This document shows positions 1 to 64,000 of a stretch of DNA of 64,000 nucleotides, one piece after another. The stretch spans positions 60,101 through 124,100 of the forward strand of contig JADJVF010000013.1 of the NCBI GenBank assembly GCA_016716705.1. Reading direction: 5' to 3'. Position 1 is the stretch's first letter. Every line of letters begins with the position of its first letter. The stretch comes from Holophagales bacterium. Lineage in GTDB: Bacteria > Acidobacteriota > Thermoanaerobaculia > UBA5066. The position numbers and the translations under genes are program-made. The notes beneath the pieces are model-generated. The model did not search any database, was not told the DNA's origin, and saw only the letters and a program-made list of their open reading frames with translations.

Positions 1-51
1 GATCGTGAAGACGACGAGGAGGCGGACGGAGACGAAGACGTGGTCTTTCAC
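1..51 (-). CDS. kdpC: kdpC, potassium-transporting ATPase subunit C (N-terminal fragment only; the gene continues beyond the window start)
   Basis: Reverse strand reads GTG-KDHVFVSVRLLVVFTI..., a hydrophobic N-terminus 11 nt downstream of the kdpB stop, at the position expected for kdpC in a kdpFABC operon. Only 17 codons are visible. Confidence 0.35.
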   Translation of the reverse strand, partial: MKDHVFVSVRLLVVFTI

Positions 52-61
52 GGCAGCTACC

Positions 62-2098
62 TCAGGCGAGCTTCACGGCGACGAGCAGGAGGTCGATCAG
101 CTTGATCCCGACGAACGGCGCGACGAGGCCGCCCAGGCCGTAGATCAGGAGGTTGCGGCGGAGGATCCGCCCCGCGCCGAGCGGTCGGTACGAGACGCCC
201 CGGAGCGCGAGCGGGATCAGGGCGACGATGATGAGCGCGTTGAAGATGACGGCCGAGAGGATCGCGCTCTCGGCCGTCGCGAGCTTCATCACGTTGAGCG
301 CCTGGAGCTGGGGGAACGTCGCGACGAAGAGCGGGGAGGATGGCGAAGTACTTCGCCACGTCGTTCGAGATGGAGAAGGTCGTCAGCGCGCCCCGCGTCA
401 TCAGGAGCTGTTTTCCGATTTCGACGACCTCGATGAGCTTCGTCGGGTTCGAGTCGAGGTCGACCATGTTCCCGGCTTCCTTCGCCGCCTGGGTCCCGGT
501 GTTCATCGCCATCCCGACGTCGGCCTGCGCGAGCGCCGGGGCGTCGTTCGTCCCGTCGCCGGTCATCGCGACGAGGTTCCCCTCGCCTGCTCCTTCCGGA
601 TGAGCGCGAGCTTGTCCTCGGGCGTCGCCTCGGCCAGGAAATCGTCGACGCCGGCCTCCCCGGCGATGCTCGCGGCGGTGAGCGGGTTGTCGCCGGTGAT
701 CATCACCGTCCGGATCCCCATCGCCCGGAGGCGGTCGAACCGCTCCTTCATCCCGCCCTTGACGACGTCCTTGAGATAGATCGTTCCGGCGACCTTCCCG
801 CCATCGGTGACGACGAGCGGCGTTCCGCCCTCGCCGGAGATCCGTGCGACGTCGCGGCGGACCTCGTCGGGGAAGCTCCCGCCCGCGGCCCTCACGAACG
901 CGTCGACCGTGTCGGCCGCCCCCTTCCTCACCTTTCGCCCTCCTTCGAAGTCGAGGCCCGACATCCGCGTCCGGGCGGTGAACGGGACGAAGTGGGCGTG
1001 CAGGTCGCGCAGCTCGCGGCCCCGGATTCCGTGTTTCTCCTTGGCGAGGATGACGATCGAGCGCCCCTCGGGCGTCTCGTCGGCGAGCGAGGCGAGCTGG
1101 GCCAGCTCGGCCAGCTCGCGGGCATCGACACCGGGCGCCGGGAGGAACTCGGCCGCCTGGCGGTTGCCGAGCGTGATCGTTCCCGTCTTGTCGAGGAGGA
1201 GGACGTTCACGTCGCCCGAGGCCTCGACCGCCCGGCCCGACATGGCGAGAACGTTGTGGCGCAGGACGCGGTCCATCCCCGCGATGCCGATGGCCGAGAG
1301 GAGGCCGCCGATCGTCGTCGGGATGAGGCAGACGAGGAGCGCCACGAGGACGGTCGGGGAAAGGTCTCCTCCTCCGTAGAGGGCGAAGGGGCGCAGGGTG
1401 ATCGTCGCGAAGAGGAAGACGATCGTCAGGCCCGCGAGGAGGATGTCGAGAGCAATCTCGTTCGGCGTCTTCTGCCGCTCGGCACCCTCGACGAGCTTGA
1501 TCATCCGGTCGAGGAAGGTCGAGCCGGGCTCGGAGGTGATCTCGACGACGATCCGGTCGGAGAGGACCTTCGTCCCGCCGGTGACCGCCGAACGGTCGCC
1601 TCCCGCCTCGCGGATCACCGGGGCCGACTCGCCGGTGATGGCGGATTCGTCGACCGAGGCGATCCCCTCGACGACGGTCCCGTCGCCCGGAATCAGCTGG
1701 TTCGTCTCGACGACGACGAGGTCGCCCTTGCGGAGCGTGGACGAGGGGATGCTCTCTTCGCGCCGTTCGGGGCCGACGAGCCGCCGCGCGACGGAGTCGG
1801 TCTTCGTCCGGCGGAGCGAATCGGCCTGGGCCTTTCCGCGCCCCTCGGCGACCGCCTCGGCGAAGTTCGCGAAGAGGACCGTCGCCCAGAGCCAGAGGAC
1901 GACCTGGAGCTGGAAGGAGAACGACCCGCGCGTCCCGACCCCGAGGAGGGCGAGCGTCGCGAGGACGGCGCCGGCCTCGACGACGAACATGACGGGGTTC
2001 CTCGCCATGTGGCGCGGGTGGAGCTTGCGGAAGGAGTCGGCCGCGGCCCGCGTGAGGAGGGCGCGGTCGAGCAGCTTGATCTCGGAGGGTTTGGTCAT
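62..2098 (-). CDS. kdpB: kdpB, potassium-transporting P-type ATPase catalytic subunit B; the reading frame is broken by two apparent 1-bp indels (near 292 and near 575), probably assembly errors
   Basis: Three consecutive minus-strand ORF pieces (563-2098, 57-566, 62-292) together give a complete KdpB. They carry the DKTGTIT phosphorylation motif, [18 protein letters not shown] and the C-terminal membrane helices. Around 575 the correct frame would read [18 protein letters not shown]. Confidence 0.85.
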
Positions 2099-2108
2099 CG
2101 GTTCCGCC

Positions 2109-3818
2109 TCAGAACGTCCGGCCCGCGGCCATCAACAGGTGCTCGACGACCGGACCGAGGGAGAGGACGGGAAAGAAGGTGAGAGCCCCGACGACGAGGA
2201 TCACGCCGGCGAGGAGGAGGGTGAAGAGAGGGCCGTCGACGGGAAAGGTCCCGGCCGACTCCGCCTGCCTCTTCTTCGCCGCGAGCGACCCGGCCATCCC
2301 GAGGATCGGGACGATCATCAGGAACCGCCCGAAGAACATCGAAAGGCCGAGGAGGACGTTGTAGAAGTTCGTGTTCGCGTTGAGCCCCGCGAAGGCGCTG
2401 CCGTTGTTCCCGGCCGCGCTCGTGAAGGCGTAGAGGGCTTCCGAGAGGCCGTGGGGGCCGGCGTTCGCGAGGCTCGAAAGGCCGTCCTTCGTCGTGACGG
2501 CGGCCGCCGTCCCGACGAGGATGCAGAACGTCAGGACGAGGACGGCGAGCATCGCGAGCTTCACCTCCGCCCCTTCGATCTTCTTGCCGAGGTACTCGGG
2601 CGTCCGGCCCACCATCAGGCCTGCGATGAAGACCGAGAGGACGACGAAGACGAAGACGCCGTAGAGGCCCGCGCCGACGCCGCCGAAGATCACCTCGCCG
2701 AGCTGGATGTTGACGAGGGGGACGAGGCCGCCGAGGGGCGTGAAGGAGTCGTGCATCCCGTTCACGGCGCCGCACGACGCGGCCGTCGTGACCGTGGCGA
2801 AGAGGGCGGTGTCGCCCGCGCCGAAGCGGACCTCCTTGCCCTCCATGTTCCCGGCCACGGCGTCGACCCCGGCGGCGTGATGGATCGGGTTGCCCCGCGT
2901 CTCGGCCCAGGCCGTGACGCCTGCGCCGGCGAGGAACAGAAGGCTCATGGCGCCGAAGACCGCCCAGCCGTGGCGGAGCTTGCCGGTCATCGAGCCGAGC
3001 GTGTACGTCAGCCCCGCCGGGATCGCGAAGATGAGGAGCATCTCGAGCAGGTTCGTGGCGGGGGTGGGGTTCTCGTACGGGTGGGCGGAGTTGGCGTTGA
3101 AGAAGCCGCCGCCGTTCGTGCCGAGCATCTTGATCGCCTCCTGCGAGGCGACCGGGCCGAGAGGAACCGTCTGCGTCGCGCCGTCGAGCGTCGTGATCTT
3201 CGCCGAGGCCGAGAAGCTCTGGACGACGCCCTGCGACATCAGGACGACCGCGGCGACGAGCGAGATGGGAAGGAGGACCCAGAGGGTCGAGCGGGTCAGG
3301 TCGACCCAGAAGTTGCCGAGGGTCTTCGACTCGGCGCGGGCGATCCCGCGGATCACCGCGACCGCGATGGCGATGCCGGTCGCGGCCGAGAGGAAGTTGT
3401 GGAGGGCGAGCGCCGCCATCTGGGTCAGGTGCGACATCGTCGCCTCGCCCACGTACGCCTGCCAGTTCGTGTTCGTGACGAAGGAGATCGCCGTGTTCCA
3501 GGCGAGGGCGGGCGGGACGGCGGGGAGGTGGTCGGGGTTCAGCGGCAGGAGACCCTGGAGGCGCTCGACGGCGTAGACGCCGAGGACGCCGAGGACGGAG
3601 AAGGCGATCAGGGAGGCGGCGTACGCCTTCCAGTCCTGCTCCTTCTTCGCGTCCACGCCGCCCAGCCGGTACACGAGACGCTCCAGGGGCCCGAGGACGG
3701 GGTCGAGAAACGTCTTTTCGCCAGAGAAGACCCGGCGCATGTAGAGGCCGAGGGGCTTCGTCACGGCGAGGACGAGAAGGAAGAAGACGGCGATCTTCAG
3801 GAACGCGAGGGCGGTCAC
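2109..3818 (-). CDS. kdpA: kdpA, potassium-transporting ATPase subunit A (K+ channel-like subunit)
   Basis: The 569-aa polytopic membrane protein has a typical KdpA N-terminus ([19 protein letters not shown]..) and [20 protein letters not shown] selectivity-filter-like segments. Its stop is 11 nt before the kdpB start. Confidence 0.9.
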
Positions 3819-3819
3819 T

Positions 3820-3909
3820 TCAGAGCCTCTCCGGTTTCAGGAGCGCATAGAGGAGATAGGCGAGCGCCAGTGCCGACACGACGAGACCGAGGGCGGACTC
3901 AGCGCTCAT
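3820..3909 (-). CDS. kdpF: kdpF, small hydrophobic KdpF subunit (29 aa)
   Basis: Manual translation gives MSAESALGLVVSALALAYLLYALLKPERL. Its stop overlaps the kdpA GTG start. The L-Y-A-L-(K/I)-P-E motif matches the KdpF consensus. Confidence 0.6.
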   Translation of the reverse strand: MSAESALGLVVSALALAYLLYALLKPERL

Positions 3910-4356
3910 CGAGGTCCTCTTGGAGAAGGGCAGCGCAGCCGCGGACATAGAGGAGCGCGAGCCCTCCGAGGAGGAGAGTCGCGAGGATGAACAGGGCGTC
4001 GGTCATCGGGCGTTCTCTTCGGGAACGGGCCCTTCGGGCGCGCTCAAAGCCGGTCGCCCGGCTTCGTCCCGGAAGTTTCGACGACGAAGAAGAGCGCTGA
4101 GACGGCGAGGAGGACGAGGAGGGTGGTCATGGGGGTCTCCTTCCGAGGGGAAGGTGCCCCCGCGCGCGTCAAGAAGTCCGGAAGGGGGGCGAAAGAAAGC
4201 CCAAAGAAGGGCCGGTGAGAGGCAGGGCGAGGCGCGTGGCCGGGAGGCGACGGCCGGGACCTAAAGAAAGGCTAAAGATCCGTCCGCCGGAAGCCCGCCG
4301 GAGGGCCTGAGACCTTCCGCGAGGCCGCACCCGGCCGGTAGAGTGGTCGGCCGGTC

Positions 4357-6345
4357 ATGTCAATCTTCCAGGCCGCGCGCCGACTCGTCATCGGGAAGAG
4401 CCGCGACCCGCTCGACCCCAGGGTCTTCCATCACCTCTCCCTCGCCGCTTTCCTCGCCTGGGTCGGCCTCGGAGCCGACGGCCTCTCCTCGTCCTGCTAT
4501 GGCCCGGAAGAGGCGTTCATCACCCTGGGGGAGCACAGCCACCTCGCGGTGTTCCTCGCGATCGCCATGATGGTGACGATCGCCGTCATCTCCGCCTCGT
4601 ACGCCCAGATCATTTCCCTGTTCCCCTCCGGCGGCGGCGGCTACCTCGTCGCGACGAGCCTCCTCGGCCGGGGAGCGGGGGTCGTCTCGGGCTCGGCACT
4701 CGTCGTCGACTACGCGATGACGATCGCGATGCAGGTGGCGGCCTCGGTCGCGGCGCTCTGCTCGCTCGCGCCGAGGGTCGTGCCGCAGAAGGAGCAGCTC
4801 GTCCTCGCGCTGATCCTCGTCACCTTCCTCATCATCCTGAACCTCCGAGGGGTGAAGGAGTCCGTCCTCGTCCTGGTGCCCATCTTTCTCCTCTTCCTGG
4901 TGACGCACGTCCTCCTCGTCGCCTTCGGAATCGGCAGCCACGCTTCGGCGATGCCCGAGGTCGTGGCGGCGACGGCCCGGGAGACCCGCGAGACGTGGAC
5001 GGCGCTCGGGGCTTTCGGAACGCTGGCCCTCCTCCTCCGAGCCTTCTCGATGGGCGGCGGAACCTACACGGGAATCGAGGCGATCTCGAACGGGCTCCAG
5101 ATCCTGAAGGAACCTCGCGTCCAGACGGGTCGCCGGACGATGCTCTACATGGCGGTCTCGCTCTCCCTCACGGCGGGAGGGCTGATCCTCTGCTACCTCC
5201 TGGCCGGAGTGCATCGCGTCCCGGGCCGGACGCTCAACGCGGTCCTGACGGAGAAGCTGGCGACCGAGGCTCTCGGGCCGGGCTCGCTGGCGGGCGGATT
5301 CCTCCTCCTGACGCTCGTCGCCGAGGGTGCGCTCCTCTTCGTCGGGGCCCAGGCCGGGTTCCTCGACGGGCCCCGGGTCCTTTCGAACATGGCGATCGAC
5401 TCGTGGGTCCCGCACCGGTTCAGCCTGCTCTCGGACCGGCTCGTGACGCAGAACGGGATCCTGGTCATGGGGGGGGCCGCGATCGGGATCCTGCTCTACA
5501 CGGGCGGGTCGATCGACGTGATCGTCGTCATGTACTCGATCAACGTCTTCCTCACCTTCAGCCTCTCGCAGCTCGGCATGTGCGTCCACTGGTGGAAGGT
5601 GAGGCGGGAGGACCCGAACTGGAAGCGTCACCTCGCGATCAACGGCCTCGGCCTCTCGCTCACGAGCACCCTCCTGGCGGCCACCGTGATGATGAAGTTC
5701 CGCGCGGGAGGGTGGGTGACGGTCCTGATCACGGGTTCCGTCGTGGGGCTCTGCGTCCTCGTGAGGAAGCACTACAGCTCGCTCCGGCTGCTGCTGAAGC
5801 GGACGGACGACGTCCTGACGACCCTCCGGCCGCCGAAGCCGCGCGACTCCGGTTCGTTCCCGAAGATCGAGCCGCCGAAACGCGGGACGCCGACGGCCGT
5901 CTTTCTCGTCTCCGGCTTCAACGGGCTCGGGATGCACTCCTTCCTGAACGTCCAGCGCTACTTCCCGGGCTACTTCAAGCACTGCATCTTCCTGTCGGTC
6001 GGCGTCGTCGATTCGTCCAGCTTCAAGGGCGCGCGCGAGCTCGAGAACCTCCGGAAGGAGACCGAGCGGGACCTCGTCCGCTACGTCGAGTTCGCGCGCG
6101 GCAACGGCCTGGCAGCGGAGCACCATCTCTCCGTCGGCACGGACCTCCTCGACGAGCTCGTCGACCTCTGCCGGCAGGTCCGGGGCGACTGGGACCGGCC
6201 GATCTTCTTCATGTCGAAGCTCGTCTTCCCCCAGGAGAACGCCCTGAACCGGCTCCTCCACAACCAGACGCCGTTCGCCCTCCAGCGACGCCTCCAGATG
6301 GAGGGGATGCACTCGGTGATCATGCCGATCCAGTCGGAGGTCTGA
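4357..6345 (+). CDS. APC-superfamily transporter with a ~200-aa C-terminal cytoplasmic domain; KimA-like putative K+ importer
   Basis: The 662-aa protein has ~12 TM helices in the first ~450 aa (GGGGYLVATSLLGRGAGVVSGSALVVDYAMT...) followed by a soluble tail. This is the architecture of KimA (YdaO)-type K+ transporters. It lies between kdpFABC and kdpDE. Confidence 0.6.
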   Translation: MSIFQAARRLVIGKSRDPLDPRVFHHLSLAAFLAWVGLGADGLSSSCYGPEEAFITLGEHSHLAVFLAIAMMVTIAVISASYAQIISLFPSGGGGYLVATSLLGRGAGVVSGSALVVDYAMTIAMQVAASVAALCSLAPRVVPQKEQLVLALILVTFLIILNLRGVKESVLVLVPIFLLFLVTHVLLVAFGIGSHASAMPEVVAATARETRETWTALGAFGTLALLLRAFSMGGGTYTGIEAISNGLQILKEPRVQTGRRTMLYMAVSLSLTAGGLILCYLLAGVHRVPGRTLNAVLTEKLATEALGPGSLAGGFLLLTLVAEGALLFVGAQAGFLDGPRVLSNMAIDSWVPHRFSLLSDRLVTQNGILVMGGAAIGILLYTGGSIDVIVVMYSINVFLTFSLSQLGMCVHWWKVRREDPNWKRHLAINGLGLSLTSTLLAATVMMKFRAGGWVTVLITGSVVGLCVLVRKHYSSLRLLLKRTDDVLTTLRPPKPRDSGSFPKIEPPKRGTPTAVFLVSGFNGLGMHSFLNVQRYFPGYFKHCIFLSVGVVDSSSFKGARELENLRKETERDLVRYVEFARGNGLAAEHHLSVGTDLLDELVDLCRQVRGDWDRPIFFMSKLVFPQENALNRLLHNQTPFALQRRLQMEGMHSVIMPIQSEV

Positions 6346-6352
6346 GAAACCG

Positions 6353-7054
6353 TCAGTCCGGGAGCGGCTCGGCGACGAACCTGTAGCCGACCCACGGCTC
6401 CGTGACGACGTAGCGGGGCGTGGCCGGGTCGGGCTCGAGCTTCTTCCGCATCGTCCCGACGTGGACGCGGACGACGTCGACCGTCGTTCCCGGAGCCCCC
6501 TTCCAGACGCGCGCGATGATCCGCGCCGTCGTCACCGGCTTCCCGGCGTTCGTCGCGAGGAGCTCGAGGATGGCGAACTCGGTCGGCGTGAGCTTCACCT
6601 CGCGACCTTCCTGGACGACGCGCCGCCGTTCGAGGTCGATCGAGAGGCCGTCGAACTCGAGGACGGTCCGGGCCGGAACGGCGCCGCTCCGTCGGAGCTG
6701 GGCGCGGAGCCGGGCGAGGAGCTCCGGGACCGAGAATGGCTTCGTGACGAAGTCGTCGGCGCCGAGGTCGAGGGCCCGGATCTTGTCGACGTCCGCGCCG
6801 CGGACGGAGAGGACGACGATGGGCGTCGCACCGGCCCTGCGGATTCCGCGGATCAGCTCGAAGCCGTCCGCGACGGGCATGGCGAGGTCGGTGAGGACGA
6901 GGTCCGGCGCCCCCTGTCCGAAGAGCGCGAGGCCCTGGCGGCCCTCGGGCGCCTCGAGGACCTCGTAGCCCGCTTCGGTCAATTCGGCAGCGAGACCCTT
7001 GCGGATCGTGGGGTCGTCCTCGACCACGAGGATGCAGGCGCTCGTCCGGATCAC
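6353..7054 (-). CDS. kdpE: kdpE, OmpR-family response regulator
   Basis: It has a receiver domain (ILVVEDDPTIRKGL...DLVLTDLAMP) and a winged-helix trans_reg_C domain (...RYVVTEPWVGYRF). A GTG start at 7054 overlaps the kdpD stop by 4 bp. The long upstream extension in the ORF track is a GC-rich read-through artefact. Confidence 0.85.
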   Translation of the reverse strand: MIRTSACILVVEDDPTIRKGLAAELTEAGYEVLEAPEGRQGLALFGQGAPDLVLTDLAMPVADGFELIRGIRRAGATPIVVLSVRGADVDKIRALDLGADDFVTKPFSVPELLARLRAQLRRSGAVPARTVLEFDGLSIDLERRRVVQEGREVKLTPTEFAILELLATNAGKPVTTARIIARVWKGAPGTTVDVVRVHVGTMRKKLEPDPATPRYVVTEPWVGYRFVAEPLPD

Positions 7055-8550
7055 GTCTCCACCCCTTCGACGGGCGTTGCGGCCGGCAGGTCTACCCTCG
7101 CGATCGTCCCGCCACCGGGGCGCGGATGCAACGACATGTGGCCGCCGTTCGCGGCGGCGAGGCCGCGCGCGATCTCGAGGCCCAGGCCCCTTCGGGCGAC
7201 GTCTGCCGGATCGCCGTCCGTTCCGGGACGGACTTCGGGGGCGACGCCGGGACCCCGATCGGCGACCTCGAGACGTACGAGGCGGGGCTCGACCGGGTGC
7301 CGGGCCGCCGTCAGCTCGATCGCCGTCCCCTCGGGCGCGGCCCGGGCGGCGTTCTCGACGAGGTTGACGAGGACCTCGACGACGAGGGACGGGTCGGCGA
7401 ATGCGTCGGGGCAGTCCGCCGCGATCGAGACGTGTACGGGGTGCGCGACGAGGACGAGAGAGAGCCCTTCCCTGGCCGCCCGAAAGAGGTCCGCCGGAGG
7501 GGTCGGCTCCGCGTGGGGAACGCTCCGTCCCGCTTCCAGGCGTGCCAGCGCGAGGAGGTTGTCGATCCGGCGAGCGAGGCGGCCGCTCTCTCGCGCGAGG
7601 TCGTCGAGCGCCGTCCGGGCTTCGGCCTGGCCGGCGAGCCGGCGCCTCAGGCTCTCGATCGAGAGTCCGATCGCCGTCAGGGGGCTCCGGAGATCGTGCG
7701 AGACGGCGCGCAGGAGGGAGGTCTTCAGGCTCTCGCTCTGGCGGAGGGCCTCGAGGTGGGCGTTCTCCACGAGAAAACGCTCCCGCTCGATGGCGAGGGC
7801 GACGAGCCGGGCGACCGGGTCGAGCACCGTCCGGCCCGCGTGCGTCTCGAGAACGACGAGGACGCCGCTCGCCTTCCCGCCGACGAGGAGCGGAAAGTAG
7901 ACGTCGCGCGCGCCGCCGGGTGCCGGCACCTCCGCGGACTCTCCCCGGTCGAGAACGACCTGGACGAGGCGCTCGTGCTCGGGAGCCAGGCTGCGTCCGG
8001 ACCACGAGACGACCGTCGGCCGATTGCTCCCCTCGGCGTTCTCGAGAAGCCCGCCGCCCCCGGCGCCGACGGAACGGAGAGCCCTCGCGGCCGCTTCGCC
8101 GAGGACGCCGACGCGATTCGTCGTCGTGAAGAGGTCGATCGAGAGGTCGTAGAGGACCTCGATCTCCCTGCGCCGCCTCAGGGCGTCGGCGGCCTGCTCG
8201 CGCGCCTGGAGGACGAGCCGGCTCACGACGACCGCCACGATCAGGAAGCAGAAGAGCGCGACCCAGTTCGCGGGCTCGGCGATCGTGAACGTGTGAAGGG
8301 GCGGGAGGAAGAAGAAGTTGAAGGCGAGCGTCGCGGCGAAGGCGCCGATCACCGCGGCGCGCAGCCCTCGCGCGAGGGCGATGCCGAGGACGACCACCAG
8401 GAGGACCAGGCCGGCGGTCGTCGAGTTCAGGTCGATCAGCCTGACGAGGGCCGTGGATCCACCCACGGCGAGGAGCGCGACGGCAAGGTCCGCGACGGCT
8501 GCAGGAAGCCATCCGGTGCCCGGTCGCGGTTCCTGGGGCATGGTTTCCAC
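7051..8550 (-). CDS. kdpD: kdpD-like sensor histidine kinase, short form lacking the N-terminal KdpD/Usp sensor domains
   Basis: The 499-aa protein begins with the 4-TM region (DUF4118-like), then a GAF-like segment, a HisKA H-box (LRAVSHDLRSPLTAI) and a HATPase_c domain (GLGLEIARGLAAANGG). It overlaps kdpE by 4 bp. Confidence 0.8.
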   Translation of the reverse strand: METMPQEPRPGTGWLPAAVADLAVALLAVGGSTALVRLIDLNSTTAGLVLLVVVLGIALARGLRAAVIGAFAATLAFNFFFLPPLHTFTIAEPANWVALFCFLIVAVVVSRLVLQAREQAADALRRRREIEVLYDLSIDLFTTTNRVGVLGEAAARALRSVGAGGGGLLENAEGSNRPTVVSWSGRSLAPEHERLVQVVLDRGESAEVPAPGGARDVYFPLLVGGKASGVLVVLETHAGRTVLDPVARLVALAIERERFLVENAHLEALRQSESLKTSLLRAVSHDLRSPLTAIGLSIESLRRRLAGQAEARTALDDLARESGRLARRIDNLLALARLEAGRSVPHAEPTPPADLFRAAREGLSLVLVAHPVHVSIAADCPDAFADPSLVVEVLVNLVENAARAAPEGTAIELTAARHPVEPRLVRLEVADRGPGVAPEVRPGTDGDPADVARRGLGLEIARGLAAANGGHMSLHPRPGGGTIARVDLPAATPVEGVET

Positions 8551-8629
8551 GCGGCGTCTCCGACGGCGATCTTACGGCTCGACACCTCGCCCGCGCCGCA
8601 TTGCTCCTGTGTCACGATGTCGGCGGACC

Positions 8630-9061
8630 ATGCCCGACCCCATCGACGTCACCGCCACCGTTCGGATCCCCGCCTCGGCCCTCGAGGCGCGCGGCGTCCG
8701 CTCGGGCGGGCCCGGCGGCCAGAACGTCAACAAGGTCGCGTCGAGGGCCGAGCTGCTCGTCGACCTCGCCCTCGTCGAGGGGCTCGACGAAGGGGCGCGG
8801 CTCCGCCTCGCCGCGCTCGCCGAGGGGCGCCGCGACGCGGAAGGGCGGCTGCGCGTGACGGCGGGGGAGAGCCGGGACTTCCACCGGAACCTCGAGACGG
8901 CGCGGGAGAAGGTGCGTGCCCTCGTCGCGAAGGCGCTCGTCGTCCCGAAGCGGCGCCGCCCCACGCGCCCTTCGGCCGGCTCGCGCGAGCGGCGGATCGA
9001 CGGCAAGAAGCGGGACGCGAAGGTGAAGCGGACCCGCGCGACGCCCCGCGGCGACGAGTAG
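8630..9061 (+). CDS. arfB: arfB (yaeJ), alternative ribosome-rescue factor B / peptidyl-tRNA hydrolase
   Basis: The 143-aa protein has a GGQ motif (SGGPGGQNVNKV) and a basic C-terminal tail (KRRRPTRPSAGSRERRIDGKKRDAKVKRTR) typical of ArfB. Confidence 0.85.
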   Translation: MPDPIDVTATVRIPASALEARGVRSGGPGGQNVNKVASRAELLVDLALVEGLDEGARLRLAALAEGRRDAEGRLRVTAGESRDFHRNLETAREKVRALVAKALVVPKRRRPTRPSAGSRERRIDGKKRDAKVKRTRATPRGDE

Positions 9062-9064
9062 GCC

Positions 9065-9454
9065 CTACCTTCCGGCGATCTCCCGCCGCGTGATCGGCGT
9101 CGGCCGTCGTCCCTCGTCGACGTTGACGTAGACGATCTCGGCCTCCGTCACCTTCACGGCGCCCTCGGTGCTCCGCCAGCGCTGGGCTTCGACGGTCACC
9201 TTGACGGTGACCGAGGTGTTCCCGATCCGGACGACGTCGGCGTAGAACGACACGAGGTCGCCGACGAAGACCGGCTCGTGGAAGACGACCTCGGTCATCT
9301 TCACCGTGACCATCAGGTCGCAGTGGGCCCGGGCGGCGACGGCGCCGGCGAGGTCGAGGTGCGACAGCAGGACGCCTCCGAAGATCGTGCCGTGGGCGTT
9401 CGTGTCCTTCGGCATGAGGGTGACCCGGATGGCGGGGCTGCGTCCGTCGTTCAT
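9065..9454 (-). CDS. acyl-CoA thioester hydrolase, YciA/hotdog-fold family
   Basis: The 129-aa protein MNDGRSPAIRVTLMPKDTNAHGTIFGGVLLSHLDLAGAVAA... has a hotdog thioesterase signature. It is the last 129 codons of a long artefactual ORF. Confidence 0.75.
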   Translation of the reverse strand: MNDGRSPAIRVTLMPKDTNAHGTIFGGVLLSHLDLAGAVAARAHCDLMVTVKMTEVVFHEPVFVGDLVSFYADVVRIGNTSVTVKVTVEAQRWRSTEGAVKVTEAEIVYVNVDEGRRPTPITRREIAGR

Positions 9455-9463
9455 GGCGCGATT

Positions 9464-11740
9464 ATGTCCGCGCGACCGGTAAACTCCCTCTCCGGCACCG
9501 ATTCCACGCGGGAGGTCATCTTGGCCAACGAGCTCTTCCTCGGCCGTTCCGTCACGAAGGCGCCGGCGCCGCTCGCGCTCGACCCCGACGACCTGATGAC
9601 GCACGGGCTGATCGTCGGGATGACCGGGAGCGGCAAGACCGCGCTGGGAATCCTCCTGATCGAGGAGCTGCTCAAGCAGGGGATTCCCGTCCTGGCGATC
9701 GACCCGAAAGGGGACATCGGGAACCTCGCGCTCGCCTTCCCGCGGCTCGCCCCCGAAGAGTTCGCGCCGTGGGTCCCCGCCGGAGGAGAGGCGACGCCCG
9801 AGGGCGAGGCGAAGAAGTGGACCGAGGGTCTCGCGAGCTGGGGGATCACGGCGGCCGACGTCGCCTCCTATGCCGCCTCGCGTGAAGTGACGATCTTCAC
9901 CCCCGGCTCCAGGAGCGGCGTCCAGGTCGACCTGCTCGGCGCGCTCGCCCCGCCGCCCGACGGCGCGGAGAGCGAGGAGGGGCGCGACCTGATGACCGCC
10001 TTCCTCGGTGGCCTCCTCGGCCTTCTGGGGCGCGACGCCGACCCGGTCTCCTCGCGCGAGTTCATCCTCCTCGCGCGCTGCGTCGAGGAGATCTGGGCGA
10101 AAGGGGAGACCGCGACGCTCGAGTCGCTCGTCGGAGCGGCGGCCCAGCCGCCGTTCGGGGCGATCGGCGCGCTGCCGCTCGAGACGTTCTTCCCGAAGAA
10201 GGAGCGCGACGGCCTCGTCCTCGGGCTCAACAGCCTCCTCGCCTCGCCGGCGACGTCCGCTTTCCGCGGCGGCGTCCCGCTCGACATCGACGCCCTCCTC
10301 GGCGGGGGCCCGGGGCCGGCGAAGCTCTCCATCTTCTCGATCGCGCACCTCTCCGACCCCGAGCGGCTCTTCGTCGTCGCCACGCTCCTCTCGCGCGTCC
10401 GCTCCTGGCTCCGCTCGCAGCCCGGCTCCACGTCTCTGCGCGCGCTCATCTACATCGACGAGATCTTCGGCTTCTTCCCGCCGTCGGGCGAGCCGCCGAC
10501 GAAGAAGCCGCTCCTCTCGCTCCTCAAGCAGGCCCGCGCGTTCGGCGTCGGCACCGTCCTCGCCACGCAGAACCCGGTCGACCTCGACTACAAGGGGCTC
10601 TCGAACTGCGGCTGCTGGTGGGTCGGGACGCTCCAGACCGAGCGCGACCGCCGCCGCCTCGCCGACGGCCTCACCGACGCGGCCGGGCTGACCGACGTCG
10701 ACGCCCTCCTGAACCAGACGAAGAAGAGGACCTTCCTCCTCCACGACGTCCACCGGAAGGGACCGGAGATCTTCGAGACCCGCTGGGCGATGAGCTACCT
10801 GCGCGGCCCGATGACGCGCGACGAGCTGACGAAGCTGAAGAAGGCGGCGCCGGCGGCGCCCGCCTCCTCGAGTGCTGCAGCCGTCGCGGGATCGGTCGCC
10901 GCGACGGCGGTCGCCGCCGCCGCGCCCGCACCGCCGAAGCCCGCCGCCCCCGCGGGCCCGCCCATGCTCCCGTCCGAGTGGCCCGCCCGCTGGCTCGACC
11001 GCCGCGGCGGCGATCGCGCGACACCCTACCTCTGGGTGAAGTCGGCGGTCCGCTACAAGAGCGGCAAGGGAACGTCGGACGAGATCACGACGACGAAGCT
11101 CTTCCCGCTCGACGCGGCGACGCCGCGCGAGGTCGTCCAGGGGGACGTCCTCGACCTCGAAGGGAAGGAACTCCTCGACGCCGCTCCCCGGACGCTCTCG
11201 TATTCCGACCTTCCCTCCTGGCTCGGGACCAAGGGCGTGAAGGAAGCCGAGAAGGCCGTGAAGGAGCGCCTCCCGGACCTCCTCGCCACGACCCTCCTCC
11301 GCGACCCGCTGTCGGGAATCCTCTCGAACCCGGACGAGGGCGAGGACGACTTCGCCGCGCGCGTGGGCGAGAAGGCGAAGCCGTCGGCCGCCCTCGTCGA
11401 GAAGATCGAGAAGAAGCGTCGCGACCTCGCCGCCGCCGAGCAGGCCGAGAAGGCCCGCTCGATGGAGACGATGGCCTCGATGGCCGGAGCGGCCTTCGAC
11501 GTCCTCGGCGGCCTCTTCGCCAAGAAGAAGTCCTTCAAGGTCGGAAAGGTCGGCGGGGTCCTCAGCAAGCGCCGCATGGAAGGCGCCGCCGAGACGAAGA
11601 TCGAGACCCTCAAGGCCGAGCTCGAGGAGCTGGAAGCCAAGGTCGCCGCCCCCGACCCCGCCCGCTTCGAGAAGGTCGAGGTCATCCCGACGAAGACCGG
11701 AGTCGACATCCTCGGCGTCGGAGTCGCCTGGGTGAGCTGA
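9464..11740 (+). CDS. P-loop NTPase, HerA-like / DUF853 family ATPase with a long C-terminal coiled-coil and Ala/Pro-rich extension
   Basis: ELFLGRS...PLALDPDDLMTHGLIVGMTGSGKT (Walker A), LIYIDEIFGFFPP (Walker B-like) and VLATQNPVDLDY all resemble the YjgR/DUF853 family. The true start may be the TTG near 9521. Confidence 0.55.
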   Translation: MSARPVNSLSGTDSTREVILANELFLGRSVTKAPAPLALDPDDLMTHGLIVGMTGSGKTALGILLIEELLKQGIPVLAIDPKGDIGNLALAFPRLAPEEFAPWVPAGGEATPEGEAKKWTEGLASWGITAADVASYAASREVTIFTPGSRSGVQVDLLGALAPPPDGAESEEGRDLMTAFLGGLLGLLGRDADPVSSREFILLARCVEEIWAKGETATLESLVGAAAQPPFGAIGALPLETFFPKKERDGLVLGLNSLLASPATSAFRGGVPLDIDALLGGGPGPAKLSIFSIAHLSDPERLFVVATLLSRVRSWLRSQPGSTSLRALIYIDEIFGFFPPSGEPPTKKPLLSLLKQARAFGVGTVLATQNPVDLDYKGLSNCGCWWVGTLQTERDRRRLADGLTDAAGLTDVDALLNQTKKRTFLLHDVHRKGPEIFETRWAMSYLRGPMTRDELTKLKKAAPAAPASSSAAAVAGSVAATAVAAAAPAPPKPAAPAGPPMLPSEWPARWLDRRGGDRATPYLWVKSAVRYKSGKGTSDEITTTKLFPLDAATPREVVQGDVLDLEGKELLDAAPRTLSYSDLPSWLGTKGVKEAEKAVKERLPDLLATTLLRDPLSGILSNPDEGEDDFAARVGEKAKPSAALVEKIEKKRRDLAAAEQAEKARSMETMASMAGAAFDVLGGLFAKKKSFKVGKVGGVLSKRRMEGAAETKIETLKAELEELEAKVAAPDPARFEKVEVIPTKTGVDILGVGVAWVS

Positions 11741-12400
11741 CCGGGAGCTGGGAGACCGGGAATCGTCGGGTCACTTCATCGTGCCGCACGAGCCGCGGCC
11801 GGGAGGGACGTCCCACGGCGGCTCCTGCGCTCGCGCGACCCGCATCGACTCCGCTGCGCGGGCCGCCGGGGCGCGCGCGAACTCGCTTCGCTCAAACAGC
11901 GCACGCGCCTGATCCGGCGACCTGCTCGCGAAGTCGTGCGGGGCCCCGCGCGTGCTCGGACGCCGCTCGCGGGACGCCCCTCCCGTCCGCTCAGACCTGT
12001 CGATATTCGAGCGTTTCATTAGCTACCAGAAAGCTCAGACGGGGCCTGGTCTAAGCAGGGGTCCATCAGAAGGGGTCTGGTCTACGCTCTACACTCTGCG
12101 TGGCGCCTGCTTCTGCCGCAAGAATGGCCCGACGATAGCTGTCCCGCGTCTTTGCCCGGTTCCTGAGCCCCTCCTCCCCAGCCCGGAGAGAGATCTCTTG
12201 TCCGGGGTGGCATCGGCCCTTCCTGTCCCGGGCGGCCGAGCCACGGGGGTGGGTCTCGCGAGCCCCCCACCCGGCCGCAGTGAACTCGGAAGCGGGTCGG
12301 CTGCGCGCAGCAGGCGGCCGTGGGACCCACCCCGGGGCGAGGCTCCCCCTCCCCGGTGCTCCCGGCGGCCTCTCCCCGGTCGCTCTCTCGGGCCCTTCCC

Positions 12401-12748
12401 CTATTCCTGCTTCTTCGTCCCCAGGATGACGAGGACGATCAGGAGGAGGAGGACGATCAGGCCGATGACGATGGTCGTCGTCTGGGAGGTGCCGGCGGGG
12501 ACTTCCGGGGCCGGGGCCGGGACGGCGGCGTGTCCGGGGGGGGCCTCAGGGGCGGCGGCCGGAGCGACCGTCTCGGTGGTGGCCGGGGCAGGGGCTTCGG
12601 TCGTCGCCGGGGCGGCCTCGGTGGCGGGAGCCGGGGCGGCGGCCGTCGTGGCCGGAGCCGAGGCGGTGGCGGGGGTCTGGGCGAGAGCGCACGGAGCCGC
12701 GAGGAGGACCAGAGCGGTCAGCATCGCGGCGAGGGGGCGGAGGGTCAT
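12401..12748 (-). CDS. small exported protein with an Ala/Pro/Thr-rich low-complexity region and a C-terminal membrane anchor
   Basis: It has a convincing signal peptide ([23 protein letters not shown]), an APT-rich stretch, and a hydrophobic TM segment ([18 protein letters not shown]) ending in KKQE. Confidence 0.4.
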
Positions 12749-12807
12749 CGGGTCTCCTTTCCTTCCAGCGGGTGAACGCTAGCAGGAGGCCGGGAAATCG
12801 GGAAGGG

Positions 12808-13170
12808 TCACGCCTCGGGGCACTTGCCGCAGAGCATCTGGATTTCCCCCGCCAGGGCCTCGGCTTCCGCGAGGAGCGCGTCGGCCTCGGAGCCGGGGAC
12901 GAACAGCCGGAGTTCGGGGGAGAGGAGGAGCTGCCGGAGCTCGGCGACGCGGGCGGCGGCGTCGGAGAGCCTCTGGCGGCAGTCACCGGCGCCTGTGTCG
13001 AGGAAGGCGTCGGCGACGAGCGAGGGAACGGCGAGGGCGGCGCGCCTGAGGCGCGGACCGGAATCGCCCGGAAGGTCGCCTGCCCCCTCGAGCGCGGCGC
13101 AGACCTCGTGGGCGAGGCCGAGGGCCTTCCGCCAGGCGGGGGTCTCGCGCACATCCATCGTCTGAAGCAT
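12808..13170 (-). CDS. four-helix-bundle protein (TIGR02436-type, '23S rRNA intervening-sequence protein'-like)
   Basis: The 120-aa protein carries the [17 protein letters not shown] motif characteristic of this family. Confidence 0.45.
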
Positions 13171-13302
13171 ATACGGACGAGGGGGGGCCGGCGTTCCGAC
13201 CGCTGGTTCCTCTTCTCGCTTCCCCGACCCCCTGCTACGCTTCCCGATCGGACCGGATCAGTCCCGGCGGGGGCCGGAATATTCGAGAGCAGGGGGAGAA
13301 AG

Positions 13303-14229
13303 ATGCGACGTAAGGTCACCGTCATCGGAGCAGGGAACGTCGGGGCGACCGCCGCCCAGAGAATCGTCGAGAAGGAGCTCGCGGACGTCGTCCTCGTCGA
13401 CGTGGTCGACGGCATTCCCCAGGGCAAGGGCCTCGACATGTACCAGTCGGGAGCCGTCGAAGGCTTCGACATGAAGATCGTCGGCTCCAGCGGTTTCGAG
13501 GAAACCGAGGGGTCCGACCTCTGCATCATGACGGCCGGCCTCGCCCGCAAGCCCGGCATGTCCCGCGACGACCTCCTGAAGAAGAACGAGGAGATCGTGG
13601 CCGACTGCATCGCCAAGGTGACGCGCTACTCGCGCGACCTGACGATCATCGTCGTCACGAACCCCCTCGACGCGATGTGCGAGGTTGCCCGCCGCGTCTC
13701 GAAGCTCCCGAAGCACAAGGTCGTCGGCATGGCCGGCATCCTCGACGCCTCCCGGATGCGCGCCTTCATCGCGATGGAGATGAACGTCTCGATGGCGAAC
13801 ATCCACGCGACGGTCCTCGGCGGACACGGGGATACGATGGTTCCGCTCCCGCGGTACTCCACGGTCGCCGGCGTCCCGATCACCGAGCTCCTCTCCCCCG
13901 AGAAGGTCGCGGCGATCGTGAAGCGGACGGCGGGCGGCGGCGCGGAGATCGTCAACTTCCTGAAGACCGGGTCGGCCTACTACGCCCCGTCGGCCGCGGC
14001 CGTCGAGATGGCCGACGCCATCTTCAACGACAAGAAGAAGATCCTCCCCTGCGCCGCCTACCTCGAGGGGGAGTACGGGATCAACGGCCTCTACGTCGGC
14101 GTCCCCGTCGTTCTCGGCAAGAACGGCATCGAGAAGATCATCGAGCTGAAACTGACGCCGGAAGAGCTCGCGGCCCTGAAGAAGTCGGCCGCCTCCGTCG
14201 CCGAGCTCTGCGGGCTGCTGACCTGCTGA
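13303..14229 (+). CDS. mdh: malate dehydrogenase (LDH-like MDH family)
   Basis: [19 protein letters not shown]..., the catalytic region [11 protein letters not shown], and GGHGDTMVP. An AGGGGGAGAAAG RBS sits upstream of the ATG at 13303. The upstream part of the long ORF is artefact. Confidence 0.9.
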
Positions 14230-14236
14230 ACGAGAG

Positions 14237-14917
14237 ATGAGCGCGATTCCTGCAACCGCGGAAAGACCGGCGTTCGGCTCCATCGCCCTCAAGGCGCTGA
14301 TGGCCCTGACCGGTCTCGTCCTCTTCGGCTTCGTCTTCATCCACATGGTCGGGAACCTCCAGCTCTACTCGGGACCGGAGAAGATCAACAAGTACGCGGC
14401 ATTCCTCAAGGGGACGCCGGCGGTCCTCTGGGGGTTCCGGTGCACGCTGCTCGCGGCGGTCGGCCTCCACGCCGTCGCCGCCTTCACGCTCTGGAGGCGG
14501 AACCTCGCCGCACGGCCGGTCGGCTACGCCAGCCAGGACTTCCAGGCCGCCTCGATCACCTCGCGGACGATGTACTGGACCGGTCCGATCCTCGGCCTCT
14601 TCATCGTCTACCACCTCCTGCACCTCACGGTGGGCTCGGTCCACCCGAGCTTCAGCCACACCGACGTCTACTCGAACGTCGTCACGGCCTTCTCGAACCC
14701 GGCCGTCTCGATCTTCTACATCCTCGCCATGGTCGCCCTCGGCTTCCACCTCTTCCACGGGGCCGTCAGCCTCTTCCAGACCCTGGGGCTGCGAACGCCG
14801 AAGTACGAGAAGCCGCTGAAGGCGGTCCTGATGGTCGTCTCCACCGTGATCGTCGTCGTGAACATCTCCTTCCCGATCGCGGTCCTGGCCGGGCTCGTCC
14901 GCCCGGTGGCGAGCTAG
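14237..14917 (+). CDS. sdhC: succinate dehydrogenase cytochrome b subunit (5-TM, B. subtilis SdhC type)
   Basis: A 226-aa membrane protein with conserved His residues in its TM helices. It starts 8 bp after mdh and lies directly upstream of sdhA. Confidence 0.8.
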
Positions 14918-14928
14918 GAGGTCGCGAA

Positions 14929-16844
14929 ATGGAACTCGACGGCAAGTGCCCCACCGGCCCCATGGAGTCGCGCTGGACGCGTCACAAGGCCGCCATCAAG
15001 CTCATCAACCCGGCGAACAAGCGGAAGTACAAGCTCATCATGGTCGGCTCCGGCCTCGCGGGCGCCTCGGGCGCGGCGAGCCTCGCCGAGCTCGGCTACG
15101 AGGTCTCCTGCTTCTGCTACCAGGACAGCCCCCGCCGCGCGCACTCCATCGCCGCGCAGGGCGGCATCAACGCGGCGAAGAACTACCAGAACGACGGCGA
15201 CAGCGTCTACCGCCTCTTCTACGACACGGTGAAGGGGGGCGACTTCCGCGCCCGCGAGTCGAACGTCCACCGCCTCGCCGAGGTGAGCAACGACATCATC
15301 AACCAGTGCGTCGCGCAGGGCGTCCCGTTCGGGCGCGAGTACGGCGGGACGCTCGGGAACCGCTCCTTCGGAGGCGCGCAGGTCTCGCGGACGTTCTACG
15401 CGCGGGGCCAGACGGGGCAGCAGCTCCTCATCGGCGCCTACCAGGCGCTCGAGAGGCAGATCGGCCTCGGCAAGGTGAAGATGTACCCGCGCACCGAGAT
15501 GCTCGACCTCATCGTGGTCGACGGCGTCGCGCGCGGCATCGTCGTCCGCGACATGGTCACCGGCAAGGTCTCGAGCCACCTCGCCGACGCGGTCATGCTC
15601 GCCACGGGCGGCTACGGGAACGGCTACTTCCTCTCGACGAACGCGAAGGGCTGCAACGCCACCGCCATCTGGCGCGCGCACCGGCGCGGCGCCTACTTCG
15701 CGAACCCCTGCTACACGCAGATCCACCCCACCTGCATCCCGGTCCACGGCGAGAACCAGAGCAAGCTGACGCTCATGTCCGAGTCGCTCCGCAACGACGG
15801 CCGGATCTGGGTGCCGCTGAAGAAGGGGGAGACCCGGAAGGCCGCCGACATCCCCGAGGCCGAGCGCGACTACTACCTCGAGCGCAAGTACCCCAGCTTC
15901 GGCAACCTCGCCCCCCGCGACATCTCCTCCCGCGCGGCCAAGCAGGTCTGCGACGAGGGGCGCGGCGTCGGGCCCGGGCGGCCAGGGCGTCTACCTCGAC
16001 TTCGCCGAGTCGATCGGACGGCTCGGAGAGGGCGTCATCCGCGAGCGGTACGGGAACCTCTTCGAGATGTACGAGAGGATCACCGACGAGAACCCGTACA
16101 AGGTCCCGATGCGGATCTACCCGGCCGTCCACTACACGATGGGCGGCCTCTGGGTCGACTACAACCTCATGTCGAACGTCCCGGGGCTCTTCGTCCTCGG
16201 CGAGGCGAACTTCTCCGACCACGGCGCGAACCGGCTCGGCGCCTCGGCCCTCATGCAGGGGCTCGCCGACGGCTACTTCGTCATCCCCTACACCATCGGC
16301 AACTACCTCGCGCAGGGAAAGCCCGCGAAGGTCGACGCCTCCCACCCGGCGGTGAAGGCGGCCGAGGCCGACGTCAACGAACGGACGAAGAAGCTCCTCT
16401 CCATCAAGGGGAAGCGGACCGTCGACTCGCTCCACAAGCAGCTCGGACTCCTCATGTGGGAGAACTGCGGCATGGGCCGGACCCGGGCGCGCCTCGAGCT
16501 GGGGATCGCGAAGATCCCGGAGGTTCGCGAGGAGTTCTGGAAGAACGTCTTCGTCCCCGGGAGCGGCGACGACCTGAACGTCGCGCTCGAGAAGGCGGGG
16601 CGGCTCGCCGACTTCTTCGAGCTCGACGAGCTGATCTGCCGCGACGCCCTCGCCCGCGAGGAGTCGTGCGGCGGCCACTTCCGCGAGGAGTACCAGACGC
16701 CGGACGGCGAGGCGCTGCGCAACGACGAGAAGTTCTGCCCACGTCGCGGCCTGGGAGTGGAAGGGGGAGGGGGCGACGCCCGAGCGCCACACGGAGGCGC
16801 TCACGTTCGAGTCCGTCCACCTCGCCACGAGGAGCTACAAGTAA
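14929..16844 (+). CDS. sdhA: succinate dehydrogenase flavoprotein subunit; interrupted by two 1-bp frameshifts at G/C homopolymers (near 15975 and near 16738)
   Basis: FAD-binding N-terminus ([20 protein letters not shown]) and [11 protein letters not shown]. With one base removed near 15975 the protein reads ...[20 protein letters not shown]... With one C removed near 16738 it reads the conserved C-terminus [13 protein letters not shown]...HLATRSYK*. Confidence 0.9.
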
Positions 16845-17638
16845 TGAGCGGCGACAAGGACATCAACATCAAGGTCCGCATCTGGCGGCAGAAGGGGCCT
16901 TCCGACAAGGGCGGCCTCGTCACCTACGACGTCCCGGGCGTCAGCACCGGCTCCTCCTTCCTCGAGATGCTCGACCTCGTCAGCGAGCGCCTCATGGAGA
17001 AGGGCGAGGAGCCGGTCGCCCTCGACCACGACTGCCGCGAGGGGATCTGCGGCGCCTGCTCGCTCGTCATCAACGGCGTCCCGCACGGGCCGCGCTCGGC
17101 GACGACGACCTGCCAGCTCCACATGAGGAGCTTTGCGGACGGCCAGACGATCACCGTCGAGCCGTTCCGGGCGAAGGCGTTCCCCGTCATCAAGGACCTC
17201 ATCGTCGACCGGTCGGCCTACGACCGGATCATCGCCGCGGGCGGCTTCGTCTCGGTGAACACCGGCGTCGGGGTCGACGCGAACGCGATCCCGGTCCGGA
17301 AGGAAGACGCCGAGCTCGCGATGGACGCGGCGGCGTGCATCGGCTGCGGCGCCTGCGCCGCGGCCTGCCCGAACGCCTCGGCCATGCTCTTCGTCGGGGC
17401 GAAGGTCTCGCACCTCGGCCTCCTGCCGCAGGGGCAGCCCGAGAGGCAGGACCGCGTCCTGAAGATGGTCGCGCAGATGGACGCCGAGGGCTTCGGCGCC
17501 TGCACGAACATGGGCGAGTGCGAGGCTGCCTGTCCCAAGGAGATCAAGCTCGAGGTCATCGCGAGGATGAACCGCGACTACCTCGGGGCCACGCTCACGA
17601 AGCGGCCCAAGGGGGCCGAGAAGGGCGGAGGGGCCTGA
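16844..17638 (+). CDS. sdhB: succinate dehydrogenase iron-sulfur subunit
   Basis: It has a 2Fe-2S cluster region ([10 protein letters not shown]), a 4Fe-4S cluster ([12 protein letters not shown]) and a 3Fe-4S cluster ([12 protein letters not shown]). It shares a TAATG stop/start overlap with sdhA. Confidence 0.9.
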
Positions 17639-17664
17639 GGCGCACGATCCAGACGAGAAAGACG

Positions 17665-17701
17665 GACGCGGCCGGGGGTGACCCCGGCCGCGTCTGTTTC
17701 C
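17665..17701 (+). terminator. rho-independent terminator after sdhB
   Basis: A perfect 13-bp inverted repeat GACGCGGCCGGGG-gtga-CCCCGGCCGCGTC followed by TGTTTCC. Confidence 0.6.
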
Positions 17702-17768
17702 GAGGCGGCTCCGGGTCCCGCCGGAGATTCGGATTGACCTCGCGAGGGGTGCGCCCTAGGCTCCGGAT

Positions 17769-18875
17769 TTGAGCTTGAGCGAAGACCGCAAGACCAAGTC
17801 CCCACCGGTTCCGGGAGTCGTCGTCGTCGGGGTCTGGCCGGAGACGACCGGCGAGCAGCTGGAGCACCTCCGGGCGGCCCTCGTCCTCGAGGGGTTCTCG
17901 GCCCACATCTCCCGGGGAGAGACCCGGACGATCCTCGTCTGCGTCGGCGACGCCTCGCCGATGAACATGGCCGCCCTGATGGTCCTTCCCGGGGTCGAGT
18001 CGGTGACGCCGGTGAGGAAGCCCTACAAGCTCGCCGCCCGGGAATCCTCGGTGGACCCCACGGTCGTGAGGGTCCCGTCGGCACGGGGCCCGGTCGACGT
18101 CGGAGGGAAGGAGCTCGTCGTCATCGCGGGCCCCTGCTCCGTCGAGGCGGAGCCGATGCTCCTCGAGACGGCGCACGCCGTTCGCTCGGCCGGGGCCAGG
18201 ATGCTCCGCGGCGGCGCGTTCAAGCCCCGCACCTCTCCCTACTCCTTCCAGGGGCTCGGTGGGGAGGCGCTCGAGATGCTGGCCCGCGTCCGGGAGGAAA
18301 CGGGCCTGCCCATCGTTTCCGAGGTGATGGACACGCGCGAGGTCGAGCGGATGGCCGAGATGGTCGACGTCCTGCAGGTCGGCGCGCGCAACATGCAGAA
18401 CTTCCCCCTCCTCACGGAGGTCGGGCGGACGCGGCGGCCGGTCCTCCTGAAGCGGGGGCTCTCGGCGCGCATCGAGGAGCTCCTGATGGCGGCGGAATAC
18501 GTGATGGCCCAGGGGAATCGAAACGTCATCCTCTGCGAACGCGGCATCCGGACCTTCGAGCCGGCGACGCGGAACACGCTCGACATCGCGGCGATCCCGG
18601 TCCTGAAGGCGGAGACGCACCTCCCGGTGATCGTCGACCCGAGCCACGCCGGGGGCCGTCCCGACCTGGTGGGCCCCCTTTCCTACGCCGCCGTCGCGGC
18701 CGGCGCGGACGGGCTGATCATCGAGGTCCACCCCTGCCCCGAGCAGGCGCTTTCCGACGGCGACCAGGCGCTCGAGCCGGTACAGTTCGCCGACCTGATG
18801 CAGCACCTCGGCGTCTTCGCGGTCGCCGCGGGACGAACCCTGGCGACGGCCGATCCGGCCCGGAGGGAGCCATGA
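17769..18875 (+). CDS. 3-deoxy-7-phosphoheptulonate (DAHP) synthase, type I-beta, with an N-terminal ferredoxin-like regulatory domain
   Basis: KDO8PS/DAHPS core ([34 protein letters not shown]) preceded by an ~85-aa N-terminal domain. It uses a TTG start. Confidence 0.85.
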
Positions 18876-19173
18876 GCCCCGAGCACGGCGGCGGCACCCG
18901 GAATCGCCGGAGCTGGCGCGCCTCAGAGAGCGGATCGAGCAGACCGACCGCGACATCGTCGATCTCGTGAAGCATCGCGTGGAGCTGGCGCTCGAGGCCG
19001 GCCGGCTCAAGCGGCTCATCGGAGCCCCGGTGTTCGACCCGGAACGCGAGCGCGAGGTGGAGCACCTCGTGCTCGACTACGCCACCCAGTCCGGCCTCGA
19101 CGAATCCCACATGCGGCTGGTCGTCCGCGGGCTCATCGCCCTCGCGCGCAGCAGCCAGGAGCGAGAGCCATGA
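18872..19173 (+). CDS. chorismate mutase (AroQ class); frame broken by an apparent 1-bp deletion near 18895
   Basis: The ATG at 18872 overlaps the DAHPS stop (ATGA). After a +1 shift in a C-run the frame reads PESPELARLRERIEQTDRDIVDLVKHRVELALEAGRLKRLIGAPVFDPEREREV..., a typical AroQ helix-1/helix-2 pattern. Confidence 0.65.
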
Positions 19174-19979
19174 GCAGCCCACGATCCGCGGCCGGCGGGG
19201 CGAACGCGCCCGCCCCGCTCCCCGACGAGATGCCGGTCCCGGTCACGCCCGGCGGCGTCCCGACCGACGACATCTTCGCCGCGAACCAGCGGCCCGCGGA
19301 CTTCACCTTCGACCGGCGGACCGTCGGCGTCTTCGACGACATGGTCAACCGCTCGGTCCCCTTCTACGGCGAGATCCAGAGGATGACGACCGAGCTGGCC
19401 GCCGACTTCGCGGTCCCGGGGAGCACGCTCTACGACTTCGGCTGCTCCACGGCGACGACGATGCTCGCCCTCGAGAACTCCGTCTCCCCGGACGTGCGCT
19501 TCGTCGGCTTCGACAACTCGGAGGAGATGCTCGGCCGGGCACGGCAGAAGCTCGCGGCCGCCCCGAGCCCCCGCCCGCGCGAGGTGCGTTTCCTCGACCT
19601 CCACGAACCGTTCGCGATCGAGGACGGGTCGGTCGCCGTGATGCTCTTCACGCTCCAGTTCGTCCGGCCGCTCCACCGGGAGAGGGTCATCCGCTCGATC
19701 GCCTCCGGCCTGCGCCACAACGGGGCGCTGATCCTGGTGGAGAAGGTCATCGAGAGCGACACGCTCTTCAACCGGCTCTTCATCGACCACTACTACGGCA
19801 TGAAGCGGCGGCACGGCTACTCGGAGATGGAGATCTCCCAGAAGCGGGAGGCTCTCGAGAACGTGCTGATCCCGTACCGGCTGGACGAGAACCGAGCCCT
19901 CCTTCTCGAGAACGGCTTCTCGCAGGTGCAGGAGTTCTTCCGCTGGTACAACTTCGCCGGCCTGGTGGCCGTCCGTTGA
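19170..19979 (+). CDS. cmoA: carboxy-S-adenosyl-L-methionine synthase CmoA homolog (prephenate-dependent)
   Basis: Strong motif conservation with E. coli CmoA: FTFDRRTVGVFDDMVNRSVPFYGEIQ, YDFGCSTATTML, LFTLQFVRPL, GYSEMEISQKREALENV, NFAGLVAVR. Its start overlaps the chorismate-mutase stop (ATGA). Confidence 0.75.
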   Translation: MSSPRSAAGGANAPAPLPDEMPVPVTPGGVPTDDIFAANQRPADFTFDRRTVGVFDDMVNRSVPFYGEIQRMTTELAADFAVPGSTLYDFGCSTATTMLALENSVSPDVRFVGFDNSEEMLGRARQKLAAAPSPRPREVRFLDLHEPFAIEDGSVAVMLFTLQFVRPLHRERVIRSIASGLRHNGALILVEKVIESDTLFNRLFIDHYYGMKRRHGYSEMEISQKREALENVLIPYRLDENRALLLENGFSQVQEFFRWYNFAGLVAVR

Positions 19980-20743
19980 CCGGCGCCGAAGCGGAAGCCG
20001 CGCGTCCCTCGGACAGCCTGCTCGTCCGCCTCGGGAACGTCGTGTTCCGCGTCCGCGACGGGCTCTTCCCGGCGGTGCTCGTCCTCCTCTTCGTCCTCAC
20101 GAAGCCCGAGTGGCCCGGCAACGACCAGCGGCTCGACGACATCCTCGACGTCGTCGGGGTGCTCGTGGCGATGCTGGGGCAGGCCCTTCGCGTCGCGGTG
20201 GTGGGGACGGTCTACGTCATCCGTGGCGGCCGGAACCGGAAGGTCTACGCGGAGGAGCTGGTGAGCGGGGGCTTCTTCGCCCACTGCCGCAATCCTCTCT
20301 ACGTCGGCAACCTGCTCGTCCTCCTCGGGCTCTTCGTCATCTGGAACGGCACGGTGGCCTATCTCGTGGGCGTGCCGTTCTTCCTCGTCGCCTACACCGC
20401 CATCGTCGCCGCCGAGGAGAACTTCCTGCGTGGAAAGTTCGGGGAGCCGTTCGACGAGTACTGCGCCCGGGTGCCGCGGTGGATCCCGAGGCTCCGCGGG
20501 CTCAGGGCCTCCCTCGCCGGGATGCGGTTCCACTGGCAGCGCGTCGTGATCAAGGAGTACGGAAGCACCGCGTCGTGGATGATCGCGGCGGCACTGCTGC
20601 TCCTCGCCGACTCGCTCGCCCACCAGACCTGGGACGCGCGACCCGTGTACCACGCCGCCTGCGTCGCGGTGCTTCCCGTCATCGCGGCCGCGTGGGGAAC
20701 GGCACGCTGGCTGAAGAAGACGAAGCGATTCCAGGACGACTGA
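19976..20743 (+). CDS. integral-membrane methyltransferase, ICMT/PEMT (isoprenylcysteine carboxyl methyltransferase) family
   Basis: The 255-aa polytopic protein has the family motif HCRNPLYVGNLLVLLG and EENFLRGKFGEPFDEY. A TTG start overlaps the cmoA stop by 4 bp. Confidence 0.65.
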   Translation: MTGAEAEAARPSDSLLVRLGNVVFRVRDGLFPAVLVLLFVLTKPEWPGNDQRLDDILDVVGVLVAMLGQALRVAVVGTVYVIRGGRNRKVYAEELVSGGFFAHCRNPLYVGNLLVLLGLFVIWNGTVAYLVGVPFFLVAYTAIVAAEENFLRGKFGEPFDEYCARVPRWIPRLRGLRASLAGMRFHWQRVVIKEYGSTASWMIAAALLLLADSLAHQTWDARPVYHAACVAVLPVIAAAWGTARWLKKTKRFQDD

Positions 20744-20801
20744 CGGATGCGGGGGAGCGCGCCCGCGGGATCCCGAGGCCGCTCCGCCAGGTGCGAAACT
20801 C

Positions 20802-21578
20802 GTGGGGATGGCCGACGCTCCTGACCCGAACGACCCCTACTCCCGCCTCTCCTACCGTCGCCTGATCGCCTGGCCGGCGCGGATCCAGCGCGAGGCTCCG
20901 TTCCTGCGGAGAGGTCCTCCGGCGAAGCGCCTTCGAAGCGCCTCCTCGACCTCGGCTGCGGGACGGGCGAGCACGCGCGCTTCCTGCAGGAGGACGGCTT
21001 CGACGTGACGGGCGTCGACGCGTCCGAGGCCCAGCTCGCCCAGGCGCGCGAGGCGGGGCCGGGGCCGGAGTTCGTCAAGAGGCGATCTCGCCGCGCTCGG
21101 AGAGGCCGTGAGCGGGCGATTCGGCGGCGCGATCGCACTGGGGAACGGCCTGCCGCACCTCTTCGCGGAGGGGATGGCCCGCTTCCTCTCGGGGCTGGCC
21201 GGCCTCCTGCTTCCCGGCTCCCCGGTCCTCTTCCAGCTCCTGAACTACGACCGGATCCTGGACCAGCGCGTGACGAGCCTCCCGCTCAACGTCCGCGAGG
21301 ACGACGCCGAACGCGTGGTTTTTCTCCGCCTCATGGACCCGCGCCCCGACGGCACCGTCCTCTTCAACCCGACGACACTTCGCTGGCGCCCCGGCGAGGA
21401 GCCGCCGGTGGAGGTCGTCACCGGAAAGAACGTCGTCCTGAAGGCGTGGCGGCGAGCCGAGCTCGAGGCGGCCCTTGCCGTCGCCGGTTTCCGCGTCGAA
21501 GCGGTCTTCGGCGGGATGAAGCGCGAAGGCTGGGACGTCGCAGCTTCATCCGACACGGTCGTCCTGGCCCGGAGGTGA
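20802..21578 (+). CDS. class I SAM-dependent methyltransferase; interrupted by two apparent frameshifts (near 20900 and near 21078)
   Basis: Three frame pieces join into ...PYSRLSYRRLIAWPARIQREAPFL / LLDLGCGTGEHARFLQEDGFDVTGVDASEAQLAQAREAGPGPEFVK / GDLAALGEAVSGRFGGAIALGNGLPHL.... The middle piece contains MTase motif I (DLGCGTG). Confidence 0.5.
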
Positions 21579-21596
21579 AGATGCCGAAGTCCGTCG

Positions 21597-21740
21597 ACCC
21601 CCCCCCCCGCCGGCATCCGCCCCCTCCCCCCCCTCCCGGGCCAGGACCCCCGCCGCGGGGGGGGGGCGCCGCGGGGCCGGCCCGTCCAAAGGGGCCGCCC
21701 CCCCGGGCGCGGCCGGGGGGGGGGGGGCGCCCCCCCTCGC
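21597..21740. repeat. poly-C / poly-G low-complexity tract (probable sequencing or assembly artefact)
   Basis: Runs of 8-14 C or G (cccccccccgcc...gggggggggggggcgcccccc) sit directly between the methyltransferase stop and the kinase start. Confidence 0.7.
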
Positions 21741-21764
21741 GGCGGGCCCGGCTCGGCGCCGGCC

Positions 21765-24458
21765 ATGATTCGGGGAAAGGAGAGATCCGGGACGGTGGAA
21801 GACGAACGACCCGATCCGGGCGACGCCGCGAACGCGGCCGGCGAGATCACCGTGCCGTCGGTGCGCCTCTTCGCCCCCGGCACCGAGATCGGCCGGCGCT
21901 ACGAGGTGCGCGGGGTTCTCGGCATGGGCGGCTCGGCCGTCGTCTACGAGGCGTTCGACCGGGAGCTGAAGCGGCGGGTCGCGCTGAAGGTCCTCCGGAC
22001 CGACCGGACGTCGGAGGCCTCCCTGAAGCGGTTCCGGCGCGAGGTGGCCATCGCGCGCGACGCGGCGGGGAGCCGTCTCGTCCGGGTCTTCGACATCGGT
22101 CAGGCGGGCGACACCGTCTTCCTGACGATGGAGCTCGTGGAGGGGGAGTCGCTTCGGGAGCTGCTCGCACGCGGCCCGCTTCCGCCGGAACGTGCCGTCG
22201 AGATCGGCTCCGAGGTGCTTCGCGCCCTCGCCGACCTGCACGCCCTCGGCATCGTCCACCGCGACGTGAAGCCGGGGAACATCCTCCTGGCGGCGACGGG
22301 CGAGGTGAAGCTCGCCGACTTCGGCCTCGCGCGGCACTGGGAAGGGACGGAGACGCGCGTCACGGAGACCGAGGGGCTCGTCGGCACGGTGGAGTACCTC
22401 TCTCCCGAGCAGGCGCTCGGCGACCTCCTCGACGCGCGGAGCGACCTCTACTCGTTCGGCGTCGTCCTCTTCGAGATGCTCGCGGGGAAGGTGCCGCTGC
22501 GCGGCGACTCGGCCATCGGGACGATCGTGGCGCACATCCGCCAGGAGCCGCCCGACGTGAGGAAGCTCCGGCCGCAGGCGCCCTCCTGGCTCGCGGGGGT
22601 CGTGACACGCCTCCTCGCCAAGGACCGCGAGAGGCGCTACGCGACGGCCGCCGACGTCCTTTCCGATCTCGAATCCCGGAAGGCGCGAAGGGCGCCCGGC
22701 GCCTTCGCCGGCCCCTTGCGATCGGCATCCCGGCCGCGTTTCTCGCGATCCTCCTCGTCCTGGCGCTCGTACCGGTCTTTCCGGTGGAACCGGCCGCGCC
22801 TTCTCGCGCCTCGTGCCGGACGGCGGGGGAGTCCAGGCGCTCGACGGGGGCCGGCTCCTCTGGCGGCGTGCGGGCGCCGAAGCGGGGCGTCAGGTCACGA
22901 TCGTCCGGCTCGGGGGAGGGCGCACCGCGGCCGTTGCCGTGTGGGGCGGTCTCACCGACACGAGGAAAGCGCTCGAGGTCCTGGATCCGTTCACCGGTCG
23001 GACCGTTTCCGAGATGCCGCTTCCCCAGCCGATCTTCGCGTTCCCCGGATTTGCGGATACGTACGTCGTCGGAGCCCTGTTCGCCTTCGACGTCGAAGGG
23101 GACGGCGTCGACGAGGTCGCGGTGAGGCTCCAGCACGTCCCTCTTCCCTTCGGCGACCTACGTCTGCGACCTCGCGCGCCGGCGGGTCCTCGCAGCCTTC
23201 TACGGCTCGGGGCATCACTACGCGGCGGCCGCGGCGGACGTCGACGGGGACGGCCGAAAGGAGCTCGTTCTCACCGGCTACAACAACCGGATGGGGTACT
23301 CCGGCGCGGTGGCAGCGTTCCGCGTGCCGAAGGAAGGGGAGGTCGGGGGCGGCGGCACCGAGCTCCCGTCCGCAGAATCGCCGGACCGCCCGACCTGGGA
23401 GGGCTGGTCCCCGCTTCTCGCCTGGTACGCGCTCGTGCCGCTCGCCGCCGTCGGCGGGAGATCGTCGATCACCGTCGACACTTCCGGGGCCGTCGTCGGC
23501 GTCGGGCCCTTCGGGCCGCGCCGGGTCGAACTCGCCGCTCGACGGCTTCCCGCGAGCCTCGCGCGAGAACGGGGAGGTGCAGCGGCGCGCCCTTGCGCGC
23601 GAGGAGGCGTACGTTCACCTCCGGGAGACGGCGCGGCTGGGCGAGACGGGCGACCCGGCGGCGGAGCTCGTAGAGGCGGAGCTGGCGCTGGAGAGATCCC
23701 GTGCCGCGGGCGACGTTCCGCTCACGCAGTGGGCGTCCCGCGTCCGGGCGAAGGCGCTCCTCGACGCCGGGCGCCCGGCCGACGCGGACTCCGCCTGGGT
23801 CTCCTCCTTCGAGCGCTCGGAGGAGCCTGCGCCCGTCGCCCTCGAGGCGGGCCGGGCGTTCCACCTCAAGGGAGAGCTGGCCCGGGCGGTCTCCTGGTAC
23901 CGGCGGGGCCTCGGTGGGCGAGGCAGCCACGCCCGGGGCGGTCATCACCCGAGGGACCTCGCCGGCGGCGAAATCCTCGCCCTCGGCGAGATGGGCCGGT
24001 GGGAAAACGCGGCGGTCGAGATCGACCGGTTCGAGACGGCCTTCCCGGAGCTGGCGTCGGACGTCGCAAACTTCCGTGCCTACGTCGCCTGGCGGACGCT
24101 TCGCCGGCCGCAACGCCTCGAGGATCGCGACGACGACCCCGGGCTCTACCGCTACTGGAGGCTCGAGTCGCGCCGCGTCCTCGGCGATGCGCCGGCGACG
24201 CTCCTCGGCGAGGTCGACCGGCTCGGCAGGGAGGCGCCGGACGTGGCTCCGCTCCTCGCGTCGCTGCGGGCAGAGCTCCTCTTCGACACCGGTCGCGTGG
24301 CCGAAGGGAAGGTGCTCGCCGCCGAGGCCGTGGCCGACGCCACGCGCGAGGCGACGGCCGACGTGGGAATCCGGGCACACCTGCCGCTCGTCGTCGAGAG
24401 AGCCCGGCGTCGCGGGGCGCTCGCGGTCAGGTCCGCTGCAGCAGCAGGACGACGGTGA
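21765..24458 (+). CDS. Ser/Thr protein kinase with a TM segment, an extracytoplasmic FG-GAP/beta-propeller-like domain and a C-terminal TPR-like helical domain; the frame is broken at least three times
   Basis: Hanks kinase motifs are present: VALKVL, HRDVKPGNILL, DFGLAR, GTVEYLSPE. After a frameshift near 22712 a TM helix follows (LAIGIPAAFLAILLVLALV). Segments in other frames carry DVDGDGRKELVLTGYNNRMGYSG and FDVEGDGVDEVAV, which are FG-GAP-like. The C-terminal helical-repeat region returns to the original frame and ends at 24458. Confidence 0.7.
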   Translation: MIRGKERSGTVEDERPDPGDAANAAGEITVPSVRLFAPGTEIGRRYEVRGVLGMGGSAVVYEAFDRELKRRVALKVLRTDRTSEASLKRFRREVAIARDAAGSRLVRVFDIGQAGDTVFLTMELVEGESLRELLARGPLPPERAVEIGSEVLRALADLHALGIVHRDVKPGNILLAATGEVKLADFGLARHWEGTETRVTETEGLVGTVEYLSPEQALGDLLDARSDLYSFGVVLFEMLAGKVPLRGDSAIGTIVAHIRQEPPDVRKLRPQAPSWLAGVVTRLLAKDRERRYATAADVLSDLESRKARRAPGAFAGPLRSASRPRFSRSSSSWRSYRSFRWNRPRLLAPRAGRRGSPGARRGPAPLAACGRRSGASGHDRPARGRAHRGRCRVGRSHRHEESARGPGSVHRSDRFRDAASPADLRVPRICGYVRRRSPVRLRRRRGRRRRGRGEAPARPSSLRRPTSATSRAGGSSQPSTARGITTRRPRRTSTGTAERSSFSPATTTGWGTPARWQRSACRRKGRSGAAAPSSRPQNRRTARPGRAGPRFSPGTRSCRSPPSAGDRRSPSTLPGPSSASGPSGRAGSNSPLDGFPRASRENGEVQRRALAREEAYVHLRETARLGETGDPAAELVEAELALERSRAAGDVPLTQWASRVRAKALLDAGRPADADSAWVSSFERSEEPAPVALEAGRAFHLKGELARAVSWYRRGLGGRGSHARGGHHPRDLAGGEILALGEMGRWENAAVEIDRFETAFPELASDVANFRAYVAWRTLRRPQRLEDRDDDPGLYRYWRLESRRVLGDAPATLLGEVDRLGREAPDVAPLLASLRAELLFDTGRVAEGKVLAAEAVADATREATADVGIRAHLPLVVERARRRGALAVRSAAAAGRR

Positions 24459-25200
24459 CGCCGAGGCCGATGACGACGACGGCCGCCCGCGCCTTCTCCT
24501 TGCCGATGCGCCGGGCGAAGTGCGCCCCCGCGTAGCCGCCGACCGTCGCCCCCGCGATCATCACGAGCGCGATCGGCCAGAGGACGGCGCCGTTCAGGAT
24601 GAACCAGGCCGCGGCGACCGCGTTGATCGTGATGCCGAAGAAGTTCTTCAGGCCGTTCATCGCGTGGATGTCGGTGAGGCCGAGGAAGCCGAGGACGACG
24701 AGCATCAGGATGCCGATGCCGGCGCCGAAGTAGCCGCCGTAGACGGCGACCGCGAGCTGGGCGAGGGTGGCCACGCCCCAGCGGGCCTTCGTCGGGCCGT
24801 CGGGCGCGTGCAACTCGACGTCGCCCTTCCGCTTCGAGAGGACGATCTGGAGCATGAAGAGAAGCGTCGCGAAGAGGACGAGGAACGGAGCGAGGCTCGC
24901 GAAGAGCTTCTCCGGAGTCTTCAGGAGGAGGACCGACCCGATGCCGCCGCCGACGAGGCTCGGGAGGAAGAGCGTCTTCAGCCAGGCGCGGTGGGTCGCC
25001 ACCTCGCGCCGGTAGCCGGCGAGGCTCGCGGCCGCCCCGGGGAGGAGCGCGATCGTCGACGTCGCGTTCGCCTGGATCGCCGGGACCCCGAGGAGGATGA
25101 GCGTGGGGAAGGTGAGGATCGTCCCTCCCCCCGCGAGGGCGTTCATGACCCCCGCGCCGGCCGAAGAGGCGAGGAGCGCGGCGATCTGTCCGCCCGTCAC
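24427..25200 (-). CDS. TauE/SafE (TSUP, DUF81) family anion permease
   Basis: The 257-aa protein has 7-8 TM helices and a Gly-rich internal repeat (GGGTILTFPTL...; YGGYFGAGIGILMLVVLGF). Confidence 0.8.
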   Translation of the reverse strand: MTGGQIAALLASSAGAGVMNALAGGGTILTFPTLILLGVPAIQANATSTIALLPGAAASLAGYRREVATHRAWLKTLFLPSLVGGGIGSVLLLKTPEKLFASLAPFLVLFATLLFMLQIVLSKRKGDVELHAPDGPTKARWGVATLAQLAVAVYGGYFGAGIGILMLVVLGFLGLTDIHAMNGLKNFFGITINAVAAAWFILNGAVLWPIALVMIAGATVGGYAGAHFARRIGKEKARAAVVVIGLGVTVVLLLQRT

Positions 25201-26099
25201 TTCTTCTCCGCCGGGGTGGAGGATTCACGGGGCGCGTCCGGGGTCATCGACCACTCGAGCCAGGAGCCCTGGTAGAGCCTCGCGTCGGGGTGGCCGAGCC
25301 GGAACTTCAGCGTGTAGAAGGTTGCCGAGGCCTGGTGGCCGCTGTTGCAGTAGACGACGACGGGCTTCTCCCACGAGACGCCCGCGGCTTCCAGCTCCTC
25401 GCGTGTCGCGGCCTCGGGGCGGAACGAGCCGCCCTCGACGTCCTTCTTCCAGAAGCGGTTCTTCGCCCCCGGAATGCGTCCCGCGGCCCAGCTCTCTTCC
25501 GGCCGCACGTCGAGGAAGACGGTCCTTCCATCGCCGACCCGTTTCTTCACGTCGTCGATCCGGATGAGAAACGAGGTGTCGCCCTGGAGACCCGGCCTTG
25601 CGGCAGGGGAGAGCATGCGGTCTTTCGTCGTCGCACGGGCCTCGGTCGTCCAGCGCGAGAAGCCGCCGTCGAGGACGGAGACCTTTCGTGCCCCGGCGAT
25701 CAGGGCGGCCGTGGCGACGTACGTCGCGTCGTTGTCGCTCTCGGCGCCGTAGACGACGACGTGCGACCCGGAGGTCACCCCGGCGCGGGCGAAGAGCACG
25801 CCGAGGACCTCGGGCGGGTATGTCGTGGCGGGGACGCCGCCCGACGTGGACCGGAGGTTCTCGACCGCGACGCTCTGCGCCCCCGGCAGGTGCGCGACGA
25901 GGAAGTCGCGCATCGGCCGGGCGTCGAGGAGGACGACGTCCTTCGCGGCGAGGTTCGCCTGGAGCCACTCGCCCGAGACGACGGCCGGGGCCGCGGGGGC
26001 CTTCGGCGCCGCGGCCGCACGGGCGATCGGGGCGAGGGCGACGGCAAGGAAGGCGAGGAGGAGGGGGAAGCGGTCGAGGGCGCGCAGGGAGGACCTCAT
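25197..26099 (-). CDS. thiosulfate / 3-mercaptopyruvate sulfurtransferase (tandem rhodanese domains), with a signal peptide
   Basis: It has two rhodanese domains, and the second carries the active-site Cys loop VVVYCNSGHQAS. The N-terminus is a signal peptide (MRSSLRALDRFPLLLAFLAVALAPIARA). It overlaps tauE by 4 bp. Confidence 0.8.
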   Translation of the reverse strand: MRSSLRALDRFPLLLAFLAVALAPIARAAAAPKAPAAPAVVSGEWLQANLAAKDVVLLDARPMRDFLVAHLPGAQSVAVENLRSTSGGVPATTYPPEVLGVLFARAGVTSGSHVVVYGAESDNDATYVATAALIAGARKVSVLDGGFSRWTTEARATTKDRMLSPAARPGLQGDTSFLIRIDDVKKRVGDGRTVFLDVRPEESWAAGRIPGAKNRFWKKDVEGGSFRPEAATREELEAAGVSWEKPVVVYCNSGHQASATFYTLKFRLGHPDARLYQGSWLEWSMTPDAPRESSTPAEKK

Positions 26100-26140
26100 G
26101 CAGCCAATGATGCCAGCAGGCAGGCTATCCTCCGCGCCGC

Positions 26141-26947
26141 ATGAGCAGACGTGTCGGCCTCTGGCTCCTTGCCCTTCTCCTCACGCTCGGCTCCGCCGTG
26201 TTTCAGCGTCTCACCGGACCGACCCAGCCGGTCCGTGGCAGGGTGACTCTCGGCGGGGCCGAGATCCGCCTTCGCCTTCTCCGCTCTCACGGCGGGGACG
26301 GCGACCAGCCGGTCGTCGTGAAGGTCGCGGATCCGGCCGTCACGGGCACCGTCGCCTGGCGCCGCTACCCGACGAACGACCCGTACGCCTCCCTGCCGAT
26401 GATCCGCGATGGAGAAGCTCTGAAGGCGGCGCTGCCGCACCAGCCCCCCGCGGGGAAGCTCGAATACCAGGTACAGCTGGCGCGTGGCGGGGAGAAGGCG
26501 CTCTTCCCCGAGCGGCCGGCGATCACGCGGTTCAAGGGAGCGGTCTCCGCGGCGATCCTCGCCCCGCACATCAGCGCGATGTTCACGGGGATGCTCGTGG
26601 CAAACGCCGCCGGCCTCCTCGCCCTGCGCGGCGAGAGGAGACTCTTCCGCATCTCTCTCGTCGTCATCGCCCTCCTGTCGATCGGCGGGCTCTTCCTCGG
26701 GCCGCTCGTCCAGAAGGCCGCGTTCGGGGCCTACTGGACCGGCTGGCCCTTCGGCTCCGACCTGACCGACAACAAGACCGCCGTGGCCGTCCTCGCGTGG
26801 GTCGTCGCCGCGTTCCGCGCGCGCGGAGGCCGCGACGCGCGGATCGCCGTCGTCGTCGCGGCGGTCGTCACGCTCGCCGTCTTCATGGTCCCCCACAGCG
26901 CGTGGGGCTCGCAGGTCGACTGGTCGAAGCTCCCGCCGCCGAAGTAG
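26141..26947 (+). CDS. hypothetical membrane protein (N-terminal TM, ~100-aa extracytoplasmic domain, 4 C-terminal TM helices)
   Basis: Only ORF structure and hydropathy pattern support this call. I did not recognise the family. Confidence 0.4.
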   Translation: MSRRVGLWLLALLLTLGSAVFQRLTGPTQPVRGRVTLGGAEIRLRLLRSHGGDGDQPVVVKVADPAVTGTVAWRRYPTNDPYASLPMIRDGEALKAALPHQPPAGKLEYQVQLARGGEKALFPERPAITRFKGAVSAAILAPHISAMFTGMLVANAAGLLALRGERRLFRISLVVIALLSIGGLFLGPLVQKAAFGAYWTGWPFGSDLTDNKTAVAVLAWVVAAFRARGGRDARIAVVVAAVVTLAVFMVPHSAWGSQVDWSKLPPPK

Positions 26948-27182
26948 AGGCGGGGCGACCCGCAGCGGCGGCCGCGCTCCGCCCGGTCGACCTGCTCCTC
27001 ACCGGAACGTTTCGCCGTCTCGCCTCGAGGTGAGAGCCCCGGGGCATCCGGGGTACGTCTCCGCGCGGTCCGCCGCCCGGAACCCGTGCGCCACGAATCG
27101 GTTGGAGGGTCGCAGTCGCCGTCGCGACGCGATGGCTCGGCGCTTGCGCTTCCGAGGGTGAACCCACCCGAAGGAGGCCGCC

Positions 27183-28670
27183 ATGAGCAACACCCTCTGC
27201 ATCGTCTCGCCCGCGGCCGGACGGAAGGAACGGGCGAGCGGCATCCGGTGGATCCGCTTCAGCGAGATCGCGGAGCTCGCCCTCCTCCTCCTGACGCCGC
27301 TCGCTCCCGCCCGTGCTGTCCTCGCGGCCGACGACGCGGATACTCCTGTGGAGGCGGCCGACACGATGAGAGCGCGCGCCGGCGTTGCGCGGAAGAACGA
27401 GGGAACCCGGAGGCGCTTCGGCCTTGCGGCCGCGGACATGGCGGCGGCCCTCGTCGTCCCGTGGGCCCAGAACCGCTACCTCGCCGACGAGGAGTGGTCC
27501 CGCATCTCGATGCGGACCCTGGACGGGAACTTCCACGCGGCCTTCTGCTACGACGACGACGACCTCCTGATGAACCAGATGGCCCACCCCATCCACGGGA
27601 GCGTCTATTTCAACGCCGGGAGGACGAACGGGTTCACGTTCTGGGAATCGACGCTCGTCGCGACGCTCGGGAGCCTCGCCTGGGAGTACGGATTCGAGAA
27701 CACGGCTCCCTCGAGGAACGACATGCTCAACACGGTCCTCGGCGGCTCGGTCCTCGGGGAGGCCGGCTTCCGGATCTCCCGCGCCGTCCTCGACAACACC
27801 TCCACCGGGACGACCCGCTTCTTCCGGGAGCTGGCCGGCGCCCTCGTCAACCCCGTCAGCGGCGTCAACCGGCTCGTGACCGGGGAGGCCTGGAGAAAGG
27901 CCCCGAACCCGGAGGACCGTCTCCCGGGCCGCCTCGACACCGAGGTCGCGGCCGGGTGGGCGCGCAGCCGCGGCACGCATCACGCCGACCAGAGGTTTGC
28001 CGCGCTGACGCTGGGCTGGGGAGACCCGTTCGAGTCACCGGTGAAGAAGCCCTTCGACTCCTTCGACCTCGAGCTGAGGGTCGCGGCCCCGGCGAGGACG
28101 GCCGTGACGACGGCGTCCGTCCGTGGCGTCCTCGGCGCCTGGCGCCTCGGCGAGGCGGGAGAAGGTCCGGGCCACCTCCTCGGCATCGGGATGCGCTACG
28201 ACTACCTGACTCCCGATTCCGAGTCGTTCGCGGGCGAGTCGTTCGAGTTCGGTCTCTTCTCCCGATTCCCGTTCCGGAAGGATCTCGAGGTCCGGACCGA
28301 GGCGCAGGCCGTCGTCTTCCCGATCGTAGCCGTAGACACCGATTGTCCGAGGCGCGCGGAACGCACGGGGGCGCGGACCCACGACTTCAGCCGCGGCGGC
28401 GGGCCGCGCCTCGACGCCCGCCTGACGAGGGCCGGCATCGACCTCGTCCGCCTCTCGTGGGCCATGGCGTGGCTCGACACGTCCAACGGCGTCACCTCCT
28501 CGACGCGCGTGCAGTGGGCCCGGGCCGAGGGGCGGTGGCCGGTCGTCGCGAGACTCACTGTCGGAGCGGCCTGGTCGTGGTACGAGAGGTCGTCCTCCTA
28601 CCCCGCCGCGGCGGCCATCACCAAGACGCACAGCCAGGGGAGCGTCTTCGTCTCCTGGCACCCCCGGTAG
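27183..28670 (+). CDS. hypothetical secreted protein, possibly DUF3943-like
   Basis: The 495-aa ORF has a conserved-looking HPIHGSVYFNAGRTNGFTFWEST segment and an internal signal-peptide-like stretch (LALLLLTPLAPARAVLAADD), so the true start may be downstream. The family assignment is from memory and weak. Confidence 0.35.
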   Translation: MSNTLCIVSPAAGRKERASGIRWIRFSEIAELALLLLTPLAPARAVLAADDADTPVEAADTMRARAGVARKNEGTRRRFGLAAADMAAALVVPWAQNRYLADEEWSRISMRTLDGNFHAAFCYDDDDLLMNQMAHPIHGSVYFNAGRTNGFTFWESTLVATLGSLAWEYGFENTAPSRNDMLNTVLGGSVLGEAGFRISRAVLDNTSTGTTRFFRELAGALVNPVSGVNRLVTGEAWRKAPNPEDRLPGRLDTEVAAGWARSRGTHHADQRFAALTLGWGDPFESPVKKPFDSFDLELRVAAPARTAVTTASVRGVLGAWRLGEAGEGPGHLLGIGMRYDYLTPDSESFAGESFEFGLFSRFPFRKDLEVRTEAQAVVFPIVAVDTDCPRRAERTGARTHDFSRGGGPRLDARLTRAGIDLVRLSWAMAWLDTSNGVTSSTRVQWARAEGRWPVVARLTVGAAWSWYERSSSYPAAAAITKTHSQGSVFVSWHPR

Positions 28671-28677
28671 GATTGCC

Positions 28678-29595
28678 ATGCTGGAAACACGCAAAGGCGA
28701 CCGCCCCGGGACGGGAAACGAAGCCTCCGCGTTCCGCGCCGCGCGACGCCCTGGAGGCTTCCGCCGGGTTCGCCGGGCGGCCGCGCTCGCCGTGGCCCTG
28801 GCGCTCGGGAATCCGGCCGCTGCCGAAGACGCGGAGGCCGGGGACAACGGAGCTCCCCGGCGCAGCGCCTTCACCTTCGTTGGCGCGGAGCTGGCCCGCT
28901 GGGGTTCCGACTCCGTGGCTCTCGTGAAGGCGCCCGCCTCGTGGGATGCGACGGACTGGGAGCGGTTCGGGCTCCTCGGCGCCGGCCTGGGCGGGCTCTT
29001 CCTCGTGGACGAGTCGGTCTACCGGTACGTCGAGGACCACCGGACCGAGGCCGGAGACCGGTTCGCCAGGGCCGTGACCCCGTTCGGGCAGGAGTACGCC
29101 TTCGGTCTCTCGGTCGGACTCCTCGCCGGGGGTCTCGTCTTCTCGGCTCCCGGGACCCGGGACACCGGTCGCGACGCCCTCGAGGCGTCGATCCTCAGCT
29201 TCGTGATCGCGAATCTCGTCCTGAAGCCGGTCATCGGGCGCCAGCGGCCCTACGTCTCGAACGGAGAGACCGTCTTCGACCCGTTCTCCCACGACCCGTC
29301 CTTTCCCTCGGGGCACACGACGGAGGCCTTCGCGGTCGCTTCGGTGATCGCGATGCGCAGCGAAGGCTGGGTCGTTCCGACCCTCGCCTATGCGACGGCG
29401 TCCCTCGTGGCGGTCTCGCGCGTCGAACAGAGCCACCACTTCACGAGCGACGTCTTCGCGGGCGCGGTCCTCGGGATCACCGTCGGCCGGTTCGTCGTGT
29501 CCCGCCACCGGCCGGTTCCCGACGGCCCGCCGCCGGCGACACGCGTCACGCTCGTCGCCATCCCCCACGGCCTTGCCGTCCACGTGTCGTGGTGA
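28678..29595 (+). CDS. PAP2-superfamily phosphatase (phosphatidic acid phosphatase type 2 / haloperoxidase fold), secreted
   Basis: All three PAP2 motifs are present: KPVIGRQRP, FPSGHTT, SRVEQSHHFTSDV. The N-terminus has a signal peptide. Confidence 0.7.
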   Translation: MLETRKGDRPGTGNEASAFRAARRPGGFRRVRRAAALAVALALGNPAAAEDAEAGDNGAPRRSAFTFVGAELARWGSDSVALVKAPASWDATDWERFGLLGAGLGGLFLVDESVYRYVEDHRTEAGDRFARAVTPFGQEYAFGLSVGLLAGGLVFSAPGTRDTGRDALEASILSFVIANLVLKPVIGRQRPYVSNGETVFDPFSHDPSFPSGHTTEAFAVASVIAMRSEGWVVPTLAYATASLVAVSRVEQSHHFTSDVFAGAVLGITVGRFVVSRHRPVPDGPPPATRVTLVAIPHGLAVHVSW

Positions 29596-29649
29596 ACCGG
29601 GGGGCAGCCCGGCGGGGGAGCCGTACGGCTCCCCCGCCGGAAACACACG

Positions 29650-31134
29650 TCAGGGAATCGGCTTGAGCGTCAGCGGGTCGCGGAGAGGAACCTTCGAGAG
29701 CGCGAGCTTCGCCGCGTCCTTCAGGGCGCCCGGGTGGTCGGGGTCGCCCGCCTCGACCTCGGAGGCCTTGCCGACGGCGAGGACGACCATCTTCTCCGTG
29801 TCGAGGAGCCTCTTCGCCATCTTCTGGACGTCGGCGGCCGTCACCGCCTTCACCCTCTCGCGGTAGTCGACCCACCAGTCCTCGGGCCAGCCGGTGAGCT
29901 GCTCGTCGGCGAACCGGTTCGCGATCGCCTGGCGGCTCGCCCACTGGGCCGGGAACGACTCGACGAGCCCGTCCTTGATCGACGTCAGCTCGGCCTCGGT
30001 GAGCGGCTCGTCCTTCAGCTTCTGCATCTCGGCGAGCGCGAGGCGGAGCGCGTAGGCGACGGAGCGGTTCTTCGTCTGCAGGCCGCCGGTGAGGTCGCCG
30101 CGGTAGAACGGCCCTTCGCCGAGAGCCGTCCTCACGCCGTAGGTGAGCCCCTCGTCGGAGCGGATCTTCTTCATGAGCCGCGCCGCGAAGCCGCCGCCGC
30201 CGAGGACGTGGTTCATGACCATCGCGGGGTACCAGTCGGGGTCGGAGCGGCGCATCCCGGGGAAGGCCCACTGGAGCATCGCCTGCGGGGCGTCCTTGTC
30301 GCAGACGTAGAGGCCCGGCTTGCGGGCGAAGTCGGGGGCGGGGACCTTCGGGCTCGGACGGGCCGCCTGGCCTGCGGCGATCGCCCCGACCGTCCTGTTC
30401 AGGAGGTCGACCATCGCCTTCTTCTCGAACTTCCCGGAGACGGCGACGGCGAGGTTCGCCGGGTGGAGGAGGCCCGCGTGGAAGGCGAGGAGGTCCTCGC
30501 GCGTGATCGCGTCGAGGCTCGCGGCGGTGGTGTTCTCCGTGGCGAAGAACTTCTCGCCGAAGAGGAGATAGGGCATCTGGATCTGGGCGATCGAGGTGAC
30601 GGCGTCGTTGCGCCGCTCGAGCGCCTGCCGGGCGCTCTTCCTGGCGAGGTCGAGCCGGTCCTGCGCGAAGGCCGGCTGCGTGAGCGCCTGCATCAGGAGG
30701 TCGAGCCCCTCGGCCAGGTCCTTCTCCTGGACCTGGAGGTAGAGGCTGCCGCTCGTGTTCCCGCAGCTGCTCGAGAGCGTCGCCGCGAGCGCCTCGAGGC
30801 GGTCCTCGACCGCGGCGGCATCCTTCTTCTGCGTCCCGCCGACGGCGAGCTGCGAGCCGAAGAGGCTCGCGAGGCCTTCCTTGCCGGCGGGCTCCATGTA
30901 GGCGCCGCCCCGCCACCAGACGCTGATGCGGACGAGCGGGACCCCCGTCGGGTCGGCGACGAGGTAGGCCGGGACCTTGTTCTTCAGGAGGACCTTCGCG
31001 TCCTTCGCCTTCGGCACCTGGAAGGCGAGCGGCGGGTAGGCCAGCTTTTCGGGGCGGTCCGGGATCGCCTGCCCGAGGGCGCAGGAGGCCGAGACGGCGA
31101 GGAGGAGGGCGGTGCTCTTCACGAAGCGGTTCAT
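29650..31134 (-). CDS. M16-family peptidase-like protein lacking the HxxEH zinc motif (probably the non-catalytic partner subunit)
   Basis: 494 aa with a signal peptide (MNRFVKSTALLLAVSASCALG) and the M16 C-terminal-domain pattern. Its start overlaps the upstream M16 gene's stop by 4 bp. Confidence 0.65.
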   Translation of the reverse strand: MNRFVKSTALLLAVSASCALGQAIPDRPEKLAYPPLAFQVPKAKDAKVLLKNKVPAYLVADPTGVPLVRISVWWRGGAYMEPAGKEGLASLFGSQLAVGGTQKKDAAAVEDRLEALAATLSSSCGNTSGSLYLQVQEKDLAEGLDLLMQALTQPAFAQDRLDLARKSARQALERRNDAVTSIAQIQMPYLLFGEKFFATENTTAASLDAITREDLLAFHAGLLHPANLAVAVSGKFEKKAMVDLLNRTVGAIAAGQAARPSPKVPAPDFARKPGLYVCDKDAPQAMLQWAFPGMRRSDPDWYPAMVMNHVLGGGGFAARLMKKIRSDEGLTYGVRTALGEGPFYRGDLTGGLQTKNRSVAYALRLALAEMQKLKDEPLTEAELTSIKDGLVESFPAQWASRQAIANRFADEQLTGWPEDWWVDYRERVKAVTAADVQKMAKRLLDTEKMVVLAVGKASEVEAGDPDHPGALKDAAKLALSKVPLRDPLTLKPIP

Positions 31135-32831
31135 CCCTTCACCTCCGGGGCCGGGGCGGCGGCGGGAGGCATGGCGGGAGCCGTGCCGGGCATCCCCGCG
31201 GGAGGGGCCCCTGGCGCCATGCCGGGAGGCGGACCGCCGGGCCGGCGCCTCGGCATTCCCTCTCCTCCCCCCTTGCGGGTCGTGAGGAGGACGTTGCGGC
31301 TCTCCTTCACGAGGTACTGCTTCGCGACGCGCGCGACGTCCTCGCGGGTGACGGCCTCGACCTTCTTCGGCGCGTCGAGGAGGTCCCTGTAGGTGCCGGC
31401 GCTCTCGGCCTGCGAGAGCGACTCGCGGATGCCGGAGTTGCTCTCGAGGCGGGAGTACCAGGCGACGCGGATGGCGTTCTTCGCGCGGGAGAGCTCGTCG
31501 TCGGTGACGCCCTCCTTCACGACCTTCTCGACCTCGGCGTAGAGAAGGGGCTCGACCTCGTCGGGCCGCTTGCCGGGCGCCGGCGTCGCGGAGACCGCGA
31601 AGAGGCCGCCGTACTTCTGGCCGCGGAACGAGGCCGAGGCGCGGGTCGCGACCTTCTTGTCGAGGACGAGCGACCGGTGGAGCCGGCCAGAGGGCGGGCG
31701 CATCGGCCCGCCCATCCCGGGGCGGCCCGTCATCGGCGCTCCGCCGAGGACGACGCCGAGGACCTGCAGCGCCGCGGCGTCCCTGTGGACCGCGGGGACG
31801 GCCTTGTAGTCCGCCTCGACGGCGGGCGTCCTCTCGACCTCGGCGACCATCCGCTGCTCGGCGGGCTGCACCGGCTCGAGCGTGATGACCTCGGGGACCC
31901 CCTTCGGGTTCGCGGGGATCCGGCCGAGGTACTTCTGCGCGAGCGCCCAGGTCTTCTCGACGTCGAGGTCGCCGACGAGGATCGCGGTGATGTTGTTCGG
32001 GGCGTAGTAGGTCGCGAAGAACTCGCTCCCCTGCTCGCGCGTCACCTGGGAGATGTCGCTCGGCCAGCCGATGACCTCCCAGCTGTACGGGTGGGCCATC
32101 CAGGTCATCGCGTTGAACGCCTCGTCGACCGTCCCGCCGGGGCGCGACTCGAGGGTCTGCCGGCGCTCCTCGAGGATGACGTTGCGCTCGCTGTAGAACT
32201 CGCGGAAGACCGGGTTCGCGAGCCGGTCGGACTCGAGCCACATCCAGAGCTCGAGCTTGTTCGACGGGATGCCGACGATGTAGAAGGTCCGGTCCTCGCT
32301 CGTCGACGCGTTGAGCCCTGTCGAGCCCTGCTCCTGGTAGAGCTTGTCCATCTCGTCCTTGACGATGAGCCCGCGCTGCTCCGTCACGAGCGCGTCGAAC
32401 TTCGCGAGGAGCTCCGAGAGGCGCGGGGTGCGGACGGCGGGATCCATCATGTCCCTGATCTCGCCGCGGCGCTGCTTCTCGCGGAGGAGCGACATCTCCT
32501 CGCGGATGCCGACCTGCACCTCGTCCTGAAGCCTGTTCAGCTCGAGGTCGCGCGCGGCGTCCTTCGTCCCGATCGTCCTCGTCCCCTTGAACATCATGTG
32601 CTCGAAGAGGTGGGCGAGGCCGGTGATGCCGGGGCGCTCGTTGGCGCTCCCGACGCGGGCCAGCCACCCGCAGGAGATGGTCGGCTGGTCGTGCCGCGGA
32701 ACCATCAGGACCTTCATGCCGTTCGGCAGGGTCCGTTCGACGACGTTGAGCTCCTGGGCGGACAGGGGGGCCGCGAGGGCGAGCGCCGCTGCGAGCAGCG
32801 CGGCGAGGGTGCGGCCTCTGAGGACGTTCAT
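31131..32831 (-). CDS. M16-family zinc metallopeptidase (pitrilysin/insulinase-like), catalytic subunit
   Basis: Signal peptide MNVLRGRTLAALLAAALALAAPLSA, the inverted zinc motif HLFEHMMFKG (HxxEH) and a downstream Glu. It has a Gly/Pro-rich C-terminal tail. Confidence 0.8.
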   Translation of the reverse strand: MNVLRGRTLAALLAAALALAAPLSAQELNVVERTLPNGMKVLMVPRHDQPTISCGWLARVGSANERPGITGLAHLFEHMMFKGTRTIGTKDAARDLELNRLQDEVQVGIREEMSLLREKQRRGEIRDMMDPAVRTPRLSELLAKFDALVTEQRGLIVKDEMDKLYQEQGSTGLNASTSEDRTFYIVGIPSNKLELWMWLESDRLANPVFREFYSERNVILEERRQTLESRPGGTVDEAFNAMTWMAHPYSWEVIGWPSDISQVTREQGSEFFATYYAPNNITAILVGDLDVEKTWALAQKYLGRIPANPKGVPEVITLEPVQPAEQRMVAEVERTPAVEADYKAVPAVHRDAAALQVLGVVLGGAPMTGRPGMGGPMRPPSGRLHRSLVLDKKVATRASASFRGQKYGGLFAVSATPAPGKRPDEVEPLLYAEVEKVVKEGVTDDELSRAKNAIRVAWYSRLESNSGIRESLSQAESAGTYRDLLDAPKKVEAVTREDVARVAKQYLVKESRNVLLTTRKGGGEGMPRRRPGGPPPGMAPGAPPAGMPGTAPAMPPAAAPAPEVKG

Positions 32832-32950
32832 GGCTCTTCCTCCGGTGTGTCGGTGGGGACGGGCAAAGGCCCGCGCGACGCGCGGGCCAGCGGACATTGT
32901 AGTTCCGGGGAAGAGTGGGGTGAGGGTTGGAACGCGCGCCAGCCCGGGTC

Positions 32951-33475
32951 CTACTTGAGCACGCCTCCGAGGAGCTTCCCGACCGTGTCGCCTCCCTTCT
33001 TCTGGGCGTAGTCGACGACGACGGGCGCGAACTTGGCGACCATGTCGCTCTTCAGACCGAGCTTGCCGAAGACCGGGGCGAGGCCGGCCAGCCCGGCGGC
33101 CTGGGTCCCCATCGCGCCGGCAGCGGCTCCGAGAGCGCCTCCGCCCTTCGGGGCGTCCGCGGCCGGAGCGGACGCGATCAGCTTGTCGGTGCCGGGGACG
33201 GCGGTCGCGACCTTCGCGAAGTCGTCGGCCTTCAGCTTCCCCTTCGCGAGCCCGAGGAGCGCTCCCGCGCCCCCTTCGGCCTGCTTCGGCGTGACCCCGA
33301 GCTTGCTGACGAGAGAGCCCACCAGCTCGGGGCTGGCCGACTGCTCGACGGTCAGGGCCGGCGCGGCCGCGGCTTTGGCCGTTGCCGGAGCCGCGGGGGC
33401 GGCGGCGGGGAGCTGGGCGAGGGTGGTGGATGCGGCGAGGGCCATGACGGAAAGGAGACACGGGAAACGCTTCAT
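32951..33475 (-). CDS. DUF2780-family secreted protein
   Basis: Signal peptide plus two repeats of the LGV(T/S)PxQAEGGxGALLGLAKxKL...DFAK / ...FGKLGLKSDMVAKFAPVVVDYAQKKGG pattern typical of DUF2780. Confidence 0.5.
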   Translation of the reverse strand: MKRFPCLLSVMALAASTTLAQLPAAAPAAPATAKAAAAPALTVEQSASPELVGSLVSKLGVTPKQAEGGAGALLGLAKGKLKADDFAKVATAVPGTDKLIASAPAADAPKGGGALGAAAGAMGTQAAGLAGLAPVFGKLGLKSDMVAKFAPVVVDYAQKKGGDTVGKLLGGVLK

Positions 33476-33531
33476 GGCGGTACTCCTTTAGCAGGTCATT
33501 TTAGTTCTCCGGTCGCGGAGGTCCTTCAGTT

Positions 33532-33744
33532 TCACCGCTCCGTCGCGCCGTCCACCCCTCTCCGCGCCCGCCGCCGGGCCCTGACCGCCTCCCGGAGGAG
33601 GTACTCGACCTGGCCGTTCACGCTCCGGAACTCGTCCGCCGCCCACTTCTCGAGCTCGGCGAAGAGAGCAGGGTCGATCCGGAGCAGGAAGGCCTTGCGG
33701 GTCTCCCCGGGACGCGGCGGTCCGGCGACGGGTGGATTCGCCAT
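33532..33744 (-). CDS. Arc-like ribbon-helix-helix DNA-binding protein
   Basis: The 70-aa protein carries [38 protein letters not shown], the Arc/MetJ-type RHH pattern (PF03869-like). Confidence 0.5.
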
Positions 33745-33752
33745 CGGCGGTC

Positions 33753-34772
33753 TCAGCCGTAGAGCGTGCCGGCGTTGACGACGGGGTGGACCTCGGCCTC
33801 GCCGCAGAGGACGACCATGAGGTTGCTCACCATCGCGGCCTTACGGTCGTCGTCGAGGATCAGGACGTTCTTCTCCGACAGCTCCTTCAGCGCCATCTCG
33901 ACCATGCTGACGGCGCCGTGCACGATCTTCTGCCGGGCGGCGATGACCGCCTCGGCCTGCTGTCGCCGGAGCATCGCCTGGGCGATCTCGGGGGCGTAGG
34001 CGAGGTGGGTGAGCCGCGCCTCCTCGACGACGACGCCGGCCTTGGCGAGCCGCTCGTGCAGCTCCTTGCGCAGGGCGGCCGAGACCTCCTCGACGTTCGA
34101 CCGGAGCGTGATCTCGTCCTCTTCGCCGTGGTCGTAGCCGTAGAGGCTGGCGATGTGGCGCAGGGCCGACTCGCTCTGGGTCTCGACGTACTTCTCGTAG
34201 TCGTCCACGTCGAACATCGCCATGGCCGTGTCCTGGACGCGCCAGATGACGACCGCCGCGATCTCGATCGGGTTGCCGCCCTTGTCGTTCACCTTCAGCT
34301 TCTGGCCGTTCAGGGTCCGGGCGCGGAGCGAGATCTTGTTGCGCTTCGGGTGGCGGGCGGCCGCTGCCGCGGCCTGGGCGGCGATCGCCGTGGGCGTGCC
34401 GCCGTGCGTCTCGGCCGACGTGGCGGCGGCGGAGGAGGTCCCGGGCCCGTTCGTGTAAAAGGGGTTGCCCCAGTGGAAGCCGCTCTCGCGGACCGTCCCC
34501 TTGTAGGCGCCGAAGAGGACGAGGACGCGCGCCTCGTTTGGCTGGAGGGTGAAGAAGCCCGTGAGCAGGATGATCCAGACCGGGATCGCGAGGAGGGAGA
34601 GGACGAAGGGAAGGACGTAGGGATGGCCCGTCGCCGGAATCCCGGCCGCGAGGGACCAGACGAAGAGCCCGATGTCCACGACGAGGAACGCGAGGACGAG
34701 GACGAGCATCGTCCACCCGTTGTGGACCGTCACCGTCGTTTCCCGGTTGACGCTCAGGGTGGTGGGTTTCAT
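33753..34772 (-). CDS. SPFH/band-7 (stomatin/prohibitin-like) membrane protein
   Basis: N-terminal TM helices followed by an SPFH-domain pattern and a coiled-coil tail (…[37 protein letters not shown]…). Confidence 0.7.
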
Positions 34773-34919
34773 GACGGAACCTCCCTTTCGGCTGCTTTCG
34801 CAGTGATATCACCGTGAAATACGGACGGTCAAGAGGAAGGTTTCCGGAATGGAGGGGAGGGGCCGGCGTCCCATCGTCTCCGGGTTGCCGTTCGTCGCCC
34901 TCGTATCATTCCGGCTCCC

Positions 34920-36119
34920 ATGAAACGGCCTGTCGAGTTCCTGTCGCTGGACGCGGCGCGCCGCGTCGCGCTGCGGGCCCAGGGGTTCGGAAGGCCGCGC
35001 CCGACGAGGGACGTCACCGGAACCGACGTCGTGAGAACGACTCGCGCGGTCGGCGTTCTGCAGCTCGATTCGGTGAACGTGCTCGTGCGCTCTCACTACC
35101 TGCCGGTCTTCTCGCGGCTCGGGCCCTACGCGAGGGACCTGCTGGACCAGGCGGCCTATTCGAGCCGCCGCCGGCTATTCGAGTACTGGGGTCACGCGGC
35201 CTCGCTGATTCCCGTGGAGCTGCAGCCCCTTTTTCGCTGGCGGATGGAGCGCGCGAGGAGGGGTGAGGGTTGTTGGGGCAGCCTCGATCGCTTCGGCCGC
35301 GAACGTGCGACGTTCTGCAGCGGCGTGCTCGCCGAGATCCGCGACCGCGGTCCGCTCGGGATCTCGGAGCTGGCCGCCGGAGGCGCCCGCAAGGCGGGCT
35401 GGTGGGAATGGAGCGAAGGGAAGCTCGCGCTCGAGTGGCTGTTCTGGACGGGCCAGGTCAGCACGCACAGCCGGCGGCATTTCGAGAGGGTCTACGACCT
35501 GACCGAGCGCGTGCTGCCCCGTGCGGTGATCGAGGCGCCGACGCCCCCGCCAGCGGAGGCGCAAAGACAGCTGCTGCGCATCGCGGTCACGGCCCTCGGC
35601 GTGGCCACCGAGCGAGACCTTGCCGACTACTTCCGGTTGCCCGCGGCCGACGCCAGGGCGCGTATCGCCGAGCTCGTCGAGTCCGGTGAGCTCGTGTCGG
35701 CGGCCGTCGAGGGCTGGGATCGGCCGGCGTTCCTCGACCCGCGGGCGCGCGCGCCGCGACGGGTCGAGGCGCGGGCCCTCCTCTCCCCGTTCGACTCGCT
35801 GGTCTGGGAGCGCGGCCGCGCCGAGCGGCTGTTCGGCTTTCGCTATCGGCTCGAGATCTACACGCCGTCGCACCGGCGCCTGCACGGCTACTACGTGCTG
35901 CCGTTCCTGCTGGGCGACAGGCTCGTCGGGCGGGTGGACCTGAAGGCGGACCGGGCGCGCGGCGCGCTGCGCGTCGTGCGGGCGCATTGCGAGCCGTGGG
36001 CGGAAGAGGCCTCCGTGGCCGGGCCGCTCAGGGACGAGATCCGGGCGCTCGGCGGGTGGCTCGACCTCGACCGGGTGGTCGTCTCCCGCGCGCGCGGTTT
36101 CACGCGCCTGTTGCGCTAG
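34920..36119 (+). CDS. winged-helix DNA glycosylase, AlkZ/YcaQ (DUF1006) family, for interstrand-crosslink repair
   Basis: The 399-aa protein carries RRLFEYWGHAASLIP, YYVLPFLLGDRLVGRVDLKADRARGALRV and an HxY motif, all characteristic of YcaQ/AlkZ. Confidence 0.6.
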   Translation: MKRPVEFLSLDAARRVALRAQGFGRPRPTRDVTGTDVVRTTRAVGVLQLDSVNVLVRSHYLPVFSRLGPYARDLLDQAAYSSRRRLFEYWGHAASLIPVELQPLFRWRMERARRGEGCWGSLDRFGRERATFCSGVLAEIRDRGPLGISELAAGGARKAGWWEWSEGKLALEWLFWTGQVSTHSRRHFERVYDLTERVLPRAVIEAPTPPPAEAQRQLLRIAVTALGVATERDLADYFRLPAADARARIAELVESGELVSAAVEGWDRPAFLDPRARAPRRVEARALLSPFDSLVWERGRAERLFGFRYRLEIYTPSHRRLHGYYVLPFLLGDRLVGRVDLKADRARGALRVVRAHCEPWAEEASVAGPLRDEIRALGGWLDLDRVVVSRARGFTRLLR

Positions 36120-36194
36120 CCGCGCGGTCCAGCCCGGCCAGGCGTCGAGAGCACGGACCTCGCCAGGGGGGTCGTGGCGAGAAGGCGTCCGGCC

Positions 36195-38906
36195 CTACCG
36201 GGTCTCGACCCCCTCGGCCGCCGTCACCTTCAGGGTCCGGGTGCTCTTCTCCTCGCCATACGTCACGGTGACCCGGTATTCGCCGGGCGGGACGTGCCGG
36301 TCGGCCGGGAGTCCGCCGTACTCGTTCCGCAAGTCCTTCGTCGGCTTGAGGTCCCAGGAAACGCGCCCGAGGCCCGGCAGGCCCGGCGCCGTCAGGTTCG
36401 CGACGGGCTGCCCGTCGGCGTTTTCGATCGAGACCTTCACCGGCTCGCCCGTCGCCTCCTTCACCCAGAAGGTCAGGAGCGCGCCCTCCTTAGGGTTTTC
36501 TCCGCGAAAGTCGGCCTTGCCAGCGGAATCCTCCCAGCCGGGGAGGAGGTGCCGCGCCTCGGCGGGGCGCGGCGGGAAGAGGTGGAGCGCCTTGCCCCGC
36601 ACCGCAGGCGTCAGCTCCTGTAGCGCGGTGACGTCGTCGACGACGAAGAGGCTCCGGCCGTGCGTCGCGACGACGAGGTCGCGGTCCCGCTCGTGGACGG
36701 CGACGTCGTCGACCGGGACCGTCGGGAGGTCGCCGAGCTTCGACCAGGTCGTCCCGCGGTCGAGGGAGACGTAGAAGCCGTACTCCGTCCCGGCGTAGAG
36801 GAGGTCGGGGTTCTTCGGGTCCTCGCGGATCACGTCGGCGGGCTCGTCCTTCGGGAGATTCCCGGTGACCGAGGTCCACGTCCGGCCGAGGTCGGCGGTT
36901 CGCCAGAGGAGCGGCGCGTGGTTCCCGCTGCGGTAGGCCGAGACCGCGAGATACGCGACCTTCTCGTCGTGCCGTCCCGCCTCGACGCGGGCGATCCACT
37001 GCCCCTTCGCGGCCGCGGGAAGGAAGCCGGTCAGGTCGGTCCACGCCGCCCCGCCGTCCTCGGTGACGTGGAGCCTGCCGTCGTCGGTTCCGGCCCAGAG
37101 GAGGCCGGCCTTCCTCGGCGACTCGGAGAAGGCGTAGACGACGCCGTAGTTCTCGGCGCCGCTCCCGACGGTGCGCATCTTCGAGAACTCCTGCGTCGAG
37201 AGGTCGGGGCTGATCGGCGTGAACTTCTCGCCCTTCTCCGTCACGCGGAAGACGCGGTTCCCCGCGAGAAACATCGTCCCCTTCTCGTGCCGGCTCGCGA
37301 GGAGCGGCGAGTTCCAGTGGAAGCGGAACGCCGGCTGCCCCTCGGTCGGCTCGGGGCGGAGGTTCTTCACCTGTCCGCTGCCGAGGTGGAAGCGGTGGAC
37401 GTACCCCTCCTGCGACTCGGCGTAGACGACGTTGCGGTCTACGGGATCGAAGACGCACCAGAAGCCGTCGCCCCCGCCGACGTCGATCCAGTCGGAGTTG
37501 ACGACGCCGTCCTTCGAGAAGGTACGGCTCGGACCGACCCAGTTCAGGTTGTCCTGCAGTCCGCCGCAGATCCGGTAGGGAGAGGAGTCGTCGAGGGAGA
37601 TCCGGTAGAACTGCCCCGAAGGGATCTTGTCGACGTGGTCCCAGGTCCCGCCCGCGTCGGCGCTCAGGTAGGCGCCGCCGTCGGTCCCGAGGAGGAGGCG
37701 CGGCGAGACGGGCTTCTTCTCCGCCTCCGGCGGCTCTCCCTCCTTCGGCGGGGCGGGCCGGCGCGGGGCGGGGGTCCCGGTGACGACGAGCTCGTGTACG
37801 TCGGGGTGGACCTTCTGGAAGAGGTCCTCGCGGAAGGACTTCCCGCCGTCGTCCGAGACGGAGAGGGCGAAGCCCAGGACGTAGACGCGCTGGTCGTTGA
37901 CGGGGTCGATCCGGATCTGGCTGAAGTAGAAGGGGCGCGGGTTCAGGCGCGACGTGCGGACCCAGGTCTCGCCGCCGTCCTCGGAGCGGAAGATCCCGCC
38001 CGCGCGGCTCTCGACCTCGTCGATCCCGCTCGTCCCTGCCGCGTCGCTCTGGACGACCGCCATGACGACCTTCGGGCTCGCGGCGGTGACGGCGAGGCCG
38101 ATGCGACCCGTCTGCGCCGGGAGGCCGTTCGTCAGCTTCTTCCACGTCGCGCCGCCGTCCGTCGAGCGGAAGATGCCCCCTGCATCCCTCCCGCCCGTCA
38201 GAGACGTCCCGTACGCGAACGACCAGGGAGTCCTCCGTCGCGCGTAGAGCGCCGCGTAGAGGGTGTTCGGGTCGGCGGGGGAGAGGACGACGTCGACGCA
38301 GCCGGTGTCGGCATCGTCGGGGACGGCGGCCGGGAGAACCTTCGTCCAGCTCTTCCCGCCGTCGGTCGTCCGGTAGAGGCCGCGCTCGCCCCCCTTCGTC
38401 CAGAGGCTCCCCGATACGGCGACGAAGGCGACGTCGGGGTTCGAAGGGTGGACGCGAATCCGCCCGATGGCGCGGCTCGACTTCAGTCCGGCGCTCGTCC
38501 ACGTGGATCCGCCGTCCGTCGAGCGGAAGACGCCGTCGCCGAAGCCGGCGCTGTTGCGGTCCGTCGCCTCGCCCGTCCCGACCCAGATCACCCTCGGGTC
38601 CGACGGGGCCACCGCGACGGCGCCGATCGAGAAGACCTTCTCCTCCTTCATCAGCGGCGAGAAGGTCGCGCCCGCGTTCGTCGTCTTCCAGAGGCCGCCC
38701 GTGGCGTGACCGAGATAGAAGGTAGCCGGATCCTCGGGGTCGACGGCGATCGAGACGACCCGGCCGCCCATGATCGCCGGTCCGATCGAGCGGGCCTTCA
38801 GCGCGGCGAGCTGGGCGGAAGGCGGTGTCGTCGGGAGCGCCGGGGCGGCGGGAGCGGCCGCGGCCTTCGCGGCGAGGAGGAGGCCGGCGGCGAGGAGGGC
38901 GCTCAC
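36195..38906 (-). CDS. large exported BNR/Asp-box repeat protein (Vps10/sortilin- or GH74-like double beta-propeller)
   Basis: Signal peptide ([23 protein letters not shown]) and many S-x-D-G-G-x-T-W Asp-box repeats (STDGGSTWT, TTDGGKSWTK, STDGGATWKK, SEDGGETW, VSDDGGKSF, SADAGGTWD, TEDGGAAWT, SLDRGTTWS). Its GTG start overlaps the proC stop (GTGA). Confidence 0.7.
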   Translation of the reverse strand: MSALLAAGLLLAAKAAAAPAAPALPTTPPSAQLAALKARSIGPAIMGGRVVSIAVDPEDPATFYLGHATGGLWKTTNAGATFSPLMKEEKVFSIGAVAVAPSDPRVIWVGTGEATDRNSAGFGDGVFRSTDGGSTWTSAGLKSSRAIGRIRVHPSNPDVAFVAVSGSLWTKGGERGLYRTTDGGKSWTKVLPAAVPDDADTGCVDVVLSPADPNTLYAALYARRRTPWSFAYGTSLTGGRDAGGIFRSTDGGATWKKLTNGLPAQTGRIGLAVTAASPKVVMAVVQSDAAGTSGIDEVESRAGGIFRSEDGGETWVRTSRLNPRPFYFSQIRIDPVNDQRVYVLGFALSVSDDGGKSFREDLFQKVHPDVHELVVTGTPAPRRPAPPKEGEPPEAEKKPVSPRLLLGTDGGAYLSADAGGTWDHVDKIPSGQFYRISLDDSSPYRICGGLQDNLNWVGPSRTFSKDGVVNSDWIDVGGGDGFWCVFDPVDRNVVYAESQEGYVHRFHLGSGQVKNLRPEPTEGQPAFRFHWNSPLLASRHEKGTMFLAGNRVFRVTEKGEKFTPISPDLSTQEFSKMRTVGSGAENYGVVYAFSESPRKAGLLWAGTDDGRLHVTEDGGAAWTDLTGFLPAAAKGQWIARVEAGRHDEKVAYLAVSAYRSGNHAPLLWRTADLGRTWTSVTGNLPKDEPADVIREDPKNPDLLYAGTEYGFYVSLDRGTTWSKLGDLPTVPVDDVAVHERDRDLVVATHGRSLFVVDDVTALQELTPAVRGKALHLFPPRPAEARHLLPGWEDSAGKADFRGENPKEGALLTFWVKEATGEPVKVSIENADGQPVANLTAPGLPGLGRVSWDLKPTKDLRNEYGGLPADRHVPPGEYRVTVTYGEEKSTRTLKVTAAEGVETR

Positions 38907-39721
38907 TTTCCCAGCTCCCCGGCCGCGCGGGCGGCCGTCTCGATGCCGCGGGCGAGGACGGAGCGGATCCGCCCGTCCTCCATCGCGAGGATGCCGGCGA
39001 TCGTGCAGCCGGCGGGGGTCGTCACGTCGTCCTTGAGCGCCGCCGGGTGGCGGCCGGTCACGAGGACCATCTCCGCCGCACCGAGGGCCGCCTGGGCGGC
39101 GAGCTCGATGGCCGCCGCGCGCGGCAGGCCGCGCATGACGCCGCCGTCGGCGAGCGACTCGAGGACGACGTAGATGAACGCCGGGCCGCTCGCCGAGAGG
39201 GCGGTCACGGTGTCCATGTGCTTCTCCTCGAGCTCCATCGTCCGGCCCATCGTCGAGAAGATGTCGAGGGCCACGGCCGCGTGCTCGTCGGTGGCGTGCG
39301 CCCCCTTCGAGACGACGGTCATCCCCTTGCCGATGAAGCAGGGGGTGTTCGGCATCGCCCTCACGACCGGGATCCCCTCGCCGACCGCCTCCTCGATGGC
39401 GGCGGTCGAGATGCCGGCGGCGATCGAGACGAGGAGGGGCGCGTGCCCGAGCGCCCCTTTCGCCTTGAGGCCGTCGCACGCCTTCGCCACGTCCTTCGGC
39501 TTGAGGCAGAGGACGACGATGTCGGCCCCGCGGGCCGCCTCGGCGTTGTCGGTCGTGCACGCCAGGCCCAGCTCGCCGGAGAGCTTCTCGGCGGTCTGGC
39601 GGGTCCGCGCGGTGCACGCGAGCTGCGACGCCTCGACCTTTCCCGAGCGGAGGAGTCCCCCCGCCAGCGCGCGTCCCATGGTTCCCGAGCCGATGATGGC
39701 GATCCGCTTTCCGGTGAGCAT
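38903..39721 (-). CDS. proC: pyrroline-5-carboxylate reductase
   Basis: 272 aa with [17 protein letters not shown] (Rossmann fold), MPNTP and GSGPAF motifs. It is the C-terminal 272 codons of a longer artefactual ORF. Confidence 0.85.
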
Positions 39722-39832
39722 TCGTGCGTCTCCTGTGCCTGAGAAGGACGGGAGGATCGTACTCGACGGGAGCCGGACTAGAATCCGCCCCGCCCGTCCG
39801 GGCGAAACGAGATCCGAAGAGGTGCCTCCGAC

Positions 39833-41001
39833 ATGAAAGTCCACGAGTACCAGGCGAAGGAGATCCTCCGTCGCTACGGTGTCCCGACCCCGACGGGGCA
39901 CGTCACCGACAGCCCGGAGGAAGCCCGTCAGATCGCGAAGGACCTGGGCGGCCGGGCCGTCGTGAAGGCCCAGATCCACGCCGGCGGGCGTGGCAAGGGG
40001 GGCGGCGTCAAGCTCGCGAAGACCCCCGACGAGGCCTTCGAACACGCCAAGGCGATCATCGGCATGCAGCTCGTCACGCACCAGACCGGCCCCGAGGGGC
40101 GCAAGGTCAAGAAGGTGCTCGTCGAGGCGGCGGCCGACATCGCGCAGGAGCTCTACCTCGGGATCACGCTCGACCGGGCCATCGGCAAGCCGGTCCTCAT
40201 GGCGTCGAAGTTCGGCGGCATGGAGATCGAGGAGGTCGCCCACAAGGACCCGACGGCGATCCTGAAGGAGCCGTTCGACGCGATCGCCGGCCTCCAGCCC
40301 TTCCAGGCGCGCAAGGTCGCCTACGCGCTCGGGCTGACGGGGGAGACGCACAAGAAGGCGGTCCCCTTCCTCTCGCCCTCGCGAAGGCCTACGTCGAGAC
40401 GGACTGCTCGCTGGCCGAGATCAACCCGCTGATGATCACCGGCTCGGGCGACGTCGTGGCGCTCGACGCCAAGATGAACTTCGACGACAACGCCCTCTTC
40501 CGGCACCTCGACATCAAGGAGTACCGGGACCTCGACGAGGAGGACCCGCTCGAGGTCGAGGCGTCGAAGTTCAACCTCAACTACATCAAGCTCGACGGCA
40601 ACGTCGGCTGCATGGTGAACGGCGCGGGCCTGGCGATGTCGACGATGGACATCATCCAGTACGCCGGCGGGAGCCCCGCGAACTTCCTCGACGTGGGCGG
40701 CGGGGCCAACGAGGAGCAGGTCCGCAACGCGATGCGGATCATCCTCTCGGACCCGAACGTCAAGGGCGTCCTCATCAACATCTTCGGCGGCATCATGCGC
40801 TGCGACATCATCGCCAGCGGCGTCGTGAAGGCGGTGAAGGAGATCGGCTGCACCATCCCCGTCGTCGTCCGCCTCGAGGGGACGAACGTGGAGGAAGGCA
40901 AGACGATCCTGCGCGACTCCGGCCTCGCCGTCATCCCGGCCGACGGGATGAAGGACGCCGCGGAGAAGATCATCGCCGCGGTCGCGAAGGGGGGGAACTG
41001 A
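39833..41001 (+). CDS. sucC: succinyl-CoA synthetase beta subunit; interrupted by an apparent 1-bp deletion near 40370
   Basis: ATP-grasp N-terminus [20 protein letters not shown]..., then after the frameshift ...[20 protein letters not shown]..., [18 protein letters not shown] and [10 protein letters not shown]. Adding one C restores [13 protein letters not shown]. Confidence 0.9.
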
Positions 41002-41002
41002 G

Positions 41003-41881
<879 letters not shown>

Positions 41882-41908
41882 ACCTTCCCGCGGAAACGGA
41901 TCTCCTCG

Positions 41909-41940
41909 AGAGCCCCGGCCGAACGGCCGGGGCTCTTTCG
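41909..41940 (+). terminator. putative rho-independent terminator after sucD
   Basis: Hairpin GAGCCCCGGCC-gaac-GGCCGGGGCTC followed by TTTCGCTCT. Confidence 0.5.
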
Positions 41941-42067
41941 CTCTCCCCGGTCCTTCCTTCGATGGAGGGGAGGCTCCATCGGTGCCGCGGGGAGGCTCGT
42001 GGCGAGTCTCCACCCCCGTGGGGAGACGTGCAATCCGGGCACCCTCCGCCCTGTAAGATTCGCGAGA

Positions 42068-44908
42068 ATGTCCGGGCCGGCGGAGAAGAAACGGAGCCCG
42101 ACGGGGGGCGGCGGCGGCGTGTCTGCGGGCGAGCACAGCGACCCGACGGTGCCGCTGCCGTCCTCTGGGTCGGACACGCCGGACACGGACACCGAAGACA
42201 CCCTTCCCGGGCAGGCCGTTCCAGCCCGCGCCGGCAGACCCGACGTCCTGATTGCCGGCTACCGGATCCTCCGCGTGATCGGCGAGGGGGGGATGGGGAC
42301 GGTCTACGAAGCGGAGCAGGAGCGGCCGCGCCGGATCGTCGCCCTCAAGATGATCAAGCCAGGCCTGGCCACCGCCGCCCTGCTCAGGAGGTTCGAGCAG
42401 GAGGCGCACGCGCTGGGGCGGCTCCGCCACCCGGGGATCGCGCAGATCTACGAGGCCGGGATGGCGGACGCGGGGCACGGCCCCCAGCCGTACTTCGCGA
42501 TGGAGTTCGTGACGGGGCGCCCCCTCGACCAGTACGTGACGGAGAGGAATCCCGGCGTCCGCGAGCGGCTCGACCTCGTCGCCCGCATCTGCGACGCCGT
42601 GCACCACGCCCACCAGAAGGGGATCATCCACCGCGACCTGAAGCCCGGGAACATCCTCGTCGAGGATTCGGGCCAGCCCCGGGTCCTCGACTTCGGCCTG
42701 GCGCGCGTCACCGACTCGGACATCCAGGCCACGATGCAGACCGACGTCGGCCAGATCGTCGGAACGCTCCCGTACATGAGTCCCGAGCAGGTCCTGGGAG
42801 ACCCGCTCGCGCTCGACACGCGCAGCGACGTCTACGCGCTCGGGGTCCTCCTCTACCTCGTCCTGGCGGGCCACCTGCCGTACGACCTCAAGAAGGCGCA
42901 CCTGGCCGAGTGCATTCGTGTCATCCGCGAGGTGGACCCGAGCCCGCTCGGCACGGTGAGCCGGGAGTTCCGCGGCGACGTCGAGACGATTGCCGCCCGG
43001 GCGCTCGAGAAGGAGAAGGAGCGGCGTTACCAGTCGGCCGCGGAGCTCGGCTCGGACCTGCGCCGCCACCTCTCCCACGAGCCGATCGTGGCGCGCCCCG
43101 CGAGCGCGGCGTACCAGCTCGGCAAGTTCGCGCGGCGCAACCGGACCCTCGTGGCCGGGGCGGCCGCCACCGTCCTCGCGCTCGTCGCCGGGGTCGGCGT
43201 CAGCTCGTGGCAGGCGGTCCGGGCTCGGCGGGCCGAGGGGCTCGCCACCTCGCGACTCGCCCAGACGCAGGAGGCGCGCGCCGGGGGGGCCCCGGGGGGG
43301 GGGGGGCGGGGGGGGGGGGGGGGGGGGGGGGGGGAGGGGGGGGGGGGGGGGAGGGGGGGGGGGGGGGGGAGGGGGCGGGAGGGGGGCGGGGGGGGGGGGG
43401 GGGGGCGCGAGGCGGTGAACGCCTTCCTCAAGGAGATGCTCTCGTCGGTCGACCCGTCGGAGATGAAGGGGAAGGACGTGACCGTCCGGCGGGTGCTCGA
43501 CGAGGCGGCTGGAAAGGTCGGAGGCGGCTCGCTCCGGGAGCAGCCCGAGGTCGAGGCCTCCGTCCGGACCACGCTGGGGAAGACCTACCAGGCCCTCGGC
43601 CTCCTCGCCGAGGCGGAGCCCCACCTGAGGCAGGCCCTCGAGATACGCAAGCGCGTCCTCGGCCCCGAGCACCCCGACGTGGCCGCCAGCCTGAACGACC
43701 TCGCCTCGCTCCTCCACGACCGAGGGAAGCGGGCGGAGGCCGAGCCGCTCTACCGGGAGGCGCTCCGGATCCGGAAGAAGGCCCTCGGCCCCGGACACCT
43801 CGACACGTCCGCCACACTGAACGACCTCGGCCTCCTGCTGAAGCAGCAGGGCGACCTGGACGGGGCCGAGGCGATGTACCGCGAGTCGCTCGCGATCAAG
43901 CGGAGGAGCCTCGGCGAGGCCCACGGGGACCTGGCGCAGGCGATCAACAACATGGCGCAGCTCCTCCAGGCCCGGGGGACCTGAAGGGAGCCGAGACGCT
44001 CCACCGCGAGGCGCTCGCCATGCGCCGCACCGTCTTCGGCCCGGAGCACCCCGACGTCCTCGCCAGCCTGAACAACCTCGGCGCGAACCTTTTCGCGCAG
44101 GGGGACGTCGCGGGGGCCGAGGCGCTGGCCCGTGAGGTGCTCGCGGTGAGGCGGAGGACGCTCGACGAGAACCATCCGGACCTCGCCATGGCCCTCAACA
44201 ACCTCGGGGCGTACCTGCGGGTCGAGGGCAAGCTGGCGGAGGCCGAGCCGCTCCAGCGCGAGGCGCTCGCGATCTGGCGGAAGGCGCTCGGCAACGAGCA
44301 CCCCGACGTGGCGAGCGCGGCGAGCAACCTCGCGTTCGTCCTGCACGAGAAGGGGGACCCGGCAGGGGCCGAGGTTCTCCAGCGCGAGGCTCTGGCGATC
44401 CGCGTCAAGGTCTACGGCGAGGGAGCCTCCAGGTCGCCCGGACCCTGGGCCCCCTCGGCCCCATCCTCCTCGACGAGGGCAAGCTCGAGGAGGCCGAGAC
44501 GCTGCTCCGCAGGGCGCTCGAGATCCGCGTCGAGAAGCTCCCGCCCCGCCACGTCGACACGGCCGTCGCGCAGGCCGACCTGGCCCGGGCGCTGAACGCC
44601 CGGGGCAAGTTCGACGAGGCCCGGGCGCTGGCCGCGGAAGCCCTCTCCATCCGCGAGGAGAAGCTGCCCGCGGGCCACTGGACGCGCTTCGAGGCGCAGA
44701 GCCTCCTCGGCGAGGCGCTCGCCGGGCAGGGGAAGCTCGCCGAGGCCGAGGCGCTCCTCCTCCCCGCGTACGAAGGCCTGAGGGCGAGCGCGGCGGTCTC
44801 GCCGTGGAAGAAGAGGGCCGCGCGCGAGCGGATCGTGCGGCTCTACGAGGCGTGGGGCCGCCCGGAGGCGGCAGCGGCCTGGCGGGCGAAGGAGACGGCG
44901 CCTCTCTG
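42068..44908 (+). CDS. Ser/Thr protein kinase with a single TM segment and a C-terminal TPR array; it contains a poly-G tract and two further frameshifts
   Basis: Kinase motifs VALKMI, HRDLKPGNILV, DFGLAR, GTLPYMSPE; then the TM helix TLVAGAAATVLALVAGVGV; then at least 6 TPR units of the Leu-N-Asn-Leu-Ala type (ASLNDLASLL, ATLNDLGLLL, AQAINNMAQLL, ASLNNLGANL, AMALNNLGAYL, ASAASNLAFVL). The 1-bp deletions are near 43980 (a G5 run) and near 44430. Confidence 0.75.
43283..43407. repeat. ~125-bp nearly pure poly-G tract inside the kinase gene (probable sequencing or assembly artefact)
   Basis: Consecutive G runs interrupted by single C/A bases. As translated it would encode an implausible ~40-residue poly-Gly made almost entirely of GGG codons. 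Confidence 0.7.
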
Positions 44909-45011
44909 AGCTCGGACGGCCTCCGCACCGGCCCGGCAAGGCCGGGCGCGTCGGACGTGCTCGAACGCGCGTTCGTCCCGCGGCGGAGCGTGTCGTAAAC
45001 TCCCGCGCCTT

Positions 45012-45425
45012 ATGGAAAAGACTTTCGCGATCATCAAGCCCGACGCCGTCGAAGCGAAGAACGCCGGGAAGATCCTCGCCCGCATGGAGGCCGAGGGCTT
45101 CCGCGTCGTGGCGATGAAGTTCCACCGGATCACGAAGGGCGAGGCCGAGGGCTTCTACGCCGAGCACGCCGGCAAGGGCTTCTTCGGCTCCCTCGTCGCC
45201 TACATGACGTCGGGCCCGGTCTTCGTCGCCGTCCTCGAGCGGGAGAACGCCGTCGCCCACTGGCGCGCCGTCATGGGCGCCACGAACCCCGCCAACGCCG
45301 ACGAGGGGACGATCCGCAAGGAGTTCGGCCAGTCGATCGAGCGCAACGCCTCGCACGGCTCGGCCAACCTCGCCGACGCCGCCCGCGAGGTGACGTTCTT
45401 CTTCTCCCAGGCCGAGCTGCTCTAG
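45012..45425 (+). CDS. ndk: nucleoside diphosphate kinase
   Basis: The 137-aa protein has the NDK signature NASHGS around the catalytic His. Confidence 0.9.
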
Positions 45426-46177
45426 CCCTTCCTCGGGCTCGCCCGCCAGCTCTTCAGAAGGGCCCGCGCATCCGCGCGGGCCCTTTCGTGCTCGACGAGC
45501 CACCTCGGATCGGGGGAACCGTCGACGACGCCTTCGGCGATCGCGATCGCCTCGTCGCGGCCAGCCGGGTCGAGGTCCCGGAGCGCCTCGGCGAGGAAGA
45601 GCCGGTTCACGAGGCTCGTCGGCGCGACGGCTACGGCCTTCCGGAGATGACGGACCGCCTCCTTCTTCGAGATCCAGCCGGTGATCAGTGGAATCGAAGG
45701 GGTCTTGTGGTGGAGCCGGCCGAGCGTCCGGTGGCCCGCGGCATCGTCGAGGGCGGGCGCGAGCCGGATCACGGCCTCGGCGTAGTCGCGGACACGGCCG
45801 GCGACCCCCTCGCGGGCGGCGGCGAGCATCCCTTCCGCGAGGGCGTACATCCCCCACGCCACCCCGCCCCACTCGAAGGCCGAGGCGGCCTCCGGGTCTC
45901 CCGCGAACCGCGGGACGAGCTCGACGGGGGTCGCCCGCGAGAGGTCGCGCGAGGAGCCTTCCGTCGCGCTCATCCTGAGGTGCGTGAGGCAATCGTCGGC
46001 GACGTGCGTCGCCTCGAGGAAGCAGGCTTTGGCCTCGGCCACGCCGGACGATGCGTACTCACCCGCGAAGTAGAGCGCCCGCATGAGCCTCCACCGGGCC
46101 TCGATCGAGAGTGGGCCGCTCGGCCAGCTCGGCGCGCAGGAGTGACAGGACCTTCCGGACCGGAGCGACCCGGGCAT
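45422..46177 (-). CDS. hypothetical protein with TPR-like helical repeats (start uncertain)
   Basis: ORF with plausible composition (…[44 protein letters not shown]…). Its stop overlaps the ndk stop. I recognised no family. Confidence 0.3.
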
Positions 46178-46367
46178 GTCCGCCGTGTCCCCCTTCCGCG
46201 CGTCCGGCCCAGACGGCGTCCGCCTCCGTGACGAGCGGGGACGTTTCGTGCACGGTGGTTCTCGGGCTCATCCCTCGACGATACGCCGCAATGCAGCATG
46301 ACGCACGCTCCGCGAAGCCGGGTTTCGGGCCCGGGGGGCACGCCGCCCCTCCTGAGACAATCCAGCA

Positions 46368-47547
46368 ATGAGAGGATCGGTTCCGGCCCTCGCCACCCTC
46401 CTTTTCGCGGCCGCCTGGCCGCGCCGGGGAGAGGAGCCCGTGAGGCTCGGCGGCGGGTTCAGCCGGCCGGCCCGACCCCCACCCCGAGCCCCGATCCCGC
46501 CGCCCACGCCCTCCCCCCGCCGCTCGTCCGGCGCCGGCCGCTTGGCCGCTCCCCGCCGCCGGCGCCGCCCTGCCGGCGCCGGGGCCCGACGCCCGCCCCC
46601 GCCCGTCTGCGGCGCCCGCGGCCCGCCCGCCCGGATCGCGGGCCGCATCCGCACCCCCGCGAGCCGCCGCCGACGTCTCCGTCGGCTACGTCCTCGTCCC
46701 GTTCGTCGTCACCGACCAGAAGGGGCGCCCCGTCGGAAACCTCAGGGAAAAGGACGTCACCCTCCTCGCGGACGGAGTTCCGGTCGCCTACGACCTCTTC
46801 CAGGGGAGCGCGGATGCCCCCGTCTCGTATGCCGTCCTCCTCGACGGCTCCGGTTCGATGGGCCTCGCCGGGAAGATGGAAGGGGCGAGGGCCGCGCTCG
46901 AGACACTCGCCGCCACCCGGGTCCCGGGCGACGACTTCGCTCTCTTCGTCTTCGCCGAGGGAGAGGTGAAAGAGATCGTCGGGTTCACGGAAGACGCCGA
47001 GCGGATCGTCGCGGCGGCCCGGCAGGTGAAGCCGTGGGGAAAGACCGCATTTCGCGACGCCCTCGCCCGGATGCCAGAGAAGAGCCTCCAGGGGAAGAAT
47101 GGCTCGAAGGCCATCATCCTGCTCTCCGACGGCATCGACAACGACTCCCAGATCACCGAGCCCGAGCTCGCGAAGCTGATGGAAGGGGTCGAGATCCCGG
47201 TCTTTCCCCTCGGCCTCCGCTCCCCCGGGGCCCTCATGCAGCCGCTTCCCGGCATGACCGTCGAGTGGATGCTCAACGTTGATGTCCTTTCCCACATCGC
47301 CCGGATCACGGGGGGACGGATGGCCGTCGTCGACGACCCGGGTCAGCTCCCCTCTCGTATCCTCGACATCCAAAAAGACTTGCGGTCTCAGTATTTGATT
47401 GGCTTTTCTCCGACAGGCAGCGGTCCGGTAAGATATCGCCGTCTCACCCTGAGGGTGGCCGGACCGGCCCGCCCCGTTCGCGTGAGGGCCGGATACCGTG
47501 GTTCCGACCCTCCCGCACACGGGCCAGGACGTTCCGGACCCAAATGA
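46368..47547 (+). CDS. secreted von Willebrand factor type-A (VWA) domain protein; the frame is broken within a GC-rich low-complexity stretch (46440-46680)
   Basis: Signal peptide MRGSVPALATLLFAAAWP, then in another frame a MIDAS motif VSYAVLLDGSGSMG and AIILLSDGIDNDS. Confidence 0.55.
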
Positions 47548-47574
47548 GCGAACGGTGAGGCCGTCCATCGGACG

Positions 47575-48231
47575 TTGAGGAGGAATGGAATGACGAAGCG
47601 GAACCGGGTTGCCCTCGTGGGTGTCACCGTCCTCGTGGCGGGCGCCTTCGGGTGCGCCACGTCGACCCAGGTCGACCAGAAGATCGCCGCGGCCACGGCC
47701 AAGACCGACCAGAAGATCGAGACGGTCGAGACCCAGGTCGAGGACCTGCAGACGAAGCAGAAGGCGACCGACTCGAAGGTCGACGCGCAGGGCCAGGAGA
47801 TCGCCAAGCTCTCCCAGTCCGCGCAGGAAGCCCTCAAGCGTGCCCAGGAGGCCGGGATCCTCGCCAAGGGGAAGGTCGTCTTCGAGCAGACCTTCAGCGA
47901 GGACCGGATCAAGTTCCGCTCCGGCTCTGCCGACCTGAACGACGACGCCAGGACCGCCCTCGACGAGTTCGCCGCAAAGGTGAAGGACCTGAAGCGCCCC
48001 GTCTGGATGGAAATCCAGGGGCACACCGACTCGACCGGCACCGCCGAGATCAACGACGCGCTCGGTGAGAAGCGGGCCGAGGCCGTCCGCCGCTACCTGG
48101 CGCGCAAGCACCAGCTCCCGATCCAGCGGATGGCGACGATCTCCTACGGCGACACGCTCCCGGCCGATCCGGGCAAGGGCAACAAGGCGCGCGCCGCGAA
48201 CCGCCGCGTCGTCCTCGTCGTCCTCGAGTAG
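47575..48231 (+). CDS. OmpA-family (Pal-like) lipoprotein with an N-terminal coiled-coil
   Basis: Lipoprotein-like signal ...LVAGAFGCATS, a Q/K/E-rich coiled-coil, then an OmpA_C domain (GHTDSTGTAEINDALGEKRAEAVRRYL...NRRVVLV). Confidence 0.7.
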   Translation: MRRNGMTKRNRVALVGVTVLVAGAFGCATSTQVDQKIAAATAKTDQKIETVETQVEDLQTKQKATDSKVDAQGQEIAKLSQSAQEALKRAQEAGILAKGKVVFEQTFSEDRIKFRSGSADLNDDARTALDEFAAKVKDLKRPVWMEIQGHTDSTGTAEINDALGEKRAEAVRRYLARKHQLPIQRMATISYGDTLPADPGKGNKARAANRRVVLVVLE

Positions 48232-49295
48232 GCTTCCGCGATCTCTTCGAAGGGCCGGGCGCTCCGGGTTCTCCGGGGCGGCCCGGCCTTTTTGCTAGGT
48301 TCCCGGGCCCCTCGTTGGATCCCCTGGGGGGGGCGGGGCGGCGGCTGCCGGGGGGCGGGCGCTTGCGCCACGGGGCGAGGCTTCGCGGGCGCCGGCGTCG
48401 CCCTGGTCCCGGCCTTTTCCTTGCGCTTCCGCAGGGCGGAGAGGAGCTCCTCGAAGTCCCTCGGAGGCGGCGTCGTCACCGACACCTTTCCGCCGTCGGG
48501 CTTCTCCCACCCGAGGTGCCCGGCGTGGAGCGCCTGCCTCTTGAACGGGATCGGGAAGGGCGGCTTCTTCGGGTCGCGGTAGACCTGGTCGCCGACGAGC
48601 GGGTGCCCGGCGTGCGAGAAGTGGATCCGGATCTGGTGCGTCCGCCCGGTCCGGAGCCGCGCCTCGACGAGGGTCGCGATCCCGAACCTCTCGAGGACCT
48701 TCCAGTCGGTGATCGCCTTGATCCCCGTCTCGCCCTCGCGGGCCACGCGCTTGCGCCGCTCGCCCTCCTCGAGGATCGACCAGTCGAACGTCCCCTTGTC
48801 CCCCTCGAGGTTCCCCTCGACGAGGGCCACGTAGCGGCGGTCCACCGTGTGCGCTCGCAGCTGCGCCTGCAGGCTCACGAGCCCCTTGCGGGTCCGGGCG
48901 AAGACGAGGGCCCCGGACGTCTCCTTGTCGAGGCGGTGGACGATGCCGACGTAGGCCCGTCCCTTCCCGGCCCTCGCGGCCCACGTCGAAACGCGTGACA
49001 GGAGCGTGTCCTTCTCCTTCGCCTCCGTCGGGTGCGTCAGGAGCCCGGCGGGCTTCACGACGGCCACCGAGTCGTCGTCCTGGTGGAGGATCGTCAGCGA
49101 CGTGTCGACCTTCCGCCGGATCTTCCGGTTCGGGTCGAAATAGACGGCGGCCGTCAGCGGCACGAGCGCGCCCGGGTCGTCGACGACGGCGCCGCTCACC
49201 GTCACCTGTCCCTCGATCACCGCGCGCTTCAGGCGCGAGGCGGTCTCGGCGGGGTAGAGGGCCGCGAGGCGGCGGACGATGCGGATCGTGTCCAT
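48144..49295 (-). CDS. rluD: RluA-family 23S rRNA pseudouridine synthase (RluD-like) with an S4 domain; the 3' end is uncertain
   Basis: S4-like N-terminus, catalytic HRLD motif (GIVHRLDKETSGALVFA) and THQIRIH. The Pro/Arg-rich C-terminal ~90 aa overlap the OmpA gene and may be read-through or a frameshift artefact. Confidence 0.75.
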   Translation of the reverse strand: MDTIRIVRRLAALYPAETASRLKRAVIEGQVTVSGAVVDDPGALVPLTAAVYFDPNRKIRRKVDTSLTILHQDDDSVAVVKPAGLLTHPTEAKEKDTLLSRVSTWAARAGKGRAYVGIVHRLDKETSGALVFARTRKGLVSLQAQLRAHTVDRRYVALVEGNLEGDKGTFDWSILEEGERRKRVAREGETGIKAITDWKVLERFGIATLVEARLRTGRTHQIRIHFSHAGHPLVGDQVYRDPKKPPFPIPFKRQALHAGHLGWEKPDGGKVSVTTPPPRDFEELLSALRKRKEKAGTRATPAPAKPRPVAQAPAPRQPPPRPPQGIQRGAREPSKKAGPPRRTRSARPFEEIAEAYSRTTRTTRRFAARALLPLPGSAGSVSP

Positions 49296-49358
49296 CGGGG
49301 GAATCGTCTCACGGGGGGTCCGCGGCGGCGGAAGGGGGGCGCAGGTAGACTTTCTGCC

Positions 49359-50726
49359 ATGGCGAACCCTTCGACCGACCTCTTCGCCCGCCGTCGCGAG
49401 CGCTTCTTCGACCGCGTGAAGGAAGGGGTGGCGATCCTCTTCGCCACGCCCGAGCAGCACCTGAGCTGGGACGGCGAGTACCGCTACCGGCCCGACCCCG
49501 ACCTCTTCTACCTGACGGGGTTCGGCGAGCCCGAGACGGTCGCGGTCCTCGACGCGGGGGCGCGGGCGTTCTTCCTCTTCGTGAGGCCGAGGGACCGCGA
49601 GCGGGAGACGTGGACCGGGCGGCGGGCCGGGACGAAGGGGGCGGTGAAAGTCCACGGCGCGGACGCGGCGTGGGACGTCGCCGAGCTGGAGAAGAAGCTC
49701 CCCGAGCTGATCCGCGGCTCGTCGAGCCTCCACTACGCCTTCGGCATCGACGAGAAGCACGACCTCCTCGTCTCCTCGATCCTCGGCCGCTTCCGGCGCG
49801 AGGCGCGAAACCCGCAGCGAGGGCCGGTCGTCGTGAACGACGTGACGGACGTGATCCACGAGCTGCGCCTGCGCAAGGAGCCGGAGGAGATCGCCCTGAT
49901 GGAGCGGGCCGCGGCGATCGCGGCGGCGGCGCACGACGAGGCGCGGGCGATCGCGCGGCCGGGGCGGATGGAGTACGAGGTGGAGGCGGCGATCGCCGCG
50001 CGCTTCCGGAGGGACGGCGCGTCGGGGCCGTCGTACGAGACGATCGTCGCCTCCGGGCCGAACGCGACGACGCTCCACTACGTCGAGAACGACCGGCGGA
50101 TCGAGGAGGGGGACCTCGTCCTCGTCGACGCCGGGTGCGAGGTCGAGGGCTACGCGTCCGACATCACGCGGACGTTCCCGGCGTCGGGGCGCTTCACGCC
50201 GGAGCAGGAGGCGATCTACCGCGTCGTCCTCGCGGCCCAGCACGCCGCCATCGCGAAGGTGCGGCCGGGCGGGCGCTTCCAGGACGTCCACGACGCGGCG
50301 GTGGAGGTCCTCGTCGACGGCCTCCTCGAGCTGGGGCTCCTCTCGGGGAAGCGGAAGAAGGTGATCGAGAAGGGGAGCTACACCCGGTTCTACATGCACC
50401 GGACGTCGCACTGGCTCGGGATGGACGTCCACGACCGGGGCCGCTACCACGACGCGAAGGGGGAGTGGCGGCTCCTGGAGCCGGGGATGGTCCTGACGGT
50501 GGAGCCGGGGCTCTACATCCGGCCCGACGAGAAGAAGGTGCCGGCCTCGTTCCTCGGAATCGGCGTGCGGATCGAGGACGACGTCCTCGTGACCCCGGAA
50601 GGGCACCGAATCCTGACGTCGGCCGCGCCGAAGTCGGTCGAGGCGATGTGCGCGCACGCGGAGAAGCGGGCGACCCGAAAGGTGAAGGAGGCCCCGAAGG
50701 CACCGGCGAAGCAGGGCAAGGCCTGA
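49359..50726 (+). CDS. pepP: Xaa-Pro aminopeptidase (M24B, PepP)
   Basis: 455 aa. It has the AMP_N domain and the M24 metal-binding residues (DAGCEVEGYASDITRT, HRTSHWLGMDVHD, TVEPGLY, RIEDD). Confidence 0.85.
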   Translation: MANPSTDLFARRRERFFDRVKEGVAILFATPEQHLSWDGEYRYRPDPDLFYLTGFGEPETVAVLDAGARAFFLFVRPRDRERETWTGRRAGTKGAVKVHGADAAWDVAELEKKLPELIRGSSSLHYAFGIDEKHDLLVSSILGRFRREARNPQRGPVVVNDVTDVIHELRLRKEPEEIALMERAAAIAAAAHDEARAIARPGRMEYEVEAAIAARFRRDGASGPSYETIVASGPNATTLHYVENDRRIEEGDLVLVDAGCEVEGYASDITRTFPASGRFTPEQEAIYRVVLAAQHAAIAKVRPGGRFQDVHDAAVEVLVDGLLELGLLSGKRKKVIEKGSYTRFYMHRTSHWLGMDVHDRGRYHDAKGEWRLLEPGMVLTVEPGLYIRPDEKKVPASFLGIGVRIEDDVLVTPEGHRILTSAAPKSVEAMCAHAEKRATRKVKEAPKAPAKQGKA

Positions 50727-50741
50727 CCGCCTCCCCGCGGG

Positions 50742-51341
50742 TCACTCGAGGGAGAAGCCGCGATCGAGGCAGGCGAGGGCTTCCTCGCCGAGGCGGGCGA
50801 GGTCCTCCTTGCCGTCCGTGCTGAACCAGTGCCGCATGGTGGCGCGGATGACGCCGATCGCCGCGCCCGCGAAGACGCGGGCCCGAAGCTCCGACGCGTG
50901 GCCGGGGCCGGCGCGTTCCCGGAATGCGCGGGACATCGCGGATTCCCAGTCCCTGTCGATCTCGCGCTCCCGGGCGAGGAGCGCGGGGGAGGTCTGGATC
51001 AGCTTCTGCTGGGCCACGAGCTGGGCCCGGTTCGCCATGTACTCGCGGGCGAAGGCGTTCGCGGTGCGGCGCAGGGTCGCCACGGGCCTCTCGTCCGGCG
51101 GAGCGCTCACGAGAAACTCCACGAAACGGTCCAGCCGTTCCTTCCGGTGCGGGAAGACGAGGGCCTCCTTGTTCAGGAAGTAGCGGAAGAACGTCCGCCG
51201 GCTCACCCCGGCTGCCTCGCAGATCTCGTCGATCGTGGTGGCCTCGAACCCCTTCTGGTGAAAGAAGCGGTTGCCGATCTCCAGCAGTGCGCGCCGGGTG
51301 GCCTCCTTTTTCTTCTCACGCAGGGGCCTTGGCGTTTTCAC
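50742..51341 (-). CDS. TetR/AcrR-family transcriptional regulator, divergent from the pfa-like cluster
   Basis: 199 aa with an N-terminal HTH (ATTIDEICEAAGVSRRTFFRYFLNKEAL) and a helical ligand-binding domain. Confidence 0.8.
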   Translation of the reverse strand: MKTPRPLREKKKEATRRALLEIGNRFFHQKGFEATTIDEICEAAGVSRRTFFRYFLNKEALVFPHRKERLDRFVEFLVSAPPDERPVATLRRTANAFAREYMANRAQLVAQQKLIQTSPALLAREREIDRDWESAMSRAFRERAGPGHASELRARVFAGAAIGVIRATMRHWFSTDGKEDLARLGEEALACLDRGFSLE

Positions 51342-51395
51342 AGGGGGAAGGATATAACTGCGCCCAAGTGCAAAACGCCACTCAGTGCCATTTTA
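51338..51395 (+). promoter_or_regulatory. putative sigma70-like promoter (TTGGCG-18-TATAAC) with an overlapping 23-bp imperfect palindrome (AAAACGCCACTCAGTGCCATTTT, 51373-51395), a candidate TetR operator in the tetR/pfaD divergent region
   Basis: The palindrome is symmetric at 18 of 23 positions and is centred on CACTCAGTG. It sits in a locally AT-rich 70-bp intergenic region between divergent genes. Confidence 0.35.
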
Positions 51396-51411
51396 TCGAG
51401 GCTACCGGGTC

Positions 51412-53034
51412 ATGACCCTTCCCGCCTCTCCGAACCGCTGGCGGCCTGACGGACGCCCGCCGGCCTTCACGCCGACCGAGATCGGGAGAGCACTCGAGGA
51501 GGTCCGCTCCACGGCGCACGTCGTCCGCGAGGACGACGGCCGGATCGGTCTCGGTCTCGGAGGTGAGCTGGTTTCGTCGGGTGGGAGCGGCGGGGCTCCC
51601 GGGACCTTCGCTCACCTGGCTTCGTTGCCACCCACCTACCCGGAGTGGCTCGGTGACCGGACCTTCTCCGAGACGCACGGAACTCGTTTCCCCTACGTCA
51701 CGGGCTCGATGGCGAACGGGATCGCCTCGGTGCGGCTCGTCTCCGAGATGGCGCGGGCCGGCTTTCTCGGATTCTTCGGGGCGGCGGGCCTCTCGCCGGG
51801 CCGCGTCGAGGGGGCGCTGGACGAGCTGCGGCGCGAGCTGGGCGATGCGGGCCTTCCCTGGGGCGCGAACCTGATCCACAGCCCGAACGAGCCGGCGCTC
51901 GAGGAGGCCGTGGCCGATCTCTACCTCCGCCGGGGTGTCGCGCGCGTGGAGGCCTCGGCCTACATGGCGCTGACGCCCTCCGTCGTCCGATACGCGGCGA
52001 CGGGCCTGACGACCGACCCCACCGGGAGGACCCGGCGGAAGAACCACCTCTTCGCGAAGATCTCGCGCGAGGAAGTGGCGATTCGCTTCCTGGAGCCCCC
52101 GCCGGCGGAGATCCTCCGGACGCTGGTCGAGCGCGGCCAGCTGACGGCGGCGGAGGCGCGCCTCGCCGAAGCGCTGCCGCTGGCGGAAGACCTCACCGCC
52201 GAGGCCGACTCCGGCGGCCACACCGACAACCGGCCGCTGACCGCTCTCCTCCCCGCGATCCTGCGCCTCCGCGACCGGGTCGCCGCCGAGCGCGGCTACC
52301 GGCAGGCGGTGCGCGTGGGCGCGGGCGGCGGCCTCGGAACGCCCTCGTCGGTGGCGGCGGCGTTCGCCCTCGGCGCGTCGTACGTCGTGACCGGCTCGGT
52401 GAACCAGGCCTGCGTCGAGAGCGGCCTCCACGAGAGCGGCCGGGCGCTGCTCGCCGAGGCGGGGATCGCCGACGTGATCATGGCGCCCGCGGCCGACATG
52501 TTCGAGCTGGGCGTCACGGTGCAGGTGCTGCGCCGGGGGACGATGTTCGCCGTCCGGGCGAAGAAGCTCTACGAGCTCTACCGCTCCTGGCCGTCCCTCG
52601 AGAGCATCCCGGCCGCCGAGAGGGAGAAGGTCGAGACGCAGCTCCTCCGGGCGACCTTCGCGGAGGCGTGGGAGTCGACGCGCGCCTTCTGGGCCGCCCG
52701 CGACCCGCGCGAGGTGGCGAGGGCCGAAGCCGACCCGAAGCACCTCATGGCGCTCGTCTTCCGCTCGTACCTCGGCCTCTCGAGCCGCTGGGCCATCGCG
52801 GGCGAGCCGGACCGCGGCACCGACTTCCAGATCTGGTGCGGGCCGGCGATGGGCGCGTTCAATTCGTGGGTGCGCGGCAGCTTCCTGGAGAAGCCCGACG
52901 CCCGGACCGCCGTCCAGGTCGCCCGCAACCTGATGGAGGGCGCCGCCGCGGTGACGCGCGCGCAGCAGCTCCGCGCCTCGGGCCTCGCCGTCCCTCCCTC
53001 CGCCTTCGACTTCCGCCCCCGTCCTCTCGCCTGA
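51412..53034 (+). CDS. pfaD: PfaD-family trans-acting enoyl reductase (FMN-dependent, nitronate-monooxygenase-like) of a PUFA-synthase-type cluster
   Basis: 540 aa, matching the TIGR02814-like PfaD pattern (…FPYVTGSMANGIASVRLVSEMARAGFLGFFGAAGL…, EASAYMALTPSVVRYAATGL, GGGLGTPSSVAAAFALGASYVVTGSVNQ). It lies immediately upstream of the KS-AT-ACP megasynthase. Confidence 0.8.
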   Translation: MTLPASPNRWRPDGRPPAFTPTEIGRALEEVRSTAHVVREDDGRIGLGLGGELVSSGGSGGAPGTFAHLASLPPTYPEWLGDRTFSETHGTRFPYVTGSMANGIASVRLVSEMARAGFLGFFGAAGLSPGRVEGALDELRRELGDAGLPWGANLIHSPNEPALEEAVADLYLRRGVARVEASAYMALTPSVVRYAATGLTTDPTGRTRRKNHLFAKISREEVAIRFLEPPPAEILRTLVERGQLTAAEARLAEALPLAEDLTAEADSGGHTDNRPLTALLPAILRLRDRVAAERGYRQAVRVGAGGGLGTPSSVAAAFALGASYVVTGSVNQACVESGLHESGRALLAEAGIADVIMAPAADMFELGVTVQVLRRGTMFAVRAKKLYELYRSWPSLESIPAAEREKVETQLLRATFAEAWESTRAFWAARDPREVARAEADPKHLMALVFRSYLGLSSRWAIAGEPDRGTDFQIWCGPAMGAFNSWVRGSFLEKPDARTAVQVARNLMEGAAAVTRAQQLRASGLAVPPSAFDFRPRPLA

Positions 53035-53080
53035 CCCTTCTTCCAGCTGCTTACCGGATTCGTCCGATGCCGAGGCCAGA

Positions 53081-56000
53081 ATGACCCACGATCCCGCCCG
53101 GAACCTCCCGCCCATCGCCGTCGTCGGCGTGAGTGCCCTCTTCCCCGGCTCCACGGATGCCACCGGTTTCTGGAAGGACATCCTCGCCGGAACGGACCTG
53201 ATCCGCGACGTCCCCCCGAGCCACTGGCTCGTCGAGGACTACTTCGATCCCGACCCCTCCGCGCCGGACAAGACTTACGCAAAGCGGGGCGCGTTCCTCG
53301 ACCCGGTCGACTTCGACGCCCTCGGCTGGGGCGTTCCCCCGTCGACGATCCCGGCGACGGACACGGCGCAGCTCCTCGCCCTCGTCGTCGCGCAGAAGGT
53401 CCTCCAGGACGCCCTTCGCGAGCAGTTCGAGACGGCGGACCGCTCCCGCGTCTCGGTGATCCTCGGCGTCACGAGCGCCCAGGAGCTCCTCTCCACGATG
53501 ACGAGCCGGCTCCAGCGGCCGGTCTGGGTGAAGGCGCTCCGCGAGTCGGGCCTGCCCGAGGCCGAGGTGACGGCGATCTGTGACCGGATCGCGAACCACT
53601 ACGTGCCGTGGCAGGAGTCGACCTTCCCGGGCCTCCTCGGGAACGTCGTCGCGGGGCGGATCGCGAACCGCCTGAACCTGGGCGGCACGAACTGCGTCAC
53701 CGACGCGGCCTGCGCTTCGACTCTCAGCGCGCTCTCGATGGCCGTCGCCGAGCTGCAGCTGGGGCACAGCGACCTCGTCATCTCGGGCGGCGTCGACACG
53801 CTGAACGACATCTTCATGTTCATGTGCTTCTCGAAGACGCCGGCGCTCTCGCCGACCGGCGACTGCCGGCCGTTCAGCGACAAGGCCGACGGCACGATGC
53901 TGGGCGAGGGGCTCGGGATGGTCGCCCTCAAGCGCCTCGCCGACGCCGAGCGCGACGGCGACCGGATCTACGCCGTGGTGCGCGGCGTTGGCTCCTCCTC
54001 GGACGGCCGCTCCAAGAGCGTCTACGCGCCGGTGCCGGCGGGGCAGGCGAAGGCGCTCGACCGCGCCTACGAGCTGGCGGGGTACGGCCCCGGGACCGTC
54101 GAGCTGGTGGAAGCGCACGGGACCGGGACGAAGGCCGGCGACGTCGCCGAGTTCGAAGGGCTCCGGATGGTCTTCGACGGCGCGGGGCGCGACGACCGCC
54201 AGTGGTGCGCGCTCGGCTCGGTGAAGAGCCAGATCGGCCACGCGAAGGCGGCGGCGGGCGCGGCGGGCCTCTTCAAGGCGATCATGGCGCTCCACCACGG
54301 CGTGCTTCCGCCGACGATCAAGGTCGACGCCCCGAACCCGAAGCTCGGCCTCGAAGAGAGCCCCTTCTACCTGAACACGAAGGCGCGGCCCTGGGTGCGC
54401 GATGCTCGTCACCCGCGCCGGGCCTCGGTGAGCGCGTTCGGCTTCGGCGGCTCCAACTTCCACGTGGCCCTCGAGGAGTACCAGGGACCGGCGCCCCGCG
54501 CACAGCGGCTCCGGACCCTCGCGAGGGAGCTGGTCGTCGTCTGCGGGGACGACCCGGCTCAGGTCGCGGCGAAGGCGCGGGAGCTCGCGCGACAGGCGAC
54601 GGGGGCCGCGGGCACCGCTGGAACAGCAGGGGCAGCGGAGGTCCGCCGGCTTGCGCGGCTCGCCCACGAGAGCCAGGAGTCCTATCGCCCAGAAGCGCCC
54701 GCGCGCCTCGCCGTTCTCGCCTCGGACGTGAAGAGCCTGGAGACGAAGCTCGTCGAGGCCGCGAAACGGATCGAAGCCGCGCCCGGCGAAGCCTTCGCGC
54801 TGCCGGACGGCTCCGCCTACGGGGTGGGACCGTGCGACGGCAAGCTCGCCTTCCTCTTCCCGGGGCAGGGGAGCCAGTACGTCGGGATGGGCGCCGGCCT
54901 CGCCATGGAGTTCCGCGCCGCGCTCGGGGTCTGGGACCGCGCGGCGAACCTCGACCTCGAGCCGGGAGGCTCGCTTCACGACACGGTCTTCCCGCGGCCC
55001 GGGTTCGGCGAGGAGAAGCAGAAGAGCGACCTCGCGAGGCTCACGGCGACGCATTGGGCGCAGCCGGCGATCGCCTGCGTCTCGCTGTCGCAGCTGGCGC
55101 TGCTGGAAGCGATCGGGATTCGGGCCGATCTGACCGGGGGGCACAGCCTCGGCGAGGTCGTGGCCCTTCGCGCGGCGGGCGTCCTTTCGAGCGACGCGGA
55201 CCTCCTCACCGTGGCGCGGCGCCGGGGAGAGCTGATGGCCGAGGCGGCCGCGATTCCGGGCGCCATGACGGCCCTGAGCCTGCCGGTCGGAAAGGTTCGC
55301 GACCTCCTCGCCCGCCTCTCACCACGCGTCGTCGTCGCCAACCACAACGGCCCGACGCAGGTCGTCGTCTCCGGGGCCACCGCCGACGTCGCCGACCTCG
55401 AGGCGAAGCTCTCCGCCGAGGGGATCTCGTTCCAGCGGCTCCCCGTCGCCACCGCGTTCCATTCCGGGCTCGTCTCCGGTGCCTGCGAGCCGTTCGCCCG
55501 TTTCCTTTCGGACGTCCCGTTCGAGGCCCCGCGACTGCCCGTCTACTCGAACGCCCTCGCCGCCCCGCACGGCAGCGACCCCGACGTCCTGCGCTCCGCC
55601 CTCGCGAGCCAGATCGCGAGCGAGGTCCGCTTCGTCGAGATGGTCGAGGCGATGTACGCCGCCGGGGCCCGCACGTTCCTCGAGGTCGGCCCCGGCTCGG
55701 TCCTCACGGGACTGCTGGGACGCATCCTCGACGGGCGGCCCCACCTCGCCGTGAATCTCGACCGGAAGGGGAGGGACGGCGTCGAGTCGCTCCAGCTCGC
55801 GCTGGCGCGGCTCGTGGCCGCGGGCGTGGAGATGTCGCCCGCGAAGCTCTTCTCCGATTCGCGCCTGCCGCAACAGGAAGCGGCATCTACGGCCTCGAAG
55901 CTCGCCGTCTCGATCAACGGCAGCAACCACGGAAAGCTCTATCCCCCGCCGGGCGGCGCCGCGTCGCTCCCCGCCCCGAATCCGCCGCGACCGGTGCCGC

Positions 56001-59000
56001 CCGTGCTGCAGGCCGCGCCCGCTCCGGCGATCCCCGCTGCCGCCGTCCCCCGGGAGGACCCGTTGAAGCACGAGACCGCGACGCCCGCCGCCCCGCCTCC
56101 GTCCCCGGCCGCCACTGCCCGTCCCGTGGTCCTGGCCGGTTCGCCCTCGGAGTGGGTCCTGGCCTTCCAGGAGACCCAGCGGCAGACCGCCGAGGCGCAC
56201 GCCGTCTACCAGCGGGCGATGGCCGAGAGCCACTCCTCGTTCCTGCGCGTCGCGGAGTCGGGAATGCTCGGCCTCACCGCGATGGTGACGGGCCAGCCCC
56301 TGTCCGTTCCCGGGCCGCAGCTGGCAAGGGAGATCGCGCCGCGATATGCCCAGGAGCCGCCAGCGCCCGCGTGGGCCCCGGCTCCGGTCCAGGTGCAGTT
56401 TCCGGCTTTCGTGCCTGTCGCTGCCGCGGTCGAGGCGCCGAAGCCGTTTGCGGCGCCGTTCGTGCCGCCCGTCGCGTCATCGATCGTCGAGCAGCCCGTT
56501 CCCGCCGCGCAGTCCGTCGCGACAGTCCCCGCTCCGGTCGCGAAGCGCACCGACAGCGACCTCCAGGCCCTGATGCTGTCCGTCGTGGCCGAGAAGACGG
56601 GCTACCCGGCCGACATGCTGAACCTCGCGATGGACCTCGAGGGCGACCTCGGGATCGACTCGATCAAGAGGGTCGAGATTCTCTCGGCGGTGGCCGATCA
56701 GGCGCCGGAGCTGCGCTCGGTGGACATGGGGCACATGGGGTCGCTGCGCACCCTCGGCGCCATCGTCGAGTACATGAAGAGCCTCGGCCCGCAGGACGCG
56801 GCGGATTTCGCGACGAGGCGGACGGCCGTTTCCGACGTCGACCTGCAGGCGTTGATGCTGGCGGTCGTCGCGGAGAAGACGGGCTATCCGGCCGACATGC
56901 TCAACCTCGGGATGGACCTCGAGGGAGACCTCGGGATCGACTCGATCAAGCGGGTCGAGATCCTGTCGGCGGTGGCCGACCAGGCGCCGGAGCTGCGCTC
57001 GGTCGACATGGGGCACATGGGATCGCTGCGCACCCTCGGCGCGATCGTCGAGTACATGAAGGGCCTCGGGCAGCCGGGGCTGGCCGCTGCCGCGGCGACG
57101 CCCGTTGCGGTCCCGGCCGCGTCCGCGCCCGGTGTCTTCGGCGGGCCTGGTCAATGTGGCGGAAGCGACGAAAGCCGCACCGCGTCTCGGCCGTTTCGTC
57201 CTGGAGAGGATCGCGGCCCCGACCACCGGTCTCGCCCAGCCCGGGCTCCTGGGCGGCGGCGAGGTCTGGGTGACGGGCTCGGACGAGCTGAACGAGCCGC
57301 TGGCCGCCGAGCTGCGCGCCCGCGGCGTGAATGCGAAGGCCACCTCGAGCCTTCCCTCCGGAGCGACGGCCTGCATCTACCTCGGCGGCCTGCGGGACGT
57401 GGCGGACGTCGACGAGGCGATCGCCGTCAACCGCGAGGCGTTCGCCCTCGCGCGCACCCTGGCGGTCCGGCTCGAGAAGGAACGCGGCCTCTTCGTGACG
57501 GTGCAGGACACGGGCGCCGCCTTCGGAATGGCCCCGATGGACGCGCGCCGCGCGTGGCTCGCGGGCCTCCCGGCCCTCGTGAAGACCGCCGGCCAGGAGT
57601 GGCCGCACGCCTCCCTGAAGGCCATCGACCTCGAACGGGGCGGCCGCGGGCCGGAAGCGCTCGCGAAGGCTCTGGCGACCGAGCTGCTCGAAGGGGGCGG
57701 CGAGGCGGAGGTGGCGCTCCCCGCCTCCGGAGGCCGGTTCACGCTGCGCAGCGTGGAGAGGTCCGTCGCGAAGGGAGAGCCGGTGATCGTTCGCGGGGAC
57801 GTCGTCGTCGTCTCGGGCGGCGCCCGGGGCGTCACGGCGGCCTGCATCGAGGAGTGGGCGCGCGAGAGCCGCGCGCGGTTCGTCCTCCTCGGCCGGACGC
57901 CCCTCGCGCCGGAGCCCGCCTGCTGCGCGGGCGTCGCGGACGAGCCGGGCCTGAAGAAGGCGCTCCTCGCCGAGGCCCGGAGCCAGGGTCAGAGCCCCGC
58001 TCCGGCCGAGCTGGGGGCCCGGGTCCACGAGGTGCTCTCCAATCGCGAGATCCGCCGGACCCTCGCGGCGATCCAGGCCGCGGGGGGCGAGGTGCGGTAC
58101 GAGGCGGTGAGCGTCGAAGACGCCGGGGCGCTGGGCGGCGTCCTCGCCCGCGTTCGCTCCGAGTGGGGCCCCGTCGCCGGGCTGGTCCACGCCGCGGGCG
58201 TCCTGGCCGACCGGAGGATCTCCGAGAAGACGGACGAACAGTTCGACCGCGTCTTCGACACGAAGGTGAAGGGGCTTCTCGCGCTCCTCGCCGCGACCGC
58301 GGACGACCCGCTGAAGCTCCTCTGCGTCTTCTCGTCGGTTTCGGCCCGCTGCGGCAACAACGGCCAGGCCGACTACGCCATGGCGAACGAGGTCCTCGCG
58401 AAGGTCGCCTGGGCCGAGTCCCGTCGCCGGCCGGAGATGCTCGTGAAGTCGTTCGGGTGGGGACCCTGGGAGGGCGGGATGGTGACGCCCCAGCTGAAGG
58501 CGCGGTTCGCGTCGCTCGGCGTCCCAATGATCCCGCTCGCCGTCGGGGCCCGCATGTTCGTCGACGAGGTCCGCGGCGCGCAGACCGCGGAAGTGGAGCT
58601 CGTCCTCGGGGGAGAACCGAAGGCGGAAGCGCTCCTCTTCGCGGGCGCCGAGGCCCGGGTCCAGGAGCTCGAGCTGAAGGTCCAGCGGGGGAGCCACGGC
58701 TACCTCGAAGGGCACGCGATCAAGGGAATTCCCGTCATCCCCGTCGTCCTCGCGGCCGAGTGGCTCTCGCGTGCGGCCCGCTCATTCCGGCCCGGCCTGG
58801 TCCTCGCCGCCCTGCACGACATCAAGGTCCTCAAGGGAATAAGGCTCGGAGGGTTCGACAACGGGGGCGACCGGTTCGTGATCGAGGCGCGTCCGATTCC
58901 GAGCAGCCGGGGCGCCCAGCTGCAGCTGGACGTCCGCGGCTCGGGCGGGACCCACCACTACAGCGCCCGGGCCGAGCTGCTCTCGGAGCTCGACGCCCAG

Positions 59001-59462
59001 GGCCCGGCGCTGCCCCAGCTCGAGCTCGGGGAGTGGTCCGGGGAGCCGATCTACGGCGACCTCCTGTTTCACCGCGGCGCCTTCGAGCTGATCGAGCAGG
59101 TCGACGGGATCTCCGACCACGGGGCCGGAGGACGCGTCCGGGGCGTCGAGCGCGCGGGCTGGCCGAACGGCTCGGCGAATCCCTGGCAGCTCGACGTGGC
59201 GGCTCTCGACGGAGGGCTGCAGGTCGCGGTCCTCTACGCGCAGCGGATGCTCGGGCGGGACAACCTGCCGACGACGATCGGAGAGCTGCGGCCGTACAGG
59301 TCGTCTCCCGCGCCGGGCGTCGTCAACGTGGCGGCCTACCGCCGCAAGGTGGGGAGCCACGGGGTCACGACCGACATCCACTTCACCGACGAGAAGGGCG
59401 TGCGGCTGGCGGCTCTCCTCGGAGTCGAGAACCACGCGTTGCCGGCCGGCAGCCAGGCCTGA
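53081..59462 (+). CDS. pfaA: PfaA-type multidomain iterative PKS/FAS with domain order KS - MAT - ACP - ACP - KR - DH(PKS-type); one apparent frameshift near 57140
   Basis: KS: DAACASTLSAL (Cys), EAHGTGT, GHAK. AT: FLFPGQGSQY, GHSLGE, AFHS (malonyl-type). Two near-identical ACPs: LEGDLGIDSIKRVEILS twice. KR: VVVVSGGARGVTAACI...YAMANEVL. PS-DH: LEGHAIKGIPVIPVV. The 6.4-kb reading frame is continuous except for one shift. Confidence 0.85.
56558..57069 (+). repeat. tandem direct repeat of two ~231-bp units (281-bp period) encoding two near-identical ACP domains
   Basis: Unit 1 (56558-56788) and unit 2 (56839-57069) are identical at most nucleotide positions and differ mainly at synonymous sites. 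Confidence 0.8.
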
Positions 59463-59466
59463 CCTC

Positions 59467-62400
59467 GTGGCCTTCGCCCCGATCGCCATCGTCGGGCGGT
59501 CCTGCGTCCTGCCGGGCGCCCTGGACCCGTCCGCGCTCTGGGAGCTCGTCGCCGCGGGGCGCGACCTCGTCGGCCCGGCCCCGCAAGGACGCTGGGGGCT
59601 CGACCCGGACCAGATCCTCCGTCCGTCCGGCCCGGCCCCGGACGGCTCCTGGTCCGACCGGGGCGGCTACGTTTCCGGGTTCGAGACGATCTGGGACCCG
59701 TCGGGGTTCGGGGTTGGCGAGAAGGAGCTCGAAGGGCTCGACCAACTGGTGTACTGGGTCCTCCACACGGCCCGGGAGGCGCTGAGAGACTCGGGGGACG
59801 AGAAGTCCGGGCTCGCGCACGCGACCGCCACGGGCGCGGCCGCCCGGCCACGGACAGGGGCCGTCTTTGGCAACCTCGGTTTCCCTTCCGAGGGGATGGC
59901 CGCTTTCGCGCGGAGCGTCTGGACCGGAAACGGCACCGGCGGAGGGGGTGCCGCCGTCGACCCGCGGAACCGGTTCATGAGCGGCGGGACCGCCGCTCTC
60001 CTGCGCCGCGCGCTGGGGCTGGGAGCGGGCGCCTTCTGCCTCGACGCCGCCTGCGCGAGCTCGCTCTACGCCATCAAGCTCGCCTGCGACCGCCTCCACG
60101 ACGGCGAGGCCGACGTGATGCTCGCGGGCGCCGTGCAGCGCGCCGACGACCTCTTCCTGCACGTCGGGTTCACCGCTCTCGGCGCCCTGAGCCGGAGCGG
60201 CCGCTCGCGCCCCTTTCACAGGGGAGCCGACGGCCTCGTCCCCGCGGAGGGCGCCGCCTTCGTCGTCCTGAAGCGGCTCGGCGACGCCCGGCGGAACGGC
60301 GACACGATCCACGGCGTCATCCGGGGCGTGGGCCTGTCGAACGACGGGCGCGGCAAGGGGCTCCTCGCCCCGTCCGAGGAAGGGCAGGAGCGGGCCATTC
60401 GGGCCGCGTACGCGGAGGCGGGATTCGGTCCGGAACGGGTCTCCCTGATCGAGGCGCACGCCACGGGGACGCCGATCGGAGATGGCGCGGAGATCCGCAG
60501 CACGGGCGCGGTCTTCGCGGGGCTCTCCGGCGTGCCGCTCGGGTCGCTCAAGTCGAACCTGGGGCACCTGATCACGGCCGCCGGCGTGGCCGGCCTCCTG
60601 AAGGTGCTCGGGGCGATGAAGGCAGGAATGCGGCCGCCCACGCTCCACGCGGGGGAACCGCTCGACGCGCTCGCAGGCTCGCCCTTCCGGCTCGTCGAAC
60701 GGCTCGAGCCCTGGACGTGCGAAGGGCCGAGGGTCGCCGCGGTCTCGGCGTTCGGCTTCGGCGGGAACAACGCCCACCTGATCGTCTCGGAGGACGACCC
60801 GGAGCTGGAGCGAACGAGCGGTGCACGGGATGCGGCGACCTCGGCCGCGGCAGCCGCGGCAGCCGGGAGTTCGAAGCCTCCCGTCCTCGCCGTCGTCGGC
60901 CTCGGCTGCGCCGTGGCGAACGCCCCGAATCGTCCGCGATTCGCCGAGGTCCTCTTCTCGGACGCGAGCCTTCTCGACGCGCGAGGCGAAGGCCGCTTCG
61001 GTCCCGTCGAGCTCGACCTCGAGGGGCTTCGCTTTCCACCGAAGGACCTCGGCCAGACGCTGCCACAGCAGCTCGCCACGCTCCGGGCCGCCTGCGAGGC
61101 GCTCGCCGGGAGCAGTGCGCTCCCGCGCGAGCGGACCGGGATCTTCGTCGGAATGGAGCCCGACCCCGAGGTGGCCCGGTGGGGTGCGCGCTGGCGCCTG
61201 GCCCGCACGGCCCGCGAAGCCGGGGCCTCGACGGAGTGGCTGCAGGAAGCGCGCGACGCGGTCGTCCCCGTCCTCGAAGCGGCGTCCGTCGTCGGCACGA
61301 TGCCGAACATCCCGGCGAACCGGCTCAGCTCCCAGCTCGACCTGGGGGGGCGCGCGTTCACGGTCCAGGCGGGAGAGGCGTCGGGAACGGTGGCCCTCTC
61401 TCTCGCGATGCGGGCCCTCTGCAGCGGCGAGCTGGACGCGGCGCTCGTCGGCGCCGTCGACCTCTCCTGCGAGAGCGTCCACAGGAGCGCGATCGAGGCC
61501 CTTGCCGGCGAGGGGACGGCAAGCCCGGCCGGAGACGCCGCGGTGGTCCTCGTCGTCAAGCGACTGGAGGATGCCGAGCGGGACGGCGACCGCGTCTACG
61601 CGCTGATCGAAGAGATCGAAGGGGCCAAGCAACGAGAAGAAGGTCACGAGATAGAGGCGCGAGGGGAGCCGGTAAAGCTTCTCGACCTCGTCGGCGAGAC
61701 ACCGGTGAGCCTCGTGTCGCGCTTCGGGCACTCCTACGCCGCGTCGGACCTCGTCCACGTCGCCGTCGCTGCCCTCAGCCTCCACCACCGCAGGCTTCCC
61801 GGGGGACGGCCCTGGCTGCCGTCCAGCCCCTCGGCCCGCGTGGCGCGCGTCGGGGTGGCGGGTGGCCCGCGGATCAAGCTAACGGAGGCCCAGGGTCACC
61901 CGCGCTGCGCCGAGGACGACGCCCCGCGGCTGCGCTGCTACTCCGGACCCGATCGCGCGGCTGTGATCGACGCGCTTCACAGCGGCCGCGAGGGCCTCGG
62001 CGAGGAAGATCCTGTCCGCCTGGTCCTCGTGGCGACGGAAGGCTCCTTCGAAAGCGTGCGGGTGCGGGCCCTGTCGCATCTCGAGACGGGCGCTCCCGCC
62101 GGTCCCGGAATCCACTTCCGCGAGCGGCCTGTGAACGGCGACGTCGCCTTCGTCTTTGCCGGCGCCGGCGCCGCCTATCGCGGCATGGGACGCGACCTCC
62201 TCGAGCGGCTCCCGGGGCTCGCAGTCTCCCTCGCTCGCCGCAGCCGCAGGCTCCCACGCGCGCTCGCCTGGTCCTTCGAAGACGACGCCCGCGAGCCGGC
62301 GGTCCTCGAGCAGCTCTGGGGGGCCTCGGCTCTCTGCCAGCTCCACGCCGAGCTGACGCGGGGGTTCCTGGGGCTCGAGCCCCACGCCTGGATGGGGTAC

Positions 62401-64000
62401 TCCTCCGGCGAGACGAACGCCCTCCTGGCTTCGGGGACCTGGGCCGACGCCGACGCGCTCGTGGCGGAGAGCGAGAGCTCGGGGCTCTTCACGCGGGACC
62501 TCGGCGGGAGCTTCGCGGCGGTCGAACGCGCGTGGGGCGTTCCGGTCCGCTGGGCGTCCTGGACGGTCCTCGCTCCCGTCGCCGACGTGACGGCCGCCCT
62601 CGCGAGCGAGGAGCGGGTTCACCTCGCGATCGTCCACGGCGACGCGGACTGCGTCATCTCCGGAGACGAAGGCGGATGCGCCCGGGTCGTCGAGGCGCTG
62701 GGTAGAGGCCGATGCCTGCGCCTCGGCTACCCGCTCGCGGTCCACGTTCCCGAGCTCGACGCGGTTCGGGAGGAGTGGCTATCGCTGCACCGCCGGCCGA
62801 CGACGCCGCCCCTCCGGCCGGGTCGCGGCCGCCCGCCCGCTTCTACACGAACGCCACGGCCGTCCGCTACGTGCCGACGTCCGAGAGCTGCGCGCAGGCG
62901 ATCCTCGGCCAGGCGAACCGGACGCTCGACCTGCGCCCGACCGTCCTCGCGGCCTGGGAGGACGGCGTCCGCGTCTTCGTCGAGCACGGGCCGCAGGCGG
63001 CGTGCGGCCGCTGGATCCGCGCGATCCTCGGCGAGCGCGAGGCGCTCGTCGTCAGCCTCGACCGGAAGGGGCAGGGCCTCGAGGCGACCCTCGACGCCGT
63101 CGCGGCGCTCGTCGCCGCGGGCGTGCCGATGCGCGCCGGGGCTCTCGACGAGCTCGACGCCCTGCTGCGGGCGGAACGGCCCTCCCCTCGGAGCGGCCGG
63201 AGCCTCGCCTTCCCGGCGCACTTTCCCGAGGTGAAGCTCCTGCCCGTCCCTTTGCCGATCGTCGCGCCGGACCCGGCGGGCGCGCGCGTCATGGCCCCGG
63301 CTCCGGTCCTGCCGCCGGTCCTCGACGAAGACTGGAACGTCCGGTCGCGCGATCCCGTCGTGCCGATCGCTCCGCCCGCGCCTTCCGCACCGGTCGCGTC
63401 CCCCGTCCTTCAGGGCTTGCTCGACCACGTCGCCCAGCTCTCGAGAATCCAGCAGGACTACGTTCTGGCGCAGCAGGCTCTGCACGAGCGGTTCCTCTCT
63501 GGGCGCGGCGCGGCGATGGAGACGTTCCTCCACGCAGCGCGCCGTGCGGGAACGACGGAAAGTGTTCCGGCGTTCCCGGAGACCCCGATGATTTCGACGG
63601 CTCCGACGCCTGTCGAGAAACCTCATCGCAGCGGAGGTCCCGTCGGTCCCCGATTCGACCGCGGCCAGCTCGAGATCCACGCCGGAGGCCGGATCTCGGA
63701 GCTCTTCGGTCGGGATTTCGCGGCGCAGGACGGCTACGCACGCCAGGTCCGGATGCCGCTCCCTCCGCTCCTCCTCGCCGACCGGGTCGTCGGTCTCGCG
63801 GCCGAGCCGGCGAGCATGGGGAAGGGGACGATCTGGACCGAGACCGACGTGACGTGGGATTCCTGGTACCTGCACCAGGGCCACATGCCGGCGGGCGTGA
63901 TGATCGAGGCGGGCCAGGCCGACCTGATGCTCATCTCGTACCTCGGCGTCGACCTCCTGAACAGGGGAGAGCGGGTCTACCGGCTCCTCGGCTGCGAGCT
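59467..64000 (+). CDS. pfaC: PfaC/pfa3-type protein with domain order KS - CLF (chain-length factor) - AT - FabA-like DH...; truncated by the window end, with one apparent frameshift near 62790
   Basis: KS: DAACASSLYAIKLACD (Cys), EAHATGTP, KSNLGHL. A second KS-like domain lacks the active Cys (TVQAGEASGTVALSLAMRAL). AT: GYSSGE (GxSxG). After the frameshift the protein continues into a FabA-type dehydratase (…GTIWTETDVTWDSWYLHQGHMPAGVMIEAGQADLMLISYLGVD…). A GTG start lies 5 nt after the pfaA stop. Confidence 0.8.

Follow-up and report, generated by a model that had tools for sequence, protein, structure and literature searches.

Organization of the locus

The window, that is, the whole 64-kb stretch of DNA analysed here, contains five consecutive genes on the plus strand. 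The first (17769-18875) encodes a DAHP synthase of type I-beta that begins with a ferredoxin-like (FXD) regulatory domain at its N-terminus (PF00793, 279.5 bits; PF18152, 45.8 bits); the protein scores 470 bits against NCBIfam NF006421 with a cut-off of 335. It is followed by genes for an AroQ-type chorismate mutase, CM (18872-19173; PF01817, 58.1 bits), a CmoA-type carboxy-S-adenosyl-L-methionine (Cx-SAM) synthase (19170-19979), a 255-residue integral membrane protein of the PEMT/ICMT family (19976-20743, TTG start) and a class I SAM-dependent methyltransferase (Methyltransf_25, approximately 20808-21578).

The original prediction described all five genes as linked by overlapping stop and start codons. 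Three overlaps of 4 bp are indeed present: ATGA at 18872-18875 between DAHP synthase and CM, ATGA at 19170-19173 between CM and cmoA, and TTGA at 19976-19979 between cmoA and the membrane gene. However, they join four genes only, and the fifth follows after a gap of 64 bp. Overlaps of this length are commonplace in high-GC operons, and they are evidence for operon organization and for nothing beyond it. A GC-rich hairpin with a 13-bp stem, in which 12 of the 13 pairs are G-C, is located at 17665-17694 after the sdhB stop codon (no strand assigned). It probably terminates the sdh operon, which would place the start of the DAHP synthase operon downstream of the hairpin. A consensus scan found no sigma-70-like promoter.

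The predicted coordinates of the five genes hold, but the reading frames of CM and the class I methyltransferase are not intact in the window. One base is missing from CM between 18895 and 18896, leaving 18898-19173 in frame, and the methyltransferase carries extra bases at 20910, 20920 and 21080. Both genes are intact in the related loci L006, L007 and L008. The 100-residue CM orthologue of L008 reads GHPESPELARLRE across the break, and the methyltransferase is intact in L006 (257 residues) and L008 (255 residues) and matches as a single tblastn segment in L007. The upstream sdhA, an essential gene, is also frame-broken in the window (near 15975 and 16740) and intact in L007, while the near-identical contig L002 has frame breaks at other places than the window. 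For these reasons the breaks look like single-base assembly indels, and a reading of the two genes as pseudogenes was rejected.

Conserved pairing of cmoA with the membrane gene

A relative of the membrane protein was found in at least 535 species-level genomes. Synteny was counted in the best 80 of these loci, of which 79 could be evaluated; 76 of them have cmoA as the gene directly upstream, in the same orientation. The paired loci span about ten bacterial phyla, with representatives in Acidobacteriota, Gemmatimonadota, Eisenbacteria, Verrucomicrobiota, Planctomycetota, Bacteroidota, Alpha-, Beta- and Gammaproteobacteria, Nitrospirota, Hydrogenedentota and Armatimonadota; the pair is also found on one contig binned as Methanoperedens. 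Cultured carriers include Ensifer, Rhizobium and Gemmatirosa; one such carrier is Ensifer adhaerens, and WP_057207202.1 is a pair-type CmoA from Ensifer. The spacing between the cmoA stop codon and the beginning of the membrane-protein match ranges from -28 to +200 bp, and an exact 4-bp overlap was called in 38 loci by a heuristic choice of start codon. The reverse comparison used 74 metagenome loci with close cmoA relatives and at least 150 bp of downstream sequence. The membrane gene is directly downstream in at least 63 of them and within 500 bp in a further two. Exceptions are three membrane-gene relatives without an adjacent cmoA (L024, L030 and L052) and four cmoA genes of the paired type without the membrane gene (L104, L120, L132 and L140). 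The synteny that the original prediction proposed to look for in relatives is thus conserved in both directions.

The conserved core of the locus is a cassette of two genes, the CmoA-type synthase and the 255-residue membrane enzyme, and in the window the two are translationally coupled. We found no published description of such a cassette. The flanks of the paired loci contain no further conserved neighbour that would hint at an acceptor. The class I methyltransferase is confined to four loci of Holophagales/Thermoanaerobaculia, L002 and L006-L008, and is a lineage-specific accessory outside the core. It resembles E. coli CmoM and CmoB in motif I alone.

The absence of cmoB behind cmoA was borne out: tblastn with E. 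coli CmoB (E<1e-3) gave no match anywhere in the 64-kb window. Nor was a CmoB homologue found in about 160 flanks of genome and metagenome loci or on the 18 pair-bearing replicons of a plasmid collection. CmoB is present in some Acidobacteria and Verrucomicrobia (PMC4482062), and cmoB could lie elsewhere in genomes that carry the pair.

The CmoA-type synthase

The CmoA of the window scores 225.9 bits against TIGR00740 (cut-off 193.3). It is approximately 38% identical to E. coli CmoA and matches the solved CmoA structures 1IM8 (E 9e-48) and 4GEK (E 6e-46). An identical protein is encoded on the short-read contig L001. The residues that contact Cx-SAM in E. coli CmoA were taken from the literature (PMC3663124) and compared in 70 pair-linked CmoAs. 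Tyr39, Asp62, Gly64, Asp89, Phe137, Glu164 and Arg199 are conserved in the window copy and in all 70, and Asp117 in 68 of the 70. Arg199, which pairs with the carboxylate, is conserved in the CmoA family but not in other SAM-dependent enzymes (PMC3663124). The main site residues, whose loss would have spoken against the original prediction, are thus retained, and the CmoA chemistry looks preserved in this clade; the window protein would be expected to make Cx-SAM. However, Asn132, a contact of the methionine moiety in E. coli CmoA, is variable (Leu, Val, Thr, Asn and others), and the clade has its own substitutions relative to E. coli: His181-His182 to Tyr-Tyr, Glu139 to Arg, Gly174-Glu175 to Asn-Arg and Thr208-Asp209 to Pro-Tyr. 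These differences could mean that the donor or the product is not the same.

The proteobacterial CmoAs of the paired type share 55-62% identity with the window protein but only 35-41% with E. coli CmoA. Of 48 CmoA records in the plasmid collection, the 40 that were listed fall into two separated identity groups. Among the records listed, the group at 57-69% identity comes from the very 18 replicons on which the membrane gene also lies, 10-200 bp from cmoA, while in the group at 35-42% all 17 listed enteric, Aeromonas and Proteus records adjoin cmoB. Judged by sequence, the pair-type CmoA is a distinct orthogroup.

The membrane enzyme

The partner of CmoA has an ICMT/PEMT fold (PF04191, 35.3 bits; cut-off 25). 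Its best match among characterized families is LmtA (TIGR04571, residues 18-214, E 1.5e-24), the lipid A 1-phosphate O-methyltransferase of Leptospira interrogans. The two are alike in overall size and fold class, and LmtA acts on a lipid substrate; however, the window enzyme reaches 87 bits where the cut-off is 325, and is not an orthologue. Against the Pfam ICMT model it remains below the threshold (18 bits versus 24). The RxPxY...EE cofactor motif is retained. The family differs from ICMT/Ste14 and Ma-ICMT, the protein-S-isoprenylcysteine O-methyltransferases (PDB codes 4A2N and 5VG9), in two places: RNPxY replaces the RHPxY of ICMT in 124 of 126 family representatives, and the stretch ahead of the motif, unlike that of ICMT, is an invariant R-G-G loop. 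From its conservation, Arg83 may be considered a candidate carboxylate contact. To our knowledge, bacteria generally lack CaaX prenylation.

Proposed supply of prephenate

DAHP synthase carries out the first step of the shikimate pathway, and chorismate mutase makes prephenate. At least 20 genome loci have both activities immediately ahead of cmoA, in two architectures; DAHP synthase was counted directly before cmoA in 20 of the 80. Twelve loci (Holophagales, Thermoanaerobaculia and Gemmatimonadota) have a separate DAHP synthase gene followed by CM. In the other eight the DAHP synthase core alone was detected, and Pfam confirmed a fused N-terminal CM in both of the two that were tested (Eisenbacteria L033 and the unclassified bacterium L058). 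In addition, among the representatives of 50%-identity clusters, five (P0185, P0192, P0209, P0222 and P0226) are membrane enzymes with a C-terminal CM_2 domain, and all four of these that were looked up are followed by a pair-type cmoA as the next gene. CM has been recruited in three ways: it is encoded by a gene of its own, joined to DAHP synthase or joined to the membrane enzyme. This points to prephenate, the known co-substrate of CmoA. The proposed prephenate supply line gains support both from the two independent upstream architectures and from the natural fusions. For the cassette, the DAHP synthase is an upstream addition specific to certain lineages.

DAHP synthase and CM might instead be ordinary genes of aromatic amino-acid synthesis, whose position before cmoA has no dedicated supply function. 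This would concern the supply only and is compatible with the function proposed below for the pair. The DAHP synthase carries the FXD domain, which we regard as typical of feedback-regulated housekeeping enzymes, and the linkage is restricted to a few lineages (20 of 80 genome loci versus one of 48 metagenome loci). Furthermore, spontaneous rearrangement of chorismate already suffices for CmoA in vitro (PMC7496830). On the other hand, both architectures directly precede cmoA, in loci of Acidobacteriota, Gemmatimonadota and Eisenbacteria, another subfamily has CM fused directly to the membrane enzyme, and no further aromatic-pathway gene was found within 10 kb on the near-identical contig L002. 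We regard the ordinary role as unlikely, though it deserves attention.

Proposed function

The cassette CmoA may turn SAM and prephenate into Cx-SAM, a rare cofactor. The membrane enzyme, holding the place of CmoB in the tRNA pathway, would take Cx-SAM instead of SAM and move the carboxymethyl group (-CH2-COO-) to a membrane-associated or hydrophobic acceptor. In the Holophagales-like acidobacterium, DAHP synthase of the same operon would raise the shikimate flux and CM would convert chorismate to prephenate, the carboxyl donor. The lineage-specific class I methyltransferase gene follows the cassette; it is a speculation that it methyl-esterifies the new carboxyl group, as CmoM does. We consider this scheme as a whole the best explanation and a probable one. 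It builds on observed gene identities, overlaps, fold, residue conservation, synteny and domain fusions, from which we infer the chemistry and the acceptor. The original suggestion that Cx-SAM is used by an ICMT/PEMT-like membrane enzyme and not by CmoB is supported by the conserved synteny and the retained Cx-SAM residues, and a Cx-SAM-dependent carboxymethyltransferase acting on a membrane-associated acceptor is the most likely identity of this protein.

It is also conceivable that the two proteins cooperate, but that the CmoA-like enzyme makes a different SAM derivative, uses another carboxyl donor or plainly methylates the substrate of the membrane enzyme. The variable Asn132, the substitutions near the active-site helices (positions 139, 181-182 and 208-209) and the identity of only 35-41% to characterized CmoAs would fit this. 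However, Arg199 and the contacts Tyr39, Asp62, Asp89, Phe137 and Glu164 are invariant and the threefold recruitment of CM points to prephenate, and we find this reading improbable.

Another possibility is that Cx-SAM is made, but that the membrane enzyme works as an ordinary SAM-dependent O-methyltransferase in the manner of ICMT or LmtA, acting for example on a carboxyl or phosphate of a product carboxymethylated by an unlinked enzyme. The characterized members of the fold, ICMT/Ste14 and reportedly LmtA, use SAM, the cofactor motif is kept, and in E. coli a separate enzyme, CmoM, methyl-esterifies the cmo5U carboxyl. Yet the minimal conserved unit comprises two genes, or two genes of which one is fused to CM, and it includes no conserved third transferase. 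A synthase without a transferase in its cassette would be odd, since every known Cx-SAM system pairs both, and the family-wide His-to-Asn change in the motif and the invariant R-G-G loop separate the membrane enzyme from ICMT. We find this assignment quite improbable.

That CmoA feeds a CmoB encoded elsewhere for tRNA cmo5U34, beside an unrelated SAM-dependent membrane methyltransferase, agrees with its score above the NCBIfam equivalog cut-off, the RefSeq label 'tRNA modification' of the Ensifer copy and the occurrence of CmoB in some Acidobacteria and Verrucomicrobia, but is highly improbable given the adjacency across about ten phyla, often with stop/start overlap, the pair-type orthogroup that never adjoins cmoB while the enteric, Aeromonas and Proteus plasmid copies all do, and the five CM fusions, senseless for an unrelated neighbour.

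Comparison with known systems

The preferred scheme, with the membrane enzyme as consumer of Cx-SAM, can be compared with E. coli CmoA/CmoB. Both have equivalog-level CmoA homology, conserved Cx-SAM contacts and an overlapping two-cistron operon of synthase and transferase (in E. coli, L005, cmoA at 2703-3446 overlaps cmoB at 3443-4414), and the window pair, too, would depend on prephenate. However, the partner in the window is a polytopic membrane protein, while CmoB is a soluble Rossmann-fold enzyme; the CmoA belongs to a separate orthogroup, and no CmoB homologue is nearby. A tRNA would be an implausible substrate for an intramembrane active site.

Precedents exist in pairs of Cx-SAM synthase and transferase for acceptors other than tRNA, namely TglE/TglF (3-thiaglutamate), MccS with MccB's C-terminal domain (microcin C-like) and phage CmoA/CmoX (DNA 5-carboxymethylcytosine), and their transferases are described as methyltransferase homologues: CmoB-like, of methyltransferase fold and a DNA C5-methyltransferase (PMC10491745, PMC12783734). 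Here, too, a dedicated CmoA homologue adjoins a predicted carboxymethyltransferase that is not CmoB. As far as is known, the transferases of these three systems are soluble class I enzymes working on peptide or nucleic acid, whereas the predicted one of the window is an integral membrane enzyme, and its cassette has no peptide, nucleotide or phage context and is widely spread among bacterial phyla.

The bifunctional AroQ-DAHP synthase of type I-beta (NF009239, Bacillus) shows the same fusion as that upstream of cmoA in Eisenbacteria-type loci (Pfam CM_2 and DAHP_synth_1). The window has both activities as separate genes, with an FXD domain on the DAHP synthase and CM downstream, and placement before cmoA is not a described feature of such enzymes.

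A lipid head group, for example a lipid phosphate or amine, is our tentative first choice of acceptor, because the nearest characterized relative, LmtA, methylates lipid A 1-phosphate. More doubtful is a nucleophile that is small and hydrophobic, for instance a thiol, a sulfide or an amine, and other acceptors take up the remaining probability. Since cmoA and the membrane enzyme recur in about ten bacterial phyla, a carboxymethylated membrane-associated molecule, so far undescribed, probably exists.

Gene organization of the cassette

The plus-strand interval 17769-21578 of the window, which has an overall G+C content of about 71%, contains the five consecutive genes of the original prediction, and family models agree with the identities given to them. 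The first (17769-18875) codes for a type I-beta DAHP synthase with an N-terminal FXD domain (PF18152, 45.8 bits) and a catalytic DAHP_synth_1 domain (PF00793, 279.5 bits); it exceeds the cut-offs of both NF006421 (470.1 bits versus 335) and TIGR01361 (385.6 versus 267.75). The second, running from the ATG at 18872 to 19173, codes for an AroQ chorismate mutase (CM). Its frame-corrected sequence matches positions 1-80 of the 80-position profile PF01817 (CM_2) with 58.1 bits against a cut-off of 27, and falls narrowly below the NCBIfam equivalog-domain model TIGR01791 (60.1 versus 66.95). The third gene (19170-19979) codes for CmoA, with 225.9 bits against an equivalog cut-off of 193.3 for TIGR00740; the score for the narrower enterobacterial model NF011995 is below its cut-off (161.9 versus 285). 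The fourth (19976-20743) codes for a PEMT/ICMT-family membrane protein of 255 residues (PF04191, 35.3 bits versus 25), called here the membrane enzyme, and the fifth (approximately 20808-21578) for a class I methyltransferase (Methyltransf_25). All five genes had been described as chained by overlapping stop and start codons. The overlaps are present as ATGA at 18872, ATGA at 19170 and TTGA at 19976, but they link only four genes, and the fifth follows after 64 bp.

Two of the five frames are broken in the window. One base is missing from the CM gene between 18895 and 18896, and extra bases are found in the class I methyltransferase gene at 20910, 20920 and 21080. Both genes are intact in three related loci, L006, L007 and L008. 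Frame shifts near 15975 and 16740 also interrupt the window copy of the essential gene sdhA, just upstream, whose orthologue in L007 is continuous. In addition, contig L002, which is 94-97% identical to the window, is frame-broken at other sites. For these reasons the breaks are read as probable assembly indels, and a pseudogene reading was rejected on the same comparisons. Single-base indels occur across the coding regions, including sdhA/sdhB (14900-17640), a pattern that suggests an unpolished long-read assembly, so that ORF-based readings of the window need care. The window CmoA protein is identical to the product of an independent short-read contig. Among named relatives a Holophagales MAG (UBA5066) is the nearest, with a membrane protein that is 89% and a CmoA that is 94% identical, and the DNA is therefore assigned to a Holophagales-like acidobacterium.

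A perfect 13-bp GC-rich hairpin is located directly 3' of sdhB (17665-17694), with a T tract that is weak on the plus strand and a T-rich tail that is better on the minus strand, so that it may terminate transcription in both directions or serve as the terminator of the sdh operon. A consensus scan gave no sigma-70-like promoter, and no tRNAs were found in the window. A riboswitch or other RNA element was discarded, since Rfam gave no match in 17000-22500 at E ≤ 1 and, across the window as a whole, none that reached a gathering score. Downstream of the methyltransferase stop (21578) and ahead of the ATG of a Ser/Thr kinase gene (21765), the segment 21590-21740 contains C runs and G runs, each 8-11 long, and would give a Pro/Gly/Arg-rich peptide if translated. 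This may reflect low-complexity sequence prone to errors, or a genuine spacer.

The class I methyltransferase is confined, by tblastn of the genome loci, to Holophagales and Thermoanaerobaculia. When its orthologue from L008 was compared by BLASTP with E. coli CmoM, motif I alone was aligned (25 bits, 53 residues), and the outcome with E. coli CmoB was the same; assignment of the fifth gene to either family was dismissed on this limited likeness. It is followed by a chromate transporter gene (PF02417) in L007 (11591-12763) and L008 (2731-3876), and by the Ser/Thr kinase gene in the window. The restriction of the class I methyltransferase to one lineage indicates that the conserved unit consists of cmoA and the membrane gene.

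Synteny of cmoA and the membrane gene

A scan of one genome per species with an alignment of 34 homologues of the membrane protein (A1) found that at least 535 genomes encode a relative. Synteny was examined by tblastn in the best 80 of these loci, which come from Acidobacteriota, Gemmatimonadota, Eisenbacteria, Verrucomicrobiota, Planctomycetota, Bacteroidota, Alpha-, Beta- and Gammaproteobacteria, Nitrospirota, Hydrogenedentota, Armatimonadota and one Methanoperedens-binned contig. A CmoA homologue is encoded immediately upstream on the same strand in 76 of them; one more ends at a contig boundary, and adjacent cmoA is absent from the remaining three (L024, L030 and L052). Measured from the cmoA stop, the membrane-protein match begins at -28 to +200 bp, and an exact 4-bp overlap was counted in 38 loci by a heuristic start call. 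The reverse test used an alignment of pair-linked CmoAs (A2) against metagenome contigs, and 74 loci had at least 150 bp of downstream sequence. The membrane gene lies immediately 3' of cmoA in 63 of these and within 500 bp in 2 more, and it is missing from four loci with more than 1 kb downstream. The co-occurrence of cmoA with an ICMT-like gene, named as a check in the original prediction, thus holds in relatives in both directions.

In two metagenome loci with a GC fraction of about 0.5 (L120, 4771-5550; L132, 2427-3206), pair-type cmoA is followed by an ORF for a 260-residue soluble class I methyltransferase-like protein, which could be another Cx-SAM-using transferase. An apparent fusion of CmoA with the membrane enzyme in genome locus L028 was rejected as a frameshift artefact of a long-read assembly. 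The cassette is also found on a Methanoperedens MAG contig (L065, an archaeon) and in a MAG labelled Bifidobacterium (L073, an actinobacterium), by either horizontal transfer or mis-binning.

Links to prephenate

It had been suggested that DAHP synthase and CM act as a prephenate supply line for CmoA. This idea is supported both by gene order and by gene fusion. A DAHP synthase gene is located immediately 5' of cmoA in 20 of the best 80 genome loci, in two architectures. Twelve loci, from Holophagales, Thermoanaerobaculia and Gemmatimonadota, share the arrangement of the window, in which a separate CM gene comes next. In the remaining 8 (four Eisenbacteria, three unclassified and one Gemmatimonadota) the DAHP synthase core alone was detected; an N-terminal CM domain fused to it was confirmed with Pfam in the two loci tested, L033 and L058, and in a third, L038, a CM match lies just upstream of the core. 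The neighbourhood is lineage-restricted, being present in only 1 of 48 evaluable metagenome loci.

To look for fusions, 1.84 billion representative proteins were searched exhaustively with a profile, and the membrane-enzyme family has 294 representatives among them at E ≤ 1e-30. In five of the top 150 (P0185, P0192, P0209, P0222 and P0226) the membrane domain is extended at its C terminus by a CM_2 domain (56-66 bits). Four of these CM-fusion loci were looked up, and in each a pair-type cmoA comes next, with a product 47-53% identical to the window CmoA. Because the membrane enzyme is fused to CM and cmoA is next door, this is strong Rosetta-stone evidence that the activities of the membrane enzyme, CM and CmoA would belong to one pathway.

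The DAHP synthase and CM of the window could still be purely housekeeping enzymes of aromatic biosynthesis. This is a real, if less probable, possibility; it is a separate question, and the core claim about CmoA and its partner is unaffected by the answer.

In nine loci a gene for pyruvate phosphate dikinase, a source of PEP, precedes the membrane gene by approximately 3.5 kb; in L030 (385-3048), where cmoA is missing, the two genes abut. This linkage may be lineage synteny or part of the precursor supply.

The pair-type CmoA

Proteobacterial pair-linked CmoAs have 55-62% identity to the window protein and 35-41% to E. coli CmoA. The same separation is seen in the plasmid collection, where the identities in the 40 records listed of 48 fall into two separated groups. 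On 18 replicons of Gemmatirosa, Ensifer, Rhizobium and Sinorhizobium, CmoA is 57-69% identical to the window protein and the membrane gene is 10-200 bp away, while in 17 of 17 plasmid records from enteric bacteria, Aeromonas and Proteus it is 35-42% identical and cmoB adjoins it.

The residues of E. coli CmoA in contact with Cx-SAM were tabulated by Byrne et al. (PMC3663124). Of these, Arg199 forms a salt bridge to the Cx-SAM carboxylate and is kept in the CmoA family and not in other SAM-dependent enzymes (PMC3663124). The corresponding residue is R226 in the window protein, and it is Arg in 70 of 70 pair-linked CmoAs. Tyr39, Asp62, Gly64, Asp89, Phe137 and Glu164 (E. coli numbering) are likewise invariant in all 70, and Asp117 is found in 68. 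Three other contact positions vary: position 66 is Ser or Ala, position 90 is Asn, Ser, Asp or Tyr, and position 132, Asn in E. coli, is Leu in the window protein and Leu, Val, Thr or Asn, among others, across the clade. There are also clade-specific changes, for example His181-His182 to Tyr-Tyr. By these comparisons the pair-type CmoA forms a distinct orthogroup and looks CmoA-like in its catalysis.

The variability at Asn132 would fit a CmoA-like enzyme with a different product. Given the invariant Arg199, this is considered unlikely. For the window CmoA, conversion of SAM and prephenate to Cx-SAM and phenylpyruvate is predicted; the occurrence of CM as a neighbour or fusion partner is an indirect pointer to this reaction.

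The membrane enzyme

The membrane enzyme passes the PEMT model PF04191 and does not reach the ICMT model PF04140 (18 bits versus 24). Its AlphaFold2 model is confident (pLDDT 87.5, pTM 0.85). The polytopic helical fold is superimposable on the solved ICMT structures, and the C-terminal cofactor region aligns with that of ICMT. The best-scoring characterised family is Leptospira LmtA, the lipid A Kdo2 1-phosphate O-methyltransferase (TIGR04571). The two are related; however, with 87.1 bits against a cut-off of 325 the membrane enzyme falls outside the LmtA family.

A signature derived from 126 representatives consists of R27, R72, R83-G84-G85, G99, R105-N106-P107-x-Y109, N112, E147-E148, F155, Y162 and R168 (numbering of the window protein). 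The consensus cofactor motif of the ICMT superfamily is RHPxY ... EE, as in Ste14. The window protein carries R105-N106-P107-L108-Y109 and E147-E148, and the Arg, Pro, Tyr and Glu-Glu of this motif are invariant in the family. The His of the ICMT motif is replaced by Asn in 124 of the 126 representatives. The invariant RGG is located just ahead of the cofactor motif, in the sole low-confidence internal loop of the model (residues 82-91), where ICMT has unrelated sequence. These family-specific residues, RGG and Asn, may accommodate the extra carboxylate of Cx-SAM, and the membrane enzyme is predicted to take Cx-SAM in place of SAM. The retained cofactor motif would also suit an enzyme that still uses SAM; set beside the Asn and RGG replacements, that reading is judged improbable.

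Two members of the family have unusual architectures. P0242 (442 residues) has an extra transmembrane segment and an OmpA-like domain, and in P0131 (507 residues) the membrane domain is tandemly duplicated.

Search for cmoB and neighbouring genes

The original prediction also noted that no CmoB homologue follows cmoA. With E. coli CmoB as query, none was found within the 64-kb window, in the 80 genome loci (flanks of up to 10 kb) or in the 80 metagenome loci, and cmoB is likewise absent from the 18 pair-bearing replicons of the plasmid collection (rhizobial replicons and the 1.1-Mb Gemmatirosa plasmid). A tRNA role for CmoA, with the membrane enzyme as a mere neighbour, is very unlikely, being hard to reconcile with the synteny statistics, the separate CmoA orthogroup and the CM fusions. 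In Ensifer canadensis the RefSeq labels of the pair are 'CmoA ... tRNA modification' and 'isoprenylcysteine carboxylmethyltransferase family protein'. From this one annotated example, the label 'tRNA modification' on pair-type cmoA is probably a mis-annotation for the clade.

All-against-all clustering of the ORFs within approximately 6 kb in 82 loci gave no third conserved gene that would name the acceptor. Apart from cmoA, the membrane gene and DAHP synthase/CM, the clusters recovered reflect lineage-specific synteny, for example of PPDK and PurF. On Ensifer canadensis plasmid pT173d (L167, NZ_CP083374.1, 331996-336458) the pair is followed by genes for a response regulator, a histidine kinase and a PAP2-family phosphatase, and in locus L174 (2588-3833) a PMT/ArnT-family glycosyltransferase gene follows cmoA. 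The phosphatase with its two-component system, the glycosyltransferase and the OmpA fusion hint at the cell envelope, inconsistently across loci. On the 1.1-Mb Gemmatirosa kalamazoonensis plasmid (L003, CP007129.1, 2288-9087) the pair directly follows a nitrous-oxide reductase cluster, in which Pfam identifies a nos propeller (nosZ type), NosD, an ABC transporter (ATPase and permease) and a copper-binding protein; neither DAHP synthase nor CM was found near this pair.

Proposed function and significance

The following mechanism is proposed. CM would make prephenate, and in the lineage of the window the co-transcribed DAHP synthase would also drive carbon into the shikimate pathway. CmoA would then consume prephenate to carboxylate the SAM methyl group. 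Translational coupling would set a fixed ratio of the membrane enzyme to CmoA, and the membrane enzyme would take Cx-SAM at the cytoplasmic face and pass the carboxymethyl group on to an acceptor located in the membrane or at its surface. Two properties described in PMC4482062 would explain why the transferase has its own CmoA close by: Cx-SAM is in short supply compared with SAM, and CmoA binds its product tightly.

The use of Cx-SAM by an ICMT-like enzyme, raised as a possibility in the original prediction, is supported by three independent lines of comparative evidence: conserved adjacency, recurrent recruitment of CM and DAHP synthase, and fusion to CM. These allow us to propose, with somewhat better than even confidence, that the partner is the first integral-membrane carboxymethyltransferase, using Cx-SAM produced locally by its own CmoA, which a recruited or fused CM would feed, to place -CH2-COO- onto a membrane lipid or small hydrophobic nucleophile. 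A narrower version, in which a sulfide, amine or arsine is carboxymethylated to thetin- or betaine-type compounds, is at best very improbable. As a reading of the locus, the earlier observation was largely right.

As far as is known, the transferases of the described Cx-SAM systems are soluble class I enzymes. Synthase-transferase pairs have been described for four systems: CmoA/CmoB for tRNA, TglE/TglF for a peptide thiol, MccS/MccB for a peptidyl-cytidylate (PMC10491745, PMC12783734) and, in Nat Commun 2025, CmoA/CmoX for phage DNA (PMC12783734). All four transferases are methyltransferase homologues, of CmoB-like, methyltransferase-fold or DNA C5-methyltransferase type (PMC10491745, PMC12783734). 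They act on tRNA, peptide and DNA, whereas the partner described here has the ICMT/PEMT membrane fold. No prior description of such a Cx-SAM partner was found in the literature searched, whose coverage is incomplete and leaves novelty unproven.

Cx-SAM is a rare natural derivative of SAM, and the membrane enzyme, if the proposal is correct, would be its fifth user, with a wholly different fold. Carboxymethylation is already being engineered by other groups (PMC7496830), and a natural Cx-SAM-selective scaffold with its CM/CmoA/transferase cascade would then be of use in biocatalysis. The hypothesis is testable in cultured, tractable carriers, namely Ensifer adhaerens, E. canadensis, Rhizobium grahamii and Gemmatirosa kalamazoonensis. 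If true, Cx-SAM chemistry would extend from nucleic acids and peptides to membrane or small-molecule biology, and soil and water bacteria of approximately ten phyla would contain carboxymethylated envelope lipids or betaine-like metabolites, a widespread class that has so far escaped notice.

Follow-up and report, generated by a model that had tools for sequence, protein, structure and literature searches.

The closest described relatives of the locus reported here are the type L PUFA synthases, defined by a pfaD gene at the 5' end together with a fused pfaB/C gene (PMC3098273). The myxobacterial Pfa1/Pfa2/Pfa3 clusters are of this type (Shulse and Allen 2011), and an AGPAT domain is exclusive to them (PMC4882568). 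They begin with the enoyl reductase (ER) gene, encode a Pfa2 of KS-AT-ACPn-KR-DH1 and a Pfa3 of KS-CLF-AT2-DH2-DH3-(DH4)-AGPAT, lack pfaB and have their PPTase encoded elsewhere (PMC6731297, PMC8436480, PMC4882568). When expressed, the clusters of Aetherobacter fasciculatus and Minicystis rosea yield DPA/DHA and AA/DTA, respectively (PMC6731297). Within the Acidobacteriota, the same pfaD-pfaA-pfaB/C order with fused pfaB/C has been described for Acanthopleuribacter pedis and Sulfidibacter corallicola (class Holophagae), marine animal-associated isolates of another family than the host studied here, in which pfaE lies far from the pfa cluster and EPA content is 12.2% and 6.2%, respectively; pfa genes were not found in the other acidobacterial genomes examined in that study (PMC8841776). 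The type R clusters of Koribacter and Solibacter (Shulse and Allen 2011), from the same phylum and with a pfaA-related KS, consist of a single KS-MAT-CLF-ACP(3-6)-KR gene and an adjacent PPTase gene, without PfaD or FabA-DH (PMC3098273). The marine gammaproteobacterial pfaABCDE systems (types A/B; Shewanella, Moritella, Photobacterium) share their enzymology and domain families with the present locus, but have pfaD last, a separate pfaB, typically more ACPs, no AGPAT domain and, in the archetypal pfaEABCDE arrangement, a clustered pfaE.

We analyzed a 64-kb stretch of DNA (hereafter the window) from a high-GC member of the Acidobacteriota of the Holophagales/Thermoanaerobaculia lineage. Positions 50742-64000 carry, in order, a divergent TetR gene, a PfaD-family enoyl reductase gene, a pfaA-like gene and a pfaC-like gene, the last of which is cut at the window end. 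This region probably represents roughly the first 70% of an iterative PUFA synthase operon of type L, the type of myxobacterial Pfa1/Pfa2/Pfa3. A preliminary description had implied that such a cluster is novel. However, type L has already been defined, with characterised AA/EPA/DHA producers (PMC3098273, PMC4882568), and a pfaD-A-B/C cluster with EPA production has been published for Acidobacteria (PMC8841776); the cluster opens no new class of system.

Gene order, domain content and class

The pfaD/pfa1 gene (ORF 51385-53034, forward strand) lies immediately upstream of pfaA, the 5' position that the homologous gene has in type L. Its product passes the TIGR02814 pfaD_fam model (612 bits vs a cut-off of 449), also matches NMO and FabD_helical_ins in Pfam, and is 88-91% identical to its orthologues in four related loci (L002, L005, L007 and L013). 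The ORF opens at GTG 51385; judging from the alignment, ATG 51412 (540 aa) is the more likely start.

The pfaA/pfa2 gene, also on the forward strand, is read in two frames. Profile matches in its 5' part (53081-57135, frame 2) place a KS at ~53111-54598, an AT at ~54851-55732, ACP1 at 56558-56779 and ACP2 at 56840-57064 (ketoacyl-synt, Ketoacyl-synt_C, Acyl_transf_1 and two PP-binding domains in Pfam), with the motifs DAACAS, HGTGT, GHSLG and two copies of GIDSI; this N-terminal part alone reaches 1131 bits with TIGR02813, passing its cut-off. The 3' part (57105-59462, frame 0) covers TIGR02813 positions 1852-2355 and carries a KR (~57804-58472; E 3e-32) and a PKS-like DH1 (~58600-59459; PS-DH, E 1e-4), with the motifs GGARGV, YAMAN and HxxxGxxxxP; it is 91% identical to L002 (tblastn). 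Given one frame correction at 57060-57135, the gene encodes the KS-AT-tandem ACP-KR-PKS-like DH succession of the type L PfaA homologue.

The forward-strand pfaC/pfa3 gene begins in frame 1 (59467-62810) with KS2 (~59479-60813), CLF (~60877-62136) and AT2 (from ~62150). This part has Pfam KS and AT matches and a GYSSG serine motif, matches the Moritella PfaC KS-CLF structure 6riw over aa 6-668 (E 1.7e-94) and TIGR02816 pfaB_fam over aa 889-1080, and its CLF has a Glu in place of the KS active-site Cys. The continuation in frame 0 (62811-64000) takes in the remainder of AT2, a DH' pseudo-domain and the opening part of the first FabA-like DH (E 9e-5, first 46 profile positions only), and is 76% identical to L002 residues 1122-1553 (tblastn). 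The window end cuts the protein at ~residue 1553 of ~2900, about 4 kb before the AGPAT position. Across pfaA and pfaC, catalytic motifs are intact in KS1, KS2, AT1, AT2, both ACPs, KR and DH1. A separate pfaB is absent and there is no further AT gene among the ORFs in 50.7-64 kb, the PfaB-like AT being integrated with the KS-CLF as in the fused pfaB/C of type L. Neither was a PPTase domain found among the scanned ORFs with coding signal across the window, which agrees with the separate pfaE locus of type L.

These profile searches bear out the domain content given in the preliminary description (a PfaD ER, a PfaA-type KS-AT-ACP-ACP-KR-DH and a PfaC-type KS-CLF-AT-DH), as well as its reading of the layout as that of the myxobacterial pfa1/pfa2/pfa3 genes, with the ER first, no separate pfaB, and the AT fused into the KS-CLF gene. 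Canonical marine types A/B are ruled out by the leading pfaD and the AT within pfaC, and a type R acidobacterial cluster by its differing architecture. A modular (non-iterative) type I PKS or an ordinary FAS had been named beforehand as the finding that would speak against a PUFA-type system. Generic type I PKS models (NF045894 and others) do match the KS and AT parts as well, but these matches fall far short of their cut-offs (564 and 380 bits for NF045894, which requires 1740), and it is the models for PfaA and PfaD that are passed; moreover, the domains form one set only, in which the ACPs stand in tandem, KS is paired with CLF, the PfaD-family ER acts in trans and the DH domains are of FabA type. 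The domain searches thus reject this reading, which we regard as extremely improbable.

Orthologous loci and frame breaks

We found 20 related loci, the closest of which, at 78-91% aa identity, are in Holophagales/Thermoanaerobaculia MAGs. These relatives share the TetR-pfaD-pfaA-pfaC order, have exactly two ACPs, and encode PfaA and Pfa3 in uninterrupted ORFs of ~2100-2190 and 2889-2917 aa, respectively. The orthologous Pfa3 proteins read KS-CLF-AT-FabA x2, PS-DH (a PKS-like DH4) and a PF01553 acyltransferase (AGPAT), which is the layout of myxobacterial Pfa3, including the DH4 of Minicystis (PMC6731297). L001, L002, L003, L005 and L007 each carry the two FabA domains (84-90% identical to one another), and the C-terminal AGPAT is present in every complete orthologue. 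In the cluster studied here DH3, DH4 and AGPAT would lie outside the window, and we predict them from these orthologues. A second FabA-DH and an AGPAT domain had been anticipated downstream, and each of the five complete orthologous loci has both. A PPTase gene had been proposed there too, yet none was found downstream of pfa3 in L002, L005 or L007; it is likewise unclustered in myxobacteria (PMC8436480). The cluster differs from myxobacterial Pfa1-3 in its host phylum (Acidobacteriota), in having two ACPs, and in its distance from the nearest myxobacterial-MAG homologues (Polyangiales, Nannocystales), to which it shows only 46-50% aa identity.

In contrast to the intact 2100-aa megasynthase first described, no such pfaA ORF exists, and the frameshifts in both pfaA and pfaC had been overlooked. 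At the first (net +1), within 57060-57135 in the Ala/Pro-rich linker between ACP2 and KR, the reading of pfaA passes from frame 2 into frame 0. With the intact L002 PfaA as tblastn query, residues 62-1409 align in frame 2 up to 57082 and residues 1422-2197 in frame 0 from 57135; a frame 0 stop at 57057 bounds the shift, and the exact base cannot be placed because linker length varies among relatives. At the second, a single nucleotide is deleted from a C-rich run (GCC-CCT) within the AT2 region of pfaC, at 62800-62820 (~62810), where DNA alignment reveals one base missing relative to six relatives and tblastn a change from frame 1 to 0, between stops at 62703 (frame 0) and 63232 (frame 1). The cluster is therefore complete-looking, as it had been called, only after two frame corrections.

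Taken at face value, both megasynthase genes being out of frame would point to a decaying pseudogene array from which no synthase is made, and the sequence itself is the only direct evidence at hand. However, at least four more frameshifts split other genes of the same 64 kb: one each in the core genes sdhA (~15940) and sucC (40367-40430), and two in a kinase-TPR gene (~43965 and ~44425). Three of the sites (both kinase-TPR shifts and the pfaC shift) coincide with short runs of G or C, and the sdhA shift falls in a G/C-rich stretch. Furthermore, there are no in-frame stops or missense decay, identity to intact orthologues is 84-91% on either side of each shift, all catalytic motifs are intact, and the coding-frame GC3 signal runs on unbroken past each shift. 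We therefore consider a pseudogene array unlikely. Given the other frameshifts in the window and the intact ORFs in five orthologous loci, assembly indel errors are the likeliest cause of the breaks in pfaA and pfaC, and the organism thus probably has both genes intact. With so many apparent indel errors in the window, statements about individual genes, 'a 2100-aa protein' for example, should be frame-corrected ahead of any cloning or antiSMASH-type annotation.

A conserved divergent TetR gene

The cluster had been called TetR-flanked: one TetR-family gene does lie divergently upstream, and the downstream flank falls outside the window. The gene (50742-51341, reverse strand) encodes a 199-aa regulator (TetR_N, E 7e-15; TetR_C_14, E 1e-10) that scores under the cut-off of every NCBIfam equivalog, the best being MftR-like, and is weakly similar to the fatty-acid regulators FadR and FasR. 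Orthologues occupy the same position in L002, L005, L007 and L013 (87-96% aa identity) and in L008 and L012 (47-49%). The block between the TetR gene and pfaD (51342-51411) contains an imperfect palindrome, GCCACTCAGTGCC (51377-51389), with the core CACTCAGTG (51379-51387). Alignment shows this block to be near-invariant in five acidobacterial loci, while neighbouring positions vary, making it a candidate operator/promoter through which the divergent TetR probably represses the operon. The papers that we consulted on myxobacterial clusters mention no regulator gene.

Proposed pathway and product

Our combined findings suggest that the likely function of the cluster is the iterative synthesis of long-chain PUFA, loaded by AGPAT directly onto lysophosphatidic acid. 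In the proposed scheme, AT1 would load malonyl units on the two tandem ACPs of Pfa2, themselves activated by a PPTase encoded elsewhere, and KS1 and the KS2-CLF pair would extend the chain. Each beta-keto group would be reduced by KR; the PKS-like DH1 and the FabA-like DH/isomerase domains of Pfa3 would dehydrate and set cis double bonds, and the trans-acting Pfa1 ER would reduce selected enoyl intermediates. The C-terminal AGPAT of Pfa3, a domain seen in the orthologues, would then transfer the finished acyl chain to sn-2 of 1-acyl-glycerol-3-phosphate.

The determinants of product specificity in PUFA synthases have not been elucidated, and the product is not yet readable from sequence (PMC6731297). 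The two ACPs had been taken to indicate a non-canonical product. However, the number of ACPs in PUFA synthases is given as 'two to over 10' and their effect on yield as additive (PMC4882568), and since ACP number reportedly affects yield, two ACPs are no argument for an unusual product. Clearly less probable is that the cluster makes some secondary lipid outside the classical C20-C22 PUFAs, which AGPAT would still incorporate; candidates are a Sorangium-like C18 di-/tri-enoic acid, an n-6 very-long-chain acid, a hydroxy fatty acid or a polyene precursor. Most non-myxobacterial type L hosts are without demonstrated PUFA (PMC3098273), and the type L system of Sorangium makes linoleic acid only (PMC4882568, PMC8436480), but AT2, whose absence has been suggested to explain why Sorangium makes no EPA/DHA (PMC8436480), is present here. 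Identity to myxobacterial homologues is only ~50%, and the acidobacterial orthologues carry DH4, which, between Aetherobacter and Minicystis, occurs only in the n-6 AA/DTA synthase of Minicystis and alters product spectra (PMC6731297). Against this, the domain set is that of LC-PUFA producers, and EPA is produced by cultured Acidobacteria whose pfa genes share this layout (PMC8841776). Thus, a long-chain PUFA remains our preferred reading.

Four conserved features distinguish the Holophagales/Thermoanaerobaculia clade: it has just two ACPs, a DH4 like that of Minicystis, AGPAT, and its own TetR with a candidate operator. That it makes a PUFA or polyenoic lipid undescribed for the phylum, such as an n-6 very-long-chain acid, is a rather doubtful proposition. 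With this locus, the known range of AGPAT-bearing type L PUFA synthases comes to include an acidobacterial lineage that is uncultured and high in GC, and a conserved TetR and candidate operator pair is added as a possible regulator. If expressed, the cluster would supply one more case for judging how product and yield are related to DH4 and ACP number. If the clade does make an undescribed polyenoic lipid, widespread uncultured Acidobacteria of soil and sediment would have a route to unsaturated membrane lipids that is independent of oxygen.

Domain content of the pfa genes

The cluster, like the window as a whole, lies in DNA of ~71% G+C. At its 5' end a TetR-family protein of 199 aa is encoded on the reverse strand (50742-51341, -; TetR_N E 7e-15, TetR_C_14 E 1e-10), divergently from a PfaD-family enoyl reductase ORF (51385-53034, +) that scores 612 bits against TIGR02814, with a cut-off of 449. 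A PfaA-type protein follows on the forward strand from ATG 53081, with its N-terminal part containing a KS, a KS C-terminal extension, an AT and two PP-binding domains; this part alone scores 1131 bits with the 'omega_3_PfaA' model TIGR02813. The KR and DH of pfaA are found in an ORF at 57105-59462 (+), in a frame that differs from that of the 53081 ORF. From GTG 59467 (+), a PfaC-type protein carries a second KS, then a KS-like half, then an AT matching the PfaB family model TIGR02816 at aa 889-1080. In the KS-like half the active-site Cys is replaced by Glu, so this half is a chain-length factor (CLF). The structure of the Moritella PfaC KS-CLF didomain (6riw) aligns without a break to residues 6-668 (E 1.7e-94). 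The final 1.2 kb of the window covers the remainder of this AT, a linker/pseudo-DH region and the beginning of a FabA-like domain, of which the first 46 positions fall inside the window. Catalytic motifs are intact (DAACAS, HGTGT, GHSLG, GIDSI twice, GGARGV, YAMAN and HxxxGxxxxP, with GYSSG in AT2). The domain order proposed in the preliminary description was therefore correct, based on the Pfam/TIGRFAM matches, the 6riw alignment and these motifs, and it cannot be a chance pattern.

Related loci and the TetR-pfaD intergenic block

We searched species-representative genomes for related loci, using the KS-CLF-AT part as the query, and found 20. The closest (78-91% aa identity) were all in metagenome-assembled genomes (MAGs) labelled Holophagales, Thermoanaerobaculia or Acidobacteria, followed by unclassified proteobacterial MAGs (53-57%), Nannocystales and Polyangiales MAGs (46-50%) and, lowest, Mycobacterium (41-42%). 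In three close acidobacterial relatives (L002, L005 and L007), pfaA is a single ORF of ~2100-2190 aa and pfaC a single ORF of 2889-2917 aa. The relatives' divergent TetR (87-96% aa) and PfaD (88-91%) hold the same positions as in the window, and an M24 aminopeptidase lies upstream of TetR in both the window and L002.

The block between TetR and pfaD (51342-51411) is nearly invariant relative to its equivalents in these three loci and in a fourth close relative, L013. It carries AAGGATATAACTGC and an imperfect palindrome, GCCACTCAGTGCC (51377-51389), making it a candidate promoter/operator. The same alignment suggests that the true start of pfaD is ATG 51412. The TetR protein is likely a local repressor of the pfa genes. 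It resembles FadR and FasR, which respond to fatty acids, only weakly and below threshold, so any ligand is a matter of conjecture.

Genes elsewhere in the window include a core-metabolism neighbourhood (13300-20740 and 39782-41878) made up of sdhCAB, sucCD, malate/lactate dehydrogenase, DAHP synthase, a SAM methyltransferase and a PEMT-family phospholipid methyltransferase (20000-20740), as well as a PAP2 lipid phosphatase (28426-29592). None is obviously tied to the pfa cluster.

Frameshifts across the window

The preliminary description overlooked a defect in both large genes: tblastn and DNA alignment revealed that pfaA and pfaC are each out of frame. The 2234-codon ORF from 53081 runs into arginine-rich nonsense past the second ACP. 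With the intact L002 orthologue as the tblastn query, residues 62-1409 were found in frame 2, ending at 57082, and residues 1422-2197 in frame 0, beginning at 57135. The shift is confined to 57060-57135, a bound set by a frame 0 stop at 57057, within an Ala/Pro-rich linker past ACP2; because linker length differs among relatives, the position cannot be narrowed to a single base. The reading frame of pfaC changes from 1 to 0 at ~62810, where a DNA alignment with six relatives shows that a C-rich run lacks one base (the window reads GCC-CCT, the relatives GCCTCCT or GCCCCTT). Programmed frameshifting was ruled out for these genes, as the orthologues have plain continuous ORFs.

Frame changes across the window were flagged by a GC3 frame plot and then subjected to Pfam scans. 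The sdhA/frdA gene is split at ~15940, a G/C-rich stretch: its FAD_binding_2 domain is read in frame 1 for profile positions 3-302 and in frame 2 for 298-414. The sucC gene switches frame at 40367-40430, its ATP-grasp domain being read in frame 2 and its CoA-ligase domain in frame 1. A Ser/Thr-kinase-TPR gene is read in three frames, switching at ~43965, where a G5 run is present and G6 is needed, and at ~44425. Short G or C runs are found at three sites, namely both kinase-TPR shifts and the pfaC shift. Two further candidates were dismissed: a histidine kinase/response regulator pair (6.3-8.6 kb) and two M16 peptidases (29.6-33.5 kb) are in each case separate, complete genes. There are thus at least six frameshifts in the 64 kb of the window, two of them in central-metabolism genes, which suggests that the assembly has roughly one indel error every 10 kb. 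The frameshifts in the pfa genes could reflect either decay of the cluster or such errors. Since shifts also occur in other genes, 84-91% identity to intact orthologues is kept on either side of each pfa shift, and the catalytic motifs are preserved, assembly indel errors are the parsimonious reading and very probably the correct one.

Other irregularities were observed in the window. At 15821-17636 a single stop-free frame covers both the C-terminal part of SdhA (Succ_DH_flav_C) and the iron-sulfur subunit SdhB (Fer2_3, Fer4), which is either a natural fusion or the result of a lost stop or further indel. A kdpB-like P-type ATPase ORF (566-2131, -), near kdpA (2112-3836) and a KdpD-like DUF4118 histidine kinase/response regulator pair (6356-8571), has only 522 aa and ends within the Hydrolase domain (profile position 169 of 191); past it (57-560) the coding signal goes on in another frame, and the ORF may thus end at one more frameshift. 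Between the kinase domain and TPR repeats of the Ser/Thr-kinase-TPR ORF, ~112 nt (43294-43405) are almost pure G, in runs of 13, 27, 16, 17 and 18 with single A or C between them. This stretch, either a ~37-residue poly-glycine linker or an assembly artefact, is a strong candidate for a G-quadruplex or slippage site. Long homopolymers (C11, C8, G10 and G13) also cluster at 21598-21727, where another Ser/Thr kinase ORF (21579-24455) has its 5' end and coding-frame signal is absent.

Pfa3, ACP number and known PUFA synthases

In every complete acidobacterial orthologue, Pfa3 (PfaC) continues with two successive DH'/FabA pairs, a ~380-aa segment and a PF01553 acyltransferase; each of these segments is 78-90% identical among the acidobacterial loci. 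We take the ~380-aa segment to be a putative PKS-like dehydratase, DH4, because eight of nine orthologous segments match Pfam PS-DH (E 4e-7 to 2e-3), it has an LFHGPAFQ motif resembling LFHRGAFE in the window's DH1, and the L002 protein is named 'polyketide synthase dehydratase domain-containing protein' at NCBI. A PDB search with the segment returned no match, and BLASTP against the window's DH1 no significant match. The genes downstream of pfa3 vary among relatives (an SBP/DAHP synthase pair, two Band-7 genes, or a 2-hydroxyacid dehydrogenase), with no PPTase among them or among the ORFs scanned elsewhere in the window.

Exactly two ACPs were found in all five acidobacterial orthologous loci that cover the ACP region. 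This agreement among independent assemblies rules out a collapse of ACP repeats, and the count of two is therefore real. Loci from myxobacterial MAGs have two or three ACPs and those from Mycobacterium three or four. The low count had been thought to point to a non-canonical product, an argument not borne out, since PUFA synthases are reported to carry 'two to over 10' ACPs, whose effect on yield is additive (PMC4882568).

The defining features of type L in Shulse and Allen are a fused pfaB/C and, at the 5' end, a homologue of pfaD, with Sorangium, Plesiocystis, Streptomyces and others listed as hosts (PMC3098273). Yoshida et al. assigned the Aetherobacter pfa1-3 cluster to this type, to which, by their account, the AGPAT domain is restricted and in which the PPTase gene lies elsewhere (PMC4882568). 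AT2 is present in Pfa3 of Aetherobacter and Minicystis and absent from Sorangium, whose sole product is linoleic acid (PMC8436480, PMC4882568). The Minicystis AA/DTA synthase differs from the Aetherobacter DPA/DHA synthase in having a PKS-like DH4 between DH3 and AGPAT, and inserting this domain alters the product spectrum (PMC6731297). Judged by this comparison and by the Pfa3 of its orthologues, the window cluster probably carries every domain of the LC-PUFA-producing type L synthases, and in architecture it looks most like the Minicystis type. Assigning it to the myxobacterial-type pfa clusters was right, and the idea of a non-canonical system finds no support. Pfa3 content differs among related type L loci: L012 (a Pseudomonadota MAG) and L014 (a Polyangiales MAG) have a Sorangium-like Pfa3 without AT2 that retains DH4 and AGPAT, and L011 (a Polyangiales MAG), L015 and L020 (both Mycobacterium) give no match for DH4 and AGPAT.

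By homology to the model for the myxobacterial enzymes (PMC6731297, PMC4882568), we propose that synthesis would be iterative, with AT1 placing malonate on the two ACPs and KS1 and KS2-CLF extending the chain. Each round would be processed by KR, DH1, the FabA-type DH2 and DH3, probably DH4, and the trans-acting Pfa1 enoyl reductase, together yielding methylene-interrupted cis double bonds without oxygen. The AGPAT domain would then off-load the acyl chain onto 1-acyl-glycerol-3-phosphate.

A pfaD-A-B/C cluster, with pfaE at a distant locus, is present in two Acidobacteria, Acanthopleuribacter pedis (12.2% EPA) and Sulfidibacter corallicola (6.2% EPA) (PMC8841776). We found no other literature on PUFA clusters in Thermoanaerobaculia or Acidobacteriota, and no report specific to pfa clusters of Holophagales/Thermoanaerobaculia MAGs. 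A reading of low probability is that the product of this clade would be a PUFA or polyenoic lipid without precedent in the phylum. The Pfa family is widespread, with thousands of homologues in the protein database from Acidobacteriota, Myxococcota, Actinomycetota and Pseudomonadota, and the window cluster, real but subject to the frameshift caveat, is a further member of its type L.

Follow-up and report, generated by a model that had tools for sequence, protein, structure and literature searches.

The gene that begins at nt 59467 on the + strand of the window, as the whole 64,000-nt stretch of Holophagales DNA analyzed here is called, is very probably pfa3. It would be a fusion of PfaB into PfaC and, in an anaerobic (PKS-type) PUFA synthase encoded by pfa1-pfa2-pfa3, the third subunit, the single-base gap in its reading frame being an assembly error. 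The window holds the 5' 52% of pfa3, that is, 1511 of about 2900 codons.

Organization of the pfa Cluster and Its Host

All genes of the cluster are tightly packed on the + strand. Gene pfa1 (51385–53034) is separated by 46 nt from pfa2 (53081–59462), and pfa3 starts with a GTG codon at 59467, about 4–5 nt beyond the pfa2 stop codon (59460–59462). Residue 1 of the orthologous Pfa3 from locus L002 aligns to this same nucleotide.

The product of pfa1 is a PfaD-type enoyl reductase (ER), recognized by NCBIfam TIGR02814 (pfaD_fam, 612 bits, cut-off 449) and by Pfam NMO and FabD_helical_ins, and its entire length aligns with L002 Pfa1 at 90% identity. Gene pfa2, which lies in two frames, encodes KS-MAT-2xACP-KR-PS-DH according to Pfam. 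Its first part scored 1131.8 bits with NCBIfam TIGR02813 (PfaA, cut-off 1010.1), a canonical MAT was detected by the fabD model (193 bits), and the GIDSI motif was found twice, giving a count of two ACPs. By Pfam and NCBIfam, the ER gene thus stands first, followed by the KS-MAT-ACPn-KR-DH gene and then by the KS-CLF gene, which is the order expected of pfa1-pfa2-pfa3, the myxobacterial kind of PUFA synthase (Type L of Shulse and Allen).

Just upstream of pfa1, in divergent orientation, lies a TetR-family regulator gene (50745–51317, − strand; Pfam TetR_N, E 6.6e-15, and TetR_C_14). It is present at the equivalent place in the relatives L013 (96%), L007 (91%), L002 (88%), and L005 (87%), and also at the distant loci L008 and L012 (46–50%). 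In the window ORFs that were scanned, no gene for a PPTase was detected.

The GC content of the window is 72%. The closest relatives of pfa3 were found in Holophagales/Thermoanaerobaculia MAGs (Acidobacteriota), with 78–91% amino acid identity, while homologues from myxobacterial MAGs reached only about 46–53%. The host is an acidobacterium (Acidobacteriota, Holophagales/Thermoanaerobaculia) and not a myxobacterium.

Domain Composition of Pfa3

Pfam, NCBIfam, and PDB searches gave the domain order KS2, CLF, PfaB-type AT2, and FabA-like DH, which upholds the original prediction of an AT inserted between CLF and a FabA-type DH; the profiles identified the middle region as an acyltransferase and placed a DH after it. 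The part of pfa3 upstream of the frameshift (59467–62808, +; aa 1–1114) extends through KS2 and CLF two thirds of the way into AT2, and is 81.5% identical to L002 Pfa3 aa 1–1127.

The KS2 domain (59479–60813, +; aa 5–449) was matched by Pfam ketoacyl-synt, Ketoacyl-synt_C, and KAsynt_C_assoc, with E-values of 3.7e-63 and 6.6e-36. Its Cys-His-His triad is carried by the motifs DAACASS (aa 193, nt 60043), HATGT (aa 331, nt 60457), and NLGH (aa 364, nt 60556). The CLF domain (60877–61905, +; aa 471 to about 813) is a second, KS-like ketoacyl-synt stretch, in which Glu replaces the active-site Cys in QAGEASG (aa 634, nt 61366). In a phmmer comparison with Moritella PfaC (PDB 6riw), this motif aligned with SAEENS in the CLF half (residues 532–697) and also with AACASS in the KS half. 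The expectation that the active-site Cys would be found in the first KS-like domain and be absent from the second was therefore confirmed. The catalytic residues of KS2 are intact, and CLF is catalytically dead at the Cys position.

The part downstream of the frameshift (62811–64000, +; aa 1116–1511) contains no stops and stays open to the window end. Encoded here are the remainder of AT2, then a linker rich in Pro and Ala, and finally the opening of the first FabA-like DH region; identity to L002 Pfa3 aa 1119–1553 is 77%. Only the beginning of this DH region lies within the window (about 63744–64000, +), including LHQGHMP at nt 63870. The Pfam FabA match (E 8.4e-5) is below the gathering score and covers only profile positions 2–46, being clipped by the window end; NCBIfam PRK05174 matched aa 1427–1471 of the corrected Pfa3. 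It had been stated earlier that the gene runs off the window, which is correct in the corrected frame from 62811 to 64000 and does not apply to the ORF as written, which stops at 63234.

Orthologues and the Missing Half of pfa3

In the orthologues, Pfam gave the architecture KS-CLF-AT-FabA x3-4-(PS-DH)-AGPAT, and the same arrangement was repeated by domain-wise tblastn in 48 loci. The three to four FabA stretches had E-values of about 1e-86 to 1e-90; another conserved region, about 240 aa long, weakly resembles PS-DH. An AGPAT domain (PF01553, EGTR motif) is present in L002, L005, and L007, and AGPAT was found by tblastn in all 13 complete relatives; motif I reads NHQTGVE (HX4E).

No contig identical to the window was found. 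The half of pfa3 that lies outside the window is predicted to encode DH-DH followed by a PS-DH-like region and, about 4 kb past the window end, an AGPAT (PlsC-type) at the C-terminus. This prediction is based on the 13 complete orthologues, of which seven show about 80% identity.

Proposed Mechanism and Product

By analogy with characterized homologues, Pfa2 would load malonyl units on its two ACPs and carry out early elongation and ketoreduction, Pfa1 would reduce selected enoyl intermediates, and the KS2-CLF pair of Pfa3 would perform the late condensations and help to fix chain length. The FabA-like DHs would dehydrate and isomerize the intermediates, yielding cis, methylene-interrupted double bonds. 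Because AT2 has Tyr instead of His before Ser, and the malonate-binding Arg is absent, it would not load malonyl-CoA, and may instead remove the finished long acyl chain from the ACP in the manner of the terminal acyltransferase PfaB. The AGPAT would then esterify the chain to sn-2 of lysophosphatidic acid. Off-loading by AGPAT and the domain roles have been described previously (PMC6731297, PMC8436480).

It is unlikely, though worth serious consideration, that the gene is intact in vivo and the cluster makes some "secondary lipid" other than long-chain PUFA. Such a product could be an acyl chain with fewer carbons or fewer double bonds, or it could serve as a precursor of olefins or specialized lipids; many pfa-like clusters, Type L and others related to it, are suspected of this. 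Shulse and Allen place Type L among the types with uncharacterized products, Streptomyces coelicolor has not been shown to make PUFA, and the Sorangium version yields mainly linoleic acid (PMC8436480). The presence of only two ACPs in Pfa2 would also be in line with another lipid, as would the AT2 residues at the EPA/DHA-specificity positions of Lofeudo et al.; these are Ala and Arg and fit neither of the two types, so that the PUFA product is unpredictable from them. However, the combination of ER, KS-CLF, PfaB-type AT, two FabA-type DH/isomerases, and AGPAT is the LC-PUFA architecture of Aetherobacter and Minicystis, and AT2 is the feature separating producers of EPA, DHA, or AA from Sorangium (PMC8436480). 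Within the Acidobacteria, moreover, strains with a pfaD-A-B/C cluster contain 6–12% EPA (PMC8841776).

The evidence leans slightly toward production of long-chain PUFA by an uncultured high-GC Holophagales/Thermoanaerobaculia clade, using a synthase of the Aetherobacter/Minicystis type whose AGPAT would transfer the product straight into phospholipid. Genes with 78–91% identity occur in at least ten representatives of this clade at the species level. If this holds true, it would contradict the view that only terrestrial myxobacteria have the AGPAT fusion (PMC8436480), as well as the reported absence of pfa from Acidobacteria outside Acanthopleuribacteraceae (PMC8841776), and the cluster would have its dedicated regulator in the conserved, divergently oriented TetR gene.

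Considered scientifically, the result adds little, as the fused KS-CLF-AT-DH-DH(-AGPAT) architecture is already in the literature and common in databases, and EPA production has been reported for one acidobacterial family. A modest use is that an uncultured Acidobacteriota clade joins the known hosts of the AGPAT-terminated PUFA synthase, a point that bears on PUFA sources in the environment and on synthase mining for biotechnology.

Frameshift in pfa3 and Other Frame Breaks

The pfa3 gene does not form a single open frame, owing to a 1-nt deletion at 62809–62812 (+) within the AT domain. The window is one base short in a C-run at this site (GCCGCC-CCTCC, compared with GCCGCCTCCTCC in L002), and the extra base is present at the corresponding column in all seven aligned relatives (DNA alignment A1). 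The GC3 phase changes here from mod 0 to mod 2, and tblastn HSPs obtained with L002 Pfa3 change frame between 62811 and 62841. The frameshift had gone unnoticed in the original prediction.

Read literally, the ORF from 59467 continues for about 140 out-of-frame codons and stops at 63234. Its tail (62811–63234, +), with RPRPS-type sequence following ...LHRRPTTPP, is an Arg/Pro/Ser-rich translation and not real protein, the coding signal lying in the other frame. In that other frame, the 396 codons past the break contain no stops and have high GC3. The dN/dS ratio against L002 was 0.37 downstream and 0.25 upstream of the break, values that span the whole divergence from L002, so that recent inactivation would escape them.

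A second frameshift was located in pfa2 at about 57125–57150, where an Ala/Pro linker follows the second ACP. With L002 Pfa2 as the tblastn query, aa 37–1427 matched in frame 2 (52949–57136) and aa 1422–2199 in frame 3 (57135–59462), and the GC3 frame plot agrees with this switch. Counting the one in pfa2, at least eight frame breaks were found in genes of the window other than pfa3, several of them housekeeping, which corresponds to an indel density of about one per 7 kb. In sdhA, FAD_binding_2 profile positions 3–302 and 307–414 lie in different frames and the true C-terminus is in a third; in sucC, ATP-grasp_2 and Ligase_CoA are in different frames; kdpB (682 aa in total) is spread over three frames; and a kinase-TPR gene is likewise frame-broken.

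The relatives retain the base, all 13 complete ones encode KS to AGPAT within one ORF of 2713–3018 aa, and similar breaks are numerous across the window; the single-base gap in pfa3 is therefore most probably an assembly indel error and not a mutation. It is quite improbable that the frameshifts at 62810 and in pfa2 are genuine, marking either a pseudogene cluster or a truncated KS-CLF-AT' Pfa3 whose DH-DH-AGPAT part is lost or separately expressed. Taken at face value, the upstream frame does meet a stop at 63234, and both large pfa genes are broken. Nevertheless, sucC and the kinase-TPR gene are hit as well, kdpB has two such breaks, and sdhA has at least two. A living genome could not plausibly carry breaks at such a rate, which is what indel noise in long reads typically gives. 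The pfa3 break sits in a homopolymer and within the AT fold, the 396 downstream codons carry no second lesion at a dN/dS of 0.37, and no start codon or ribosome-binding context was found for an independent DH-AGPAT gene. In practice, the frames of this contig need correction before ORF-based annotation, which will otherwise cut short or split the encoded proteins, those of pfa2 and pfa3 included.

AT2 as a PfaB-Type Acyltransferase

AT2 extends over about 62131–63053 (+) and is interrupted by the frameshift. Of the earlier description of this domain, the GYSSGE motif (+, nt 62395–62412) was recovered, while the proposed extent of 62100–62780 was not, 62780 being the place where the frame is lost. 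Pfam Acyl_transf_1 matched aa 895–1105 with 34.1 bits (cut-off 32.7). In the frame-corrected protein, NCBIfam pfaB_fam (TIGR02816) covered about aa 889–1184 (E 2.2e-20), with a score of 72.9 bits that is below the curated cut-off of 144.3 and with only profile positions 175–479 of 534 aligned. Taken together, Acyl_transf_1 and pfaB_fam mark aa 889–1196, with FabA following from aa 1427. The N-terminal pseudo-KS of free-standing PfaB has no counterpart in AT2. Given the missed cut-off and the absent pseudo-KS, AT2 is, on its sequence, best described as a PfaB-like AT domain and not as a PfaB protein.

The best solved structure for AT2 was that of Shewanella baltica PfaB (PfaBs, PDB 9ry8; E 3.5e-21), with an alignment running unbroken over the corrected frameshift junction. 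GYSSGE (aa 977) aligns to GYSMGE of PfaBs (motif II), with Tyr preceding the catalytic Ser. The catalytic His lies in LAVHV (aa 1091–1095; AVHVP at nt 62737), aligned to TAMHT of PfaBs and conforming to the xAxH form of a Ser-His dyad; the flanking residues differ from [NT]A[IM]H[ST], a consensus that is gammaproteobacterial. FAGAGAAY (nt 62155) aligns to YPGVGTVY of PfaBs. The catalytic Ser-His dyad (GYSxG) is intact. The PfaB motifs were defined together with mutagenesis in PMC12895367, where PfaB moves chains beyond C16 and cannot do so without the motif-II Tyr.

It is scarcely credible that AT2 is a second malonyl-CoA:ACP transacylase loading extender units instead of a terminal long-chain acyltransferase, since, despite its matches to the generic Pfam Acyl_transf_1 and weakly to the MdcH and FabD models, it has GYSSG and not GHSxG, AGAGA in place of the MAT oxyanion motif PGQxQ, and Ser (Ser1004, aligned to PfaBs N482) where malonyl transferases have the malonate-binding Arg, PfaB is by far its nearest structure (FabD reaching only 1.6e-7), PfaB proteins carry >C16 chains and need the motif-II Tyr that it shares, and a canonical MAT already exists in Pfa2.

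Comparison with Known Systems

With the Shewanella and Moritella systems, AT2 shares the PfaB signatures (GYSxG with Tyr, Ser-His dyad, no Arg). The window KS2-CLF aligns with KS-CLF of Moritella PfaC (6riw; E 5e-94), and the Cys-to-Glu change in CLF is common to both. The gammaproteobacterial PfaB and PfaC differ in that the window AT is fused inside PfaC without the pseudo-KS that precedes it in PfaB, which explains the score below the TIGR02816 cut-off. In addition, the window ER gene stands first and not last, and the C-terminal AGPAT of the orthologues is absent from the gammaproteobacterial system. A canonical gammaproteobacterial PfaC (KS-CLF-DH-DH) was ruled out by the presence of AT2 in the polypeptide, which makes the gene one of the pfaB/C fusion type.

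Proteins with KS-CLF-AT-DH-DH and about 2100–2200 aa from Xanthomonadales/Lysobacterales (e.g., Tahibacter) and Mycobacterium, very numerous in databases, have the same N-terminal four-domain order and 50–60% identity. No PF01553 was found in proteins of this type, and no AGPAT segment in L015, L020, and L030–36.

Sorangium cellulosum Pfa3 (KS-CLF-DH-DH-AGPAT) resembles the window system in cluster type and in its AGPAT terminus, but has no AT2 (PMC8436480); such an AT2-less, Sorangium-like form was observed at loci L012 and L014. AT2 has been tied to the ability to make EPA, DHA, or AA (PMC8436480).

Acanthopleuribacter pedis and Sulfidibacter corallicola (Acidobacteriota, Holophagae) are EPA producers with a pfaD-pfaA-pfaB/C cluster (PMC8841776). 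Compared by description, they share with the window the phylum, the three-gene layout, and the fused pfaB/C. Their pfaE is unlinked to the cluster, to which the lack of a PPTase among the scanned window ORFs corresponds. They are marine, animal-associated isolates with 57–60% GC, whereas the window groups with uncultured MAGs at 72% GC; pfa genes were reported absent from the other acidobacterial genomes examined (PMC8841776).

In Aetherobacter fasciculatus and Minicystis rosea, Pfa3 has the composition KS2-CLF-AT2-DH2-DH3-[DH4]-AGPAT (Gemperlein et al., PMC6731297; Pal et al., PMC8436480). The earlier comparison with myxobacterial pfa3 therefore applies to this subtype and not to that of Sorangium. 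Apart from the acidobacterial host and the 46–53% identity to homologues from myxobacterial MAGs (the characterized Pfa3 proteins being likened by description), the window system differs in the two ACPs of its Pfa2 and in AGPAT motif I of its orthologues, which is HX4E rather than HX4D. It agrees in the pfa1(ER)-pfa2-pfa3 order, in the domain order of Pfa3 with AT2 between CLF and the FabA-type DHs, in the AGPAT terminus of the orthologues, and in a PS-DH-like region located where M. rosea has DH4.

Organization of the pfa Cluster

The window has a GC content of 72%, and a third-position GC plot indicated continuous coding on the + strand, beginning at about 51.4 kb and reaching base 64000. 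Phase switches were observed in this plot at 53.05, 57.1, 59.4, and 62.8 kb; those at 53.05 and 59.4 kb are normal gene boundaries, while those at 57.1 and 62.8 kb are intragenic. The PfaD-type ER gene pfa1 (51385–53034, + strand) scored 612 bits against the PfaD family cut-off of 449 (NCBIfam). The following gene, pfa2 (53081–59462, + strand), scored 1131.8 bits against the PfaA family cut-off of 1010.1, with the domain order KS-MAT-2xACP-KR-PS-DH (Pfam, NCBIfam). By ORF reading, pfa3 starts on the same strand with GTG at 59467, after the pfa2 stop at 59462.

Two tandem ACP domains were found in Pfa2 (GIDSI twice, at 56651 and 56933), as in L002, the intact reference orthologue with about 80% identity. 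PUFA synthases typically carry five to nine ACPs (PMC12895367), and the count of two in Pfa2 may reflect assembly collapse of near-identical ACP repeats.

A divergent TetR-family regulator gene (50745–51317, − strand) lies directly upstream of pfa1. Its position was kept in every relative with enough flank (L002, L005, L007, and L013, each at ~1250–1890, as well as L008 and L012), and its conservation reached distant relatives at 46–50% identity. The TetR gene is a candidate for a regulator dedicated to the pfa cluster. Among the window ORFs scanned with Pfam, none encoded a phosphopantetheinyl transferase (pfaE), so pfaE probably lies apart from the cluster, which is also the case in myxobacteria and Acanthopleuribacteraceae. 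Two lipid-related genes were noted elsewhere in the window, encoding a PEMT-like phospholipid methyltransferase (20012–20740) and a PAP2 phosphatase (28777–29586).

Frame Breaks in pfa3 and Other Genes

The literal pfa3 ORF (59467–63234) translates normally up to ...VREEWLSLHRRPTTPP and then becomes rich in Arg, Pro, and Ser until the stop at 63234. The frame one base earlier continues sensibly (...RFYTNATAVRYVPTSESCAQAILGQ...FVEHGPQAACG...) and is stop-free to base 64000. In tblastn, the L002 orthologue matched collinearly in different frames, with aa 1–1127 on 59467–62841 and aa 1119–1553 on 62811–63998. DNA alignment with seven relatives showed that the window is one base short in a C-run (GCCGCC-CCTCC versus GCCGCCTCCTCC in L002), a base being present at the gap column in all seven.

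At least nine frame breaks were counted in the 64 kb. That of pfa2 lies at ~57125–57150, in the Ala/Pro linker past the second ACP; it was only bracketed because the linker is hypervariable and the relatives offer no base-for-base alignment. The literal pfa2 ORF (53081–59785) contains about 880 out-of-frame codons and overlaps pfa3, while the real 3′ part, coding for KR and PS-DH, is in the frame ending at 59462.

The succinate dehydrogenase flavoprotein gene sdhA (14929–16845, with sdhB continuing to 17635) is broken at ~15965 and near 16700. Profile positions 3–302 and 307–414 of FAD_binding_2 are in different frames, and these splits create an apparent join with sdhB in ORF 15821–17638. An sdhA-sdhB fusion was rejected, since the true SdhA C-terminus (...RSYK, then stop) is found in a third frame at ~16740–16845, which points to another frameshift.

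In sucC (succinyl-CoA synthetase beta, 39824–40998), ATP-grasp_2 and Ligase_CoA are in different frames joined at ~40372. On the − strand, kdpB (65–2110) is distributed over three frames (584–2110, 336–587, and 65–331; 682 aa in sum), and kdpA (2112–3818) is unbroken; genes for a histidine kinase resembling KdpD and a response regulator resembling KdpE were noted at 6356–8499. The TPRs of a Ser/Thr-kinase-TPR gene (42068–44900) go on in two more frames after breaks at ~43973 and ~44424, the final piece having no start codon before 44835. A second kinase gene (21819–23536) may be broken likewise at ~22700 and ~23145.

The frame break in pfa3 is best read as an assembly error. This is argued by the single ORF of 2713–3018 aa that runs from KS2 through AGPAT, the C-terminal PlsC-type acyltransferase, in all 13 fully covered relatives, by the 396 codons past the break, which are stop-free with high GC3 and a dN/dS of 0.37 against L002 (0.25 upstream), and by the many other breaks. 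The dN/dS values show past purifying selection and are blind to a very recent lesion, with which they are compatible, and the dating of the frameshift by this measure was dropped. A genuine mutation is very improbable. Programmed frameshifting or a split gene was rejected, as genes with no relation to one another are broken and the pfa3 break falls inside the AT fold, past the catalytic His. The breaks, several of them in housekeeping genes, show the pattern expected of long-read indel noise and not of selective pfa decay; the contig needs frame correction ahead of annotation.

Domains and Active Sites of Pfa3

In the part upstream of the break, Pfam detected ketoacyl-synt (E 3.7e-63, two stretches), Ketoacyl-synt_C, and KAsynt_C_assoc at aa 5–449, and Acyl_transf_1 at aa 895–1105 (34.1 bits, cut-off 32.7). 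Past the break, a FabA domain begins (profile positions 2–46), the rest lying beyond the window end. A corrected protein of 1511 aa was composed of 59467–62808, one Pro (CCN), and 62811–63998. In this protein, the NCBIfam PfaB-family model spans the junction unbroken (aa 889–1184, E 2.2e-20), and PRK05174 (FabA) was matched at aa 1427–1471.

Motif search on the + strand located DAACASS (aa 193), HATGT (331), and NLGH (364) in KS2, QAGEASG (634) in the CLF, and FAGAGAAY (897), GYSSGE (977), and AVHVP (1091) in AT2, the PfaB-type acyltransferase domain. In Moritella PfaC (6riw), the stretches that phmmer aligned with QAGEASG were AACASS in the KS half and SAEENS in the CLF half, so Glu replaces Cys in both CLFs. 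The solved structure closest to the AT region was Shewanella baltica PfaB (9ry8, E 3.5e-21), with modular PKS ATs at ~1e-13 and a FabD at 1.6e-7.

These results bear out the original prediction of a KS followed by a Cys-less KS-like domain, an AT with GYSSGE, and then a FabA-like DH, of which the window holds the domain start. The 3′ limit of the AT had been placed at 62780, which was wrong; the real limit is ~63053.

Relatives and Orthologue Architecture

No contig identical to the window was found in genome and metagenome scans, which yielded only relatives up to about 91% aa identity, and exact-protein matching gave no database record for the literal pfa3 ORF or Pfa1. The second half of pfa3 was consequently inferred from orthologues. 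Among species-representative genomes, the nearest homologues were MAGs labelled Holophagales, Thermoanaerobaculia, or Acidobacteria (78–91% aa identity), the first two both belonging to the phylum Acidobacteriota. Myxobacterial MAGs (Nannocystales, Polyangiales) followed at 46–53% and Mycobacterium at 41–42%. The neighbouring aminopeptidase P gene is 96% identical to the L002 copy, so the assignment to the acidobacterial clade does not depend on the pfa genes alone.

Three full-length orthologues contained KS, CLF, Acyl_transf_1, 3–4 FabA stretches (E ~1e-86 to 1e-90), and a weak PS-DH match, with a PF01553 acyltransferase at the C-terminus (Pfam). Domain-by-domain tblastn over 48 fetched loci showed this order to be common to all close relatives. 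In the same search, L012 and L014 had no AT2 and were Sorangium-like (KS-CLF-DH-DH-PSDH-AGPAT), and L015, L020, and L030–L036, including two Mycobacterium genomes, had AT2 and no AGPAT. The KS-CLF-AT-DH-DH form of ~2100–2200 aa is very frequent in a large protein database, especially in Xanthomonadales, and is labelled "PfaB family protein" by some sources.

The AGPAT motif I of the orthologues is NHQTGVE (HX4E, canonically HX4D), with EGTR kept (L002 10001–18703, aa ~2640–2730; L005, L007). In the same three loci, the interval between DH3 and AGPAT holds a conserved region of ~240 aa that carries YGPxF-like (FHGPAFQ) and LLDGATH motifs, matches PS-DH weakly, and is possibly the counterpart of Minicystis rosea DH4.

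Proposed Role of AT2

The mechanism considered for the window cluster was inferred from characterised systems. In myxobacterial synthases, Pfa1 is the ER, Pfa2 is KS1-AT1-ACPs-KR-DH1, and Pfa3 is KS2-CLF-AT2-DH2-DH3(-DH4)-AGPAT; once complete, the chain is presumed to be attached at position 2 of 1-acylglycerol-3-phosphate (PMC6731297, PMC8436480). Lofeudo et al. described bacterial PfaB as a terminal long-chain acyltransferase that sets the final product; it has a Ser-His dyad, depends on the Tyr of its GYSxG motif, and lacks an equivalent of the malonate-binding Arg (PMC12895367).

All three features are present in the window AT2, which led to the rejection of a second malonyl loader. By analogy, AT2 would act as an off-loading or transfer domain that takes the completed chain from the ACPs of Pfa2 and passes it on towards AGPAT. 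At the specificity positions of Lofeudo et al., AT2 carries Ala (oxyanion) and Arg ('lid'), which match no described class; the product is not predictable from these residues, and a prediction of EPA, DHA, or AA was dropped.

Comparison with Known Systems

Fused pfaB/C genes have already been described in the Type L cluster of Shulse and Allen (PMC3098273) and in Aetherobacter and Minicystis (PMC8436480). The likeness to myxobacterial pfa3 initially proposed holds, by published description, for the latter two genera but not for Sorangium, which lacks AT2 (PMC8436480). Within Acidobacteria, the published description of Acanthopleuribacter pedis and Sulfidibacter corallicola is also similar, with pfaD-A-B/C and unlinked pfaE; their EPA contents are 12.2% and 6.2%, respectively, and pfa genes were not found in the other acidobacterial genomes examined there (PMC8841776). 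Nothing further was found in the literature on PUFA synthases in Thermoanaerobaculia or Acidobacteria generally. The AGPAT fusion has been called unique to terrestrial myxobacteria (PMC8436480). The window pfa3 is a further member of an already known type, and its clade, for which at least ten species-level representatives were found, modestly extends the statements of PMC8841776 and PMC8436480.
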